A stretch of DNA of 45,961 bases, from IMG/VR virus record IMGVR_UViG_3300045988_049759. One strand, written 5' to 3'. Under the pieces are notes generated by a model. That model searched no databases and was not told where the DNA came from. It worked only from the letters and a program-made list of their open reading frames with translations. Numbering within the stretch: the first letter of the stretch is position 1; the number at the start of each line of letters is the position of its first letter. Shown piece after piece: positions 1 through 45,961 of this stretch. Position numbers and translations under genes: made by a program. The DNA is from a virus.

Positions 1-99
1 GTTTTTTTGTGTTCTGCATTAACCCCACAAACCGGGTATTTCTTGGAAAGCGGTATTTCAGGGAAAACCAATTCTGCATACAATACTTCCCCGCCGATA
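1..99. repeat. Terminal direct repeat, copy 1 (identical to 45863..45961)
   Basis: gtttttttgtgttctgcattaacc...ccccgccgata is present at both ends of the window. Confidence 0.95.
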
Positions 100-320
100 A
101 AGACCGGGCGAAAGAAGAATGTAATGCAGTTGCCGAAAGGCTTTTTTCATGCCTTGAATATATCACCGTTACCGGGGATTTGGTGCGTGGTACAAAAATG
201 AAATATGAAGTAGTGGATGGGGTTTTGAACTTCTTTGTGAATTATGATCTGTTCGTTTACAAGGTCGCTGATTCTATCCCTATGGAAGATTTGTCACAAG
301 ATGTTACCGTGAAAGGATAA
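1..320 (+). CDS. 3' part of a wrap-around neck/tail-completion gene (starts at 45757)
   Basis: The ORF from ATG 45757 reads in frame through the 99-bp overlap into ORF 9..320. Joined length is 426 nt (141 aa). It lies just upstream of the sheath gene. Confidence 0.6.
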   Translation, partial: FFVFCINPTNRVFLGKRYFRENQFCIQYFPADKDRAKEECNAVAERLFSCLEYITVTGDLVRGTKMKYEVVDGVLNFFVNYDLFVYKVADSIPMEDLSQDVTVKG

Positions 321-330
321 GGTGATGTGA

Positions 331-534
331 ATGGCGGTAAAGAAAACCAATAACCCCGCTGCAACCGAACCTGAAAAAATTGAAAAGTTATTTTCAAAGG
401 AACAGTTGCTTGCGGCTGAACGCTTTCAGGAAAGGAAGGATATTGTAAATGCCCTTCTTTCCCCTGATAAGCAATACACGGTTGAAGCCGTGGAACAGAT
501 GATTGAAAAATATATGAAAGGACAGGTGAAATAA
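331..534 (+). CDS. Small hypothetical protein upstream of the sheath gene (67 aa)
   Basis: ATG with upstream GGATAAGGTGA SD. Tightly packed in the tail operon. Confidence 0.55.
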   Translation: MAVKKTNNPAATEPEKIEKLFSKEQLLAAERFQERKDIVNALLSPDKQYTVEAVEQMIEKYMKGQVK

Positions 535-535
535 C

Positions 536-1843
536 ATGGCTTTAGGCGGTGGAACTTTTGTTACACAGAATAAAGAATTGCCGGGTGCATATATCAACTT
601 CATTTCGGCAGCTTCCGCAAGTGCTACGCTTTCCGAAAGAGGTATTGCAACAATGCCCCTTGAATTGGATTGGGGCATTGATGGTGAAGTGTTTGAAGTA
701 ACCAACAGCGATTTCCAAAAGAACAGCCTGAAAATTTTCGGGTATGATTACACCCACGACAAGTTGAAGGGGCTTCGTGATTTGTTCCTGAACACGAAAA
801 CCCTTTATGCGTATAAACTGACTTCCGGGGGAACAAAGGCGGCAAACACCTATGCGGAAGCCCTCTATTGTGGGGTGCGTGGCAATGATCTGAAAATCAC
901 AATTCAGGCAAATGCCGATGATGATACCCTGTTTGATGTGAAAACCGTACTTGATACGGCGGTTGTGGATGAACAGACCGTTGCAAAGGCGGCTGATCTG
1001 GCTGATAACAGCTTTGTGAAGTTCAAGACTTCCGCAACGCTGGCAATCACGGCGGCAACCCCGCTGACGGGCGGCACGAATGGCACGGTTGACGGAACAG
1101 CTTATCAGACCTATCTTGATAAGATTGAATCCTACACCTACAACACTATGGGCGTTGTGGTTACGGACGATACCACAAAGGGGCTTTTTGCTTCCTTCGT
1201 CAAGCGTTTGCGTGATGAAATGGGTATCAAATTCCAGCTTGTACTTTACAACAAGGCGGCTGACTATTACGGCACTATCAGCGTGAAGAACAGGGTGCTT
1301 GATGATGGTTGGAGTGAAGCAAGCCTTGTGTATTGGGTAACGGGTGTTTCCGCTGGTTGCGAGGTAAACAAGAGCAATCAGAACAAGATTTACAACGGCG
1401 AATTCACCATTTTTGCCGATTACACGCAGAATGAGTTGAAGAAGGCAATCAAAGCCGGAGAATTCACGCTGCATAAGGTCGGAACTGATATTCGTGTGTT
1501 GGAAGATATTAACACAATGGTTACTACTTCCGACACACAGGGCGATATTTTCAAGGATAATCAGACCGTGCGTGTGATGGATCAGATCGCAAATGATATT
1601 GCGGTACTGTTCAACACAAAGTATTTGGGCGTTGTTCCCAACGATGCAGCGGGCAGAATTTCCCTTTGGTCGGATATTGTGAAGCACCATGAACAGTTGC
1701 AGGAAATCAGAGCCATTGAAAACTTTTCGGATTCTGATGTAACTGTTGAACAGGGCAACACAAAGAAATCCGTTGTGGTTACTGACCTTGTAACGGTTGT
1801 AAATGCTATGAGCAAGCTATATATGACCGTTACCGTGGCATAA
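536..1843 (+). CDS. Tail sheath protein (PBSX XkdK-like)
   Basis: 435 aa. N-terminus MALGGGTFVTQNKELPGAYINF is typical of phage sheath proteins. Followed by tube, chaperone and tape-measure genes. Confidence 0.9.
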   Translation: MALGGGTFVTQNKELPGAYINFISAASASATLSERGIATMPLELDWGIDGEVFEVTNSDFQKNSLKIFGYDYTHDKLKGLRDLFLNTKTLYAYKLTSGGTKAANTYAEALYCGVRGNDLKITIQANADDDTLFDVKTVLDTAVVDEQTVAKAADLADNSFVKFKTSATLAITAATPLTGGTNGTVDGTAYQTYLDKIESYTYNTMGVVVTDDTTKGLFASFVKRLRDEMGIKFQLVLYNKAADYYGTISVKNRVLDDGWSEASLVYWVTGVSAGCEVNKSNQNKIYNGEFTIFADYTQNELKKAIKAGEFTLHKVGTDIRVLEDINTMVTTSDTQGDIFKDNQTVRVMDQIANDIAVLFNTKYLGVVPNDAAGRISLWSDIVKHHEQLQEIRAIENFSDSDVTVEQGNTKKSVVVTDLVTVVNAMSKLYMTVTVA

Positions 1844-1860
1844 GAAAGGGGTGAAAGAAA

Positions 1861-2343
1861 ATGAATGGCAATGTGGTTATGAAAGCCAAAGATACCGTAT
1901 TTGCGGCTTTGGCTGAATGTTTCGTTACTATCGGCACACGCCGCTATAACTTCATGCAGGCTATCAACCTTGAAGCAAAGTTCGAGAAGAACAAAACGGA
2001 AGTTCCCATTCTTGGCAAGACGGGCAAAGGAAACAAGGCTTCCGGCTGGAAAGGTACGGGTTCGGCAACCTTCCATTACAACACTTCTATCTTCCGGCAG
2101 ATGATGTTGCAGTACAAGGAAACCGGGGAAGATATTTATTTTGAAATTCAGATTTCAAATGAAGATCCCACTTCCGGGGCAGGGCGGCAGACTATGATCC
2201 TGATGGATTGCAACATTGACGGCGGTGTGCTGGCAAAGTTCGATGCAGACGGTGAATATCTTGATGAAGATATGGATTTCACCTTTGAAGATTTCAAGAT
2301 GCCGGAAGCCTTCAAAGACCTTGAAGGATTTCTTACCAACTAA
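1861..2343 (+). CDS. Tail tube protein (XkdM-like)
   Basis: 160 aa, immediately after the sheath gene, with strong SD GAAAGGGGTGA. Confidence 0.8.
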   Translation: MNGNVVMKAKDTVFAALAECFVTIGTRRYNFMQAINLEAKFEKNKTEVPILGKTGKGNKASGWKGTGSATFHYNTSIFRQMMLQYKETGEDIYFEIQISNEDPTSGAGRQTMILMDCNIDGGVLAKFDADGEYLDEDMDFTFEDFKMPEAFKDLEGFLTN

Positions 2344-2365
2344 CAACCAACGGACGGGCTAAAAT

Positions 2366-2405
2366 CCCTTGTGTGCGGCTTATATAAGCCCATATAAGGG
2401 GTTTT
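2366..2405 (+). terminator. Long G:U-containing hairpin plus short U tract after the tube gene
   Basis: cccuugugug/c/ggcuu-auau-aagcc/cauauaaggg followed by guuuu. The wobble pairs form only in + strand RNA. Confidence 0.55.
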
Positions 2406-2442
2406 GCCTATTCAATGATAAACAATGAAAGGAAGATGTAAA

Positions 2443-2874
2443 ATGTCTAAATTCGCTAAATTTATGAAGGCTAACAAAGCCGTAAAAGAGAACGGTTTTT
2501 ACCCGGCAACAAAATCCCTTTGTGATGAAAAGGGCAACCCCCTTGATTGGGAGTTCAAGCACATTACTTCAAAGGAAAATGAGGAAATCCGGGAAAGCTG
2601 CACGATTGATATTCCCGTTACGGGCAAGCCGAATATGTACCGTCCGAAACTGAAAAGCAGCCTTTACATTCAGCGTATGATTGCGGCTTCCGTGGTTATG
2701 CCTGATCTGTTCGATTCTGAATTGCAGGACAGCTACGGAGTGAAAACCCCGGAAGATTTGCTGATGGCAATGGTGGACGATCCCGGCGAATACAACGATT
2801 TGGCGGCTTTCGTTCAGAAATTTCAGGGCTTCAATGTTTCCTTTGAGGATAAGGTGAATGAAGCAAAAAACTAA
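2443..2874 (+). CDS. Tail assembly chaperone, short form (XkdN-like)
   Basis: MSKFAKFMKANK... starts at ATG 2443 after AAAGGAAG. It sits between the tube and tape-measure genes. Confidence 0.75.
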   Translation: MSKFAKFMKANKAVKENGFYPATKSLCDEKGNPLDWEFKHITSKENEEIRESCTIDIPVTGKPNMYRPKLKSSLYIQRMIAASVVMPDLFDSELQDSYGVKTPEDLLMAMVDDPGEYNDLAAFVQKFQGFNVSFEDKVNEAKN

Positions 2875-3065
2875 TTGAAGAAGGGGATTGGGAAGCAAAT
2901 TTCGCTTACTATGCCCTTCTTAAACTTCATATATTGCCTTCTGTTTTCCTTGCTATGGATGAACAGGAAAAGGCTTTCACCGTTGCGGCAATCAAGGTGA
3001 AAATTGAAGCTGACAAGAAAGAGAAAAAACGGATTGAAAGTAAATCCAAAAAGAAAGGTAGGTGA
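2443..3065 (+). CDS. Tail assembly chaperone, long form via -1 frameshift at 2865..2871
   Basis: The extension LIEEGDWEANFAYYALLKLHILPSVFLAMDEQEKAFTVAAIKVKIEADKKEKKRIESKSKKKGR has no start codon of its own. It ends 6 nt before the tape-measure ATG. Confidence 0.65.
2865..2871 (+). promoter_or_regulatory. Candidate -1 programmed frameshift slippery heptamer A_AAA_AAC
   Basis: The heptamer is in X_XXY_YYZ phase, one codon before the chaperone stop. The -1 frame stays open for 64 more codons, to TGA 3063..3065. Confidence 0.7.
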
Positions 3066-3070
3066 TCCGC

Positions 3071-5797
3071 ATGGCTACAATCAGAACAGCGATTGAATTA
3101 CAAGACAACTTCACGGGGGTTTTGTATCAGGTAATCAATTCCGTAAATTTGGGGCTTTCCGCTATGGAAGATTTGCACCAAACCATGAATAGCCCTGTTG
3201 ATACGGCTTCCATTGAAGCGGCAAGGGATTCAATCAATCAGGCTACGCTTGCGGTTCAACAGTTGGATGCAGCTATGCAGGGACTTGAAACCCCCGCTTC
3301 CGAAACACCTACCGCCCCGACAAATTCAGCCCCGGTTGTGCTTCCGGTGCAGCCGGATATTCCTGATCCGTTAGTGGATCAACCCGCCCCTGTTGATTTG
3401 CCTGTTGAACCGGAACAGCCTGAACCCGTGCAAGTTCCGGTTCACTGGCGATCTGACAACATGGAAGTATTTACTTCAACGGGCGTTGAACGCTTTGAAC
3501 AGGAAGTTCAAAGTGCAAACAATATGTTGAACACCTTGAACCAAACGCAAAGCAGGATTGCAGCACAGGCGGCACAAACAGATTTGTTCCCGGATAATGC
3601 TATTGCCGATATGAACAATATGCAAAACCGCTTGCAAGCAATTCAGCAGCGTATTCAGACAATCGAAAGCAACCCCCTGAATATGGGTTCTGATACCGCA
3701 AATGCAGAATTGGAACAGTTACGGGGGCAGTTGGATCAGGCAGTTCAGGAACAGGAAGCGTTGAACCGTGCTGTTGAAAACATGGATGTTGAAGCAGCCA
3801 ATCAAGCCTATTTGCGGTTATCTCAAACGGTAGGTAATACTGAAAGATATATCCGGGATAATGTTGACGAACAAGGGCGGTTCAATCGTGAAATTGAAGA
3901 AGGCACGAATGAAGCCGATTCCCTCATGCAGACAATCAAGGGGGCGGTTGCGGCTTATGCCACAATTCAAACCCTTTCAACAGCGTTGAATCTATCGGAT
4001 CAGCTTACTTCTACAACCGCCCGCTTGAATCTGATGAATGACGGATTGCAAACCACACAGGATTTGCAAAACATGATTTATCTTTCAGCGGAACGGGCAA
4101 GGGGCAGCTATCAGGCAACCGCTGATGCCGTTTCCAAACTTGGACTTATGGCGGGTGATGCGTTTGGGAGTTCGGAAGAAATCATTGCCTTCATGGAACA
4201 AGTAAACAAGCAGTTCACTATTGCCGGAACAGAAGCAGCGGGCATTGATGCCGCTATGTTGCAGCTTACACAGGCTATGGGTTCGGGTGTTCTTCGTGGT
4301 GAAGAATACAACAGTATTTTGGAACAAGCCCCGAATATCATTCAAGCGATTGCTGATTACATGGAAGTTCCCAAAGGGCAATTAAAGGATATGGCAGCGG
4401 AAGGGCAAATTACCGCCGATATTGTAAAGGCGGCTATGTTTGCGGCGGCTGATGATACCAACGCAAAATTTGAAAGTATGCCGAAAACCTTTTCGCAGAT
4501 TTGGACTTCTTTTCAGAATACCGCTTTGATGGCGTTTCAGCCTGTTCTTCAACGAATGAATGAAATTGCCAACAGTGAAGCATTTCAAGAGTTCGTGAAC
4601 AACGCTATTGAAGGGCTTTCAATGGTGGCGGGCATTGCCCTTGAAATCTTTGATTTGCTTGTAGGTGTTGCGGGTGCGGTGGCTGATAATTGGTCGTGGC
4701 TATCCCCTATCATTTACGGTGTAGCAGCCGCCCTTGCGGTTTATTATGGGTGGTTGTTGCTGACAAAAGGGGCTGAAATGGCTATGGCGGCGGTTCACGG
4801 GATCGTTGCGGTAGCAAAGGGCATAATGGCAGCGGCTACAATGCTTGTAACGGGTGCAACATGGGCTGAAACAACCGCACAATACGGGCTGAACGCTGCA
4901 ATGTACGCTTGCCCTATCGTGTGGATAATCATTCTTATAATCGCCCTGATTGCCCTGTTCTATGCGGCGGTGGCAGCGGTGAATAAATTCGCCGGAACTT
5001 CCGTTTCCGCAACGGGTATTATTTGCGGGGCGTTCATGGTTGCCCTTGCGTTCATAGGCAATATTTTTGTTGCCTTGTGGAATTTGGTTGTTGATGTGTT
5101 CGTGCTGATTTACAACCTTGTGGCAACCGTGGCAAACTTTATCGGCAATGTGTTCACCGATCCTATCGGGGCAGTTTGCCGATTATTCTTTGATTTGGCT
5201 GATACCGTGCTTGGAATTCTTCAAGCGTTGGCTTCGGCTATTGATGCAATCTTCGGTTCAAACCTTGCGGGAAGTGTTCAGGGTTGGCGTGATTCTCTTG
5301 GCGGTTGGGTAGATGATACCTTCGGCAAGGGTGAAGAAGTCATGGCGAAAATGAACGCTGACGATATGAAACTTGGTCGGTTTGAATACGGGGCGGCTTG
5401 GGATGCCGGATATTCCTTCGGTGAAGGCATTGATGAAAGCATTGCGAATTTCGATCCTTCCAGTTTGTTTAATACCAATGTACCCGGTGCGGATGATTAC
5501 GCAAATTTGGGAAACTACGGTTCAGGCATTGGCGGGATTGGAAGCGGTGTTGATGATATTGCCGGAAACACCGGAAAAATCGCTGACAGCATGGATATTA
5601 CAGAAGAAGATTTGAAATATCTTCGTGATATTGCAGAGCAGGAAGCGGTGAACAGATTTACAACCGCTGAAATTACCATTGAACAGACGAACCACAACAC
5701 CGTTTCCGGTAAAATGGATTTGGATGGTATTGTTTCAGGGCTAACAGATGCGGCAAATGAAGCGGTTGACAGAATAGCGGAAGGGGTGCATGAGTAA
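3071..5797 (+). CDS. Tail tape measure protein
   Basis: About 908 aa. Contains the core motif LTQAMGSGVLRGEEYNSILEQAPNIIQAIADYM and a long hydrophobic segment. ATG 3071 is preferred over GTG 3062. Confidence 0.9.
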   Translation: MATIRTAIELQDNFTGVLYQVINSVNLGLSAMEDLHQTMNSPVDTASIEAARDSINQATLAVQQLDAAMQGLETPASETPTAPTNSAPVVLPVQPDIPDPLVDQPAPVDLPVEPEQPEPVQVPVHWRSDNMEVFTSTGVERFEQEVQSANNMLNTLNQTQSRIAAQAAQTDLFPDNAIADMNNMQNRLQAIQQRIQTIESNPLNMGSDTANAELEQLRGQLDQAVQEQEALNRAVENMDVEAANQAYLRLSQTVGNTERYIRDNVDEQGRFNREIEEGTNEADSLMQTIKGAVAAYATIQTLSTALNLSDQLTSTTARLNLMNDGLQTTQDLQNMIYLSAERARGSYQATADAVSKLGLMAGDAFGSSEEIIAFMEQVNKQFTIAGTEAAGIDAAMLQLTQAMGSGVLRGEEYNSILEQAPNIIQAIADYMEVPKGQLKDMAAEGQITADIVKAAMFAAADDTNAKFESMPKTFSQIWTSFQNTALMAFQPVLQRMNEIANSEAFQEFVNNAIEGLSMVAGIALEIFDLLVGVAGAVADNWSWLSPIIYGVAAALAVYYGWLLLTKGAEMAMAAVHGIVAVAKGIMAAATMLVTGATWAETTAQYGLNAAMYACPIVWIIILIIALIALFYAAVAAVNKFAGTSVSATGIICGAFMVALAFIGNIFVALWNLVVDVFVLIYNLVATVANFIGNVFTDPIGAVCRLFFDLADTVLGILQALASAIDAIFGSNLAGSVQGWRDSLGGWVDDTFGKGEEVMAKMNADDMKLGRFEYGAAWDAGYSFGEGIDESIANFDPSSLFNTNVPGADDYANLGNYGSGIGGIGSGVDDIAGNTGKIADSMDITEEDLKYLRDIAEQEAVNRFTTAEITIEQTNHNTVSGKMDLDGIVSGLTDAANEAVDRIAEGVHE

Positions 5798-6519
5798 TGA
5801 GCAAAAACGGATATGATTTTTACCTGAAAAAATGCTTGTTACCAATCGCCCCGGAAAAGCTGCAAGTAAAAATCAACAATGCGAATGATACGCTTACCCT
5901 GATAAATGAAGGGGAAATCAATATTTTGAAAACCCCTGAACTTACGGATATTGAATTTGAGTGCAGAATCCCACAAGTGAAATATCCGTTTGCAACCTAT
6001 AAATCAGGGTTCAAGGGGGCTTCTTATTTCCTTGATTACTTTGAAAGTTTGAAAGCGGATAAGAAGCCCTTTCAATTTATCGTTTCCCGGACTATGCCGA
6101 ATGGGAAGGTATTGTTTTCAACCAATATGAAGGTATCAATGGAAGATTACAAGATCATCGAACAGGCGAAAGATGGCTTTGATTTGACGGTAAAAATCAA
6201 ATTGAAGCAATACCGGGATTATGGAACAAAAACCGTAAATATCAAGATTGCCGCTTCCAAACCTAAAGCAAAGGTTGAAAAGCAAAGACCCGCCGATCCC
6301 CCGGCACAAAAAAGCTACAAAGTGGGTGATATAGTGAATTTTCATGGTGGCACACACTATTATAGTTCCTATCCGGGGGCAAAGGGCTATTCTGCAAGGG
6401 CAGGAAAAGCGAAAATCACGATTGCAAACGGTTCAGGAAAAGCCCACCCGTGGCACTTGATACACACCGATTCCGGTTCAAATGTATATGGGTGGGTAGA
6501 TGATGGAACATTCGATTAA
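5797..6519 (+). CDS. Tail/baseplate protein in the XkdP position with an SH3-like C-terminus
   Basis: Called from its position after the tape measure. C-terminal motif YKVGDIVNFHGG...VYGWVDDGTFD. Confidence 0.5.
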   Translation: MSKNGYDFYLKKCLLPIAPEKLQVKINNANDTLTLINEGEINILKTPELTDIEFECRIPQVKYPFATYKSGFKGASYFLDYFESLKADKKPFQFIVSRTMPNGKVLFSTNMKVSMEDYKIIEQAKDGFDLTVKIKLKQYRDYGTKTVNIKIAASKPKAKVEKQRPADPPAQKSYKVGDIVNFHGGTHYYSSYPGAKGYSARAGKAKITIANGSGKAHPWHLIHTDSGSNVYGWVDDGTFD

Positions 6520-6532
6520 GGGGGTGTGAAGA

Positions 6533-7513
6533 ATGAATGTTGAACTTTTGATTTCTGATCCTTCCGGTGAAAAAGCCTATATTCCGATTGTGGAAGAAGG
6601 TATTGAATGGAGTACAGAAAGAAGAAGCACCCCCGGCAAGCTGACCTTCAAACTTGTAAAAGATGCCGTTATCAATTTTCAGGAAGGGGCGGCGGTTCGC
6701 CTGAAAGTTGACGGCAAGCCCGTTTTCTTTGGATTTGTATTCAGTAAAAAGCGGGATAAGGATCAGATTATAGAAGTGACCGCCTACGATCAATTAAGAT
6801 ACCTGAACAACAAAGATACCTATGTTTATGAGAACAAAACCGCTTCACAGTTCATTCAAATGCTGGCAGCGGATTTTTCTTTGAATACGGGAACTTTGGA
6901 AGATACCGGGTTTGTGATTGCTTCACGGGTGGAAGATAACACTTCCCTATTTGACATGATAGAAAATGCCCTTGATTTGACCTTGCAGAACAGCAAAGAA
7001 ATGTTCGTGTTGTTTGACGATTTCGGCAAGCTGACCTTGAAAAACATTTCTTCAATGTATGTGGGTGAACCGGGGGCTTACCTGATGATTGATGAAGAAA
7101 CCGGGGAAAATTTTGAATACACTTCCAGCATTGACAGCGACACCTACAACAAGGTGAAGCTGACCTATGATAATGAGGAAACAGGAAAGCGGGAAGTGTA
7201 TATTGCACAGGACAGCAGCCACATGAACCAATGGGGCGTTTTGCAGTATTTTGACACGCTGCAAAAGGGCGAAAACGGGCAAGCAAAGGCTGATGCCCTG
7301 TTGAAGCTATACAACAGCAAAACAAGAAATCTGAAAATTACAAATGCAATCGGTGATACAAGAGTTAGAGCCGGAAGCATGGTTGTGATAAATCTTGCTT
7401 TGGGTGATACCAATGTAAAGAATTTTATGTTGGTCGAAAAGGTAAAACACACCTTTAAGCTGGATTCACATTTTATGGATTTAACACTTCGAGGGGGTGA
7501 ATTTATTGCCTGA
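6533..7513 (+). CDS. Baseplate hub / late control D-like protein (XkdQ-like)
   Basis: 326 aa. Size and position match the Xkd-type baseplate module. Confidence 0.65.
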   Translation: MNVELLISDPSGEKAYIPIVEEGIEWSTERRSTPGKLTFKLVKDAVINFQEGAAVRLKVDGKPVFFGFVFSKKRDKDQIIEVTAYDQLRYLNNKDTYVYENKTASQFIQMLAADFSLNTGTLEDTGFVIASRVEDNTSLFDMIENALDLTLQNSKEMFVLFDDFGKLTLKNISSMYVGEPGAYLMIDEETGENFEYTSSIDSDTYNKVKLTYDNEETGKREVYIAQDSSHMNQWGVLQYFDTLQKGENGQAKADALLKLYNSKTRNLKITNAIGDTRVRAGSMVVINLALGDTNVKNFMLVEKVKHTFKLDSHFMDLTLRGGEFIA

Positions 7514-7889
7514 TGCAGTTGAATTTGTGAAAACAATCAAACGGGCGGCGTTGGATGCGGTAAAGGCTTCAAAGCCCGTTGAAGTCTGTTTCGGAAAGGT
7601 AACAAGTGCTTCCCCCTTGAAAATCCTTGTGGAACAGAAATTGCCTTTGGGTGAAGGGCAGCTTATTCTTACCCGGAATGTTACCGATTTTGTAACGGAA
7701 GTAACCGTTGATTGGAACACAGAAAATAAAGGCGGCGGCAGCGGGTACGCAAGCTATGAAACCCACAAACACCCTATCAAGGGTAGGAAGAAAATCACCG
7801 TACATAATGGGTTGGTTGTCGGTGATGAAGTGATTCTTATCCGGCAGCAGGGCGGGCAAAAATATATTGTGGTGGATAGAATCGGATGA
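7497..7889 (+). CDS. Baseplate spike-like protein (XkdR / DUF2577-like)
   Basis: 130 aa with motif KPVEVCFGKVTSASPLKILVEQKLPL. The start could instead be TTG 7506. Confidence 0.6.
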   Translation: MNLLPDAVEFVKTIKRAALDAVKASKPVEVCFGKVTSASPLKILVEQKLPLGEGQLILTRNVTDFVTEVTVDWNTENKGGGSGYASYETHKHPIKGRKKITVHNGLVVGDEVILIRQQGGQKYIVVDRIG

Positions 7890-8290
7890 TACCTTCAACC
7901 ACAGCCTTTCTTGAACAGGATTTCGAGATCACAGAACAACCAACCCATACCTACAAAATGAATCTTGAAAGCAATCTGATCCGGGGCTATACAGACGGAC
8001 AGGAAGCAATGAAACAGGCAATATATAAAATCCTGAACACGGAACGATACCAATATGTTATGTATTCGTGGAATTACGGGATTGAATTGCTTGATTTGTA
8101 CGGTGAACCCGTTTCTTATGTTTGCCCTGAATTGGAACGCAGGATCACGGAAGCCCTAACATGGGATGATAGAATTCAAAGCGTGGATAATTTTGAATTT
8201 AACATTTCAAAAAAGGGTGAAATCCTTGTAACTTTTACCGCACATACCGTTTTCGGTGATGTGGTTGCTGAAAAGGTGGTGAATTTCTAA
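7886..8290 (+). CDS. Baseplate wedge protein (XkdS / gp25-W-like)
   Basis: 134 aa with motif GQEAMKQAIYKILNTERYQYVMYSWNYG. Confidence 0.6.
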   Translation: MIPSTTAFLEQDFEITEQPTHTYKMNLESNLIRGYTDGQEAMKQAIYKILNTERYQYVMYSWNYGIELLDLYGEPVSYVCPELERRITEALTWDDRIQSVDNFEFNISKKGEILVTFTAHTVFGDVVAEKVVNF

Positions 8291-9487
8291 ATGTATGATG
8301 TAACTTATCGTGAAATCCTTGAACGGATGCTTGACCGGGTATCTGACAAGTTCGACAAGCGGGAAGGTTCGGTTATCTTTGACACCCATTCCCCCACAGC
8401 CCTTGAATTGGAATTGCTTTATGTGGAGTTGAACACCCTGATTGCGGAAGCATACGGGGATAGTGCTTCAAGGGAATATCTTATCAAGCGGTGCAAGGAA
8501 AGAGGAATTACCCCTTATGAAGCAACCCACGCTGTTTTGAAGGGCGAATTCACACCCACAAACATTGATGTTGCCGGACAGCGGTTCAATATCGGTTCAA
8601 TCAATTTCGTTGTAACTGAAAAAATTGCTGATGGACAATATCAGGTGCAATGTGAAACCCCCGGAATTGTGGGAAATCAGCAGTTGGGAACTATGATCCC
8701 GATTGAGTATATACAAGGGCTTGAAACCGCTGAACTTACGGATGTTCTTATCCCCGGCGAGGATGAAGAAGATACGGAAGATTTACGAACCCGCTATTTT
8801 GACAGCTTCAAAGAAAAGGCTTTCGGCGGGAATGTTCAAGATTACCTTGAAAAAACAAACGCTATTCCGGGCGTGGGAAGTACCAAAGTAACAAGGGTTT
8901 GGAATAACGATCTTCGCCCCGCTGAAATGATACCTTCCGCAGCGGTTCAAGCGTGGTTCAACACGATTAAACCCACATTGACCGGGGAAGTTGCCGCATG
9001 GCTTGAAACCGTGTATGATGCAGCCCTGAACCGGAAGCTGACAACCGGGGGAACGGTGCTTTTAACAATCCTGAATTCTGATTTTGGGGTTGCTTCCGAT
9101 ACCCTGATTAAGACGGTGCAGCAAGTAATTGATCCTGACGAATACGCCGGGGAAGGGTACGGGGTTGCACCTATCGGGCATATTGTGAAAGTGCAGAGTG
9201 CGAAAAATCGTGAAGTGACCGTGAAAACCAATATCACCTTTGATGTTGGCTATGGGTGGTCGAACCTTCAAAGTTCAATCAATGAAGCTATTTCAAACTA
9301 TCTGCTTGAACTTCGTAAATCGTGGGCTGATTCGCCTTATTTGGTGGTTCGTATCAGTCAAATTGAAACCCGCCTTTTGAGTATCAAGGGGATTGTGGAT
9401 ATTGACAGCACCAAAATAAACGGGGCTTCCGATAACCTGACTTTGGGGAAATATGAAGTTCCCGTGTTCAAGGGGGCGAGTGCATGA
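8291..9487 (+). CDS. Baseplate J-like protein (XkdT-like)
   Basis: 398 aa. Size and position fit the module. Confidence 0.7.
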   Translation: MYDVTYREILERMLDRVSDKFDKREGSVIFDTHSPTALELELLYVELNTLIAEAYGDSASREYLIKRCKERGITPYEATHAVLKGEFTPTNIDVAGQRFNIGSINFVVTEKIADGQYQVQCETPGIVGNQQLGTMIPIEYIQGLETAELTDVLIPGEDEEDTEDLRTRYFDSFKEKAFGGNVQDYLEKTNAIPGVGSTKVTRVWNNDLRPAEMIPSAAVQAWFNTIKPTLTGEVAAWLETVYDAALNRKLTTGGTVLLTILNSDFGVASDTLIKTVQQVIDPDEYAGEGYGVAPIGHIVKVQSAKNREVTVKTNITFDVGYGWSNLQSSINEAISNYLLELRKSWADSPYLVVRISQIETRLLSIKGIVDIDSTKINGASDNLTLGKYEVPVFKGASA

Positions 9488-10272
9488 CGAAAACGGTTGA
9501 CCTTGTTTCCTACTTACCCCCGTTCATGGCTGACTTCAAAGAAATTTCCGTAACTTTGGAAGCGGAAAACCCTGAATTTGTGCTTGTATGGAAAGCCGCT
9601 GACAGGGTTCTTCAAAATGAATTCATTGAATCGGCTGATGAATACGGTATTTCAAGGTTTGAAAAAATCTTGAACATTTTACCTTCAACAGAAGATACCC
9701 TTGAAAGCCGCCGTGCAAGAGTTCAAGCCCGGTGGTTTAATACTATCCCTTACACCCTGAAAGCCTTCCTTGCAAAGCTGGTTGCCCTATGCGGCGATTC
9801 TGATTTCACGGTTACAAAGGAATATGAAAAGTACACGGTTAGAATTCTGACAAACCTTGAACTGTTCGGGCAAGTTGAAGAATTGGGACATATCATTGAA
9901 AGCATGATGCCGTGCAACATGATTGTTATTTCCCTGAATGAAATTCCTTGTGATGCAAAGGGCTTTGCCCTTATTGCCGGGGGCGTTTGTTCGGTGGAAA
10001 CCTTCTTCATCACCAATGATGAACAGATTCACCGGGTTATCCGCGGCGGGGCAGCTTTCGGGGGTGGAACAGTACACACCGCCCATTATTTTATTACCAA
10101 TGACAGCAGGGAAAACATTGCTGTTGACGGTTTGGCAACGCACGGCGGCGGGGCGGTAAATACCGCAACCGTGATTATTACCAATGATTTCAATGAACAG
10201 TTCAACATAAACGGTGAAAATTCAGTTGGTTCAGGCGTGGTTGTTTCTGAATTCATTGAAATAAAACAATAA
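9484..10272 (+). CDS. Baseplate/tail protein (XkdU / gpI-like)
   Basis: 262 aa, overlapping the upstream stop and directly before the fibre gene. Confidence 0.55.
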   Translation: MTKTVDLVSYLPPFMADFKEISVTLEAENPEFVLVWKAADRVLQNEFIESADEYGISRFEKILNILPSTEDTLESRRARVQARWFNTIPYTLKAFLAKLVALCGDSDFTVTKEYEKYTVRILTNLELFGQVEELGHIIESMMPCNMIVISLNEIPCDAKGFALIAGGVCSVETFFITNDEQIHRVIRGGAAFGGGTVHTAHYFITNDSRENIAVDGLATHGGGAVNTATVIITNDFNEQFNINGENSVGSGVVVSEFIEIKQ

Positions 10273-10289
10273 GAAAGGATTGAATAAAC

Positions 10290-12047
10290 ATGGCAGAATT
10301 TTCAAAGTTGGTTATCACCAACAAAGGGCAAGCGTTACTTGCAAAAATGATTGCGGGAAGCGGCAACATTGAGTTCACCAAAATTTCAGCTTCCAGCACC
10401 GCATACACGGATGCACAGCTTGAAGGGCTTACTTCCCTTTCCAATGTGAAGCAAACAAGCCTGATTTCCAAAGTTACCCGCACAAATGAGGTTGCAATCA
10501 AGGTTGAAGCAGCCTTCACGAATACCGAACTGAAAGCCGGGTATTACATGAAGGCTTTGGGCTTGTATGCGGTTGATCCTGATGCGGGTGAAATCCTCTA
10601 TGCCGTAACAAGGGAAACTTCCGGGAATTGCTATATGCCCGCCTATAACGGTATTACCGTTTCGGGTGCGTATGTGCAGCTTGTAACTACGGTTGGAAAC
10701 GCTGAAAATGTTTCCCTTGAAGTGGATCAGGCGGCGGTTGCTACAATCGGGGATATTCAGGAGTTGCAGAAGCAGATAGCAGACCTTGAAGCCTTTATCG
10801 GCTATTCCGCTGATGATATTTACGGCGTGGAAGTGGACTTTGTAAACAAGAGATTTACCCGCCTTTCCGGGGCGGTAAACCGTACACCGGGGGCAGGGTT
10901 TGATTCAATCAATGCCTTTGGCGGGCGTAAACGCTGCAATGTTGCGGATGATGGTACAGTAACCGCCTATTATGGGGATTCAGGCTATACCACAACCGGA
11001 AAGAACGCAGCCGGAACAAAGGTTCAGGTTATGGTTGAACAGCCTAAATTCTATTACAAGGTTGTTCCTATGGTGCTTGAAAAGGGTGCAAAGGGCATGA
11101 AGATCAGGAAAGCCCGCTATTATGTTTCGGACACCCTGAAACCCGGCTTCAAGGTTCACCCCGCCTTTGTGGAAAATGGCAATGTGAACCCGTATATTTA
11201 CCTTGCAGCCTTTGAAGGTTCGCTGTTCGACACTTCCGCAAACGCCTATATTTTGGACGATGCACAGGTGGCAGATTTCGCCGCTGATGTGCTTTGCAGT
11301 ATTGCAAACGCAAAGCCCGCTTCCGGTTTAACGCAAAATCTGACAAGGGCGAACACCCGAAAGCTGGCACAAAAGAGGGGTAAAGGTTGGGAACAGGCAT
11401 ATGCCGCAACAATCGCCGCTTCGCAGCTTTTGATGCTGATTGAATACGCTTCTTTCGATATGCAGAAAGCGATTGGCAACGGCGTTGTCAACAAAACAGA
11501 TGATGGCAGCACTTCCATGACAGAGATCACCGGGGCAACCGTGAATTTGGGTAACGCTTCCGGTTCTGTTACCAATATCAACGGTTACAACATTGTTTCC
11601 TATCGTGGTGAAGAAAACATTTGGGGTAACATTTGGGCTTGGATTGACGGCATGAACGAGGAAAACCCGGCAACTTTCGCAGCGGGCGATTGTGGAACGC
11701 TTTATGTTGCGGATCATGGCTTTGTTGATGATAGCAAAGCAAGCCCCTATAAGAACACCGGAATTCACCCCGATTACGGCAACGGCTATATTTCCGCTTT
11801 CGGCTATTCGGAAGAATTTGATTGGTTGTTCGTTATGGCTGAACACACGGGCAATTCCACCCTTCCCGTTGGTGACTACTCTTGGAATAGTAATCCCGGC
11901 TGGCGGGTTACTGAGTTGGGCGGTAGATGGGATAGCGGTGCTAGTGCGGGTTCTTTCTATTGGACTCTGATTGATGCTGCTTCTCTTCGTTATCGGAGTA
12001 TCGGCGGGCGGTTGGTGTATGTACCTTCCAAAAAGGAAGCCGCTTAA
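10290..12047 (+). CDS. Tail fibre / receptor-binding protein; DGR target with a C-terminal variable region
   Basis: 585 aa, last large gene of the tail module. The C-terminus GGRWDSGASAGSFYWTLIDAASLRYRSIGGRL is the lectin-fold-type motif typical of DGR targets and is homologous to the TR. Confidence 0.85.
   Translation: MAEFSKLVITNKGQALLAKMIAGSGNIEFTKISASSTAYTDAQLEGLTSLSNVKQTSLISKVTRTNEVAIKVEAAFTNTELKAGYYMKALGLYAVDPDAGEILYAVTRETSGNCYMPAYNGITVSGAYVQLVTTVGNAENVSLEVDQAAVATIGDIQELQKQIADLEAFIGYSADDIYGVEVDFVNKRFTRLSGAVNRTPGAGFDSINAFGGRKRCNVADDGTVTAYYGDSGYTTTGKNAAGTKVQVMVEQPKFYYKVVPMVLEKGAKGMKIRKARYYVSDTLKPGFKVHPAFVENGNVNPYIYLAAFEGSLFDTSANAYILDDAQVADFAADVLCSIANAKPASGLTQNLTRANTRKLAQKRGKGWEQAYAATIAASQLLMLIEYASFDMQKAIGNGVVNKTDDGSTSMTEITGATVNLGNASGSVTNINGYNIVSYRGEENIWGNIWAWIDGMNEENPATFAAGDCGTLYVADHGFVDDSKASPYKNTGIHPDYGNGYISAFGYSEEFDWLFVMAEHTGNSTLPVGDYSWNSNPGWRVTELGGRWDSGASAGSFYWTLIDAASLRYRSIGGRLVYVPSKKEAA
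11906..12021 (+). repeat. DGR variable region (VR)
   Basis: Ungapped 116-bp alignment to 12155..12270. There are 25 mismatches, all at TR adenines. Confidence 0.9.
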
Positions 12048-12154
12048 CACCGTTGAACAAACATTGAAAAATTGAATAAAAATCGGTAGTTCAGGGAGTA
12101 TTGTTGTTTACAATCCGGTTGAACAGACGGCACTAAAACAGAAACCATGAAAAA

Positions 12155-12270
12155 GGTTACTAAATTAGGCAGTAAATGGAATAACAGTGCTAATGCAGGT
12201 ACTTTCTATTGGAATCTGAATAATGCTACTTCTAATCGTAATCGGAATATCAGCAGGCAGTTAGTAAATG
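12155..12270 (+). repeat. DGR template region (TR)
   Basis: Intergenic copy with 40 adenines. In the VR reading frame it carries 10 AAY codons. The 5' boundary may extend to about 12150 (aaaaa). Confidence 0.9.
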
Positions 12271-12466
12271 CACGATTCAGGCGGGGATTTTCCCCGCCTG
12301 TTTCAATATAAATCTGTATTCCTGAAAGACCGTGCCACATGGCAAAACAGACAGCCCCCGAAAGGGGGAAGTTAAAAATAAAATTTGGTCGTGTTGGTAG
12401 ACTTTGAAAGTTAATTTTCAAAGGTTGAAGATTCGGCTGATGTGCATACAAAAGGAACATTCAACA
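12271..12466 (+). ncRNA. TR-RT spacer; probable structured 3' part of the DGR RNA
   Basis: Three hairpins: aggcgggga-ttt-tccccgcct (12279..12299), ccccc-GAAA-ggggg (12355..12368) and ctttgaaa-gttaat-tttcaaag (12402..12423). Confidence 0.5.
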
Positions 12467-13594
12467 ATGAAGCGATATGGGAATCTATACGAACAAATTT
12501 ATTCTATGGATAACCTACGCAAAGCACACCAAAACGCACGGAAGGGAAAGGGATGGTATGAGGAAGTAAAAGCGGTTGATGCAGATGTAGAAGGCTATTT
12601 GAAACGCCTTCAAGAAATGCTTATCAATCACACCTACCAAACTTCACCTTACGAAAAATTTATCAAGCATGACAGCGGCAAAGACCGGGAGATTTTCAAA
12701 CTTCCTTACTTCCCGGATCGTATTTGTCAATGGGCGATTCTGCAAGTGATTGAACCGTATCTAATGCGGCACATGACAAAGAATACCTATTCAGCGATAC
12801 CCAAAAGAGGAATTCACGCAGCGTTGCATGATGTTCAAGATGCAATGTGGAAGGATGTTCCGAATTGCCAATATTGCTTGAAGCTGGATGTAAGGCACTA
12901 TTACCCTTCAATAAATCACGATATTTTGAAAGCAAAGTTCAGACGGGTTTTCAAAGATGGTGAATTGCTTTGGTTGTTGGATGAAATCATAGATAGCATT
13001 TGCACCGCTAACATTGAAGATATTCGTGATCTTTGGTTCTTCGATGAAGATGTTGATGAAGAAACCGGAATACCAATAGGGAACTACCTTTCCCAATATT
13101 GCGGAAACTTCTATCTTTCTGATTTTGACCACTGGATCAAAGAAGAAAAGCGGGTGAAGCATTACTTCCGTTACATGGATGATATTGTGATTTTCGGCAG
13201 CAGCAAAGAAGAACTTCATGCCCTGAAACGGGAAATTGATGTTTATTTCATGCAGGAATTACGGTTGACAGTCAAAGGGAATTGGCAAGTGTTCCCTTCC
13301 TATGTGCGGGGTGTTGATTTTGTCGGTTATCGAACCTTCCTAAATTATACCTTGCTTCGCAAGAGTAGTTGCACCAACTTCAAGAAAAAGATGGTAGCAA
13401 TCAGGAAGAAAACAGCAGGCGGGCAAATGATGAACTATTCTGAATGGTGTTCCGTGAATTCCTATAAGGGATGGCTAAAGCATTGTGACAGTTACCGCTT
13501 GCGGAAAAAGTACATTGCACCAATTCAAGACGATGCAGACCGATATTATCGGGATGTTGTCAAAACCAAAAAATATAAAAGAAAGGCGGCGTAA
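12467..13594 (+). CDS. DGR reverse transcriptase
   Basis: MKRYGNLYEQIYSMDNLRKAHQNARKGK N-terminus, IGNYLSQ motif (DGR-type [ILV]GxxxSQ) and the catalytic motif YMDD within FRYMDDIVIFG. ATG 12467 follows AAAGGA. Confidence 0.9.
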   Translation: MKRYGNLYEQIYSMDNLRKAHQNARKGKGWYEEVKAVDADVEGYLKRLQEMLINHTYQTSPYEKFIKHDSGKDREIFKLPYFPDRICQWAILQVIEPYLMRHMTKNTYSAIPKRGIHAALHDVQDAMWKDVPNCQYCLKLDVRHYYPSINHDILKAKFRRVFKDGELLWLLDEIIDSICTANIEDIRDLWFFDEDVDEETGIPIGNYLSQYCGNFYLSDFDHWIKEEKRVKHYFRYMDDIVIFGSSKEELHALKREIDVYFMQELRLTVKGNWQVFPSYVRGVDFVGYRTFLNYTLLRKSSCTNFKKKMVAIRKKTAGGQMMNYSEWCSVNSYKGWLKHCDSYRLRKKYIAPIQDDADRYYRDVVKTKKYKRKAA

Positions 13595-13597
13595 AAC

Positions 13598-13861
13598 ATG
13601 GTTGACTATGGCAGAGTAAGAAGCACCGTCAAGCCTGAACCCATTGTGATTGATGAATTCAGCGTTTGGCAGCATACCGACATTCAGGAAATTTCTGAAA
13701 ATGTGGGTGAAGAAAATGAATTCGTGGGCTATGAATTCAACATGGTTCAGTACAGCAAGGACGAATTTATTTTGCAACAGGCAACGGACAATGCGGCGTT
13801 GCAGCAGCAGATCACAGATACACAGCTTGCGTTGTGTGAAGTCTATGAACTGATGGGATAA
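13598..13861 (+). CDS. Acidic hypothetical protein (87 aa) after the RT
   Basis: The ATG lies 4 nt after the RT stop. No recognisable motif. Confidence 0.5.
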   Translation: MVDYGRVRSTVKPEPIVIDEFSVWQHTDIQEISENVGEENEFVGYEFNMVQYSKDEFILQQATDNAALQQQITDTQLALCEVYELMG

Positions 13862-13878
13862 GGAAGGGGTGAAAAATC

Positions 13879-13989
13879 ATGGCAAAGGTATATGCTGACC
13901 TTATCAGAAAGGGTTTGAAAACCCTTGATGATGTACCGGAAAAACTGAAAGCAGCGGTTCAGGCTTTGGTTGAAGGTGATACAGATTGA
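13879..13989 (+). CDS. Small protein (36 aa), paralog 1: MAKVYADLIRKGLKTLDDVPEKLKAAVQALVEGDTD
   Basis: Below the ORF-track cutoff. SD GGAAGGGGTGA lies 8 nt upstream. Shares the motif VYAxLIxKGxKTxxDVP with 14037..14162. Confidence 0.6.
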   Translation: MAKVYADLIRKGLKTLDDVPEKLKAAVQALVEGDTD

Positions 13990-14036
13990 TTACCAATCTT
14001 ATCATAAAAATTTTGTTCAGAAAGGATGTGGCAGAA

Positions 14037-14162
14037 ATGGCAGTTGTTTATGCAACCCTGATTATCAAGGGCAAGAAAACCTTCGCTGATGTTCCGGCAA
14101 GAATTCAGGAACAGGTGAAGCAGGTTCTGATTGACCTTGATTGCCCTGAACTGGCTGAATAA
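14037..14162 (+). CDS. Small protein (41 aa), paralog 2: MAVVYATLIIKGKKTFADVPARIQEQVKQVLIDLDCPELAE
   Basis: Below the ORF-track cutoff. Shares the N-terminal motif of 13879..13989. Confidence 0.55.
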   Translation: MAVVYATLIIKGKKTFADVPARIQEQVKQVLIDLDCPELAE

Positions 14163-14198
14163 GTCAAGGGCAAGGAAACTATCACGGACAAGCTAAAA

Positions 14199-14238
14199 AC
14201 CCGCATATAGGGCTTATATAAGCCTTGTGTGCGGGTTT
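14199..14238 (+). terminator. Long G:U-containing hairpin plus U tract before the holin gene
   Basis: cccgcauaua/g/ggcuu-auau-aagcc/uugugugcggg followed by uuuu. It is the arm-swapped relative of 2366..2405. Confidence 0.55.
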
Positions 14239-14275
14239 TCGCTTGCCTATATCAACAATGAAAGGAAGATTGAAT

Positions 14276-14707
14276 ATGAAAGAAGGAATTTGTACGGGAA
14301 TCGGCGTTCTTGGAAGTGTGATTGCTTCCCTGTTCGGCGGGTGGGATGCCGCCCTTGTTACGCTGATGATCTTCATGGGAATTGATTACCTGACCGGGAT
14401 TGTTGTGGCGGGCGTGTTCCACAATTCCGAAAAGACGGAAAACGGAACACTTGAAAGCCGTGCTGGATGGAAGGGGCTTTGCAGAAAGGGCGTTTCCCTT
14501 CTTGTGGTGCTGGTAGCTTGCCGCCTTGATTTGGTAATGGGTTCTAACTTCATCCGTGATGCGGTTGTAATTGCCTTCATTGCAAATGAAACAATTTCCA
14601 TTATTGAAAATGCGGGGCTGATGGGTGTGCCTATCCCTTCGGTTATCGTCAAGGCGATTGAGGTTTTGAAGAAACAGGCAGAAAGCGAGGACAAAGAAAA
14701 TGAGTAA
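14276..14707 (+). CDS. Holin (phage_holin_4-type)
   Basis: Motifs GGWDAALVTLMIFMGIDYLTGIVVA and ANETISIIENAGLMGVPIP. ATG 14276 follows AAAGGAAG. Directly upstream of the endolysin. Confidence 0.8.
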   Translation: MKEGICTGIGVLGSVIASLFGGWDAALVTLMIFMGIDYLTGIVVAGVFHNSEKTENGTLESRAGWKGLCRKGVSLLVVLVACRLDLVMGSNFIRDAVVIAFIANETISIIENAGLMGVPIPSVIVKAIEVLKKQAESEDKENE

Positions 14708-15704
14708 TTCAGGATTGGTTGTATATACCAAACTTTCACCGAACCATTCCGGGCAGCGTACACACAGCATTGACCGGATCACCCCCCATTGTGTGGTGGG
14801 ACAGCTTTCTTGTGAATCAATTTGCGGATGCTTCACAAGCCCGCAGCGGGAAGCAAGCTGCAACTATGGTATTGGTATGGACGGGCGAATTTCTCTTAGT
14901 GTAGAGGAAAAAAACCGTTCTTGGTGTTCTTCCAGCAATGCCAACGATCAGCGGGCGGTTACAATCGAATGTGCTTCCGACAAAACCGCCCCCTATGCAA
15001 TGACGGATGCGGTATATGCCGCCCTGATTGACCTTTGCACCGATATTTGCAAGCGTAACGGCAAAAGTAAATTGCTTTGGTTCGGGGATAAGAACAAAAC
15101 CCTTTCCTATGAGCCGAAAGCGGATGAAATGATTATCACCGTTCACCGCTGGTTTGCAAACAAGAGTTGCCCCGGCGATTGGCTTTATAACCGTTTGGGC
15201 GATCTTGCGGCAAAGGTTACTTCCCGTTTGGGCGGGGGTTCACAGCAGCCTTCCGGCACTCTTTACAGAGTACAGACCGGGGCATACAAGCAGAAGGCAA
15301 ACGCTGATGCACAGCTTGCAAAGGTAAAGGCGGCGGGCTTTGATACTTACATGGTTCAGGCAGACGGCTTATACAAAATTCAGGTTGGGGCATATCGCAA
15401 GAAAGCAAACGCTGATGCTATGGCGGCAAAGCTGAAAGCAGCCGGATTTGATACCTATATCACCACGGAACAGGGAAAAGCTGTTTCTTCCAGCGGATCA
15501 GCAGCGGCTTCCCTTGCGGTTGGTGATAAGGTGAAGCTGGCTTCCAATGCCCCGGTATATGGCAGCAGCACAAAATTTTCTTCGTGGGTGTATTCTTCAA
15601 CCCTCTATGTGCGTGAAATCAGCGGTAACAGGATCGTGATTTCCACGCAGAAAACCGGGGCAATTACCGGGGCGGTTGACAAAAAGTATTTGACAAAAAT
15701 CTGA
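14700..15704 (+). CDS. Endolysin: N-acetylmuramoyl-L-alanine amidase with two SPOR repeats and an SH3-like C-terminus
   Basis: Amidase_2-like N-terminus (ITPHCVVGQ, NYGIGMDGRI, AVTIECAS). Tandem repeats YRVQTGAYKQKANADAQLAKVKAAGFDTY and YKIQVGAYRKKANADAMAAKLKAAGFDTY. Confidence 0.85.
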   Translation: MSNSGLVVYTKLSPNHSGQRTHSIDRITPHCVVGQLSCESICGCFTSPQREASCNYGIGMDGRISLSVEEKNRSWCSSSNANDQRAVTIECASDKTAPYAMTDAVYAALIDLCTDICKRNGKSKLLWFGDKNKTLSYEPKADEMIITVHRWFANKSCPGDWLYNRLGDLAAKVTSRLGGGSQQPSGTLYRVQTGAYKQKANADAQLAKVKAAGFDTYMVQADGLYKIQVGAYRKKANADAMAAKLKAAGFDTYITTEQGKAVSSSGSAAASLAVGDKVKLASNAPVYGSSTKFSSWVYSSTLYVREISGNRIVISTQKTGAITGAVDKKYLTKI

Positions 15705-15794
15705 TACTAATTTGTTACTAATTGCCCCCTATTTCGCCCGCTTTGCATAGCATTATATATTGAACAACCCTGAAAATATCGGGGTTTTCGGCGG

Positions 15795-15823
15795 TTGTAA
15801 GACGGGCTAAATTATGGTATAAT
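15795..15823 (+). promoter_or_regulatory. Candidate sigma-A promoter TTGTAA-17-TATAAT with extended -10 (TGg)
   Basis: Seen directly in the sequence. It lies about 12 nt upstream of the terminator at 15836..15875. Confidence 0.4.
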
Positions 15824-15835
15824 GAACACAGAAAC

Positions 15836-15875
15836 GGCGGGAAACCTTGATTTTTCAGGGCTTCCCGCCTTTTTT
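15836..15875. terminator. Intrinsic terminator between the convergent endolysin and integrase genes
   Basis: ggcgggaa...ttcccgcc stem followed by tttttt. Confidence 0.7.
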
Positions 15876-15879
15876 GTTA

Positions 15880-16881
15880 CTAATTTGTTATTAGTTCAAT
15901 GTTCAATTTGAGTTCTTCTATATTTTTGTGGGTGTAAACCCGTTCCCCTGTCCCCTTCGATTTATGCCCCATAATTCGATCAATACACACCTTGTTTGCC
16001 CCAGCAGAATCAAGGCGGCTTCTGAATGTGTGGCGGCACTCATGCGGGGTGTGCTGCATTTTCAGCTTCCCCATGATTTCAACCCATAATGCCCGGTATT
16101 GGGTTTGATTCAGCTTCTTCCCGTTGTACTCAAACAAATAGCCGCTTTTGGATTGTTCAACCCTCTTTTGAACTATGTGTTGAATTTTTGAATGAATGGG
16201 AACTATCCTGTTCTTTCCCGCCGCTGTTTTCGTTCCCCCGGTTATGGTTTGGGCTTCGAGATCAACCGCTTCCGTTTTCAGGGCAATCATTTCTGAAATC
16301 CTGAACCCCGTATAAAGGAAGAACAGAACGGAATCAACCCATTCCAATTTTTCATTTTCCCAAAGCCGGGAAACTTTTTCATCCGTGAAAATTTCCTTGC
16401 TTGTTTCAGGTATTGGATCAGAGGTAAGCAGATCAGAACAGCACTTTGAAATTATATCAAGTTCCATTGCGAAACGGTCAAGATGCCCGAAAAGGTTCTT
16501 TATCGCCCCTTGCGTGGAATACCCACACCCGCAGCTATCAATGCAATCTTGCATTTGGTATGATTTGATTTGCTTATACTTCATTTTGTTCAGTTTGGAA
16601 CAATGCTTGTATGCTGATTTCAAGGAACTTCTGTTTGATTCACCCAATTTCACAGCCCGCTTTTCAAGCCATAAATCATAGAGTTCTTGAAAAGTGATTT
16701 TGTCCGTTTCAATATCCCACGGATCATTGTTGTAATTGGCAAGCATTATCAACCCTTCTTCCCGTGTGGCAGCGTAACCAATGGGCTTTTGCCTTCCTGA
16801 TATACCTTCCTTCACAATATAGGGCTTTCGCCTGTTCCCTGACAGCTTCGTTACTGTTCCATATCCATTCGGATTTTTCAT
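15880..16881 (-). CDS. int: Tyrosine recombinase / integrase
   Basis: 333 aa. C-terminal catalytic motifs HECRHTFRSRL, IMGHKSKG and RVYTH. Confidence 0.9.
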   Translation of the reverse strand: MKNPNGYGTVTKLSGNRRKPYIVKEGISGRQKPIGYAATREEGLIMLANYNNDPWDIETDKITFQELYDLWLEKRAVKLGESNRSSLKSAYKHCSKLNKMKYKQIKSYQMQDCIDSCGCGYSTQGAIKNLFGHLDRFAMELDIISKCCSDLLTSDPIPETSKEIFTDEKVSRLWENEKLEWVDSVLFFLYTGFRISEMIALKTEAVDLEAQTITGGTKTAAGKNRIVPIHSKIQHIVQKRVEQSKSGYLFEYNGKKLNQTQYRALWVEIMGKLKMQHTPHECRHTFRSRLDSAGANKVCIDRIMGHKSKGTGERVYTHKNIEELKLNIELITN

Positions 16882-16971
16882 AACTTCACCGCCTATCTTG
16901 AAAAATCAGCCGTGAAGTGATATAATATAGACAGACCGCCTAAATCACTTCATCCTGATTTATGGTCGCTT

Positions 16972-17013
16972 CCCCCGTTGGTGTTGCAGCACTAACGGGG
17001 GATTTTTTATTTT
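16972..17013. terminator. GC hairpin (cccccgtt...aacggggg) with a + strand T tract
   Basis: 8-bp stem followed by attttttatttt on the + strand. It lies between two - strand genes, so its functional orientation is unclear. Confidence 0.4.
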
Positions 17014-17477
17014 CAAAGTTCGATTTGAACCCCTGAATTTGTGTTCAATTCACGGAATTCTTTAACCAGCTTTGCAGCAGAAGGGGGATTGTTCTTTATA
17101 TCAAAGCCAATATATTTCAATTCCCCCTGTTCCCCGGTATAGGTGATAATTAAATATTGGGTTGTGGTTTTCACTTTTTTATTTTTTGCCCTACCACCGA
17201 TAATAGCACCTAATGTTCCAAACATTACACCCCCGGCGATTGCCCCACCAACGCTTGAAACCGCCTGATTTTGAATTTCAGTATCAAATTTAAGGCACAT
17301 ATCAGTTATTTTTTCCCGTGCCAATTTGATATTTGTTGTACCCGCCTTGAATTCGATCCTATCTGGGTATGAAAACACTTCACACAGAAGGTTTTCGGCA
17401 AGAGGCAACCCGTTTACATGGTGAAACGCCGTATAAACAGTGATCCCGCTTGAATTCTGTTTCTTCTTACCGAACAT
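17013..17477 (-). CDS. Lysogeny-module membrane protein (about 154 aa) with a glycine-zipper segment
   Basis: MFGKKKQ... start follows AAAGGAA. Central motif VGGAIAGGVMFGTLGAIIGG. Same strand as int and the repressor. Confidence 0.6.
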   Translation of the reverse strand: MFGKKKQNSSGITVYTAFHHVNGLPLAENLLCEVFSYPDRIEFKAGTTNIKLAREKITDMCLKFDTEIQNQAVSSVGGAIAGGVMFGTLGAIIGGRAKNKKVKTTTQYLIITYTGEQGELKYIGFDIKNNPPSAAKLVKEFRELNTNSGVQIEL

Positions 17478-17514
17478 AGCAAAATTCCTTTCTATTTTTG
17501 AAATTAACTTTTCA

Positions 17515-17706
17515 TAAGTCAACAAGTCAAGTTCAACTTGCTTCTTTATTTCTTTTTAATTTTCTGAATCAATGCCGTTTTGCGTTGAAAATTTCAAAGG
17601 TTTTAGAATAACACTTTGAACTTGACTTATCTTGAATTTCCCTGAATTTACAAGGGTTTTCAAGTTGACTTATGAAGTTGACTTAACTTGAATTTCATCT
17701 TGACTT
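17515..17706. repeat. Array of 6 TTGACTTA/TTGACTTG motifs (both orientations), plus CTTGAATTTC x2 and TACAAGGGTTTTC
   Basis: Copies at 17515-23(-), 17524-31(-), 17622-29(+), 17665-72(+), 17678-85(+) and 17699-706(+). Confidence 0.8.
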
Positions 17707-17720
17707 GAAATCCACAAAGA

Positions 17721-18224
17721 TTATATTGCCTTCCCGCCTGATGATTCTTTTTGAATGGAATATTTAGGATCGGTAAGCAGAGTATCAATGATACCCTTAA
17801 TGTTTCCCCGGACTTCTGCCCGGTCAATTTCATCCAAAGTAGAATAGCTGAAAAGTAATTCGGTTATTTTGCTTCGTTCCTTTTCATTTAGTTCAAGGAA
17901 CTTTGAAAAAGCGTGTAAAGCGTCTGTTCCATACACTTCTTCAATACACTTGGCAAGTTCAACTTCTGAACATATTTGTTCAAGGTTCGCTTCGCTATCC
18001 AGCTTTTTCCATTCTTCTTCCTTGCTGAACCAGCCTGTTACTTCTTCTATGGGTAACTGTAAAACATTGGAAAGTTTTGTTATTCGATCTGCTCTTATAC
18101 TTTCAATGTTGCCGCTTTCCCACCTTTGAACAGTAGCTTCCGCAACACCCACAGCAGCGGCAACTTCCTTCAAGGTTAAGCGTAAATATTTCCGCCTTTC
18201 CTTGATTTTTGTACCCTTGTTCAC
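17721..18224 (-). CDS. cI-like repressor (XRE-family HTH)
   Basis: Motif LTLKEVAAAVGVAEATVQRWESGN. Transcribed divergently from the early operon. GTG start follows AAAGGGGGTGA. Confidence 0.8.
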   Translation of the reverse strand: MNKGTKIKERRKYLRLTLKEVAAAVGVAEATVQRWESGNIESIRADRITKLSNVLQLPIEEVTGWFSKEEEWKKLDSEANLEQICSEVELAKCIEEVYGTDALHAFSKFLELNEKERSKITELLFSYSTLDEIDRAEVRGNIKGIIDTLLTDPKYSIQKESSGGKAI

Positions 18225-18246
18225 GGGATCACCCCCTTTCTATGAT

Positions 18247-18275
18247 ATTATACTACACTTCCCGCAAGTTTTCAA
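18247..18275 (-). promoter_or_regulatory. Candidate repressor promoter TTGAAA-17-TATAAT (- strand)
   Basis: -35 at 18275..18270 and -10 at 18252..18247. Confidence 0.5.
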
Positions 18276-18326
18276 TACGCCAACGAAAGAAAATAAAAAA
18301 TTTTTCAAAAAACTTTTGTAAAGGTA

Positions 18327-18355
18327 TTGACAAACCCGAAACAGGGTGCTATACT
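18327..18355 (+). promoter_or_regulatory. Candidate early rightward promoter TTGACA-17-TATACT
   Basis: Consensus -35, 17-nt spacer and a near-consensus -10. Confidence 0.65.
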
Positions 18356-18426
18356 ATATACAGAACTTACGGAAACGAAAGTTTTCAAGCCGCTGCAACG
18401 GCAAGCATAGAAAGGATGAAGTGATT

Positions 18427-18612
18427 ATGAAGTTTACTTTTGAAGAATGGAAATTCATTCAGCATTGCATTGAATGTGCCGGGAGAGAATTTGAAAAGAT
18501 GATGCTTGACAGCACACCTTCCGACAAAGAAACAAGCTGCTATCAGATTTTCAAGCGGCAGACGGAAAAAGCAAATGCCCTTGTGGAGAAAATCAAGGGT
18601 TCTGAAATTTAA
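18427..18612 (+). CDS. First early gene; small Cys-containing protein (61 aa)
   Basis: ATG follows AGAAAGGA. No HTH recognised. Confidence 0.5.
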   Translation: MKFTFEEWKFIQHCIECAGREFEKMMLDSTPSDKETSCYQIFKRQTEKANALVEKIKGSEI

Positions 18613-18629
18613 GAAAGGCGGCAGCACAG

Positions 18630-19304
18630 ATGAAAGAAACAAGTTTGAAGCCCGTAATTGAAAAACTTGAAAGTTTATTTTCAAAGTTCAACGAAAAGTT
18701 CTATAACAATGAACTTCAAACCCCCGTTATCACGGTAAGCCCGGACACAACAAAGGGTGCTTATGGGTGGTGTACCGCTTGGAAGGCGTGGACGGTTGGC
18801 GAACAGAAGAAGGTTGCAGACCTTTCCACGCTGACAAAAGAGGATTTGGAAGCTATGAAGAAAGATGATGGCTTCTATGAAATCAATATTTGTGCTGAAC
18901 ACCTTGTAAGACCTTTTGAACAGGTTGCGGAAACCCTCTTACATGAAATGGTTCACCTTTACAATCTGCAAATTGGGGTTCAGGACACAAGCAGGGGCGG
19001 CACATACCACAATAAGAAATACAAGGAAGCCGCTGAAAAGCACGGCTTGACCGTTGAAAAGGATGCAAAATACGGGTGGACTAAAACAAGCCTGAATGAT
19101 GAAGCGAAAGCCTTTGTTGACGGTATGCAGGATAAGAAGTTTGAACTTCACAGAAAGAGCCTTCCGAAAATCCCCGGTGCGGCGAAAACCAAACAATCAA
19201 GCCGGAAATATGTTTGCCCTATGTGCGGCTGCATTATCCGGGCAACAAAGGAAGTTCATGTTATTTGCGGTGATTGCAATGTAGAGTTCGAGGAAGAAGC
19301 CTAA
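18630..19304 (+). CDS. SprT-like zinc metallopeptidase-domain protein with a C-terminal zinc ribbon
   Basis: HExxH motif in LLHEMVHLYN. C-terminal CPMCGC...CGDC. Confidence 0.7.
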   Translation: MKETSLKPVIEKLESLFSKFNEKFYNNELQTPVITVSPDTTKGAYGWCTAWKAWTVGEQKKVADLSTLTKEDLEAMKKDDGFYEINICAEHLVRPFEQVAETLLHEMVHLYNLQIGVQDTSRGGTYHNKKYKEAAEKHGLTVEKDAKYGWTKTSLNDEAKAFVDGMQDKKFELHRKSLPKIPGAAKTKQSSRKYVCPMCGCIIRATKEVHVICGDCNVEFEEEA

Positions 19305-19334
19305 ACAGCTTCTTCCCCGGAAAGGGGAATAACA

Positions 19335-20540
19335 ATGGTATATGAAATCTTTGAAGGAAACTTTGAACGCCTTGAAAAAAAGCTAAACCGCATTGGAAAC
19401 AAATGCAAGAAATACGGTTGTGATTTTTGCTTTTCGGTGATCGGTGAAACTTTCCGTGAAGTGATTGACGAAAGCACAAAAGAAAAGCACATTGCCCGCT
19501 TCATTACCGTTGAAGTAAGTGGAACGGCAAAGGTTAATGATTGGGAATTTGTTGCGGAATTGGAACACACTGAAAACGGCAATATTATCCGGGGAACAGG
19601 GATTTATGAAATTCCCGAAAGATACTATACTGGAAAGCCTGTTTGCGAACATTGCAAAAGCAACCGTTTTCGTAAAAATACCTATATTGTGAGAAACAGC
19701 ACAACAGGAGAATTCAAACAGGTTGGTAAAAGTTGCCTGATGGATTTTACAAACGGGTTAAGTGCAGAAGCGGTTGCTTCATATATCGCTTTCTTTGAAG
19801 AAGTAATTCGTGGCGAACAGGTTTTACCCGGTGGCAGCTTTGAACGATATGTTGAGATTACAGAATTTCTTCAATATGTTACTGAAACCGTAAATAAGTT
19901 CGGGTATGTGAAAAAAGCTGATGCTGATTATGGCAATGAATCAACTTGCAGTAGGGCAATTTCTTATATGATGGTTTGCAAAGGTCAAACCCGCTGGATG
20001 CCGAAACAGGAAATTGAAAGACGGTATGCAGAAATGGAAAAGGTTGCTTTTGATGCTAATTCTGATACCGTGAAGAAACAGGTTCAAGAAGCCCTTGAAT
20101 GGCTGAAACAGCAGGACGAAAGCAATAATTACTTCCATAATTTGAAAGTTGCTTGCTATTCTGAATATACCAGCATGAGAAACACCGGAATAATTGCTTC
20201 TTTAATACCCGCCCATTTCAAAGCCCTTGAAACCGAAAAGGAACGGGCTGAACGGGAAGCCCGGAAACAAAAGGAAGCAAGTTCTTCTAAATATGTTGGT
20301 GAAATCGGAAAGCGGATCAGTTTTCAACCCACAGCAATTCAGTGTTTGACTTCGTGGGAAACAATGTACGGAACAACATTTCTTTATAAAATTATAGACA
20401 CTTTCGGAAATGTGTTCACTTGGAAAACGAGTTCTTCTATTAGTGAAAATATTTCCAGCATTACGGGAACAGTCAAAAATCATTCCGTATATAACGGAGT
20501 GAAACAAACTGAACTTACAAGATGCAGGGTTGCCGCTTAA
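19335..20540 (+). CDS. Hypothetical protein (401 aa) with a CxxC...C motif
   Basis: Clean ORF with an SD. Motif CEHCKSNRF...GKSC. Confidence 0.5.
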   Translation: MVYEIFEGNFERLEKKLNRIGNKCKKYGCDFCFSVIGETFREVIDESTKEKHIARFITVEVSGTAKVNDWEFVAELEHTENGNIIRGTGIYEIPERYYTGKPVCEHCKSNRFRKNTYIVRNSTTGEFKQVGKSCLMDFTNGLSAEAVASYIAFFEEVIRGEQVLPGGSFERYVEITEFLQYVTETVNKFGYVKKADADYGNESTCSRAISYMMVCKGQTRWMPKQEIERRYAEMEKVAFDANSDTVKKQVQEALEWLKQQDESNNYFHNLKVACYSEYTSMRNTGIIASLIPAHFKALETEKERAEREARKQKEASSSKYVGEIGKRISFQPTAIQCLTSWETMYGTTFLYKIIDTFGNVFTWKTSSSISENISSITGTVKNHSVYNGVKQTELTRCRVAA

Positions 20541-20572
20541 AAACGGCAACCCACATAGAAAGGACGATGAAC

Positions 20573-20992
20573 ATGAAATACAGATATTTCAGTACACAAC
20601 GCCCGGTTGCACCGGGAACATTCCCTAAAAAGCCGGGATGTGAAATTTCAAATTATCCCCAAAAGATTTATATTGACGGAACGGGTTTTTCAGCATGGGG
20701 GCATATTGATTATGATGAACCCCTGACAGATGCGGAAGTCAATCAGTACGAATTGAAACCCGCAAGATGGGAATTCAGCGTTAGATTCAACCCGGACAAT
20801 GAACAGATGGGAAGAATTCACAAGCTGTTTGTTGAATGGTGTAAATATGTTGCGGAAGATGGCACAAAGCCCTTTGCAGATTATACATTTGAAAAGTTCT
20901 TTGAAGTGATGATGCAATCCGGCAGCTTCCACACCATGAACCGCCACATTGAAAATATGGAGTATGAAAACGGATTGAAAAGAAAGGGGTGA
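20573..20992 (+). CDS. Hypothetical protein
   Basis: MKYRYFSTQRPVAPGTFPKKPG... The start could be ATG 20567 or 20573. Confidence 0.5.
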   Translation: MKYRYFSTQRPVAPGTFPKKPGCEISNYPQKIYIDGTGFSAWGHIDYDEPLTDAEVNQYELKPARWEFSVRFNPDNEQMGRIHKLFVEWCKYVAEDGTKPFADYTFEKFFEVMMQSGSFHTMNRHIENMEYENGLKRKG

Positions 20993-20996
20993 AATC

Positions 20997-21215
20997 ATGG
21001 CATACGATTATTCAAAGTTAGCCGGAAGAATTATTGAAAAATGCGGTACACGAAAAGCCTTCGGTGAAAAAATGGGGTTTTCAGAAGCTACAATTTCAAA
21101 GAAATTGCGTGGTGAAATCCCGTTCAGACAGGCAGAGATTTCAAAAAGCATTGAAATCCTTGAACTGACAACGGATGATATTTTGGAATATTTTTTTACC
21201 GAAAAACTTTCGTAA
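20997..21215 (+). CDS. XRE-family HTH protein (72 aa)
   Basis: Motif RKAFGEKMGFSEATISKKLRGE. Confidence 0.65.
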   Translation: MAYDYSKLAGRIIEKCGTRKAFGEKMGFSEATISKKLRGEIPFRQAEISKSIEILELTTDDILEYFFTEKLS

Positions 21216-21244
21216 ACGAAAGATAGAAAGAGAGGTGAACAGCG

Positions 21245-21436
21245 TTGAAGAAAGTTATTGCAGCGTGTATTGATCGGGTTTTGGAGTTCGACACGCAGAA
21301 TGAAGCGGCAAAGTACCTTGAAACCTTGCGTGATAAGGGCAGCGAATTCAGGATTTTGCACCGTGAGGAAATCGGCGGCAAGTACCGGATCAGAATTCAG
21401 GAACAGTACAACAAAAGCCCCATGATTGAGGGCTAA
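21245..21436 (+). CDS. Small hypothetical protein (63 aa, TTG start)
   Basis: SD GAGAGGTGA is upstream. Confidence 0.4.
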   Translation: MKKVIAACIDRVLEFDTQNEAAKYLETLRDKGSEFRILHREEIGGKYRIRIQEQYNKSPMIEG

Positions 21437-21458
21437 ACAAAGAAAGGATGAAGTGATT

Positions 21459-21872
21459 ATGACATTTGCAGACAAATTGAAAAACCTTATGAAAGAACTG
21501 GATTTGACACAATCCAAACTTTCAGACCTTACCGGGATCGGTAAATCCTCTATCAGTCAATACCTTTCCGGGAAGAACGAACCTTCCAAAGACCGCAAAC
21601 AGGAAATTGCCCGTGCGTTGGGGGTTCAGGATAACTACTTTGAAATGTTTGAACCCGCTGCAACGGTTCAGCATGACGGGGTTGTGAATTTGCCCGTTAC
21701 CCTTGCGGCAAAGCTGATGAAGAAATCCAAAGAATGGGTTATGCAGGGCTTACGGGATGGCGTTTTCCCGTGGGGTTATGCGGTGAAGCTGACAAATTGG
21801 AGTTACTTTATTTCTTCCGTGAAGTTCACCGAATACACGGGAATTGAAGTTCCCTTGAATGAAATTGCCTGA
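21459..21872 (+). CDS. XRE-family HTH protein (137 aa)
   Basis: Motif LTQSKLSDLTGIGKSSISQYLSGKNEP. Confidence 0.65.
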   Translation: MTFADKLKNLMKELDLTQSKLSDLTGIGKSSISQYLSGKNEPSKDRKQEIARALGVQDNYFEMFEPAATVQHDGVVNLPVTLAAKLMKKSKEWVMQGLRDGVFPWGYAVKLTNWSYFISSVKFTEYTGIEVPLNEIA

Positions 21873-21897
21873 TGGCAGAAAGCGAGGATAAACAAAA

Positions 21898-22692
21898 ATG
21901 AGTGAAACAGGAGTTGTTAAAGGGTTCAAGGTGTTCAATCCTGATTGGACTTGTAACCCAAACGGAAAACCGTTTCAGTATGCGGTTGGCGGTACTTATG
22001 AAGAAGATGTGAAACCTATGGTTTGTGATCGGGGCTTCCACTTTTGCGAAAAGGCGGCTGATTGCTTCAATTACTATCAGTTTAACCCGGAAAACAAGGT
22101 TGCGGAAGTGCTTGCATTAGGTGAAGTCGATACAGACGGAACAAAATCTTGCACCAACAAAATTCAGATCGTGCGTGAAATTCCGTGGGCTGAATTGCTT
22201 GAAATCGTGAATACGGGAAAGGGCTGCACCGGACTTTGCAACAGCGGCAACCGGAACAGCGGCAACCGGAACAGCGGCAACCGGAACAGCGGCAACCGGA
22301 ACAGCGGCGATTGGAACAGCGGCGATTGGAACAAGTGCAGCTTTTCCAACGGGTGTTTTAACACCGTAAGCCCGAAAATTTATCTGTTCAACAAGCCTTC
22401 TGAATGGACTTATCAGGATTGGTTGAACAGTGAAGCCCGCTATTTGCTGAATCAGATTCCGGGGGATGTGCTTGAATACATTTACCTTTCGGATATGACG
22501 GATGAAGAAAAGGCAGAACACCCGGAAGCGGAAACCACAGGCGGGTATCTGAAAATTTTGGATAATTCCGAATGTGCGGTTATTTGGTGGCGTGGGCTTT
22601 CTGACCGTCAAAAAGCGGTTATCACAGCAATTCCGAATTTTGACAAGGAAATCTTCAAGCAGATCACCGGGATTGATGTTGATGCAGATTAA
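21898..22692 (+). CDS. Hypothetical protein with an internal NSGNR/NSGDW five-residue repeat
   Basis: 264 aa. Motifs GFHFCEKAADC and (NSGNR)4(NSGDW)2. Confidence 0.6.
   Translation: MSETGVVKGFKVFNPDWTCNPNGKPFQYAVGGTYEEDVKPMVCDRGFHFCEKAADCFNYYQFNPENKVAEVLALGEVDTDGTKSCTNKIQIVREIPWAELLEIVNTGKGCTGLCNSGNRNSGNRNSGNRNSGNRNSGDWNSGDWNKCSFSNGCFNTVSPKIYLFNKPSEWTYQDWLNSEARYLLNQIPGDVLEYIYLSDMTDEEKAEHPEAETTGGYLKILDNSECAVIWWRGLSDRQKAVITAIPNFDKEIFKQITGIDVDAD
22241..22330 (+). repeat. 15-bp tandem repeat x6 (4 x aacagcggcaaccgg, 2 x aacagcggcgattgg)
   Basis: Perfect in-frame tandem copies. Confidence 0.9.
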
Positions 22693-22704
22693 GGGGGTGC
22701 TGAT

Positions 22705-23970
22705 ATGCAGCTATTCCCCCACCAAAGCAAGGCACTTGACGAAACCAAAGATTTCAACCGGGTTGCCTATTACCTTGATATGGGATTAGGGAAAACCTTT
22801 GTAGGTTCGGAAAAAGCAAATTCCTTTCCTGAAAGAATCGTGTTGGTTTGTCAAAAAACAAAAATTGACGATTGGATCAAGCACTTTCGGGAGTATTACC
22901 CCCTTACGGTGTTTGACCTGACCGACAAGCGGCAGCTTGAAGAATTCACGGGAACAATCGGTAAATGTGTAGGGGTTATAAACTATGATTTGGTGTTCAG
23001 GCGTTCATATTTCGCCCATATAGCCGGGTTTACCCTGATGCTTGATGAAAGTTCCATTATCCAAAATGAAGCCGCCAAACGGTCAAAATTTATCCTGAAA
23101 ATGCAGCCCGAAAATGTGATTTTGCTATCCGGCACACCAACAGCCGGGAAGTATGAAAAATTGTGGTCGCAGCTTCGGTTGCTTGGATGGAATATCAGCA
23201 AAGACCTTTTTTACAAGCAGTATGTTGAAACGGAATGGATTGAAGATCACAACAGCGGGTTCAGAATTCCCCATGTGGTAGGTTACAAAAATGTTGACCG
23301 CCTGAAAAAGAAACTTGCTGAACATGGTGCAATTTTTATGAAGTCGGAAGAAGTCTTTGATCTTCCCGAACAAATGATGATTCCAATTCATTCTAAACCA
23401 ACGAAAGAATACCGGAAGTTCATGCGGGATGCGGTTATCACCATTGAAGGGCGTGAATTCATAGGTGATACGATCCTTTCAAAGCGAATTTATTCCCGTA
23501 TGATGTGCAGTTACTTAAACCGGGAACGGGTTGCAGCCTTTAAGGATTTGGTGCAATCAACAGAAGATCGGTTGATTGTGTTTTACAACTTCAATGAAGA
23601 ATTGAATACCATGCAAGCCGCCCTTGCTGAACTGGAACGCCCCTTTTCGGTAGTGAATGGGGAAACAAAAGATTTGACCGCCTATGAGGAACACGGGGAT
23701 TCAATCACCTTCGTTCAGTATCAGGCGGGGGCTATGGGGTTGAATTTGCAGAAGGCAAACAAAATCATTTACTTTTCACTGACAGATAGAAGTGAACTGT
23801 TTGAACAAAGCAAGAAGCGAATTCACAGGATCGGACAGGAAAAACCTTGTTTCTATTACCTGATGATTTGCCCCGGAACAGTTGAAGAAGATATTCTTCA
23901 CACTTTGGAATTACGAAAGGACTATACAGATGAACTATTCAAGAAATATCAAGAAGGCTTCGATTGGTAA
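22705..23970 (+). CDS. SNF2-family helicase/ATPase
   Basis: Motifs LDMGLGKT, MLDESSIIQN, LSGTP, QYQAGAMGLNLQ and RIHRIGQ. Confidence 0.85.
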   Translation: MQLFPHQSKALDETKDFNRVAYYLDMGLGKTFVGSEKANSFPERIVLVCQKTKIDDWIKHFREYYPLTVFDLTDKRQLEEFTGTIGKCVGVINYDLVFRRSYFAHIAGFTLMLDESSIIQNEAAKRSKFILKMQPENVILLSGTPTAGKYEKLWSQLRLLGWNISKDLFYKQYVETEWIEDHNSGFRIPHVVGYKNVDRLKKKLAEHGAIFMKSEEVFDLPEQMMIPIHSKPTKEYRKFMRDAVITIEGREFIGDTILSKRIYSRMMCSYLNRERVAAFKDLVQSTEDRLIVFYNFNEELNTMQAALAELERPFSVVNGETKDLTAYEEHGDSITFVQYQAGAMGLNLQKANKIIYFSLTDRSELFEQSKKRIHRIGQEKPCFYYLMICPGTVEEDILHTLELRKDYTDELFKKYQEGFDW

Positions 23971-24610
23971 GCGTGTTCTGATTTCGTGGGTAGTGGTGGC
24001 AATTATCTTTTCCCTTGTAGGGTTCGGTATTGGGGCAATCTGTTCAAGAAACGGCAATCCTGAAAAATCTGAACCTGACACCCAAAAGGAAGTTCTGATT
24101 TTCGGACAGCCTGACGGGAAAATCTTTGAAGGTGAAATGCCCGGTGAATGGGTGAACGGGGAACGAAAATTTGTACCGCTGAATGTGCCTATGGATGAAG
24201 ATTTGCAGGAATTCATTTTTTACTTATCACAAGCCTATGGAATGGATTTTACCTTTGTGATGGCGTTGATCCAGCGGGAAAGCGGATACAACCCGGATGT
24301 TATCAGCAAAACCAATGATTACGGGCTGATGCAGATCAATGAAATCAATCACCCGTATCTGCAAGAACAGCTTGGAATTACCGATTTTACCGAACCATAC
24401 GGCAATGTTCGAGCGGGAATGTTCATATTGCGGAAGCTGTTTGAAAAGTATGAAACCCCTGAAAAGGTGCTGATGGCGTACAACATGGGCGAAACCGGGG
24501 CTTCCCGGTTGTGGGAACAAGGCATTTTTGAAAGTAACTATTCAAAATCAGTTTTGCAAATTCAGCGGGAATTGAACGCTGAATTGGAAAGGAGTTCAAA
24601 CAATGATTAA
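23930..24610 (+). CDS. Membrane-anchored lytic transglycosylase (SLT domain)
   Basis: N-terminal transmembrane segment VLISWVVVAIIFSLVGFGIGAI. Motifs ALIQRESGYNP and YGLMQIN. Confidence 0.7.
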   Translation: MNYSRNIKKASIGKRVLISWVVVAIIFSLVGFGIGAICSRNGNPEKSEPDTQKEVLIFGQPDGKIFEGEMPGEWVNGERKFVPLNVPMDEDLQEFIFYLSQAYGMDFTFVMALIQRESGYNPDVISKTNDYGLMQINEINHPYLQEQLGITDFTEPYGNVRAGMFILRKLFEKYETPEKVLMAYNMGETGASRLWEQGIFESNYSKSVLQIQRELNAELERSSNND

Positions 24611-25043
24611 GTGTAAACAGGCAATGGAAAGTTCCGCTTGCGGCAAGGTGTGTTGCTGTTTGGAGTGTGAGGAAAGGGAAAGCTGCAAAGATGTATGCAC
24701 CGAACTTTCCCCGGATTGTGAAGATGCTTTCAGCGAGGAAACCGCCCTTGCAACCATGCAGACAGAAGCGGCGGGAATTATCAAGAGCATTGCAGCCTTG
24801 ACCTTGCAGAAGAAGCAGATCGAGGAACAGGAAAAGGCAATGCGGGTTCAGCTTATGGCAGCAATGGAGAAATACGGGGTGAAATCCTTTGAAAATGAGG
24901 ATGTAAAGTTCACCTATGTTGCGGCTACAACCCGAACCACCGTTGACAGCACAAAGTTGAAGAAAGATTTGCCGGATGTCGCTGCAAAGTATTCCAAAAC
25001 AAGCAATGTTTCCGCTTCCGTCAAAATCACGGTGAAGGAGTGA
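24603..25043 (+). CDS. Cys-rich N-terminus with a Gp157-like C-terminal domain
   Basis: N-terminal CGKVCCCLECEERESCKDVC. The C-terminal half resembles siphovirus Gp157-type proteins (weak call). Confidence 0.45.
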   Translation: MIKCKQAMESSACGKVCCCLECEERESCKDVCTELSPDCEDAFSEETALATMQTEAAGIIKSIAALTLQKKQIEEQEKAMRVQLMAAMEKYGVKSFENEDVKFTYVAATTRTTVDSTKLKKDLPDVAAKYSKTSNVSASVKITVKE

Positions 25044-25047
25044 TGTT

Positions 25048-25347
25048 ATGACAAGAGCAGAAAGGGAAGCAAACCCGGAAGAATCTTTTGATGGTGGGTA
25101 TCACCTTTACGCAAAGGAAAAGCACAAAGAACGGGTTGCAAAAAATTCTGATCGAATTGCTTATGCAATCAAGCAGTTTGAATTGAACAACATTGAATTC
25201 ACCTTGAAAAATGAACAAAGCGGGCATTTTCATTGTAGGCGAAAATCTGATGATAAGCTGTTCCAATTTTGGGCGGGAACAGGGAAAATTCTTGGCTATG
25301 ACCGATTGCGGGGAATTCATTCACTTATCAAATTACTTTTAGGGTAG
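25048..25347 (+). CDS. Hypothetical protein (99 aa)
   Basis: Clean ORF in the operon. Confidence 0.45.
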   Translation: MTRAEREANPEESFDGGYHLYAKEKHKERVAKNSDRIAYAIKQFELNNIEFTLKNEQSGHFHCRRKSDDKLFQFWAGTGKILGYDRLRGIHSLIKLLLG

Positions 25348-25355
25348 GTGATGAA

Positions 25356-25769
25356 ATGGCAGAAGAAAAACTATTTGAAGGGCAGATCAAGAAATACTTT
25401 CATTCAGTCGGTATATATCCGGCGGGCTTCCCTTCTGACAGAATGAAGGTTGAAATGGTCGGTTGGTACACCAAAATTTGGGGCGGCGGCTTTCAGAAAT
25501 CCGGTATTCCTGACCTGATATGTTGCGTGAATGGGGTGATGCTTGCGGTAGAAGTAAAGGCTTCCAATGGCAGACCTTCTGAATTGCAAAAGCTGAATAT
25601 CAACCGGATAAACACAAGCGGCGGGATCGGGGTTTTCCTCTACCCGGAAGGGTTTGACGAATTCAAAAATTTAGTGAAAGGGGTGATAGATTGCGGTATT
25701 CACATTCCAGCGTTGATTGCTTTGAAAAATGCAAACGCAAGTTCAAAATGCGTTATCTTCAAGGAATGA
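25356..25769 (+). CDS. VRR-NUC-type nuclease
   Basis: GIPDLICCVNGVMLAVEVKASNGRPSELQ gives the D...ExK pattern. Confidence 0.7.
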   Translation: MAEEKLFEGQIKKYFHSVGIYPAGFPSDRMKVEMVGWYTKIWGGGFQKSGIPDLICCVNGVMLAVEVKASNGRPSELQKLNINRINTSGGIGVFLYPEGFDEFKNLVKGVIDCGIHIPALIALKNANASSKCVIFKE

Positions 25770-27493
25770 CAACGATTCCGGCAACTGAACCTGATAACCC
25801 TTTGATTTTGGGGCAGACGGTTCACACCGGGATTGAAAAAAGCCTTGAAGAAGCAATCAGGGAATATTGTTTCAGCTTCCCGATTATCACGGATGAACAC
25901 ATAAACGAGATAATCAAGTTTGAAACGGTGATCCCGCTTGCGAGGGCGGCAATCCCGCCCGGTGGAAAGTTTGAAGTTGAAATCAAGGATGATGATTTCC
26001 ACGGGTTCATTGATTACCTTGTACCCGCCCGAACTGAACAGCGTTTGAACGGGGAAAATCAAGAAATACCTGATGTGTTTGACCTTTACGATTTCAAGTA
26101 TTCAAACAATGTTTCAGGCTATAAACAATCGGGGCAGCTTCACGAATACAAGTATTTCTTTGAGAGGAACAACCCCGGAAAGAAAATTCGGAATATGTTC
26201 TTTGTGTTCATTCCCAAAGTTACGATCCGGCAGAAAAAGACAGAAACCCTACTTGAATTCAGGGAACGCCTGAAAGAAGCGTTGTCCGGGGTGGAAGTCA
26301 AAATTGTTCAAATTGGGTTCAACCCTGAAAGGGTGATTGAATTCCTGTTTGGAATAAAAGCGGTGAATGAGGAAACAGAGTTCCCGCAAGAAAAAAGTTA
26401 CCTTTGTAGGTATTGCGAATTTCAAGAATATTGTGAGAAAGGAAATGATTACATGATTAAATTACCCGAAAACAAGAGAAGGAACATTGAAGCAGTTGAA
26501 AAGCGTGTGCTTTGGATTTACGGTGTGCCGTTTTGCGGCAAAACCACCTTTGCAAACAACTTCCCTGATCCGCTGATGCTGAATACGGACGGCAATATCA
26601 AGTTCGTTGATGCCCCGTATATCCGCATTAAGGATGAAGTGAGGGTTGAGGGCAGACAGACGAAAAGAACCCTTGCTTGGGATGTGTTCAAGGACACGAT
26701 TTCCGAACTGGAAAAGAAGGAAAACACTTTCAGAACGATTGTGGTTGACCTTTTGGAAGATTTGTATGAACATTGCCGCCTTTATATGTACCAGCAGATG
26801 GGCATTACCCATGAATCGGATGATTCCTTCCGTGCGTGGGATAAGGTGCGGGGCGAATTCCTGAACACGCTGAAACGCCTGATGAACCTTGACTATGAAA
26901 ATATTATCCTGATTTCCCATGAGGACACCAGCAAGGATATTACCCGCAAGGGTGGCGATAAAATCACGGCGATCAAGCCGAACTTGCAGGAAAAGGTTGC
27001 AAACAAGGTTGCCGGAATGGTGGATGTGGTTGCCCGCATTGTGGCAGACGGTGAAACCCGCACTTTCAGCTTCAAGAGCAATGAAGTGATTTTCGGCGGC
27101 GGGCGTTTGAGAGTGAACGCAAAGGATATTCCCCTTGATGTGAAAGCCCTGTTTGCCGTTTACGATGAAGCGAATAAAAACGCTGCTTCTGGGATGGCAG
27201 AACCCGCAGCCCCGGCAAAGACGGGAAGAACCGGAAGAAAGAGAACGGAAACCCCCGCCACACCCGCAGATAAGCCGCAGGACAGCCCGAAAGAGGAACA
27301 GCCTACAACTGATACCCCTGAACCTGAAAGCCCGCAGGAAGCCCCTGAAACGGCGGCAGAACAGCAGCCCGAAAAGGAAACTGAACAGCCCGCCCCGGAA
27401 GCTGCAACCCCGGCTGATGGTGCAATGAATCCCCCGGAAGCCCCGGCAGAGGGTGAGGAAAAGCCCCGCCGTAAGCGTAAAGCAAGAGATTAA
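25691..27493 (+). CDS. Fusion protein: Cas4/RecB-like 4Fe-4S PD-(D/E)XK nuclease, Sak4-like RecA-fold ATPase and a Pro/Glu-rich tail
   Basis: N-terminal Cys (SSVDC) plus CRYCEFQEYC (CX2CX5C). Motifs DLYDFKYS and QLHEYKY. Walker A GVPFCGKTT and Walker B IVVDLLED. The last 100 aa or so are P/E/A/T-rich. TTG start overlaps the upstream gene by 79 nt. Confidence 0.7.
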   Translation: MRYSHSSVDCFEKCKRKFKMRYLQGMTTIPATEPDNPLILGQTVHTGIEKSLEEAIREYCFSFPIITDEHINEIIKFETVIPLARAAIPPGGKFEVEIKDDDFHGFIDYLVPARTEQRLNGENQEIPDVFDLYDFKYSNNVSGYKQSGQLHEYKYFFERNNPGKKIRNMFFVFIPKVTIRQKKTETLLEFRERLKEALSGVEVKIVQIGFNPERVIEFLFGIKAVNEETEFPQEKSYLCRYCEFQEYCEKGNDYMIKLPENKRRNIEAVEKRVLWIYGVPFCGKTTFANNFPDPLMLNTDGNIKFVDAPYIRIKDEVRVEGRQTKRTLAWDVFKDTISELEKKENTFRTIVVDLLEDLYEHCRLYMYQQMGITHESDDSFRAWDKVRGEFLNTLKRLMNLDYENIILISHEDTSKDITRKGGDKITAIKPNLQEKVANKVAGMVDVVARIVADGETRTFSFKSNEVIFGGGRLRVNAKDIPLDVKALFAVYDEANKNAASGMAEPAAPAKTGRTGRKRTETPATPADKPQDSPKEEQPTTDTPEPESPQEAPETAAEQQPEKETEQPAPEAATPADGAMNPPEAPAEGEEKPRRKRKARD

Positions 27494-27512
27494 AGAAAGG
27501 TAGGTAAAAACT

Positions 27513-27761
27513 ATGCCAAACAACCCCTTCGGTATTCCTGATGAAGTGTTGCTTGCTATGGTGAACGCAGCAATTCAGCAGAAAGGACAGCAGACAAAGA
27601 GCCATACCCCGGAAAACCCCTTCAAGGTTGATCCGGCAGCTATGGCAAAGAAATCCGCTTCCACGGCAAAGCAGCTTTATGATGCCTATGTGGAAGTAGG
27701 GTTCACAGCAGAACAGGCTTTTGACTTGGTTAAGGGTATCTTGACCGCAAAGAAAAATTAA
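27513..27761 (+). CDS. Hypothetical protein (82 aa)
   Basis: ORF with an SD. Confidence 0.45.
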   Translation: MPNNPFGIPDEVLLAMVNAAIQQKGQQTKSHTPENPFKVDPAAMAKKSASTAKQLYDAYVEVGFTAEQAFDLVKGILTAKKN

Positions 27762-27790
27762 AATCAGAAAGGTTAAAAAGGTGAAAAATC

Positions 27791-28255
27791 ATGGCTAACA
27801 TTTGGGATGATTTCGATAAGGCAATCGACACGGAAGGGCTTGCAAAGGATGTTGAGGAAGCAGCCGAAAACGGCGGGCGGCGTGAAGTTCCGCATGATAC
27901 TTATGAAGTGGCTATCACAAAGCTGGAATTGGTGAAATCCAAAAAGGGCGATCCGATGGTTACTTGCTGGATGAAGATTTTGGAAGGCGAGTACAAAGGC
28001 AGCTTGATCTTTATGAATCAGGTTGTAACACAGGGCTTTCAGATTCATATTGCCAATGAGTTCATGCGGGCGTTGGTTGCGGAAATGGCTGATCCGATTG
28101 ATATTCAGTTCAAGACCTACAATCAGTACGGCAACATGATTATGGATGTTATGGAAGCCATTGATAACAACTTCGAGTACCAGCTTGATTACAGAGAGAA
28201 CAGCAAGGGGTACAACGAATTTGAGATCAAGGAAGTTTATGTTCTGGAAGATTAA
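27791..28255 (+). CDS. DUF669-like protein (putative ssDNA-binding partner of Sak4-type recombinases)
   Basis: Motif YEVAITKLELVKSKKGDPMVTCWMKILEGEYKGSLIF. Called partly on context. Confidence 0.5.
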   Translation: MANIWDDFDKAIDTEGLAKDVEEAAENGGRREVPHDTYEVAITKLELVKSKKGDPMVTCWMKILEGEYKGSLIFMNQVVTQGFQIHIANEFMRALVAEMADPIDIQFKTYNQYGNMIMDVMEAIDNNFEYQLDYRENSKGYNEFEIKEVYVLED

Positions 28256-28329
28256 CGCAGAGCAACGGGGCAGCAATGCCCCGGTAATGCGGGGGAACGG
28301 TTGCAACCCCGTTCAAAACACAGAAAGGA

Positions 28330-30066
28330 GTGAATCAGGTGCTATTTTATGACTTTGAGGTTTTCGCCTATGATTGGCTTGTCGTGGTTATGGATATGAC
28401 CGCAAAGAAAACCCATGTGATAATCAATTCACCGGAAGAACTTGAAGCCTTATATAAGGCAAATATAAGGGAAATTTGGTGTGGTTTTAATAGCCGACAC
28501 TACGATCAGTACATTTTGAAAGCTATCCTTTGTGGGTTCGATCCTAAAAAGGTGAATGATTATATCATTGTGAAGGGAAATCCCGGCTGGAAGTTCAGCA
28601 GCCTTTTCAATCAATATCCCCTGAACAATTATGATGTGATGATGAACATTGACCGGGGGCTAAAGTCTTTTGAGGGGTTCATGGGAAACGATATAAAAGA
28701 AACTTCCGTTCCCTTCGATATTGACCGCAAATTGACAGAAGAAGAAATTGCTGAAACCGTCAAATATTGCAAACATGATGTTGAACAGACGGTGCAAGTA
28801 TTTCTTCAACGGAAGAAGGATTTTGAAGCCCATATTGGGCTTGTGAAATTGGCTTGTCAAGGAAAGCCCCTTGATATGTCACTAATAAGCAAAACAAAGC
28901 CGCAACTTTCGGCAATTATCCTTGATGCCACAAAGCAAGAACATGATGATGAATTTGAAATTGATTTCCCGTATTCAATGCGAATTGAAAAATATTCAAA
29001 GGTGGTTGAATGGTATGAAAACCCGGAAAACCGCTGTTATCAGAAAGACGGGAAAAAGAATCAGCTTGATATTGTGGTTGCGGGTGTTCCTCACCAATTC
29101 GGATGGGGCGGCGTACACGGGGCGATTCCAAAGTATCACGGCAAGGGTTATTTCCTGAACATGGATGTTGCTTCCCTTTATCCGTCTTTGATGGTGCAAT
29201 ACAACCTTCATAGCCGGAATATCAGCGATCCGAAAAAGTTCGTTGAAATCTACAACCAAAGGTTGAAATACAAAGCGGAAAAGAACCCGCTGCAAGCCCC
29301 GTTGAAATTGGTGCTGAATTCCACTTATGGAGTGATGAAGGATAAGAACAATGCCCTTTATGATCCCTTGCAGGCTAACCGGGTTTGTGTTTACGGGCAG
29401 TTGCTTTTGCTGGATTTGATTGAACGCCTTGAACCCTATGCACAGATCATTCAATCAAATACTGATGGCGTGCTTGTGAAGATGCCGGAAGGACAGGATG
29501 AAGATCAATGGTATAGCCTGATTGATGATATAGCCCATGAATGGGAAGTTAGAACCGGGTTGAACCTTGAATTTGACGAATACCGGGAAATCTACCAAAA
29601 GGATGTGAACAATTACATTATCCTTGATTCGTGGGGGCATTGGAAATCAAAAGGGGCGTATGTGAAGGAATTATCTTCCCTTGATTATGATTTGCCGATT
29701 GTCAACCGGGCATTGGTTGAATACATGGTGCATGGTGTACCCGTAAGAAGAACCGTTTTGGAGTGCAACGCCTTGAAGGAATTTCAGCTTGTTTCCAAAA
29801 TCAGCGGAAAATACACCCACATCTTACACGGAAGCCGGGTTGTGAAGGAAAAGTGCATTAGGGTATTTGCTTCAAAGAACACTTCTGATGCCGGGGTTCA
29901 AAAGGTTCATGCAGTAACAAAGAAGCCCGCAAAAATCCCCAATTCCCCGGAACATTGCTTCATTTGGAATGAAACGGTGAACGGGGTTGAAGTTCCTGAA
30001 AAGTTAGATAAGCAATGGTATATAGACCTTGCAAATAAAAGATTATCAGATTTTGGGGTGATGTAA
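28330..30066 (+). CDS. Family B DNA polymerase
   Basis: Exo I YDFEV, motif A DVASLYPS, motif B KLVLNSTYG and motif C QSNTDGV. The true start may be GTG 28339. Confidence 0.85.
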   Translation: MNQVLFYDFEVFAYDWLVVVMDMTAKKTHVIINSPEELEALYKANIREIWCGFNSRHYDQYILKAILCGFDPKKVNDYIIVKGNPGWKFSSLFNQYPLNNYDVMMNIDRGLKSFEGFMGNDIKETSVPFDIDRKLTEEEIAETVKYCKHDVEQTVQVFLQRKKDFEAHIGLVKLACQGKPLDMSLISKTKPQLSAIILDATKQEHDDEFEIDFPYSMRIEKYSKVVEWYENPENRCYQKDGKKNQLDIVVAGVPHQFGWGGVHGAIPKYHGKGYFLNMDVASLYPSLMVQYNLHSRNISDPKKFVEIYNQRLKYKAEKNPLQAPLKLVLNSTYGVMKDKNNALYDPLQANRVCVYGQLLLLDLIERLEPYAQIIQSNTDGVLVKMPEGQDEDQWYSLIDDIAHEWEVRTGLNLEFDEYREIYQKDVNNYIILDSWGHWKSKGAYVKELSSLDYDLPIVNRALVEYMVHGVPVRRTVLECNALKEFQLVSKISGKYTHILHGSRVVKEKCIRVFASKNTSDAGVQKVHAVTKKPAKIPNSPEHCFIWNETVNGVEVPEKLDKQWYIDLANKRLSDFGVM

Positions 30067-30497
30067 TGAATAACAATTTATATATCAAATGGGAAACCGG
30101 GTACATGAATATTTACATGGATTTCTTCTTTCCATGTTCACAACAGCGGTTCAAAAAGCTGTTGAAGGTGATTGCTTTGGATTGGCAGCATGAAGATGAA
30201 TTGAAGGAAACTTTGAAAATTTATTTTCAAAATAGAATTGCTGATTTGGTGGAGTTGCAAAAAGAAAACGGAAAAAAATATTTCGATTTCAAGCAGAAAG
30301 CAGCGGACACACAACGAATGATCCAAAGCCGGAAGCACCCAAACGGTGTTTCACTTTCCAAAGAGGAATTAAAACGGGCAAGGGCAGATTTGAAAGAATA
30401 TACTTCTTCCTACAAAAAAGCCCTTTCGGATGCGAACAGTAATTTGAAGTTCAAGAATTGGTTTGAAAAACAGCTTGAATTTTTGAAATCAATATAA
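30066..30497 (+). CDS. Hypothetical protein (143 aa)
   Basis: ATG overlaps the polymerase stop. Confidence 0.45.
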   Translation: MNNNLYIKWETGYMNIYMDFFFPCSQQRFKKLLKVIALDWQHEDELKETLKIYFQNRIADLVELQKENGKKYFDFKQKAADTQRMIQSRKHPNGVSLSKEELKRARADLKEYTSSYKKALSDANSNLKFKNWFEKQLEFLKSI

Positions 30498-30511
30498 GGT
30501 GGTGAGTTGAA

Positions 30512-32397
30512 TTGTTCTTCAAAGGTTTTGTTGAAACCAAAAATAAAAAGTGCATAGAGAAATTCAAGGGCAGAACAGATTTCAAAACCTTTGAACAGGT
30601 TCAGTCATTACCGGAATACGCTGGAATATTGGCAGCGGACACAATTCTTGTTGATATTGATGATTCTGAAACTTCTGAAATACTGTTCAAGGTAGTGCAG
30701 GAATACGCCTTGACTTGCCGGGTTTACCGTACCAGCAGGGGCAAGCATTTCCTATTCAAGAACAGCGGAGTACCAACCAACAAAACAGGCTGCAAACTGG
30801 CAATAGGTTTGACCGCTGATATTAAAATCGGTACACGGAATTCCTATGAAGTGTTGAAATATGGTGGTAAAGAAAGGGAAATCCTTTATGATACCACTGA
30901 AAATGAGGAAGCACAGCCCCTTCCCCGCTGGCTTCACCCCGTAAAATCAAACATGGAATTCCTGAACATGGATGCCGGGGATGGCAGAAATCAAAGCCTG
31001 TTCAATTATATTCTTACGCTGCAAAGCAATGATTTTAGCGTGGAAGAAGCAAGGGAAACAATCAGGATAATCAATAAATTTGTGCTGAAAGTTCCGCTTT
31101 CGGATGATGAAATTGAAACAATCCTTCGTGATGATGCTTTCAAAAAGCCTGTTTTCTTCATGGGTTCAACATTCTTGTTTGACAAATTCGCAACCTTTTT
31201 GAAGAACAATCACCACATTATCAAGATCAACAATCAGCTACATATTTACAAAAACGGAATTTATGTTTCCGGGCTTGGAGAAATTGAAGCTGAAATGATT
31301 AAGCATATCCCACAGTTGAACAGAGCGAAAAGAACGGAAGTTCTTGCCTACCTTGATATTCTTATCAGGGAAAACACACAAGCGGAAGATGCTAACATGA
31401 TAGCCTTTGCCAACGGGTTATATAACATTGTGGATGATTCTTTTGTGGCGTTTACCCCGGAACACATTATCACAAACAAAATCAGGTGGGATTACAACCC
31501 GGAAGCCTATTCAGAATTGGCAGATAAAACCCTGAACAAGATTGCTTGTGATGATCCGGCGATCCGGGCATTGCTGGAAGAAGCTATTGGGTATTGTTTC
31601 TATCGCAGAAATGAGTTAGGCAAAGCCTTCATTCTGACTGGGGATAAATCCAACGGCAAAAGCACCTTCCTTTCAATGGTTCAAACCCTGTTAGGGGAAG
31701 AAAATATTGCTTCCCTTGATCTGAAAGAACTTGGTGATAGGTTCAAAACCGCTGAAATGTTCGGCAAGCTGGCAAATATCGGTGATGATATAGGGGATGA
31801 ATTCATTGCAAACCCGGCGATCTTTAAGAAGTTGGTAACGGGTGAACGGGTATCAGCAGAACGCAAGGGGCAAAATCCCTTTGAGTTCAACAATTATTCA
31901 AAGCTGCTATTTTCGGCAAACAAAATTCCCCGTATTAAAGATAAAACGGGGGCGGTGCAGCGGCGATTGACAATCATTCCTTTTGATGCAAGATTTTCCG
32001 CTGATGATCCCGATTTCAACCCGTACATTAAGCACCTTTTGAAAACAGATGAAGTTATGGAATATCTGATAAATTTAGGTATTGTCGGATTGAAGCGGGT
32101 GCTGACAAACCGGGCATTTACCGCTTCCGCAAAAGTTCAAAAGGCAATGGATGAATACGAGGAAAACAACAACCCAATTTTGGGATTCTTCAAGGAATGT
32201 GAAGATGAAGATTTTCAAATTGAAAATGAACCAACGAACAAGGTTTACAAGCGGTATCAGGAATATTGCCTTGCAAACAGCTTACAGCCTATGAGCAACA
32301 TTGAATTTTCAAAGCAAGTGAACCGCATTTTGAACATGAAGGTTGTGAATAAGACAATTCAAAACAAAAAATACCGGATATTTGTTCGGGCAGATAG

Positions 32398-32401
<4 letters not shown>
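30512..32401 (+). CDS. Primase-polymerase / P4-D5-type SF3 helicase
   Basis: 629 aa. Walker A GDKSNGKST. Motif RRLTIIPF. N-terminal prim-pol-like region. Confidence 0.8.
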
Positions 32402-33081
<680 letters not shown>

Positions 33082-33092
33082 AAGGGGCAAAG

Positions 33093-33299
33093 ATGAACAA
33101 TCCATATTTTAACAGTGAAGGGTATGCTGATCCTACGGCTTACGCCGGAACAAAGAACATAATCAAAGAGGAAAGCGAAACCGAAAGGCGGGCTTCTGAA
33201 TTGATAAAAGTATTGAAGTTCATTATTCGTTTAGCGGGTTTTGAACTGATTGAACGGGTAAAAATCAAAGACACAAAAACAGGAAGGGAGTTCAGATGA
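33093..33299 (+). CDS. Small hypothetical protein (68 aa)
   Basis: MNNPYFNSEGYADPTAYAG... Confidence 0.45.
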   Translation: MNNPYFNSEGYADPTAYAGTKNIIKEESETERRASELIKVLKFIIRLAGFELIERVKIKDTKTGREFR

Positions 33300-33844
33300 T
33301 GAATAATTTTACCGAACAGGATAGAATTGAACAATTCAAAAAAGTAATGAAACCGTGTATGCCTTATAAATTCCATTGGGAATTTGTTGATATTCTGAAA
33401 GAAAAGGGCTTCTTCACAGCCCCGGCTTCCATTCACCACCACGGGGCATATTCCGGGGCGTTATTCGATCATTCACTTGCCGTTACCAATTCGCTTTTAT
33501 CCCTTACAAAGCGGCTTGAATTGAAGTGGCAGGATGAAAGAAGCCCCCTGATTGTGGGAATGTTTCACGATTTATGCAAGGTGGATAATTACACCCGAAC
33601 CGACAATGAAGCGTGGGAATATAACAATGCAACCCTTCTTCCGGGGCATGGTGATAAATCGGTGATAATGCTGCAACAGTATATGCGGCTTACGGAAGAA
33701 GAAATGCTTTGTATCAGGTGGCACATGGGGGCTTTTGACGATAAAGAGAATTGGAACAGCTACGGGCGGGCAGTAACCAATTTCCCGAATGTGCTTTACA
33801 CGCATACCGCAGATATGATTGCAGCCCGTATTTTGGGGGTGTGA
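33296..33844 (+). CDS. HD-domain phosphohydrolase
   Basis: Motifs HHHGAYSGALFDHSL, GMFHDLCK and GHGDKS. Confidence 0.7.
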   Translation: MMNNFTEQDRIEQFKKVMKPCMPYKFHWEFVDILKEKGFFTAPASIHHHGAYSGALFDHSLAVTNSLLSLTKRLELKWQDERSPLIVGMFHDLCKVDNYTRTDNEAWEYNNATLLPGHGDKSVIMLQQYMRLTEEEMLCIRWHMGAFDDKENWNSYGRAVTNFPNVLYTHTADMIAARILGV

Positions 33845-33846
33845 GC

Positions 33847-33996
33847 ATGAAAGAAGCGTATATTCTTGAAATTGATGTTCAAAATTTTTTTCCGGGAACA
33901 TGGGAGAAAATGAGTATTGAGCAGCAAAAAGAAATACGAAAAAGATTTGAAAGATTGAAAAAACGACAAAAAATGAAAGGAAGGTGCGGACAATGA
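33847..33996 (+). CDS. Small basic protein (49 aa)
   Basis: ATG lies 3 nt after the HD gene stop. ATGA overlap with the next gene. Confidence 0.4.
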   Translation: MKEAYILEIDVQNFFPGTWEKMSIEQQKEIRKRFERLKKRQKMKGRCGQ

Positions 33997-34901
33997 ACAA
34001 ATTTTATAATGGAATTATGGGGCTTGTGGTCGGTGATGCTTTGGGCGTTCCGGTGGAATTCCGAAAGCGTGACACCTTCACCATTACAGATATGACGGGT
34101 TACGGAACACACAACCAGCCGCCCGGTACATGGTCGGATGATAGCAGCCTGACACTTGCAACCCTTGACAGTATGGTGAAATTGGGAAAGGTTGATCCGG
34201 CTGATATTATGCAGAACTTTTTCCATTGGCTGAATGATGGAATGTTCACCCCTTACGGGAAAGTGTTTGATGTGGGTGGTGGAACAAGGCGGGCAATCGC
34301 CCGTTATGCCAACGGAAAGGATGCTGCAAAGTGCGGTGGTAAAACCCGCATGGATAACGGGAACGGGGCTTTGATGCGTATTCTTCCGGTTGCAATGTTA
34401 CCTAACTACCCGGAAAAAGAAGCTGAACTTTTGAGCGTTGCACACCTGACACACGCACATTTCATTTCAGATTTCGCTTGCCGCATTTATACGGCGATTG
34501 TTGAAAACCTGATGAACGGCATGAAGAAGGAAGAAGCTGTTTTCAGCGGAATCGAAAAGTTCAAAGGGCAAATTGAAAGTGTTTCAATGCTTTCTGAATT
34601 CTGCAAGCTGATTGATCTTGAATGGTTGAAACGAACCTTTGTAAGAAGTTCAGGCTATGTGGTTGACACGCTGGAAGCCGCCCTTTGGTGTTTTCTGAAT
34701 ACTAACACATACCGGGATTGCGTTCTTACCGCCGTGAATTTGGGTGAAGATACTGATACCGTTGCGGCGGTTGCTGGCGGGCTTGCCGGGATATATTATG
34801 GTTGCGGTGGTGAAAGCGGTGTTCCTGATGAATGGATTTCGCAGATTCCCCGCCGTGATTGGATAAAGGGCTTGTGTGCAGAGCTGATTTTTGAAAATTA
34901 A
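33993..34901 (+). CDS. ADP-ribosylglycohydrolase (ARH/DraG family)
   Basis: Motifs GLVVGDALGVPVEF, WSDDSSLTLAT, GNGALMRILPV and GEDTDTVAAVAGGLAG. Confidence 0.85.
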   Translation: MNKFYNGIMGLVVGDALGVPVEFRKRDTFTITDMTGYGTHNQPPGTWSDDSSLTLATLDSMVKLGKVDPADIMQNFFHWLNDGMFTPYGKVFDVGGGTRRAIARYANGKDAAKCGGKTRMDNGNGALMRILPVAMLPNYPEKEAELLSVAHLTHAHFISDFACRIYTAIVENLMNGMKKEEAVFSGIEKFKGQIESVSMLSEFCKLIDLEWLKRTFVRSSGYVVDTLEAALWCFLNTNTYRDCVLTAVNLGEDTDTVAAVAGGLAGIYYGCGGESGVPDEWISQIPRRDWIKGLCAELIFEN

Positions 34902-34918
34902 CTTTCAAAATATGCGGC

Positions 34919-35197
34919 AAGTCAACTTGCTATTCAAGATTAAGTCAAGTTGTTGTAGTGGGAACTTGACTTGTAAAAAAGCCTGATATATCAAGGGTTT
35001 TCGGGCTTTAAGTCAAGATAAGTCAACTTAATATTGATTTTTTAAAAGATGATAAATTCTTAAAACAATAAATTACACCGTTTCGCAAAAATAATATATA
35101 AAGAATTTATCTTCCGTATCTTGACTTATCTTGAATAGCACATTGAGAAAAGCCCCATTTTACAAGGGTTTTCCCGTAAGTCAAGATATAAGTCAAG
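34919..35197. repeat. Array of 8 TTGACTTA/TTGACTTG motifs flanking an AT-rich core with an 11-bp inverted repeat
   Basis: Copies at 34919-26(-), 34941-49(-), 34966-73(+), 35009-17(-), 35019-27(-), 35121-28(+), 35177-85(-) and 35189-97(-). Inverted repeat gataaattctt 35051-61 / aagaatttatc 35101-11. CAAGGGTTTTC x2. Confidence 0.8.
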
Positions 35198-35217
35198 ATG
35201 AAGAAAGGAAGATTGCT

Positions 35218-35646
35218 ATGAAGGCAAAAGAATATTTGCAGCAGTTACAGCGGTTAGATACCGTGATAAATCAGAAAATCAAGGAATTAGACGATTTGCG
35301 TTTGAAGTCGCAAAGCACAGGCAGCGTTGACTATTCCAAAGAGAGGGTACAAACAAGCCCTTCCGGGGATGCCCCGTTTGTGAAGCTGATAGGCAGGATC
35401 ATTGACCTTGAAGCAGAAATCAATGCTGAAATTGATCGGTATGTTGATGAAAAACACAGGATAATCAATCAGATTCAGGGCTTGAAGAACCCTGATTATA
35501 TCGCCCTTTTGTTCAAGCGGTATGTTGAGTTCAAGAAGTTTGAGGTTATCGCCGTTGAAATGAACTTTACATATCAGTATGTTCTTAATATGCACGGCTA
35601 CGCCCTGAAAGCCTTTGAACAACTTATAAAAAGTGAGGAAAAATGA
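35218..35646 (+). CDS. Putative late-gene transcriptional regulator (sigma-70 region-4-like HTH, ArpU/RinA/DUF1492-type)
   Basis: MKAKEYLQQLQRLDTVINQKIKELDDLR...YIALLFKRYVEFKKFEVIAVEMNFTYQYVLNMHGYALKAF. Positioned just before terS. Confidence 0.6.
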   Translation: MKAKEYLQQLQRLDTVINQKIKELDDLRLKSQSTGSVDYSKERVQTSPSGDAPFVKLIGRIIDLEAEINAEIDRYVDEKHRIINQIQGLKNPDYIALLFKRYVEFKKFEVIAVEMNFTYQYVLNMHGYALKAFEQLIKSEEK

Positions 35647-35678
35647 TGTGTTTCATATATCATGTTATATAAGGGGCG

Positions 35679-35687
35679 TGTTATAAT
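35679..35687 (+). promoter_or_regulatory. Extended -10 element TGtTATAAT (candidate late promoter)
   Basis: Seen in the sequence. No good -35. Confidence 0.4.
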
Positions 35688-35700
35688 GTATAGTGAAAAA

Positions 35701-35728
35701 TCAGCAAGGGAAACCTTGTTGATTTTTT
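35701..35728 (+). terminator. Intrinsic terminator: 9-bp stem, GAAA loop, U6
   Basis: ucagcaagg-gaaa-ccuuguuga followed by uuuuuu. Confidence 0.7.
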
Positions 35729-35729
35729 A

Positions 35730-35795
35730 TTTTCCCGGTGGGGTACTCATAGCCGATTTCGGGCATAGTCGGTGAACTCCTACCCACCGGGAAAA
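35730..35795 (+). other. Large hairpin (13-bp perfect stem) in the terS leader
   Basis: ttttcccggtggg (35730..35742) pairs with cccaccgggaaaa (35783..35795). Confidence 0.6.
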
Positions 35796-35853
35796 TCTTT
35801 TTATGTTTATCAGGATGTTTGAAATTAACCTGACTGAAAGGGGGTGTTGCAGG

Positions 35854-36354
35854 ATGGCAAAACTTACAGCGAAACAAAAGCGATTTGTTGAAGAATACCT
35901 GATTGACCTGAACGCAACACAAGCGGCTATCAGGGCGGGTTATAAGGTAGATAATGCAAGACAGACTGCAACAGAAAACCTTGCAAAACCTTACATTGCG
36001 GAAGCTATCGAAAAAGCCCTTGCCGAAAGAAGCCGCCGAACCGGGATCAATCAGGATCGAGTTGTTCAGGAACTTGCCAAAATTGCTTTTGTCAATATTG
36101 CGGATGTTGTCAATACTGATTGTGAAATTCTTCCTGATGCTGATGAAGCTGACCTTGCAGCGATTGAATCGGTAAAAGTAAAAACCATTCCAACCAAAAG
36201 CGGTGAAATAGGCGTTGAACGGGAAGTTAAACTTTCTTCAAAGCTGAAAGCCCTTGAACTATTAGGGAAGCATTTGGGAATGTGGAATGATAAGCTGGAT
36301 GTAAATATGAATATTCCTATTATCTTTGAGGGGGAAGCAGACCTTGAAGAATAG
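35854..36354 (+). CDS. terS: Terminase small subunit
   Basis: MAKLTAKQKRFVEEYLIDLNATQAAIRAGY (Terminase_2-type N-terminus). Confidence 0.85.
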   Translation: MAKLTAKQKRFVEEYLIDLNATQAAIRAGYKVDNARQTATENLAKPYIAEAIEKALAERSRRTGINQDRVVQELAKIAFVNIADVVNTDCEILPDADEADLAAIESVKVKTIPTKSGEIGVEREVKLSSKLKALELLGKHLGMWNDKLDVNMNIPIIFEGEADLEE

Positions 36355-37591
36355 TGAAGCGTTCAGAATAAACCTTCCGGCAATTATCGGCAAGAGTTAC
36401 AAGGATTTTTGGCACACAAAAGCAAGATACCGTGTTTGTAAAGGTTCAAGAGGTTCAAAGAAAAGCAAAACAACCGCTTTGAATATGATTGTTCGCCTTT
36501 TCAAATATCCGCAAAGCAACGGTTTATGTGTTCGCCGTTATTCAAACACTTTGCGGGATTCGGTTTATAGTGATCTGAAATGGGCTATTCACAGATTAGG
36601 GCTTGATGGGTACTTTGAATGTACCGTTTCCCCTATGCAGATAACCCGAACCGATACAGGACAAAAGATTTTATTCCGTGGGTTGGATGATGGATTAAAG
36701 ATCACTTCAATTTCGGTTGATAAGGGTGTTTTGTGTTGGGTGTGGATTGAAGAAGCCTATGAAATCACCAATGAAGATGATTTCAACAAACTTGATTTGT
36801 CAATCCGTGGTGAAGTGCCGGAAGGGTATTTCAAGCAAATAACCCTGACCTTCAACCCATGGAGTGCTACAAGCTGGCTGAAAGCCCGCTTCTTTGATAC
36901 ACCTGATGAAGATACCTTTGTAAAAACTACCACATGGCAATGTAATGAATGGCTGGATGAATCTGACCGCAACATATTCCTGAAAATGCAGAAAAACAAC
37001 CCCCGCCGATACCGCATTGAAGGTGAAGGTGAATGGGGCATTGCGGAAGGGCTGATTTACACCAATGTTGTATGTGAAGATTTCAATGTTGATGAAATCC
37101 GGGCTATTCCCGGTATAAAATCAGCGTTCAATCTTGATTTCGGCTTCACTGATCCAAACGCCTTTGTTTGTGAAATGGTGGATAACGCTGCAATGCGGAT
37201 ATACATTTTTGATGAATGGTATCAAACAGGCGTTACCAACAAGATCATTGCCGAACAGATAAAGAAAATGGGTTATGGCGGGCAAAAGATTATTTGCGAT
37301 AATGCAGAGCCTAAAAGCATAGCCGAACTTCAAGATGAAGGTATCAAAGCAGAGCCTTCCCGCAAGGGCAAGGATAGTGTGAATCACGGTATTCAGCTTA
37401 TTCAGAACTATCAGATTGTAGTTCACCCCCATTGTGTAGAGTTCAAAAAGGAAATCGACAATTATTGTTGGGGTAAAGATAAAGATGGTAAGCTGACCGA
37501 CAAGCCGGATCACGAATTTTCACATGGTATGGATTCCATGCGGTACGGGGTAACAAAACTTCTGTTGCCGGATGCGTTCAGCTTTGATTAA
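36344..37591 (+). CDS. terL: Terminase large subunit (PBSX-family)
   Basis: Walker-A-like CKGSRGSKKSKT. C-terminal nuclease region. The start is TTG 36344 or 36326. Confidence 0.85.
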   Translation: MKNSEAFRINLPAIIGKSYKDFWHTKARYRVCKGSRGSKKSKTTALNMIVRLFKYPQSNGLCVRRYSNTLRDSVYSDLKWAIHRLGLDGYFECTVSPMQITRTDTGQKILFRGLDDGLKITSISVDKGVLCWVWIEEAYEITNEDDFNKLDLSIRGEVPEGYFKQITLTFNPWSATSWLKARFFDTPDEDTFVKTTTWQCNEWLDESDRNIFLKMQKNNPRRYRIEGEGEWGIAEGLIYTNVVCEDFNVDEIRAIPGIKSAFNLDFGFTDPNAFVCEMVDNAAMRIYIFDEWYQTGVTNKIIAEQIKKMGYGGQKIICDNAEPKSIAELQDEGIKAEPSRKGKDSVNHGIQLIQNYQIVVHPHCVEFKKEIDNYCWGKDKDGKLTDKPDHEFSHGMDSMRYGVTKLLLPDAFSFD

Positions 37592-37613
37592 AATATCAAA
37601 TTAGTAACAAGCA

Positions 37614-37648
37614 AGCCCTGAAACCGTATGTTTCCGGGCTTTTGATTT
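37614..37648 (+). terminator. Intrinsic terminator between terL and the next gene
   Basis: gccctgaaac-cgtat-gtttccgggc (one mismatch) followed by ttttgatttt. Confidence 0.6.
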
Positions 37649-37678
37649 TATTATGCAATGAAGAAAGGGGTGAACAAG

Positions 37679-38008
37679 GTGAAATTTAAGGCTAACGGGC
37701 TGATTTGGGAAGTTCAAAGTGTTCAGCGGGATAATGAAAAACTGAAAGTCAAAGGTGCTGAATGTTTAGGCGTTACCTACTACAAGGATTTGCAAATTTT
37801 TCTTGATTGCACCCTTCCCAAAGAACTATTCCGGCAGACGGTTATTCACGAACTGATTCACGCTTTTTCTTTCAGCTTTGGGGTTCACCTTGTAGCCAAC
37901 GAAAAGACGGAAGAACCCGTGTGTGATTTTATGGGTTCGCATTTGGATGAAATCTACACAACCACAAATAAAATAATGGCAGCTTGCTTTGAAAAGGGGG
38001 TGAAATAA
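37679..38008 (+). CDS. Small HExxH (HELIH) metallopeptidase-like protein
   Basis: Motif TVIHELIHAFSF. GTG follows GAAAGGGGTGA. Confidence 0.5.
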   Translation: MKFKANGLIWEVQSVQRDNEKLKVKGAECLGVTYYKDLQIFLDCTLPKELFRQTVIHELIHAFSFSFGVHLVANEKTEEPVCDFMGSHLDEIYTTTNKIMAACFEKGVK

Positions 38009-38009
38009 A

Positions 38010-39545
38010 GTGTTGGATTTTATAGGCAATATGGCGTTGCGTGTTTCAAATTGGGCGTTGCAGGGCGTTCATGGAAGGATGCACGATAAAGAATTCCTTG
38101 AAAAAGAAATTGCCCGCTGGAAGAACAGCCCGCAGCGGATCATGCAGATCAAAGGGCATTTGTACTATGACAATGAACACGATATTATCACCCGCAAAAG
38201 AACCATGATCGGGGAAGATGGCAAGCTGGAAGAAGTTGATAATCTTCCGAACAACCGTGTTATTGATAATCAGTATGCAAAGCTGGTAAACCAAAAGGCA
38301 AACTACCTTTTGGGGCAGCCTTTCGCCGTTGAAGGCGAAAACAAGCAGTACATTGAACTTTTGAAGCATATTTTCAATAAGCGGTTTATGAAAACCCTGA
38401 AAAATACCGGGAAAGCCGCCTTGAATAGTGGTATAGCGTGGTTATACCCCTATTACAACGAAAGCGGGGAATTCTCCTTCCGTATGTTTCCGGGGTATGA
38501 AGTGCTTCCCTTTTGGCAGGACAATGAACACACCATTCTTGATTTTGCCGTGCGGCTTTATTTGGTGATTGGTTACGAGGGAACAAACCCGGTTGTGATT
38601 GAAAAAGTTGAAGTGTATGACCTTGACGGGGTACACAACTTCATTTTGGATGGTGGTTCGCTTGTACCTGATGTAGTAAATCAGGAAGCAGCAGATTCTC
38701 CCCATGTAACAATCATTGGTGAAGATGGAAAGGTGCAAGGCTTTAATTGGGCGAAAGTTCCCTTGATCCCGATAAAGTATAACGAACAGGAAACCCCGCT
38801 TTTGAAGAAGGTGAAATCCCTTCAAGACGGTATCAATGTTATGCTTTCGGACTTTGAAAACAATATGCAAGAGGACGCAAGGAACACAATTCTTGTTCTT
38901 AAAAACTATGACGGGCAGAATTTAGGTGAATTCAGGCGTAACCTTGCAACCTTCGGTGCGGTAAAGGTTCGCTATGATGGTGAAACCAAAGGCGGGGTTG
39001 AAACCCTTGAAATCCATGTAAACGCCGAAAATTACAAGGCGATTGTGGAAATTTTCAAAAAGGCAATCATTGAAAATGGCATGGGTTATGATGCCAAAGA
39101 TGATAGGCTTTCCGGCAACCCTAATCAGATGAACATTCAATCAATGTATTCTGATATTGATTTGGATGCTAACGATATGGAAACCGAATTGCAAGCCGCC
39201 TTTGAAGAAATCCTTTGGTTTGTCAATGCTTATCTTGCAAACAGCGGGCAGGGCGATTTTGAAGGTGAGGAAGTAACGGTTATTTTCAACCGGGATATTC
39301 TTATCAACGAAAGTGAAGCTATTGCAAACTGTTCTGCTTCCGTTGGTATTCTTTCGGATGAAACTATCATTGGTATGCACCCGTGGGTTGACGATCCACA
39401 ACAGGAACTTGAACGCTTGAAGAAGCAGAAAGAGGAAGAACAGGCTGAATTTGAACGGCAACAGGGGTATAACCCTTTCGGGCAGCAACCCGGCAATCAG
39501 CCGCCACAAAAGGAAGGTGAAAAAGATGAAGGTGAAAAAGATTGA
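38010..39545 (+). CDS. Portal protein (SPP1 gp6-like)
   Basis: 511 aa. Positioned after terL, with an acidic/basic C-terminal tail. Confidence 0.85.
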   Translation: MLDFIGNMALRVSNWALQGVHGRMHDKEFLEKEIARWKNSPQRIMQIKGHLYYDNEHDIITRKRTMIGEDGKLEEVDNLPNNRVIDNQYAKLVNQKANYLLGQPFAVEGENKQYIELLKHIFNKRFMKTLKNTGKAALNSGIAWLYPYYNESGEFSFRMFPGYEVLPFWQDNEHTILDFAVRLYLVIGYEGTNPVVIEKVEVYDLDGVHNFILDGGSLVPDVVNQEAADSPHVTIIGEDGKVQGFNWAKVPLIPIKYNEQETPLLKKVKSLQDGINVMLSDFENNMQEDARNTILVLKNYDGQNLGEFRRNLATFGAVKVRYDGETKGGVETLEIHVNAENYKAIVEIFKKAIIENGMGYDAKDDRLSGNPNQMNIQSMYSDIDLDANDMETELQAAFEEILWFVNAYLANSGQGDFEGEEVTVIFNRDILINESEAIANCSASVGILSDETIIGMHPWVDDPQQELERLKKQKEEEQAEFERQQGYNPFGQQPGNQPPQKEGEKDEGEKD

Positions 39546-39735
39546 TATTTTACCCGTTACCCTTGAAGTGGAGTATAAGAACCCCATTTTAGGGCGGCTG
39601 TTCGCTTCCTTTGCGTGGCTGATGTTGGTGCGGTTCAAAAAGTTCAATCTGACAATGAATAATAGAACCGTGTGCAGCTTTTACCGCCTGATTGTTCCCC
39701 GCTTTGTGAAAGGCGGTGGAGTGGTTGAAGAATAG
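39526..39735 (+). CDS. Small hypothetical protein (69 aa) between the portal and the minor head protein
   Basis: ATG follows AAGGAAGGTGA. Overlaps both neighbours. Confidence 0.4.
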   Translation: MKVKKIDILPVTLEVEYKNPILGRLFASFAWLMLVRFKKFNLTMNNRTVCSFYRLIVPRFVKGGGVVEE

Positions 39736-42223
39736 CGAATATTGGAAGCTACGGTTTGAACAGCTTGAACAAGCCCAAAACGGGCAGGGTGCAGCCGCCT
39801 TTGCTGAAATCGAAAGGCAGTACAAGGAAGCCCAAAAGCAGATTGAAGGGCAGATCGCCCGGTGGTATCAGCGGTTTGCCGATAACAACGGAATTACCCT
39901 TGCACAAGCCCGTCAATACCTGAAAGGTGCAGCCCTGAAAGAATTTCAATGGGATGTTCAGGACTATATCAAATACGGGCAGGATAACGCTTTAATGGGC
40001 GGCTGGATGAAGGAATTGGAAAACGCTTCTGCAAAGTACCATATTTCAAAGCTGGAAGCCCTGAAAATTCAGACACAGCAAAGCCTTGAAGTTATGTTTT
40101 CAAAACAGATGGGAACAGTAACCGGGGCAATGGGTGATATTTTTGAAAGCGGCTATTATCATACCGCTTATGAACTTCAAAAGGGGTTCAATATCGGTTG
40201 GGATATTGCAGGGTTGGATCAATCGCAGATTGAAAAGGTGCTTTCCAAACCGTGGGCGGTAGATGGGAAAAACTTTTCTGAAAGGATTTGGACGAATAAG
40301 GAAAAGCTGATTTCAGAACTTCACGGCGAACTTACGCAAAATATCATGCTTGGGGCTGATCCACAAAAGGCGATTGATTCACTTGCAAAGAAGATGAACA
40401 CTTCAAAGCAAAACGCCGGGCGGCTGATTATGACAGAAGAAGCCTATTTCAGTTCAGCAGCACAAAGGGATTGCTTCAATGATCTTGATGTTGAACAATA
40501 TGAAATTGTGGCAACGCTGGATTCCCACACTTCCGATATTTGCAGAAGCCTTGACGGAAAGCATTTCCCCATGAAGGATTTTCAAGCGGGTGTTACCGCC
40601 CCGCCCTTTCATGTATATTGCCGTTCAACCACAGTTCCCTATTTCGATGAAGATTTCGGGGATATTGGGGAACGGGCGGCACGGGATGAAGAAACGGGCA
40701 AAACCTATTATATCCCGGATGATATGCACTATGAGGATTGGAAGCAAACCTTTGTTGACGGTGGCGATAAATCCGGCTTTGATGTGGTGGATGATGGTTC
40801 AGCACTTCACTATTCACACCACAAAGAGCCTGAACCCGCCCTTCCGCCAAAGAAGGAATATCTGACAAAGAAAAAGCTGCAAGCCAAAATTGCGGATGCA
40901 GATGTTCAGCTTGAAGATTTGAATGTGCAGTTTATGGCTATTTCCGGTGGTTGGTCGTATGATGAAGCAATTAAGGATTTCGGATCGCTTGAAGGGCTTA
41001 CTGATGGCGAGGATTTAACAAAGCTGAAAGACCTTCATTCACAGATGGAAGCCATTGAAGCCCAAAAAGCAGAGTGGCAGGAAAAATTGAATGAAAAGCT
41101 GAAAGCCGAACAGAAGAAAGCCCTTGCAAAGAAGCAGCTTGAACTTGAAGCCCAAAAAGCAGCGGTTCAGCAGCAGCTTGACGATTTCGAGATAAAGACC
41201 TATTCCGGGATTTGGTACAATAAGGATGTGACAACCGCCGATTGGGAAAGCCTGAACATTGCCGGAAAGAAGCAATACTATGAAGGCAAGTTCATTACTG
41301 AAACCGATCCTGACTTGATGAAGAAGTATCAAGACCTTTACAAGCAGCTTGAAGAACTTGATACAGAAGGCAAGAGTTACCACGATATTCAGCAGCAGTT
41401 GAAGAAGATTGAACAAGAAATTTCAAAAGTTCAAGCTGATTTGAAAAAAGTTGAAAATAGTGGTATAATAGAAGCGGTTGACGATGCCTATTCGCAAGCC
41501 CGCAAAGATGCCGCTATGTGGGCGAAAAGCACGAAAGAAGCGGATGCCCTATTGCGTGATAGGTGTGGTGAAGTGTGGCGTTCTTCCCCGCCTATTCAGA
41601 AAAATGCAATATATGACTATACCCAAAGTTACCACAAATTCAATGAACCGTTGCGGGGCATTGAATACGGCAGCGAAAAGTTTTTAGGCGTTGGCAATGT
41701 GGACTTGGATCAGATCGGGGTTAGTTATTCCGGTTGGAAACCCGGAGCAATGCGGAAAGAAATTAACGCTATGACTGATATAATCGAAAAATCGGTTTAT
41801 CAGGAAGATTTTTGGTTGCAGCGTGGTTGTAGGTTCAAGGGCATGGATAAATTTTTCAATGTTCCAATGGATAAGCTGCAACACGCTTCACAAGCTGAAT
41901 TGGAAGCCTTGCTTTTGGGTACTACCCCCACGGAATACGGCTTTTGTTCGTGTGGTGTGGCAAAGGGTAAAGGGTTCAGCGGTGATATTATCCTGAACAT
42001 ATATGCCCCTTCCGGTACTCAAATGATGTATGTTGAACCGTTTTCCGCTTTTGGTAATGGTTCGGGTAAATCGTGGGATGGGCTAAAGCCGCAAAGTTCA
42101 TTCGGGCAAGAATCAGAAATCATTTTGCAGCAGGGAACAACTTTCCGTGTTACAAAGGTAGAAAAGACACCCGGAACAATTTACATTGATCTTGAAGTTA
42201 TCGGGCAGAAACCGCAACGGTAG
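39716..42223 (+). CDS. Minor head protein (SPP1 gp7 / Mu F-like) fused to a C-terminal ADP-ribosyltransferase domain
   Basis: gp7 motif DSHTSDICRSLDGKHF...PPFHVYCRSTTVPY. Coiled-coil linker. ART motifs YHKFNEPLRG, WLQRG, GFCSCG and QESEIILQQGTTFRV. Confidence 0.8.
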   Translation: MEWLKNSEYWKLRFEQLEQAQNGQGAAAFAEIERQYKEAQKQIEGQIARWYQRFADNNGITLAQARQYLKGAALKEFQWDVQDYIKYGQDNALMGGWMKELENASAKYHISKLEALKIQTQQSLEVMFSKQMGTVTGAMGDIFESGYYHTAYELQKGFNIGWDIAGLDQSQIEKVLSKPWAVDGKNFSERIWTNKEKLISELHGELTQNIMLGADPQKAIDSLAKKMNTSKQNAGRLIMTEEAYFSSAAQRDCFNDLDVEQYEIVATLDSHTSDICRSLDGKHFPMKDFQAGVTAPPFHVYCRSTTVPYFDEDFGDIGERAARDEETGKTYYIPDDMHYEDWKQTFVDGGDKSGFDVVDDGSALHYSHHKEPEPALPPKKEYLTKKKLQAKIADADVQLEDLNVQFMAISGGWSYDEAIKDFGSLEGLTDGEDLTKLKDLHSQMEAIEAQKAEWQEKLNEKLKAEQKKALAKKQLELEAQKAAVQQQLDDFEIKTYSGIWYNKDVTTADWESLNIAGKKQYYEGKFITETDPDLMKKYQDLYKQLEELDTEGKSYHDIQQQLKKIEQEISKVQADLKKVENSGIIEAVDDAYSQARKDAAMWAKSTKEADALLRDRCGEVWRSSPPIQKNAIYDYTQSYHKFNEPLRGIEYGSEKFLGVGNVDLDQIGVSYSGWKPGAMRKEINAMTDIIEKSVYQEDFWLQRGCRFKGMDKFFNVPMDKLQHASQAELEALLLGTTPTEYGFCSCGVAKGKGFSGDIILNIYAPSGTQMMYVEPFSAFGNGSGKSWDGLKPQSSFGQESEIILQQGTTFRVTKVEKTPGTIYIDLEVIGQKPQR

Positions 42224-42238
42224 AAAGAAGGTGGCTGA

Positions 42239-42475
42239 ATGGCTGAAAAGAAAACATTTGAAGAACGGTATGCGGATGAAGTTCTTTCGGACAACACCCA
42301 AAAGCCAAAATGTGAACAGTGTAAGGATTGCATTTTTCGGGATGATGGAACGGTATATTCCAGCCATTACACAAAAAGCAGTTGCCGGATGTACCCTTAT
42401 CCAAAGTTCAAACCGCTTGCGGTTATAGACGGTTCGGAACAATGCGATTATTACGAAAAGGAAAAGCGGAAATAA
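42239..42475 (+). CDS. Small Cys-rich protein (78 aa)
   Basis: Motif CEQCKDC...C...C. Confidence 0.45.
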   Translation: MAEKKTFEERYADEVLSDNTQKPKCEQCKDCIFRDDGTVYSSHYTKSSCRMYPYPKFKPLAVIDGSEQCDYYEKEKRK

Positions 42476-42788
42476 GCACTTTTGAAATTAACTTCTCAAG
42501 GGTGCTTTTTTCATGCCATTTTTCAAGGTGTAAATATATCAAAGCCCTTTGAAGCGTGGCTATATGACGATTATATAAAGGCGATTTTTTCAGAAAAGGG
42601 GTGAATTTGTGGTAAAAATCGGTAATGGCAGTTAGAAAGGAACGGTGATCCAATTCTATCTTCCAGCTATGGGTTAAATAGTGTTTTCGTCTTTTTGTGC
42701 GGTGCAGACGGTAAAGAACAGCGGCAAAATTCATTTCGTGGTTCGTAACCCACGGTAAAAAACGGAAAATGAAAGGTAGGTACACACT

Positions 42789-43385
42789 ATGAAGAAAGAA
42801 GATTTGATTGCAATGGGCTTGACAGAGGATCAGGCAAAAAAGGTTATGGATTCCCTTGATGGAAACTTTGTCACAAAGGCAAGGTTCAACGAGGTAAACG
42901 AGGAAAACAAGACCTTGAAACAGTCTGTTGCTGATAGAGATAAACAGCTTGAAGATTTGAAGAAATCCAGCGGCGATAATGCCGAACTGAAAAAGCAGAT
43001 TGAAACCTTGCAGCAGCAGAACGCCGATCAGAAGAAAGCCCACGATGCGGAAATGGCACAGTTAAAGCTGGATAATGCCATTGATGCCGCCCTGACAGCA
43101 GCCGGGGCAAAGAACATAAAGGCGGTTCGTGCTATGATCGACACTTCTAAAATGAAATTGGGTGAAGATGGCACAGTTGAAGGGCTTTCCGATGCCATTA
43201 AAGCGGTTCAGAAATCCGATTCCTATATGTTCAATACGGTTCAGCAGAAGCAACAGACCTTCAAGGGCTTCCAACCGGGGGCTTCCGGTGAAGTGAAGCC
43301 GGGAACGGAAGTTGACACTTCCAAAATGACTTATTCGGAACTTGCGGCTTATATGGCGGCAAACCCGGATGCAAAAATTGATTAA
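42789..43385 (+). CDS. Scaffolding protein (GP20-like)
   Basis: MKKEDLIAMGLTEDQAKKVMDSLDGNFVTKARFNEV. Coiled coil. Directly upstream of the major capsid gene. Confidence 0.8.
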   Translation: MKKEDLIAMGLTEDQAKKVMDSLDGNFVTKARFNEVNEENKTLKQSVADRDKQLEDLKKSSGDNAELKKQIETLQQQNADQKKAHDAEMAQLKLDNAIDAALTAAGAKNIKAVRAMIDTSKMKLGEDGTVEGLSDAIKAVQKSDSYMFNTVQQKQQTFKGFQPGASGEVKPGTEVDTSKMTYSELAAYMAANPDAKID

Positions 43386-43404
43386 AAAGAAAGGTGATTG
43401 AACA

Positions 43405-44481
43405 ATGGCTAAATTTGACAGTAAGACTTTTAACCCGCAAGCCTTTGGTGCGTATGTTAAGCGAATTCCCAATGTCACCAAAACAGAGCTTGCAAAATCG
43501 GGTGCGGTAGGCACTAACGAACAGGCAAGAGCGGCACTTTCCAATCAGACAGGAAGCCTTTATGCCCGTATTCCCTACTTTGGGCGAATTGGCGGCGGTA
43601 CTTCGCAGAACAATGACGGCAGCACGGATATTGTTTCCAGCAACACCACCACCTATGAACAGGGCTTTGTTACCGCTTCCCGCATGGACGGATGGACAGA
43701 GCGCAGCTTCAGCAAGAACATTACGGCGGGCGTTGACTTCATGGATAATGTTGCGGCACAGGTAGCCGATTACAAGATGGAAGTGAAGCAGGCTATGTTG
43801 CTTGCTATTCTTTCCGGTGTATTCGGTATGAAAACTACCGGAACGGATGTTGCAGCCAAAGCCGCAAAGGAATTCATTGATAAGCATACCTATGACATTA
43901 CGGGTAAAGCCGGGGATGATGCCCTTGTCGGTGCGGCAACGCTGAATCAGGCAATTCAGAAGGCTTGCGGCGATAACAAGAACATTTTCAAGCTGGCAAT
44001 CATGCACAGCGAGATTGCAACCCGCCTTGAAAACATGAAGCTGCTGAAATATCTGACACAGACGGACGGTGAAGGAATTCAGCGTGATCTTGCAATCGCT
44101 ACTTGGAACGGGCGTTTGGTTCTGATTGATGACAATATGCCTACGGAAGATGTTGCGACTTCCGGTGATGTTGCGGCTTATACCGCCTACACCACATATA
44201 TTCTTGGCAGCGGTGCGATTATCCTTGATGATATTGGGGATTCCGTTCCGTATGAAATGAGCCGTGACCCGAAAACCAACGGCGGGCAGGATACGCTTTA
44301 TGTGCGTGACCGCTATATTTGCGGTGTGGATGGTATCAGCTTTGAGAAGCCCGCAAGCATTACAGCTTCCGCTTCCAACACTGACCTTTCCACGGGTACG
44401 AACTGGAACATTATCAACGATGGCAGCAAGGCAATCCCACACAAGGCTATTGCCATTGCAAAGATTGTTTCCAAAGGCTAA
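43405..44481 (+). CDS. Major capsid protein
   Basis: 358 aa. Follows the scaffold gene. Confidence 0.8.
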   Translation: MAKFDSKTFNPQAFGAYVKRIPNVTKTELAKSGAVGTNEQARAALSNQTGSLYARIPYFGRIGGGTSQNNDGSTDIVSSNTTTYEQGFVTASRMDGWTERSFSKNITAGVDFMDNVAAQVADYKMEVKQAMLLAILSGVFGMKTTGTDVAAKAAKEFIDKHTYDITGKAGDDALVGAATLNQAIQKACGDNKNIFKLAIMHSEIATRLENMKLLKYLTQTDGEGIQRDLAIATWNGRLVLIDDNMPTEDVATSGDVAAYTAYTTYILGSGAIILDDIGDSVPYEMSRDPKTNGGQDTLYVRDRYICGVDGISFEKPASITASASNTDLSTGTNWNIINDGSKAIPHKAIAIAKIVSKG

Positions 44482-44499
44482 TTGAAGGCGGTGATCCCA

Positions 44500-44889
44500 A
44501 TGCTGGAAATGGTAAAGGAACGGTTAAAATCGTTTGGGTATGAGTTGCAGGAAGGGGATGAATTCGCCCTTACCTTTTCAATTCAGAAGGTGGAAAACAC
44601 CATAAAGAACGATTGCAACACGCCTTCTATACCTGATGGCTTGGTGAATATCGCTGTTGATATGGCGGTAGGTGAATTCTTAACGGCAAAGAAAACCTTT
44701 TCGCCGGATAGCATTGCAGGGCTTGATTTAGATATGGCGGTAAAGCAGATACAGACGGGCGACACCAACACAGTATTTGCAACCGGGGAAGGAAGTTCAA
44801 CGCCTGAACAGCGGTTGAACTCTTTTTTGAACTATCTTCTGACTTATGGCAGGGATCAATTTTCCTGTTATCGAAAAATCAGATGGTGA
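44500..44889 (+). CDS. Head-tail connector protein (gp6-like)
   Basis: MLEMVKERLKSFGY... Position after the major capsid gene. Confidence 0.6.
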   Translation: MLEMVKERLKSFGYELQEGDEFALTFSIQKVENTIKNDCNTPSIPDGLVNIAVDMAVGEFLTAKKTFSPDSIAGLDLDMAVKQIQTGDTNTVFATGEGSSTPEQRLNSFLNYLLTYGRDQFSCYRKIRW

Positions 44890-45269
44890 ACGGACTGACC
44901 GCCGCACAAAAAGCGGCAAGGAAAGCGATTGAAAGCACCTATTCAGGTGTTTGCACCATTCTTGAACGCCGGGATGTGAGGGATGAAAAAACCAAAATCA
45001 CCCGGAAGAATGAAGAAGTTCCCGTTGTCGAAAATCAGCCTTGCAAGCTATCCTTTGAAAAACTGAACGCCGTTGTTCAGACTGACACGGCGGCAAAGTT
45101 GACACAAGGCACAAAGCTATTCATAGCACCGGAAATCAAAATCAAACCCGGATCAAAAATCATTGTGGAACAGAACGGCACAACAACCGAATATTCCGCA
45201 AGTGGTGAACCCGCCGTTTACTTTTCCCATAGTGAATATATGCTTGAACTGTTCAAGGGGTGGGCTTAA
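44883..45269 (+). CDS. Head closure / head-tail adaptor protein
   Basis: Called on position and size (128 aa). Confidence 0.5.
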   Translation: MVNGLTAAQKAARKAIESTYSGVCTILERRDVRDEKTKITRKNEEVPVVENQPCKLSFEKLNAVVQTDTAAKLTQGTKLFIAPEIKIKPGSKIIVEQNGTTTEYSASGEPAVYFSHSEYMLELFKGWA

Positions 45270-45760
45270 TGGCGAACATGGGCGGGTTTTCGGTGGCTGG
45301 AATGAAGAAGCTGCAAAAGCAGTTGAACAAAATTCAGCAAGGCAATGTTGAAGCCTTCATTGATGCTTGTGCGAAAGAACTTGCCGCCCGCCTATTGGCA
45401 AAAGTTATCAAGCGTACACCCGTGGGGCAATACCCCGCAAGTTCAGGTAAAAAAGGCGGTACACTTCGCCGGGGCTGGACTTCCAAAAACCATGAAGAAG
45501 CGGAAAGCGGGAAAAAAGCAAGTGCGAAAGCATACGCTGATTCCCTTACAATCCACCATTACGGAAACACCCTTGTTATTGAGATAGTGAACCCGGTTGA
45601 ATATGCTTCCTATGTGGAGTATGGACACCGGACAGCCAATCATAAAGGGTGGGTTCAAGGGCGGTTCATGCTTACGATTTCGGAACAGGAAATACAGAAT
45701 ATAGCCCCGAAAGTGCTTGAAAGCAAAATCAAAAAGTTTATAGGGGAGTGCTTGAAATGA
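45269..45760 (+). CDS. HK97 gp10-family neck protein
   Basis: Motifs TPVGQYPASSGKKGGTLRRGW and EYASYVEYGH. TAATG overlap with the upstream stop. Confidence 0.65.
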   Translation: MANMGGFSVAGMKKLQKQLNKIQQGNVEAFIDACAKELAARLLAKVIKRTPVGQYPASSGKKGGTLRRGWTSKNHEEAESGKKASAKAYADSLTIHHYGNTLVIEIVNPVEYASYVEYGHRTANHKGWVQGRFMLTISEQEIQNIAPKVLESKIKKFIGECLK

Positions 45761-45961
45761 TAAATTCCATAATTGAATCAATCAGCATTTCCTTAAATGC
45801 TGAATTCGGTGATGAATACACCACATATACAGAATCGGTTGAACAGGGTTTGAACGAACCTTGTTTTTTTGTGTTCTGCATTAACCCCACAAACCGGGTA
45901 TTTCTTGGAAAGCGGTATTTCAGGGAAAACCAATTCTGCATACAATACTTCCCCGCCGATA
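45757..45961 (+). CDS. 5' part of the wrap-around neck/tail-completion gene (continues at 100..320 of the circle)
   Basis: ATGA overlap with the gp10-like gene. Open to the window end and in frame with 9..320. Confidence 0.6.
   Translation, partial: MINSIIESISISLNAEFGDEYTTYTESVEQGLNEPCFFVFCINPTNRVFLGKRYFRENQFCIQYFPAD
45863..45961. repeat. Terminal direct repeat, copy 2 (identical to 1..99)
   Basis: Same 99-nt string as 1..99. Confidence 0.95.

What the first reader, a model, noticed from the sequence alone, without database searches (positions are those of the whole stretch)
11906..13594. Diversity-generating retroelement targeting the tail-fibre C-terminus
VR (11906..12021, the last 140 nt or so of the fibre gene) aligns without gaps to an intergenic TR (12155..12270). 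I count 25 mismatches. Every one sits at a TR adenine: 25 of 40 TR adenines differ (18 A>G, 5 A>T, 2 A>C), and 0 of 76 non-A positions differ. In the VR frame the TR encodes VTKLGSKWNNSANAGTFYWNLNNATSNRNRNISRQLVN, with 10 AAY codons. The VR reads VTELGGRWDSGASAGSFYWTLIDAASLRYRSIGGRLVY. An RT with the DGR-type IGNYLSQ motif and a YMDD catalytic motif starts 196 nt after the TR. This is the hallmark of adenine-specific mutagenic retrohoming, and it would diversify the receptor-binding tip of this phage.
Basis: partly seen in the sequence, partly recalled or inferred. Interest (0 to 1): 0.9.

Follow-up and report, generated by a model that had tools for sequence, protein, structure and literature searches.

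The report
Active tail-fibre diversity-generating retroelement, no Avd
This gut-bacterial phage carries a working diversity-generating retroelement that rewrites about a dozen codons at the tip of its tail fibre; it is a real, clear example of a well-known system, in the known variant that lacks the usual helper protein Avd.

Summary
VR 11906..12021 and TR 12155..12270 align without gaps, with 25 mismatches, all at TR adenines (chance about 2.5e-15). The interpretation as a DGR holds and can be strengthened.

- Nine independent contigs share a 116/116-identical TR, but eight of the nine VRs are distinct, differing almost only at TR-adenine sites.
- Among 121 fibre homologues (87% identity or more), the only hypervariable positions are the 12 codons whose TR codon has two or more adenines.
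- Proteins with identical backbones carry different VRs (120 distinct VR peptides among 121 proteins).
- The RT has the DGR signature IGxxxSQ and YMDD. Its best solved relative is PDB entry 8ub7 (E 5e-33), which I take from memory to be the Bordetella phage DGR RT.
- 17 of 22 loci encoding RT relatives, down to 28% identity, have their own adenine-specific VR/TR pair.

Refinements:
- The last 21 nt or so of the VR are never diversified and look like a GC-rich IMH.
- No Avd was found in the phage (architecture A of Wu et al. 2018).
- The TR-RT spacer holds the Rfam RT-17 RNA.
- A canonical hairpin after the VR is absent.
- The C-type-lectin fold of the target is only weakly supported.

Verdict: a new member of a known kind, of moderate interest.

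The parts
10290..12047 (+). Target gene: tail fibre, 585 aa. N-terminal tail-collar fibre domain; the C-terminal 290-aa domain carries the VR at its very end.
   Evidence: Pfam PF12571 at residues 6-150. phrog_5302 'tail protein', E 4.9e-199. It lies directly after the baseplate J and Mu gp48-like genes. The C-terminal domain family has 2395 clusters at 50% identity, fused to many different N-termini.
11906..12000 (+). Diversified part of the variable repeat (VR), residues 540 to about 571. It may begin 2-5 nt upstream, at 11901-11904.
   Evidence: All mismatches to the TR are at TR adenines. 8 distinct VRs in 9 contigs, with 611 pairwise differences at TR-adenine sites against 26 at other sites. 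Entropy is 2.4-3.2 bits only at codons whose TR codon has two or more adenines.
12001..12021 (+). IMH-like 3' end of the VR (TCGGCGGGCGGTTGGTGTATG). It is GC-rich and is never diversified, although the TR has adenines opposite it.
   Evidence: The same A>G and A>T differences from the TR occur in all 9 loci. Residues 572-577 (GGRLVY) are invariant in 121 proteins. The analogy to the BPP-1 (GC)14 IMH element is an inference from PMC3240598.
12025..12039 (+). Weak inverted repeat CTTCC-AAAAA-GGAAG just after the VR. It is not a canonical DGR target hairpin.
   Evidence: DNA fold z-score is -1.1. A12037C breaks it in L002, L003, L006 and L008, which still have diversified VRs. The canonical form is a 7-10 bp GC-rich stem with a GRNA loop (PMC3240598).
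12155..12270 (+). Template repeat (TR), non-coding. It may start at 12150-12153. Its last 21 nt or so (12250..12270) correspond to IMH*.
   Evidence: 116/116 identical in 9 contigs whose flanks differ. It has 40 adenines, 10 AAY codons and 2 AAA codons in the VR frame. The overlapping 54-aa ORF (12147..12311) is not conserved: a 1-nt indel in L002, L003 and L006, and the ATG is lost in L008.
12278..12300 (+). Conserved 9-10 bp GC-rich stem-loop immediately 3' of the TR.
   Evidence: -13.2 kcal/mol, z -6.0. A compensatory G12281C/C12297G change is seen in L001, L004, L005 and L007. A hairpin with an unrelated sequence sits at the same place in L011, L013, L015, L018, L021 and L029.
12328..12452 (+). 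RT-17 RNA (Rfam RF03020), the structured spacer between TR and RT. Rfam reports 12350..12451. By eye, the first consensus hairpin is at 12328..12348 and 12349..12372 is a lineage-specific inserted hairpin.
   Evidence: 46.8 bits against a gathering score of 40.4. The same family, at 41-67 bits, ends 13-21 nt before the RT start in 10 relatives. Sequence comparison. The TR-to-RT region folds with z -3.85.
12441..12446 (+). GUGCAU in the invariant GCAUACA tail of the spacer. It is proposed to pair with AUGCAC at the TR 3' edge (12268..12273).
   Evidence: 94% of cells are paired in 21 distinct sequences. Two pairs have compensatory changes. 12 of 500 shuffles reach that pair count and 2 of 500 reach the covariation score. 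This is suggestive only, because the structure was derived from these same sequences.
12467..13594 (+). DGR reverse transcriptase, 375 aa, pI 9.05.
   Evidence: Pfam RVT_1, E 2.2e-16. phrog_1423, E 8.8e-137. Best PDB match is 8ub7, a 328-aa reverse transcriptase, at E 5e-33, against group II and retron RTs at 5e-17 or weaker. It has the signature I-G-N-Y-L-S-Q and YMDD, and the equivalents of bRT R74 and I181 are conserved (PMC7826257). 17 of 22 loci encoding relatives have an adenine-specific VR/TR pair.

Best explanation
This is a functional diversity-generating retroelement (DGR) of the accessory-gene-free type (target-VR, TR, RT; 'architecture A1'). It sits in a temperate contractile-tailed phage of gut Lachnospiraceae and other Clostridia. 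An RNA containing the TR and the structured RT-17 spacer is reverse transcribed by the RT encoded just downstream. That RT misincorporates opposite template adenines only. The mutagenised cDNA replaces the VR at the 3' end of the tail-fibre gene. Replacement stops at a GC-rich IMH-like element, so the last six VR codons and the TR itself never change. The result is a fibre tip with 12 strongly variable residues plus several weakly variable ones (about 5e17 possible peptides), presumably changing receptor specificity.

Shown here: the repeat anatomy; the adenine-restricted hypervariation in natural populations with an invariant TR; the DGR-type RT; the RT-17 RNA; and no detectable Avd.

Inferred by analogy with Bordetella phage BPP-1: RNA templating; self-priming from the spacer, possibly positioned by the pairing of 12268-12273 with 12441-12446; cDNA homing; and the effect on host range.
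For: Anatomy:
- 25 of 25 mismatches fall at TR adenines, P about 2.5e-15.
- These are the only two copies in the window.

Activity in nature:
- The TR is identical in 9 contigs, yet 8 of the 9 VRs are distinct. Pairwise VR differences number 611 at TR-adenine sites and 26 elsewhere.
- In 121 fibre homologues, entropy is 2.4-3.2 bits at exactly the 12 codons with two or more TR adenines, and near 0 at codons without adenine.
- Identical 552-aa backbones carry different VRs (10 proteins with 10 VRs; 120 distinct VRs among 121). Mean pairwise identity is 64% in the VR and 92% elsewhere.

RT:
- The best solved relative is 8ub7 at E 5e-33. Reading that entry as the Bordetella phage bRT is from my memory of the bRT sequence and its 328-aa length, not from a tool.
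- It carries the [I/V/L]GxxxSQ signature and the R74 and I181 equivalents (PMC7826257).
- It fails the curated cut-offs for group II intron, retron and Drt models.
- 17 of 22 loci encoding relatives, down to 28% identity, carry adenine-specific VR/TR pairs.

RNA:
- RT-17 is found between TR and RT here and in 10 relatives. This is the position of RT-10 in BPP-1 (PMC5737381).

Modularity:
- L039 and L040 are relatives in which the TR and nearly all of the RT are cleanly deleted, leaving an orphan VR.
Against: - No read-level or experimental evidence of diversification within one population; the evidence is variation between contigs.
- No Avd was found. Avd is essential in the only well-studied DGR, so the biochemical steps may differ.
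- There is no canonical GC-rich GRNA hairpin after the VR.
- The C-type-lectin fold of the target is not established. The model has pLDDT 55. The top PDB match is TaqVP, but only at Foldseek E 0.077 and profile E 0.048.
- Four relatives have one non-adenine VR difference each.
- Substitutions at polymorphic sites are G-biased (94 G, 26 T, 15 C), unlike the dATP-dominated misincorporation reported for bRT in vitro (PMC7826257). Selection on the protein could explain this.
Confidence: 0.93

Rival explanations
1. It is a canonical Avd-dependent DGR. The Avd is simply too divergent to detect, or is supplied in trans by the host or by another prophage.
For: Avd proteins are 'very poorly conserved' (PMC5758913). 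My search covered only the 34 small ORFs of this window with Pfam and NCBIfam profiles. Host genomes were not searched.
Against: There is no ORF between the VR and TR (107 nt) or between the TR and RT (196 nt), here or in relatives with 60-98% RT identity. The only conserved neighbour is the 87-aa gene at 13598..13861. It is acidic (pI 4.05), whereas Avd is basic, and it also occurs in 10 relatives without a DGR. Wu et al. found no trans-encoded avd for cassettes lacking one and describe a whole RT lineage without it (PMC5758913).
Confidence: 0.1
2. It is a decayed or fossil DGR. The VR/TR pattern records past activity, and this copy no longer works.
For: Decay does happen in this lineage. L039 and L040 have lost the TR and RT, and L094 and L106 keep only an RT remnant of about 80 aa. 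There is no direct activity measurement for this window.
Against: The RT ORF is intact with all catalytic motifs. The TR is identical to that of 8 other contigs. Relatives with identical fibre backbones carry different VRs, so diversification is faster than ordinary divergence.
Confidence: 0.04
3. The RT belongs to another retroelement (a group II intron, a retron or a defence RT). The fibre-tip variation would then come from recombination and positive selection on a duplicated segment.
For: NCBIfam gives sub-threshold hits to group II RT/maturase (112 bits against a cut-off of 300), Drt3a and a retron RT.
Against: All of those hits are far below their curated cut-offs. Rfam finds no intron or retron RNA in the window. 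The RT has IGxxxSQ rather than QGxxxSP (PMC7826257). Selection or recombination cannot confine 611 of 637 pairwise VR differences to TR-adenine sites while keeping the TR invariant.
Confidence: 0.01

Closest known systems
Bordetella phage BPP-1 DGR (mtd-avd-TR-brt)
   Same: - A phage tail-fibre target with the VR at the extreme C-terminus.
- Adenine-specific TR-to-VR information flow.
- AAY-rich TR codons.
- An invariant GC-rich 3' end of the VR (IMH-like).
- A structured spacer RNA between TR and RT.
- An RT with the IGxxxSQ and YMDD motifs; its best solved relative is 8ub7, which I read as bRT.
   Different: - No avd gene.
- No 8-bp GC-rich GRNA hairpin after the VR.
- The spacer RNA is Rfam RT-17, not RT-10 (PMC5737381).
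- The RT is 47 aa longer, with a basic C-terminal tail.
- The observed substitution spectrum is G-biased.
- The host is a Gram-positive gut anaerobe.
Architecture A (A1: target-TR-RT, no accessory gene) DGRs and the avd-less 'Lineage 3' of Wu et al. 2018 (PMC5758913)
   Same: The gene order is target/VR, then TR, then RT on one strand, with no avd, HRDC, MSL or CH1 gene. That paper reports this architecture for 75 of 372 DGRs.
   Different: I did not place this RT in their tree, so membership of Lineage 3 in particular is untested. Linking the RT-17 RNA to this architecture is my own observation.
TaqVP (PDB 5VF4), Mtd and TvpA: FGE-type C-type-lectin-fold DGR variable proteins
   Same: TaqVP is the top hit both for the sequence profile (three collinear stretches, including VR on VR) and for the structure model. 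The VR is C-terminal, about 38 residues long, with invariant aromatic residues (W547, W558) and a non-variable last strand, as described for TaqVP (PMC6328139).
   Different: Both matches are below significance (E 0.048 and E 0.077, TM 0.38) and the model is of low confidence (pLDDT 55). No Pfam FGE-sulfatase hit appears even at E 10. The domain here is 290 aa and belongs to a large family of its own.
DGR-bearing gut phages (crAss-like phages, Faecalibacterium and Bacteroides phages)
   Same: Their RTs are 38-47% identical to this one. Their tail-fibre proteins match the model in BFVD (for example the cr55_1 tail fibre, E 7.8e-6).
   Different: They are different phage lineages. No GenBank phage record shares nucleotide similarity with this cassette, and the closest RT among phage records is 51.5% identical (Psychrobacillus phage Perkons).

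Membership tests
Diversity-generating retroelement (DGR) | A TR/VR repeat pair whose differences are (almost) exclusively at TR adenines | tested here: met
   25 of 25 mismatches are at adenines and 0 of 76 non-adenine positions differ, P about 2.5e-15. The same holds in 8 related contigs, with 0-1 non-adenine differences each.
Diversity-generating retroelement (DGR) | An adjacent RT of the DGR clade, with the signature [I/V/L]GxxxSQ motif and YxDD | tested here: met
   IGNYLSQ and YMDD are present. The best PDB hit is 8ub7 at E 5e-33, against 5e-17 or weaker for group II and retron RTs. 17 of 22 loci encoding RT relatives have adenine-specific repeats. The motif definition is from PMC7826257. 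No formal phylogeny was made.
Diversity-generating retroelement (DGR) | The VR lies at the 3' end of a protein-coding target, with TR adenines concentrated in AAY codons | tested here: met
   The VR ends 26 nt before the fibre stop codon. The TR has 10 AAY and 2 AAA codons in the VR frame.
Diversity-generating retroelement (DGR) | Evidence of ongoing diversification: the VR is hypervariable at adenine-templated sites while the TR is invariant | tested here: met
   using comparison between contigs and between proteins. Variation within one sample was not testable with these tools.
Diversity-generating retroelement (DGR) | An IMH at the VR 3' end, differing from IMH* in the TR, that sets directionality | tested here: inconclusive
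   A GC-rich stretch of about 21 nt (12001..12021) differs from the TR at 6 adenines and is invariant in all relatives. This fits an IMH/IMH* pair, but the function was not tested.
Diversity-generating retroelement (DGR) | A GC-rich hairpin or cruciform (7-10 bp stem, GRNA loop) 4-34 bp after the VR (PMC3240598) | tested here: not met
   Only a 5-bp stem (CTTCC/GGAAG) with an AAAAA loop is present. Its z-score is -1.1, and it is broken in 4 relatives that still have diversified VRs.
Diversity-generating retroelement (DGR) | The accessory protein Avd (present in 74% of DGRs, so not universal; PMC5758913) | tested here: not met
There is no room for such a gene inside the cassette. This matches architecture A of Wu et al.
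Diversity-generating retroelement (DGR) | The variable protein has a C-type lectin (or Ig) fold that displays the VR | tested here: inconclusive
   TaqVP (5VF4) is the top hit by profile (E 0.048) and by Foldseek (E 0.077, TM 0.38). The model is weak (pLDDT 55; the first attempt gave pLDDT 30). There is no Pfam hit.
Diversity-generating retroelement (DGR) | A structured spacer RNA between TR and RT (RT-10 in BPP-1) | tested here: met
   Rfam RT-17 scores above its gathering threshold here and in 10 relatives, always just upstream of the RT. The region folds with z -3.85. Its role in priming was not tested.
Group II intron | Intron RNA domains flanking the RT ORF, and an RT/maturase that reaches the family cut-off | tested here: not met
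   Rfam finds no intron domains in the window. TIGR04416 scores 112 bits against a cut-off of 300. The motif is IGxxxSQ, not QGxxxSP.
Retron or defence RT (Drt, Abi) | An RT that reaches the family cut-off, with an msr/msd RNA or an effector partner | tested here: not met
   Retron St85 scores 42 bits against a cut-off of 235, Drt3a 63 against 200, and Drt2 48 against 390. No retron RNA is found. The neighbours are fibre and lysis genes.

The most novel reading that the evidence does not exclude
This clade may carry out Avd-independent mutagenic retrohoming. In this reading the RT-17 RNA, perhaps together with the RT's extra basic C-terminal tail, takes over Avd's roles. The invariant GCAUACA tail of the spacer would pair with the TR 3' edge (12268-12273 with 12441-12446) and set the priming site. 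That would make this a minimal two-component DGR (one RNA, one protein) that is naturally abundant in human-gut Clostridia phages.
Probability: 0.35. Interest if true: 0.55.

Novelty: new member of a known kind. Interest (0 to 1): 0.35.

Why it matters
It documents a clearly active DGR acting on a phage receptor-binding protein in a widespread lineage of gut Clostridia prophages. Thousands of natural fibre variants are already in public data.

Because the cassette has no Avd and a compact, conserved spacer RNA (RT-17), it is a convenient natural system for asking how accessory-free DGRs prime and home. It is also a candidate minimal scaffold for directed-evolution tools. A cultured carrier of a relative exists: Otoolea muris DSM 111138, with an RT 83% identical.

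The analysis also gives a likely function to an orphan Rfam family. RT-17 would be the DGR spacer RNA of this clade. Weinberg et al. 2017 only speculated that RT motifs other than RT-10 might serve in DGRs (PMC5737381).

Tried and rejected
- **C-type-lectin fold by sequence.** Pfam on the fibre C-terminus, even at E 10, gave nothing. A phmmer search and a shallow-profile search of PDB gave only noise.
- **First AlphaFold run.** With 36 near-identical sequences it failed (pLDDT 30). A more diverse alignment, obtained through, raised this only to pLDDT 55.
- **Near-identical GenBank phage.** Megablast of the cassette found none.
- **The 87-aa acidic gene after the RT (13598..13861) as a new DGR accessory gene.** Rejected. 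It follows the RT in 66 of 80 loci, but it directly follows the fibre gene in 10 relatives without a DGR, and it survives the TR-RT deletion in L039 and L040.
- **The 54-aa ORF over the TR (12147..12311) as a gene.** Rejected. Its frame or its start codon is broken in L002, L003, L006 and L008, and it has no family hit.
- **The inverted repeat after the VR as the canonical target hairpin.** Rejected.
- **A second, remote VR in the window.** None found with up to 3 mismatches.
- **Later work tying RT-17 to DGRs.** A literature search found nothing.
- **Promoter and terminator scan.** Uninformative.


Full report
**Observation**

The sequence is as described. VR 11906..12021 aligns without gaps to TR 12155..12270. 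There are 25 mismatches, all at TR adenines (18 A>G, 5 A>T, 2 A>C). 25 of the 40 TR adenines differ and none of the 76 other positions do. The chance that 25 random mismatches all fall on the 40 adenines is 2.5e-15. A pattern of the TR with every A replaced by N matches only these two places in the window, with none expected in shuffles.

The VR is the end of a 585-aa ORF (10290..12047). An ORF starting at ATG 12467, 196 nt after the TR, encodes a 375-aa reverse transcriptase with IGNYLSQ and YMDD.

**Context**

The window looks like a whole temperate, contractile-tailed phage genome. It encodes:
- tail sheath, tail tube, XkdN-like chaperone, sheath initiator, baseplate J and a Mu gp48-like protein;
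- then the fibre, the TR and the RT;
- an 87-aa gene, a holin, an amidase-SPOR endolysin and an integrase on the opposite strand;
- repressors, a replication module, terminase and portal.

The fibre has an N-terminal tail-collar fibre domain (PF12571) and matches phrog_5302 'tail protein' along its full length. Close relatives of the RT (98% identity) lie in an uncultured Lachnospiraceae genome. More distant relatives (60-91%) occur in Otoolea muris, other Lachnospiraceae, Peptococcaceae, Oscillibacter and Enterococcus timonensis. No GenBank phage record shares nucleotide similarity with the cassette.

**Is it an active DGR? Population evidence**

A scan of IMG/VR with the A-to-N degenerate TR pattern found 8 more contigs. 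In all 9 contigs the TR is identical at 116 of 116 positions, even though the flanking intergenic DNA falls into two diverged groups. Each contig has a VR 224-249 nt upstream that differs from the TR at 25-29 adenine positions and at 0-1 other positions. Eight of the nine VRs are distinct. Pairwise VR differences number 611 at adenine-templated sites and 26 elsewhere.

At the protein level, I examined the query plus 120 homologues of 87-96% identity.
- The only hypervariable positions (2.4-3.2 bits, 7-14 different residues) are the 12 codons whose TR codon has two or more adenines: AAA twice and AAY ten times, minus the last AAT (see the IMH paragraph below).
- Codons with one adenine vary modestly or not at all, and codons with none mostly stay below 0.4 bits (one, 565, reaches 0.95).
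- Proteins whose remaining 552 residues are identical carry different VRs (10 proteins with 10 VRs). There are 120 distinct VR peptides among 121 proteins.
- Mean pairwise identity is 64% in the VR against 92% elsewhere.

It was obtained from variation between contigs, not from reads within one sample.

**The RT**

Its best solved relative by far is PDB 8ub7, a 328-aa reverse transcriptase (E 5e-33). Retron-type and group II intron RTs score 5e-17 or weaker. The 8ub7 sequence shown (IGSLTSQ motif, 328 aa) matches what I remember of Bordetella phage bRT; the tool itself names it only 'Reverse transcriptase'.

In that alignment the query keeps the DGR signature [I/V/L]GxxxSQ, whereas group II and retroviral RTs have QGxxxSP. 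It also keeps the equivalents of bRT Arg74 and Ile181, the two residues shown to promote adenine mutagenesis (PMC7826257). Curated NCBIfam models for group II RT/maturase, retron and Drt RTs are hit only far below their cut-offs. Rfam finds no intron or retron RNA in the window.

As a functional test, I looked at 22 genomic loci encoding relatives of this RT at 28-98% identity. Seventeen have their own adenine-specific repeat pair next to the RT. Several of the others are truncated contigs.

**Refinements to the anatomy**

1. **An IMH-like 3' end.** The last 21 nt or so of the VR (12001..12021, TCGGCGGGCGGTTGGTGTATG) differ from the TR at six adenines, always in the same way, in all 9 loci. 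Residues 572-577 (GGRLVY) are invariant in all 121 proteins. So the 3' boundary of information transfer lies between VR 12000 and 12003, at the start of a GC-rich run. This is what the IMH/IMH* arrangement of BPP-1 would predict (PMC3240598, PMC6328139).
2. **The 5' edge.** It may lie a few bases upstream of 12155. TR 12150-12154 is AAAAA, and residue 539 shows rare G, W and K variants that fit a TR codon of AAG.
3. **No canonical hairpin after the VR.** The canonical target hairpin is a 7-10 bp GC-rich stem with a GRNA loop. Here there is only a 5-bp stem with a 5-A loop, which is not significant (z -1.1) and is broken in four relatives that are nonetheless diversified.
4. **No Avd.** There is no room for one between the VR, TR and RT. 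None of the 34 small ORFs in the window matches an Avd or four-helix-bundle model among the Pfam and NCBIfam families listed. This is the accessory-free 'architecture A' that Wu et al. found in 75 of 372 DGRs. They also described an RT lineage lacking avd and proposed Avd-independent homing (PMC5758913).
5. **The 87-aa gene is not an accessory gene.** The acidic gene after the RT (13598..13861) follows the RT in 66 of 80 related loci. It also follows the fibre gene directly in 10 relatives without a DGR, and it remains in L039 and L040, where the TR and nearly the whole RT have been cleanly deleted.
6. **The ORF over the TR is not a gene.** The 54-aa ORF (12147..12311) is not conserved.

**The RNA between TR and RT**

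- Rfam's RT-17 family is found at 12350..12451, scoring 46.8 bits against a gathering score of 40.4. It is also found in 10 relatives at 41-67 bits, always ending 13-21 nt before the RT start.
- Comparison with those relatives suggests that the family's first hairpin is really at 12328..12348, and that 12349..12372 is an inserted hairpin specific to this sub-lineage.
- Weinberg et al. described RT-1 to RT-19 near RT genes. They tied only RT-10 to a DGR (the BPP-1 TR-RT spacer) and speculated that others might also serve in DGRs (PMC5737381). I found no later paper on RT-17. Here RT-17 occupies the analogous position in a DGR clade.
- A strong stem-loop directly 3' of the TR (12278..12300, z -6) is supported by a compensatory change and by hairpins of unrelated sequence at the same place in diverged relatives.
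- The invariant spacer tail GCAUACA can pair with the TR 3' edge (GUGCAU 12441-12446 with AUGCAC 12268-12273). In 21 distinct sequences 94% of cells are paired and two pairs show compensatory changes. 12 of 500 shuffles reach that pair count and 2 of 500 reach the covariation score. This would place the spacer next to the reverse-transcription start, as Sp A56 is placed next to TR G117 in BPP-1 (PMC7826257). The helix was derived from these same sequences, so it is only a lead.

**The target fold**

The 290-aa C-terminal domain belongs to a large family (2395 clusters at 50% identity) that is fused to many different N-termini. It has no Pfam hit. A profile of diverse members has TaqVP as its best PDB match. 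TaqVP is the Thermus DGR variable protein (5VF4), which has an FGE-type C-type-lectin fold. The match has three collinear stretches, with VR aligned on VR, but E is only 0.048 (PMC6328139).

AlphaFold models were poor (pLDDT 30, then 55 with pTM 0.57). Foldseek with the better model again puts TaqVP first (E 0.077, TM 0.38), well ahead of everything else. In the viral library the model matches metagenomic 'tail collar fiber' proteins and a crAss-like tail fibre. Two independent methods point to the same protein, but neither is significant, so I score this feature as inconclusive.

**Mechanism and verdict**

The best explanation is adenine-specific mutagenic retrohoming from the TR to the VR by the adjacent RT, diversifying the fibre tip. 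There are 33 adenines in the diversified part of the TR. This allows about 7e19 DNA variants and about 5e17 peptide variants.

Shown here are the anatomy, the DGR-type RT, the RNA element, the invariance of the TR, and hypervariation restricted to adenine-templated sites. RNA templating, self-priming, cDNA integration and the effect on host range are inferred from the BPP-1 system. How the reaction proceeds without Avd is unknown.

One feature I cannot explain with confidence is the substitution spectrum. At polymorphic adenine sites it is G-biased (94 G, 26 T, 15 C), whereas bRT in vitro most often misincorporates dATP (PMC7826257). Selection on the protein may account for this.

The element is a new member of a known kind. 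It is of moderate interest, mainly as a clean, abundant, Avd-free example with an identifiable spacer RNA.

Noticed in passing
window 28256..28312 (+): A type-P5 twister ribozyme (Rfam RF02684, 58.4 bits against a gathering score of 37.6). It lies in the replication module, between a DUF669 gene (27791..28255) and a gene with a weak DNA polymerase B match (28330..30066).
   Followed up: no
window 39716..42223 (+): The Mu-F-like minor head protein is fused to a C-terminal ADP-ribosyltransferase exoenzyme domain (PF03496, E 2.6e-16). It may be an injected toxin or effector.
   Followed up: no
L039 about 3385..3500 and L040 (IMG/VR 3300023312_000140 and 3300045988_014039), corresponding to window about 12113 to 13540: These relatives have lost the TR and nearly the whole RT through one clean deletion. 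The junction joins the sequence upstream of the TR to the last 55 nt or so of the RT gene. What remains is an orphan VR that still has the GC-rich IMH-like end. L094 and L106 keep only an RT remnant of about 80 aa.
   Followed up: partly
window 13598..13861 (+): An 87-aa acidic protein (pI 4.05, phrog_18126, function unknown). It always lies between the fibre/DGR and the holin, and is conserved down to 45% identity. It is present with or without the DGR, so it is a phage gene of unknown role rather than a DGR accessory gene.
   Followed up: yes
window 12278..12300 (+): A strong GC-rich stem-loop directly 3' of the TR, followed by UUUC. Its structure is conserved while its sequence is replaced in diverged relatives, but I saw no such hairpin in L017. 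It looks like a terminator, yet it sits between the TR and the spacer RNA, which should be co-transcribed. Its role is unexplained.
   Followed up: partly
VR 11906..12000 across window and L001-L008: At polymorphic adenine-templated sites the substitutions are G-biased (94 G, 26 T, 15 C, 97 A retained). Three relatives share the same non-adenine change (T>G at TR position 53), and L003 has another at position 94.
   Followed up: no
window 18200..21900 and 42423..43043: Small ORFs of the window match a DarA C-terminal (anti-restriction) domain, a VRR-NUC nuclease, an HD-domain protein and several Cro/CI-type repressors. The batch output does not say which ORF carries which match, so these coordinates are only approximate.
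   Followed up: no

Follow-up and report, generated by a model that had tools for sequence, protein, structure and literature searches.

An Avd-less DGR in a phage tail-fibre locus and the probable fold of the RNA around its TR

BPP-1 is the only DGR that is understood mechanistically, and it requires Avd. The survey that was published on conserved RNA elements of DGRs likewise dealt with Avd-containing DGRs only. Avd-less DGRs make up a quarter of DGRs, and the lineage studied here is abundant in the human gut virome. The locus described below lies in a stretch of viral DNA of 45,961 nucleotides (IMG/VR record IMGVR_UViG_3300045988_049759; the whole stretch is called the window) and raises the question of how mutagenic reverse transcription is primed and positioned where no Avd is encoded. 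Our analysis indicated, with a probability of roughly 0.8, that the locus is an active DGR of a known Avd-less type which diversifies the C-terminal tip of a tail fibre and, as part of the same explanation, that its carrier is a temperate contractile-tailed phage or prophage of gut Lachnospiraceae. The Avd-less layout and the spacer RNA family have both been described before; judging from sequence comparison, what is new is the probable fold of the RNA around the TR.

Cassette layout, reverse transcriptase and Avd

The cassette comprises the following features.

10290..12047, + strand: tail fibre target gene (585 aa, VR at the C-terminus; from the ORF list)
11906..12021, + strand: VR (116-nt ungapped match to the TR)
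12001..12024, + strand: IMH, the invariant VR 3′ end, CGGCGGGCGGTTGGTGTATGTACC
12025..12039, + strand: weak post-VR hairpin cttcc-aaaaa-ggaag (encodes the last fibre residues; not conserved)
12155..12270, + strand: TR (homology with the VR ends at 12270; IMH* at about 12250-12273)
12467..13594, + strand: DGR reverse transcriptase (RT; 375 aa, ATG at 12467)
13598..13861, + strand: acidic ORF (87 aa, pI 4.05; phage module gene)

Rechecking of the coordinates reproduced the spacing given in the original prediction, with 107 nt from the fibre stop to the TR and 196 nt from the TR to the RT. The TR indeed lies between target and RT, all on one strand and without an accessory gene. The description of this architecture as atypical did not hold. 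Avd-less DGRs with the order target-TR-RT have been on record since 2017, and Rfam already includes the spacer RNA. The layout is an ordinary, published one (PMC5758913; PMC7290462). About 70 of 80 related loci in IMG/VR are alike, VR and TR lying 60-220 nt apart and TR and RT 90-215 nt. Architecture A1 / Lineage 3 of Wu 2018 is defined as target-TR-RT without avd (PMC5758913), and the window has the same gene order on a single strand with no accessory gene. The DGR of crAssphage LMMB is also an Avd-less target-TR-RT cassette, whose RT was placed in Lineage 3 (PMC7290462).

The window resembles Architecture A1 and crAssphage LMMB in gene order, in the absence of an accessory gene, in its tail-fibre target with a 3′ VR, and in the IMH/IMH* at the repeat ends. 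The RTs of crAss-like DGRs are 38-47% identical to that of the window (38% for LMMB). Host and phage differ, the carrier here being a temperate Lachnospiraceae phage with a contractile tail. For LMMB, identity of IMH and IMH* was reported, whereas six fixed adenine-position differences separate them here. The target-TR-RT layout is also found in phages of Lachnospiraceae, Enterococcus and Psychrobacillus and in crAss-like phages. No close relative turned up when the phage collection was searched at the nucleotide level.

The RT of the window is a homolog of bRT. It matched RVT_1 (E 2e-16), and its best solved relative was the bRT of BPP-1 (8ub7_A, E 5e-33), aligned over residues 2-316; the RT has a C-terminal extension of 59 residues.

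There is no room for avd between VR, TR and RT. We scanned all 123 six-frame ORFs of 70-230 aa against Pfam (including PF05635 and the bAvd family PF22296) and NCBIfam. Neither Avd, bAvd nor HRDC was present among the best 25 families of each search over these 123 ORFs, the remaining families having E values above about 0.001, and the ten basic small ORFs gave no Avd match when rescanned at E ≤ 1. The absence of an Avd ORF, proposed from the sequence alone, holds for the whole 46-kb window, and the suggested search of small ORFs for Avd and HRDC homologs yielded none in it. No Avd is encoded in the window. Among the relatives, an ORF with a weak bAvd-like domain lies between VR and TR in a distant outgroup (L076-L079, 30% RT identity), and two other loci (L059 and L060) carry ORFs of 94-97 aa at this place with no Pfam match. 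Wu et al. searched the genomes that have avd-less DGRs and did not find avd elsewhere in them (PMC5758913).

The small ORF next to the RT is acidic, as had been stated. It follows the RT in 52 loci, where the fibre, small ORFs and holin are conserved alongside, and in relatives from which TR, spacer and RT are deleted it comes directly after the fibre gene. It had no Pfam match, and tblastn against 50,697 phage records returned none. The CH1 protein of avd-less DGRs is also acidic, has 160-169 aa, and was found only beside avd-less DGRs (Wu et al. 2018). On size and context, a CH1-like accessory was rejected, as the ORF is half the size of CH1 and persists where the DGR is lost. It is a gene of the phage module and not part of the DGR.

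Diversification of the VR and its fixed 3′ end

The fibre carries a PF12571 tail-collar fibre domain at its N-terminus (E 2e-5), the only domain that Pfam finds in it, and its gene lies downstream of Baseplate_J and Mu Gp48-like genes. VR and TR differ at 25 of their 116 nt, and each of these 25 positions is an adenine in the TR (18 A>G, 5 A>T and 2 A>C). In 16 loci whose TRs are almost the same we found 14 distinct VR alleles. Upstream of TR 12250, 30 of the 33 adenine sites were polymorphic among these alleles; the sites at TR 12171, 12186 and 12197 were fixed as G in all of them. The VR shows ongoing diversification: the alleles of near-identical phages differ at TR-adenine sites.

Relatives differ very little at the TR 3′ end. 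About 27 related loci have the same VR 12001-12024, with two exceptions of a single base each, and the sites just upstream of it vary. Relative to the TR, this segment has six fixed adenine positions (A to G/T), unchanged in all 14 distinct alleles, and two of the six are synonymous third positions (TTA>TTG and GTA>GTG). The original prediction had suggested that the 3′ differences between VR and TR might be a fixed IMH/IMH* pair, to be checked by comparing VR alleles across relatives. The alleles bear this out, with an invariant 3′ end and variable adenine sites upstream, and VR 12001-12024 is a fixed IMH that is spared from overwriting. The same invariance could be read as purifying selection on the fibre after adenine mutagenesis, with no true IMH. 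The fixed codons encode GGRLVY, a plausible structural segment, and the three sites further upstream that are G in all alleles would fit such selection. But selection on the protein does not account for the two synonymous differences, which are as invariant as the others, nor for the sharp switch from variable to fixed sites between VR 12000 and 12003, and we consider this explanation very improbable.

The weak hairpin that follows the VR had been proposed as a target-recognition cruciform. It does fold (−5.2 kcal/mol, z −4.2), as an AT-rich stem of 5 bp, but the cruciform was rejected, since the hairpin is not conserved in relatives. In close relatives GGAAG is changed to GGCAG or AGAAG with no compensation, and loci L014-L019 lack the hairpin altogether. 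Just downstream of the IMH, where a GC-rich inverted repeat of the BPP-1 type was looked for, there is only this AT-rich hairpin.

The spacer RNA and its pairing with the TR flanks

The spacer between TR and RT belongs to the Rfam family RT-17 (RF03020), which it matched with 46.8 bits (E 3.8e-7) against a gathering score of 40.4. The gathering score was reached in 23 of 40 relatives (41-70 bits), nearly all of these matches ending just before the RT start. In the window the RNA stops beside the ribosome-binding site, about 15 nt short of the RT start codon. The description of the family in Rfam gives no function. The spacer was claimed to be structured, with three stable hairpins, and this was found to be so: 12262-12455 folds at −68.6 kcal/mol, compared with −43.7 kcal/mol for shuffles (z −5.8), and all three hairpins fold. 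The elements of the RNA are as follows.

12084..12100, + strand: S1 5′ strand (upstream of the TR; pairs with 12317-12332)
12268..12273, + strand: P0 5′ strand AUGCAC (TR 3′ end; pairs with 12442-12447)
12278..12300, + strand: P1, the first of the three hairpins (GC-rich, then a short U-run, just after the TR)
12317..12332, + strand: S1 3′ strand (immediately 5′ of P2)
12333..12350, + strand: P2 hairpin UGCC-ACAU-GGCA (12333-12344, 4 bp), then AAAACA (covariation)
12355..12368, + strand: P2.1 CCCCC-GAAA-GGGGG, the second hairpin (lineage-specific insertion)
12385..12440, + strand: P3, a long stem with internal loops (inner stem 12402-12409/12416-12423, the third hairpin)
12442..12450, + strand: P0 3′ strand GUGCAU, then a conserved ACA (candidate primer strand)

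When the hairpins were compared across relatives, covariation was found in the third (P3); the GAAA hairpin is lineage-specific, and the first is missing from a considerable part of the relatives. P1 is very stable (−20.4 kcal/mol, z −5.4). It is present in 21 of 36 distinct relatives with a different sequence in each, usually as an A-tract, a GC stem and a U-tract (4-5 U), and absent in the other 15. A terminator scan of the window did not flag P1, whose stem is strong but whose tail TTTCAATA has too few T. We suggest that P1 is optional and would most likely act as a leaky terminator which limits read-through into the spacer and the RT gene.

P2.1 also folds well (−11.2 kcal/mol, z −3.3). 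It is confined to the closest relatives (L001-L016, RT identity at least 83%) and is missing from L017, L018 and most distant loci; in four others (L020, L022, L027 and L031) its site holds unrelated hairpins. As an insertion limited to the closest relatives, it was ruled out as a core element. Both cmscan and our own covariance model (CM) R1 mis-assign P2.1 as the 5′ hairpin of RT-17 in the window. The true counterpart of that hairpin is P2: in L017, which lacks the insertion, the Rfam match starts at P2. Among the spacer elements P2 is conserved best, in all loci and down to an RT identity of 41%, and its stem covaries (UGCC/GGCA, UACC/GGUA, CACC/GGUG, UGGC/GCCA).

The P3 region, folded as 12384-12436, reached −10.9 kcal/mol (z −1.9). 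Its outer and inner helices are 92% paired, and 13 of 14 pairs show compensatory changes (CM alignment). For the internal loop GGUAGA / GGUUGAAG a sarcin-ricin motif is predicted; according to JAR3D predictions, RT-17 and RT-10 both have such a loop (PMC13085918). The window thus agrees with RT-17 as described by Weinberg et al. 2017 in passing the gathering score, in its position directly upstream of the RT, and in having two hairpins, P2 and P3, both of which covary, and the 3′ tail. It differs by the additional GAAA-loop hairpin of 20-odd nt between the two RT-17 hairpins, and the S1 and P0 pairings with the TR flanks lie outside the Rfam model.

S1 was found by RNAduplex in almost every locus. 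It pairs in 88% of cells, with a covariation score of 0.83 compared with 0.20 for shuffles. The register of S1 was picked by best complementarity, a bias which is mitigated by a register-free control: cognate strands gave −16.3 kcal/mol and non-cognate strands −7.8 kcal/mol, and 33 of 36 loci passed at <5%.

P0 was predicted by RNAalifold on a structure-blind MAFFT alignment, where it is 95.8% paired with compensatory changes at three of its six pairs. The CM alignment of 54 distinct sequences puts the pairing of P0 at 97.6%, and five of the six pairs are compensatory there. It is also present in the single-sequence MFE fold, and it leaves the ribosome-binding site free. The 3′ strand of P0 corresponds to the tail 'GCAgACAa' that is conserved at the 3′ end of the RT-17 model. 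The last nucleotide of this P0 strand is U in 43 of 48 sequences and not a conserved A.

RNAalifold on the MAFFT alignment recovered P0, P2 and P3. Pair counts on that alignment gave 92% paired and 16 compensatory pairs, and none of 500 shuffles was as good. The CM alignment of the 54 distinct sequences gave 93.7% paired with 21 of 24 pairs compensatory; as this alignment was fitted to the structure, the MAFFT-only pair count serves to mitigate the circularity. In the CM alignment, 13 unpaired cells at one P2 pair are an alignment artefact from the inserted hairpin. The covariation supports one RNA from about 12084 to about 12450, predicted to contain S1, P2, an A-rich single strand between P2 and P3, P3, and P0. 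S1 and P0 cross, which would give a pseudoknot-like fold with the TR looped out between them.

Neither P2 (12333-12344) nor the two long-range helices that tie the spacer to the TR flanks had been noticed in the original prediction.

Comparison with BPP-1 and a possible role of RT-17

The BPP-1 bRT-Avd-RNA complex is known from cryo-EM (Handa et al.), and its RNA elements, among them the cPRT Stop and the template:primer duplex, were compared from bioRxiv 10.1101/2023.10.23.563531. In both RNAs a stretch of the spacer pairs with sequence that precedes the TR, and this duplex is followed by a short hairpin with a tetraloop and by unpaired adenosines; the cPRT Stop-like combination of such a duplex with an adjoining stem-loop and adenosines is represented here by S1, P2 and AAAACA. 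Another part of the spacer pairs in both with the 3′ end of the TR, the polarity being right for cis-priming, and both have a single-stranded stretch that leads to a long stem resembling an RT-binding stem, with a loop of the sarcin-ricin type. Just after the TR there is a stem-loop in both, though here it is optional and terminator-shaped. The systems differ in that the window has no Avd and no conserved inverted repeat after the VR, and in that the candidate primer strand is at the 3′ end of the spacer, while in BPP-1 it lies between the first stem-loop and the stop strand. Rfam RT-10 had no match at E ≤ 10 in the window region, nor at gathering score in 40 relatives, which gives no support to a common origin of the two RNAs. 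As the order of elements is unlike that of BPP-1, the analogy may not hold.

By this analogy we infer a self-priming role for the spacer RNA. P0 would be the template:primer duplex, and the RT would start the cDNA from the 2′-OH at or beside U12447/A12448, copying leftwards from about TR A12267. S1, P2 and the adenosines together may form the stop element that ends cDNA synthesis near 12101, and P3 may be the RT-binding stem. The arrangement of the spacer would be permuted relative to BPP-1, with the primer strand at its 3′ end. We give even odds to the view that in this Avd-less lineage RT-17 is a priming and positioning RNA, in which the crossing S1 and P0 correspond to the BPP-1 stop and template:primer duplex, permuted and Avd-free.

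RT-17 might instead be a cis-regulatory leader of the RT gene, with P1 as an attenuator, P3 as a sensor, and no part in priming. This would suit an RNA that ends so close to the RT start codon, and the terminator shape of P1 in most relatives. A pure RT leader, however, leaves unexplained the two covarying helices that join the spacer to both sides of the TR, a pairing which matches the template-holding architecture of the BPP-1 DGR RNA, and P0 leaves the ribosome-binding site free; we regard such a leader as improbable. Slightly less probable still is an Avd-dependent DGR whose Avd is provided in trans by the host chromosome or by another prophage, or has diverged too far to be detected, with P1 as the Avd-binding stem-loop. 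P1 does sit where BPP-1 has its Avd-binding stem-loop (Sp 3-33), the two stems being similar in length, and the weak bAvd-like ORF of the outgroup could mean that Avd is ancestral. Against this, P1 is missing in 15 of 36 distinct relatives and its sequence is not conserved, which makes P1 a poor fit for a protein-binding site, and the window ORFs gave no Avd or bAvd match, even at E ≤ 1 for the ten best candidates. The result of Wu et al. (PMC5758913) that genomes with avd-less DGRs have no avd elsewhere points the same way. Lachnospiraceae, Enterococcus, Psychrobacillus and crAss-like phages share the layout, and their hosts are too different for all of them to rely on a host Avd.

If true, the reading of RT-17 as a priming and positioning RNA would provide Avd-independent mutagenic reverse transcription with its first concrete model that can be put to the test, and would assign a function to an orphan Rfam family. 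The covarying helices pinpoint the nucleotides concerned, namely 12084-12100/12317-12332 and 12268-12273/12442-12447, with a predicted cDNA start near TR 12267. Cultured carriers are Otoolea muris DSM 111138, Enterococcus timonensis and Psychrobacillus phage Perkons.

Cassette layout and the search for Avd

The diversity-generating retroelement (DGR) is built from the following features:

12047, + strand: end of the fibre ORF (ORF list)
12155-12270, + strand: template repeat (TR), an ungapped match to the variable repeat (VR) 11906-12021; the homology stops at 12270
12467, + strand: ATG start of the reverse transcriptase (RT) gene (ORF list)

The gaps are exactly as predicted, 107 nt between the fibre stop and the TR and 196 nt from the TR to the RT. 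Wherever the gapless VR/TR alignment has a mismatch (25 positions), the TR base is adenine, replaced in the VR by G at 18, T at 5, and C at 2. The RT contains an RVT_1 domain, and its best solved relative is the bRT of Bordetella phage BPP-1 (E 5e-33). Relative to bRT it is about 59 residues longer at the C-terminus (317-375), where it finishes in the basic stretch KKYKRKAA, and its palm region has an acidic insertion (residues about 155-200). An ATG-initiated basic ORF of 54 aa (12147-12311) crosses the TR in the VR-equivalent frame, and similar ORFs of 61-92 aa occur in relatives; because it lacks an obvious ribosome-binding site, it is unlikely to be a gene.

All 123 six-frame ORFs of 70-230 aa in the window were scanned against NCBIfam and Pfam, the latter including both Avd families (PF05635 and PF22296). 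The scans recovered usual phage families (tail tube, sheath initiator, terminase, scaffold, holin, and repressors). Neither Avd, bAvd, nor HRDC was among the matches listed for these ORFs, which extend to E of about 0.001, and ten basic small ORFs rescanned at E≤1 gave no Avd match. By these scans the 46-kb window encodes no Avd, as originally predicted. An Avd supplied by the host, beyond what the window covers, is possible.

The original prediction regarded this architecture as atypical, but it is a published type. DGRs without avd make up 26% of 372, "Architecture A", a TR-RT core with no accessory gene, accounts for 75 of the 372, and avd is missing throughout RT Lineage 3, a profile search of those genomes having found none elsewhere (Wu et al., PMC5758913). 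The crAssphage LMMB DGR is arranged as TG-VR(IMH)-TR(IMH*)-RT without avd, called the major architecture of Lineage 3 (PMC7290462), and its target-TR-RT order is identical to that found here. Our IMG/VR scan with the RT yielded 80 related loci (30-100% identity), 75 of which had a TR/VR pair in a self-BLAST screen for adenine-biased repeats. The VR and TR are 60-220 nt apart, and the TR and RT 90-215 nt, in about 70 of these (RT identity as low as 41%), leaving no room for avd; a long VR-TR gap was found only in the most distant loci. The element is one more Avd-less phage DGR of a known class, and its spacer RNA family is also known. Genome matches to the lineage fall in prophages from Lachnospiraceae and further Bacillota, with Otoolea muris DSM 111138 and Enterococcus timonensis among the carriers, and the RT of the cultured Psychrobacillus phage Perkons is 51.5% identical.

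The most distant loci (L076-L079, 30% RT identity) have a 282-aa ORF (about 2868-3716) in a 935-nt VR-TR gap. Its C-terminus has a weak Pfam bAvd match (E about 1e-3, under the curated cut-off), and it may be an Avd fusion protein. L059 and L060 (44% RT identity) have 347-394 nt between VR and TR, with an ORF of 94-97 aa there (3417-3710 and 3440-3724, respectively) that has no Pfam match, and no P2 hairpin (described below) is recognisable in them. Two adenine-mismatched VRs accompany a single TR in L050 (1738-1849 and 3390-3501) and L061 (3208-3275 and 3636-3704), giving one cassette two targets. In the record IMGVR_UViG_3300011005_000093 (88,862 bp), some 45 kb separate two distinct DGR loci of this family (L040/L051 and L044/L049), the RTs of which are 55% and 52% identical to the query; the contig may be a fusion of two related phage genomes.

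The TR-RT spacer RNA and its long-range helices

The whole spacer is far more stable than shuffled sequences (z −5.8), and the three hairpins predicted in it, as well as the small one following the VR, all fold as described. Positions 12350-12451 match Rfam RF03020, "RT-17 RNA" (46.8 bits against a curated threshold of 40.4). RT-17 reached the gathering score in 23 of the 40 relatives scanned, and nearly all matches end about 15 nt 5′ of the RT start. RT-17 is one of 19 motifs adjoining RT genes reported by Weinberg et al., who identified the BPP-1 TR-RT spacer as RT-10 and, for other RT motifs, went no further than speculating on a DGR role (PMC5737381). The most conserved spacer element in relatives was missing from the original prediction:

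12330-12349, + strand: P2 hairpin, CCGUGCCACAUGGCAAAACA, a 4-bp stem with a tetraloop, followed by adenosines

Its stem covaries (UGCC/GGCA, UACC/GGUA, CACC/GGUG, and UGGC/GCCA).

Of the three predicted hairpins, the third is confirmed and forms the inner part of P3 (12385-12440), a long stem that covaries among relatives. The GAAA hairpin (12355-12368) is an insertion: it is restricted to the closest relatives, is absent from two loci with 82% and 81% RT identity (L017 and L018), and has unrelated hairpins at its site in other lineages. Both the Rfam RT-17 model and our own covariance model mistake it for the 5′ hairpin, which accounts for the low RT-17 score in the window. The first hairpin (P1, 12278-12300) is present in 21 of 36 distinct relatives, with a different sequence each time and usually in the form of an A-tract, a GC stem, and a U-tract, and is entirely missing in the other 15; it is an optional element. 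A JAR3D analysis predicted a sarcin-ricin motif in loop 3 of RT-17, an internal loop, and likewise in RT-10, whose cryo-EM structures display the motif (PMC13085918). We take loop 3 to be the internal loop of P3. An AU-rich motif (AAUAUAAAU / UAUAUA) lies 3′ of P1 (12304-12316), and is kept at the equivalent site in most loci; candidate roles are those of a single-stranded linker and a −10-like promoter element.

RNAalifold on a structure-blind MAFFT alignment of 12 spacers predicted a helix, P0, in which the final TR bases AUGCAC (12268-12273) pair with GUGCAU (12442-12447), just 5′ of a conserved ACA. P0 was 96% paired with three compensatory pairs on that alignment, and 98% paired with five of its six pairs compensatory on a covariance-model alignment of 54 distinct sequences; variants in relatives include AUGUGAGA/UCUCACAU, UGUACGAA/UUCGUACA, and AUGCAA/UUGCAU. 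In a second duplex, S1, identified by RNAduplex, the 13-16 nt directly 5′ of P2 (12317-12332) pair with 12084-12100, upstream of the TR. This pairing was found in nearly every locus despite wholly different sequences (GGGUAAACAAUC/GAUUGUUUACCC, GGGCAGAAGUGAA/UUCACUUCUGCCC, and AGGCAUUUGAUA/UAUCAAAUGCCU). In register, 88% of cells pair, and the covariation score is 0.83 against 0.20 in shuffles. Because the register had been picked by complementarity, a register-free control was run: the 13-mer of each locus gave on average −16.3 kcal/mol against its own upstream region and −7.8 against those of unrelated loci, and fewer than 5% of non-cognate regions were as good in 33 of 36 loci. S1 and P0 cross, with the TR looped out between them. 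P2, P3, P0, and S1 all covary among relatives, and this comparative evidence argues for a fold tying RT-17 to both TR flanks, of which we found no earlier report in the searchable literature. Such a fold provides a testable model of Avd-independent priming.

Comparison with the BPP-1 RNA

Cryo-EM of the BPP-1 ribonucleoprotein shows the following order along the spacer (Sp): a stem-loop bound by Avd (Sp 3-33), the priming strand of a duplex between TR and Sp (Sp 47-56, with priming from A56 and TR G117 as template), a strand paired with sequence upstream of the TR (Sp 59-70), a single-stranded "thumb ring", and a long bRT-binding stem (bioRxiv 10.1101/2023.10.23.563531). The Sp 59-70 duplex runs into a short tetraloop hairpin and unpaired adenosines making A-minor contacts, which together form the "cPRT Stop"; the authors' survey for such elements was limited to DGRs having Avd (same source). 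In the window, S1, P2, and the following AAAACA would correspond to the stop element, an A-rich strand to the thumb ring, P3 with its predicted sarcin-ricin-type loop to the RT-binding stem, and P0, which has matching polarity, to the template:primer duplex. The candidate primer strand, however, follows P3 and occupies the spacer's 3′ end, whereas that of BPP-1 lies ahead of the stop strand. By this correspondence, cDNA would be primed near U12447/A12448, the first template base would be near A12267, and synthesis would stop near 12101. The RT-10 model had no match at E≤10 in the window region, nor at the gathering score in the 40 relatives scanned. The likenesses are structural parallels, which covariation supports; given the lack of an RT-10 match, they do not establish a common origin with the BPP-1 RNA.

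The VR 3′ end and the flanking genes

About 27 related loci share essentially one TR 3′ end; their VRs are hypervariable opposite TR adenines as far as VR 12000, while CGGCGGGCGGUUGGUGUAUGUACC (12001-12024) is invariant, with two single-base exceptions, both of which are the TR base. Upstream of TR 12250, 30 of the 33 adenine sites vary among 14 distinct alleles, and the six adenine positions at TR 12252-12267 always read G, G, G, G, G, and T in the VR. Two of these six fixed differences are synonymous third positions (UUA/UUG and GUA/GUG), so the invariance is not explained by protein-level selection. This comparison of VR alleles supports the proposal that the 3′ ends of the VR and TR are a fixed IMH/IMH* pair, and suggests that the transfer boundary lies between VR 12000 and 12003.

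The hairpin following the VR (12025-12039) lies in the last fibre codons and had been noted as lying where known DGRs have target-recognition cruciforms. It is not conserved in close relatives, being broken without compensation or absent, and a cruciform role was not borne out.

The acidic 87-aa ORF (13598-13861) follows the RT in 52 loci, yet in these synteny extends over the entire module from fibre to holin. A widespread group of related prophages has this ORF directly after the fibre gene. Alignment showed that L082-L087 (for example L082 4887-5001) have a clean 1.4-kb deletion corresponding to window 12113-13535, by which TR, spacer, and most of the RT gene were lost; they retain the fibre with its VR and IMH intact, the 5′ strand of S1, and about 60 nt from the end of the RT gene. 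Since it is kept in prophages without the DGR, the acidic ORF is a gene of the phage module and was ruled out as a DGR part. The collection lists the 87-aa protein from this DGR-less form in 527 blocks, which indicates that DGR loss is common. Between the 87-aa ORF and the holin lie two small paralogous ORFs of 36 and 58 aa (13879-13989 and 13986-14162), about 50% identical and with a weak CD1375-like match, which are kept across the phage group.
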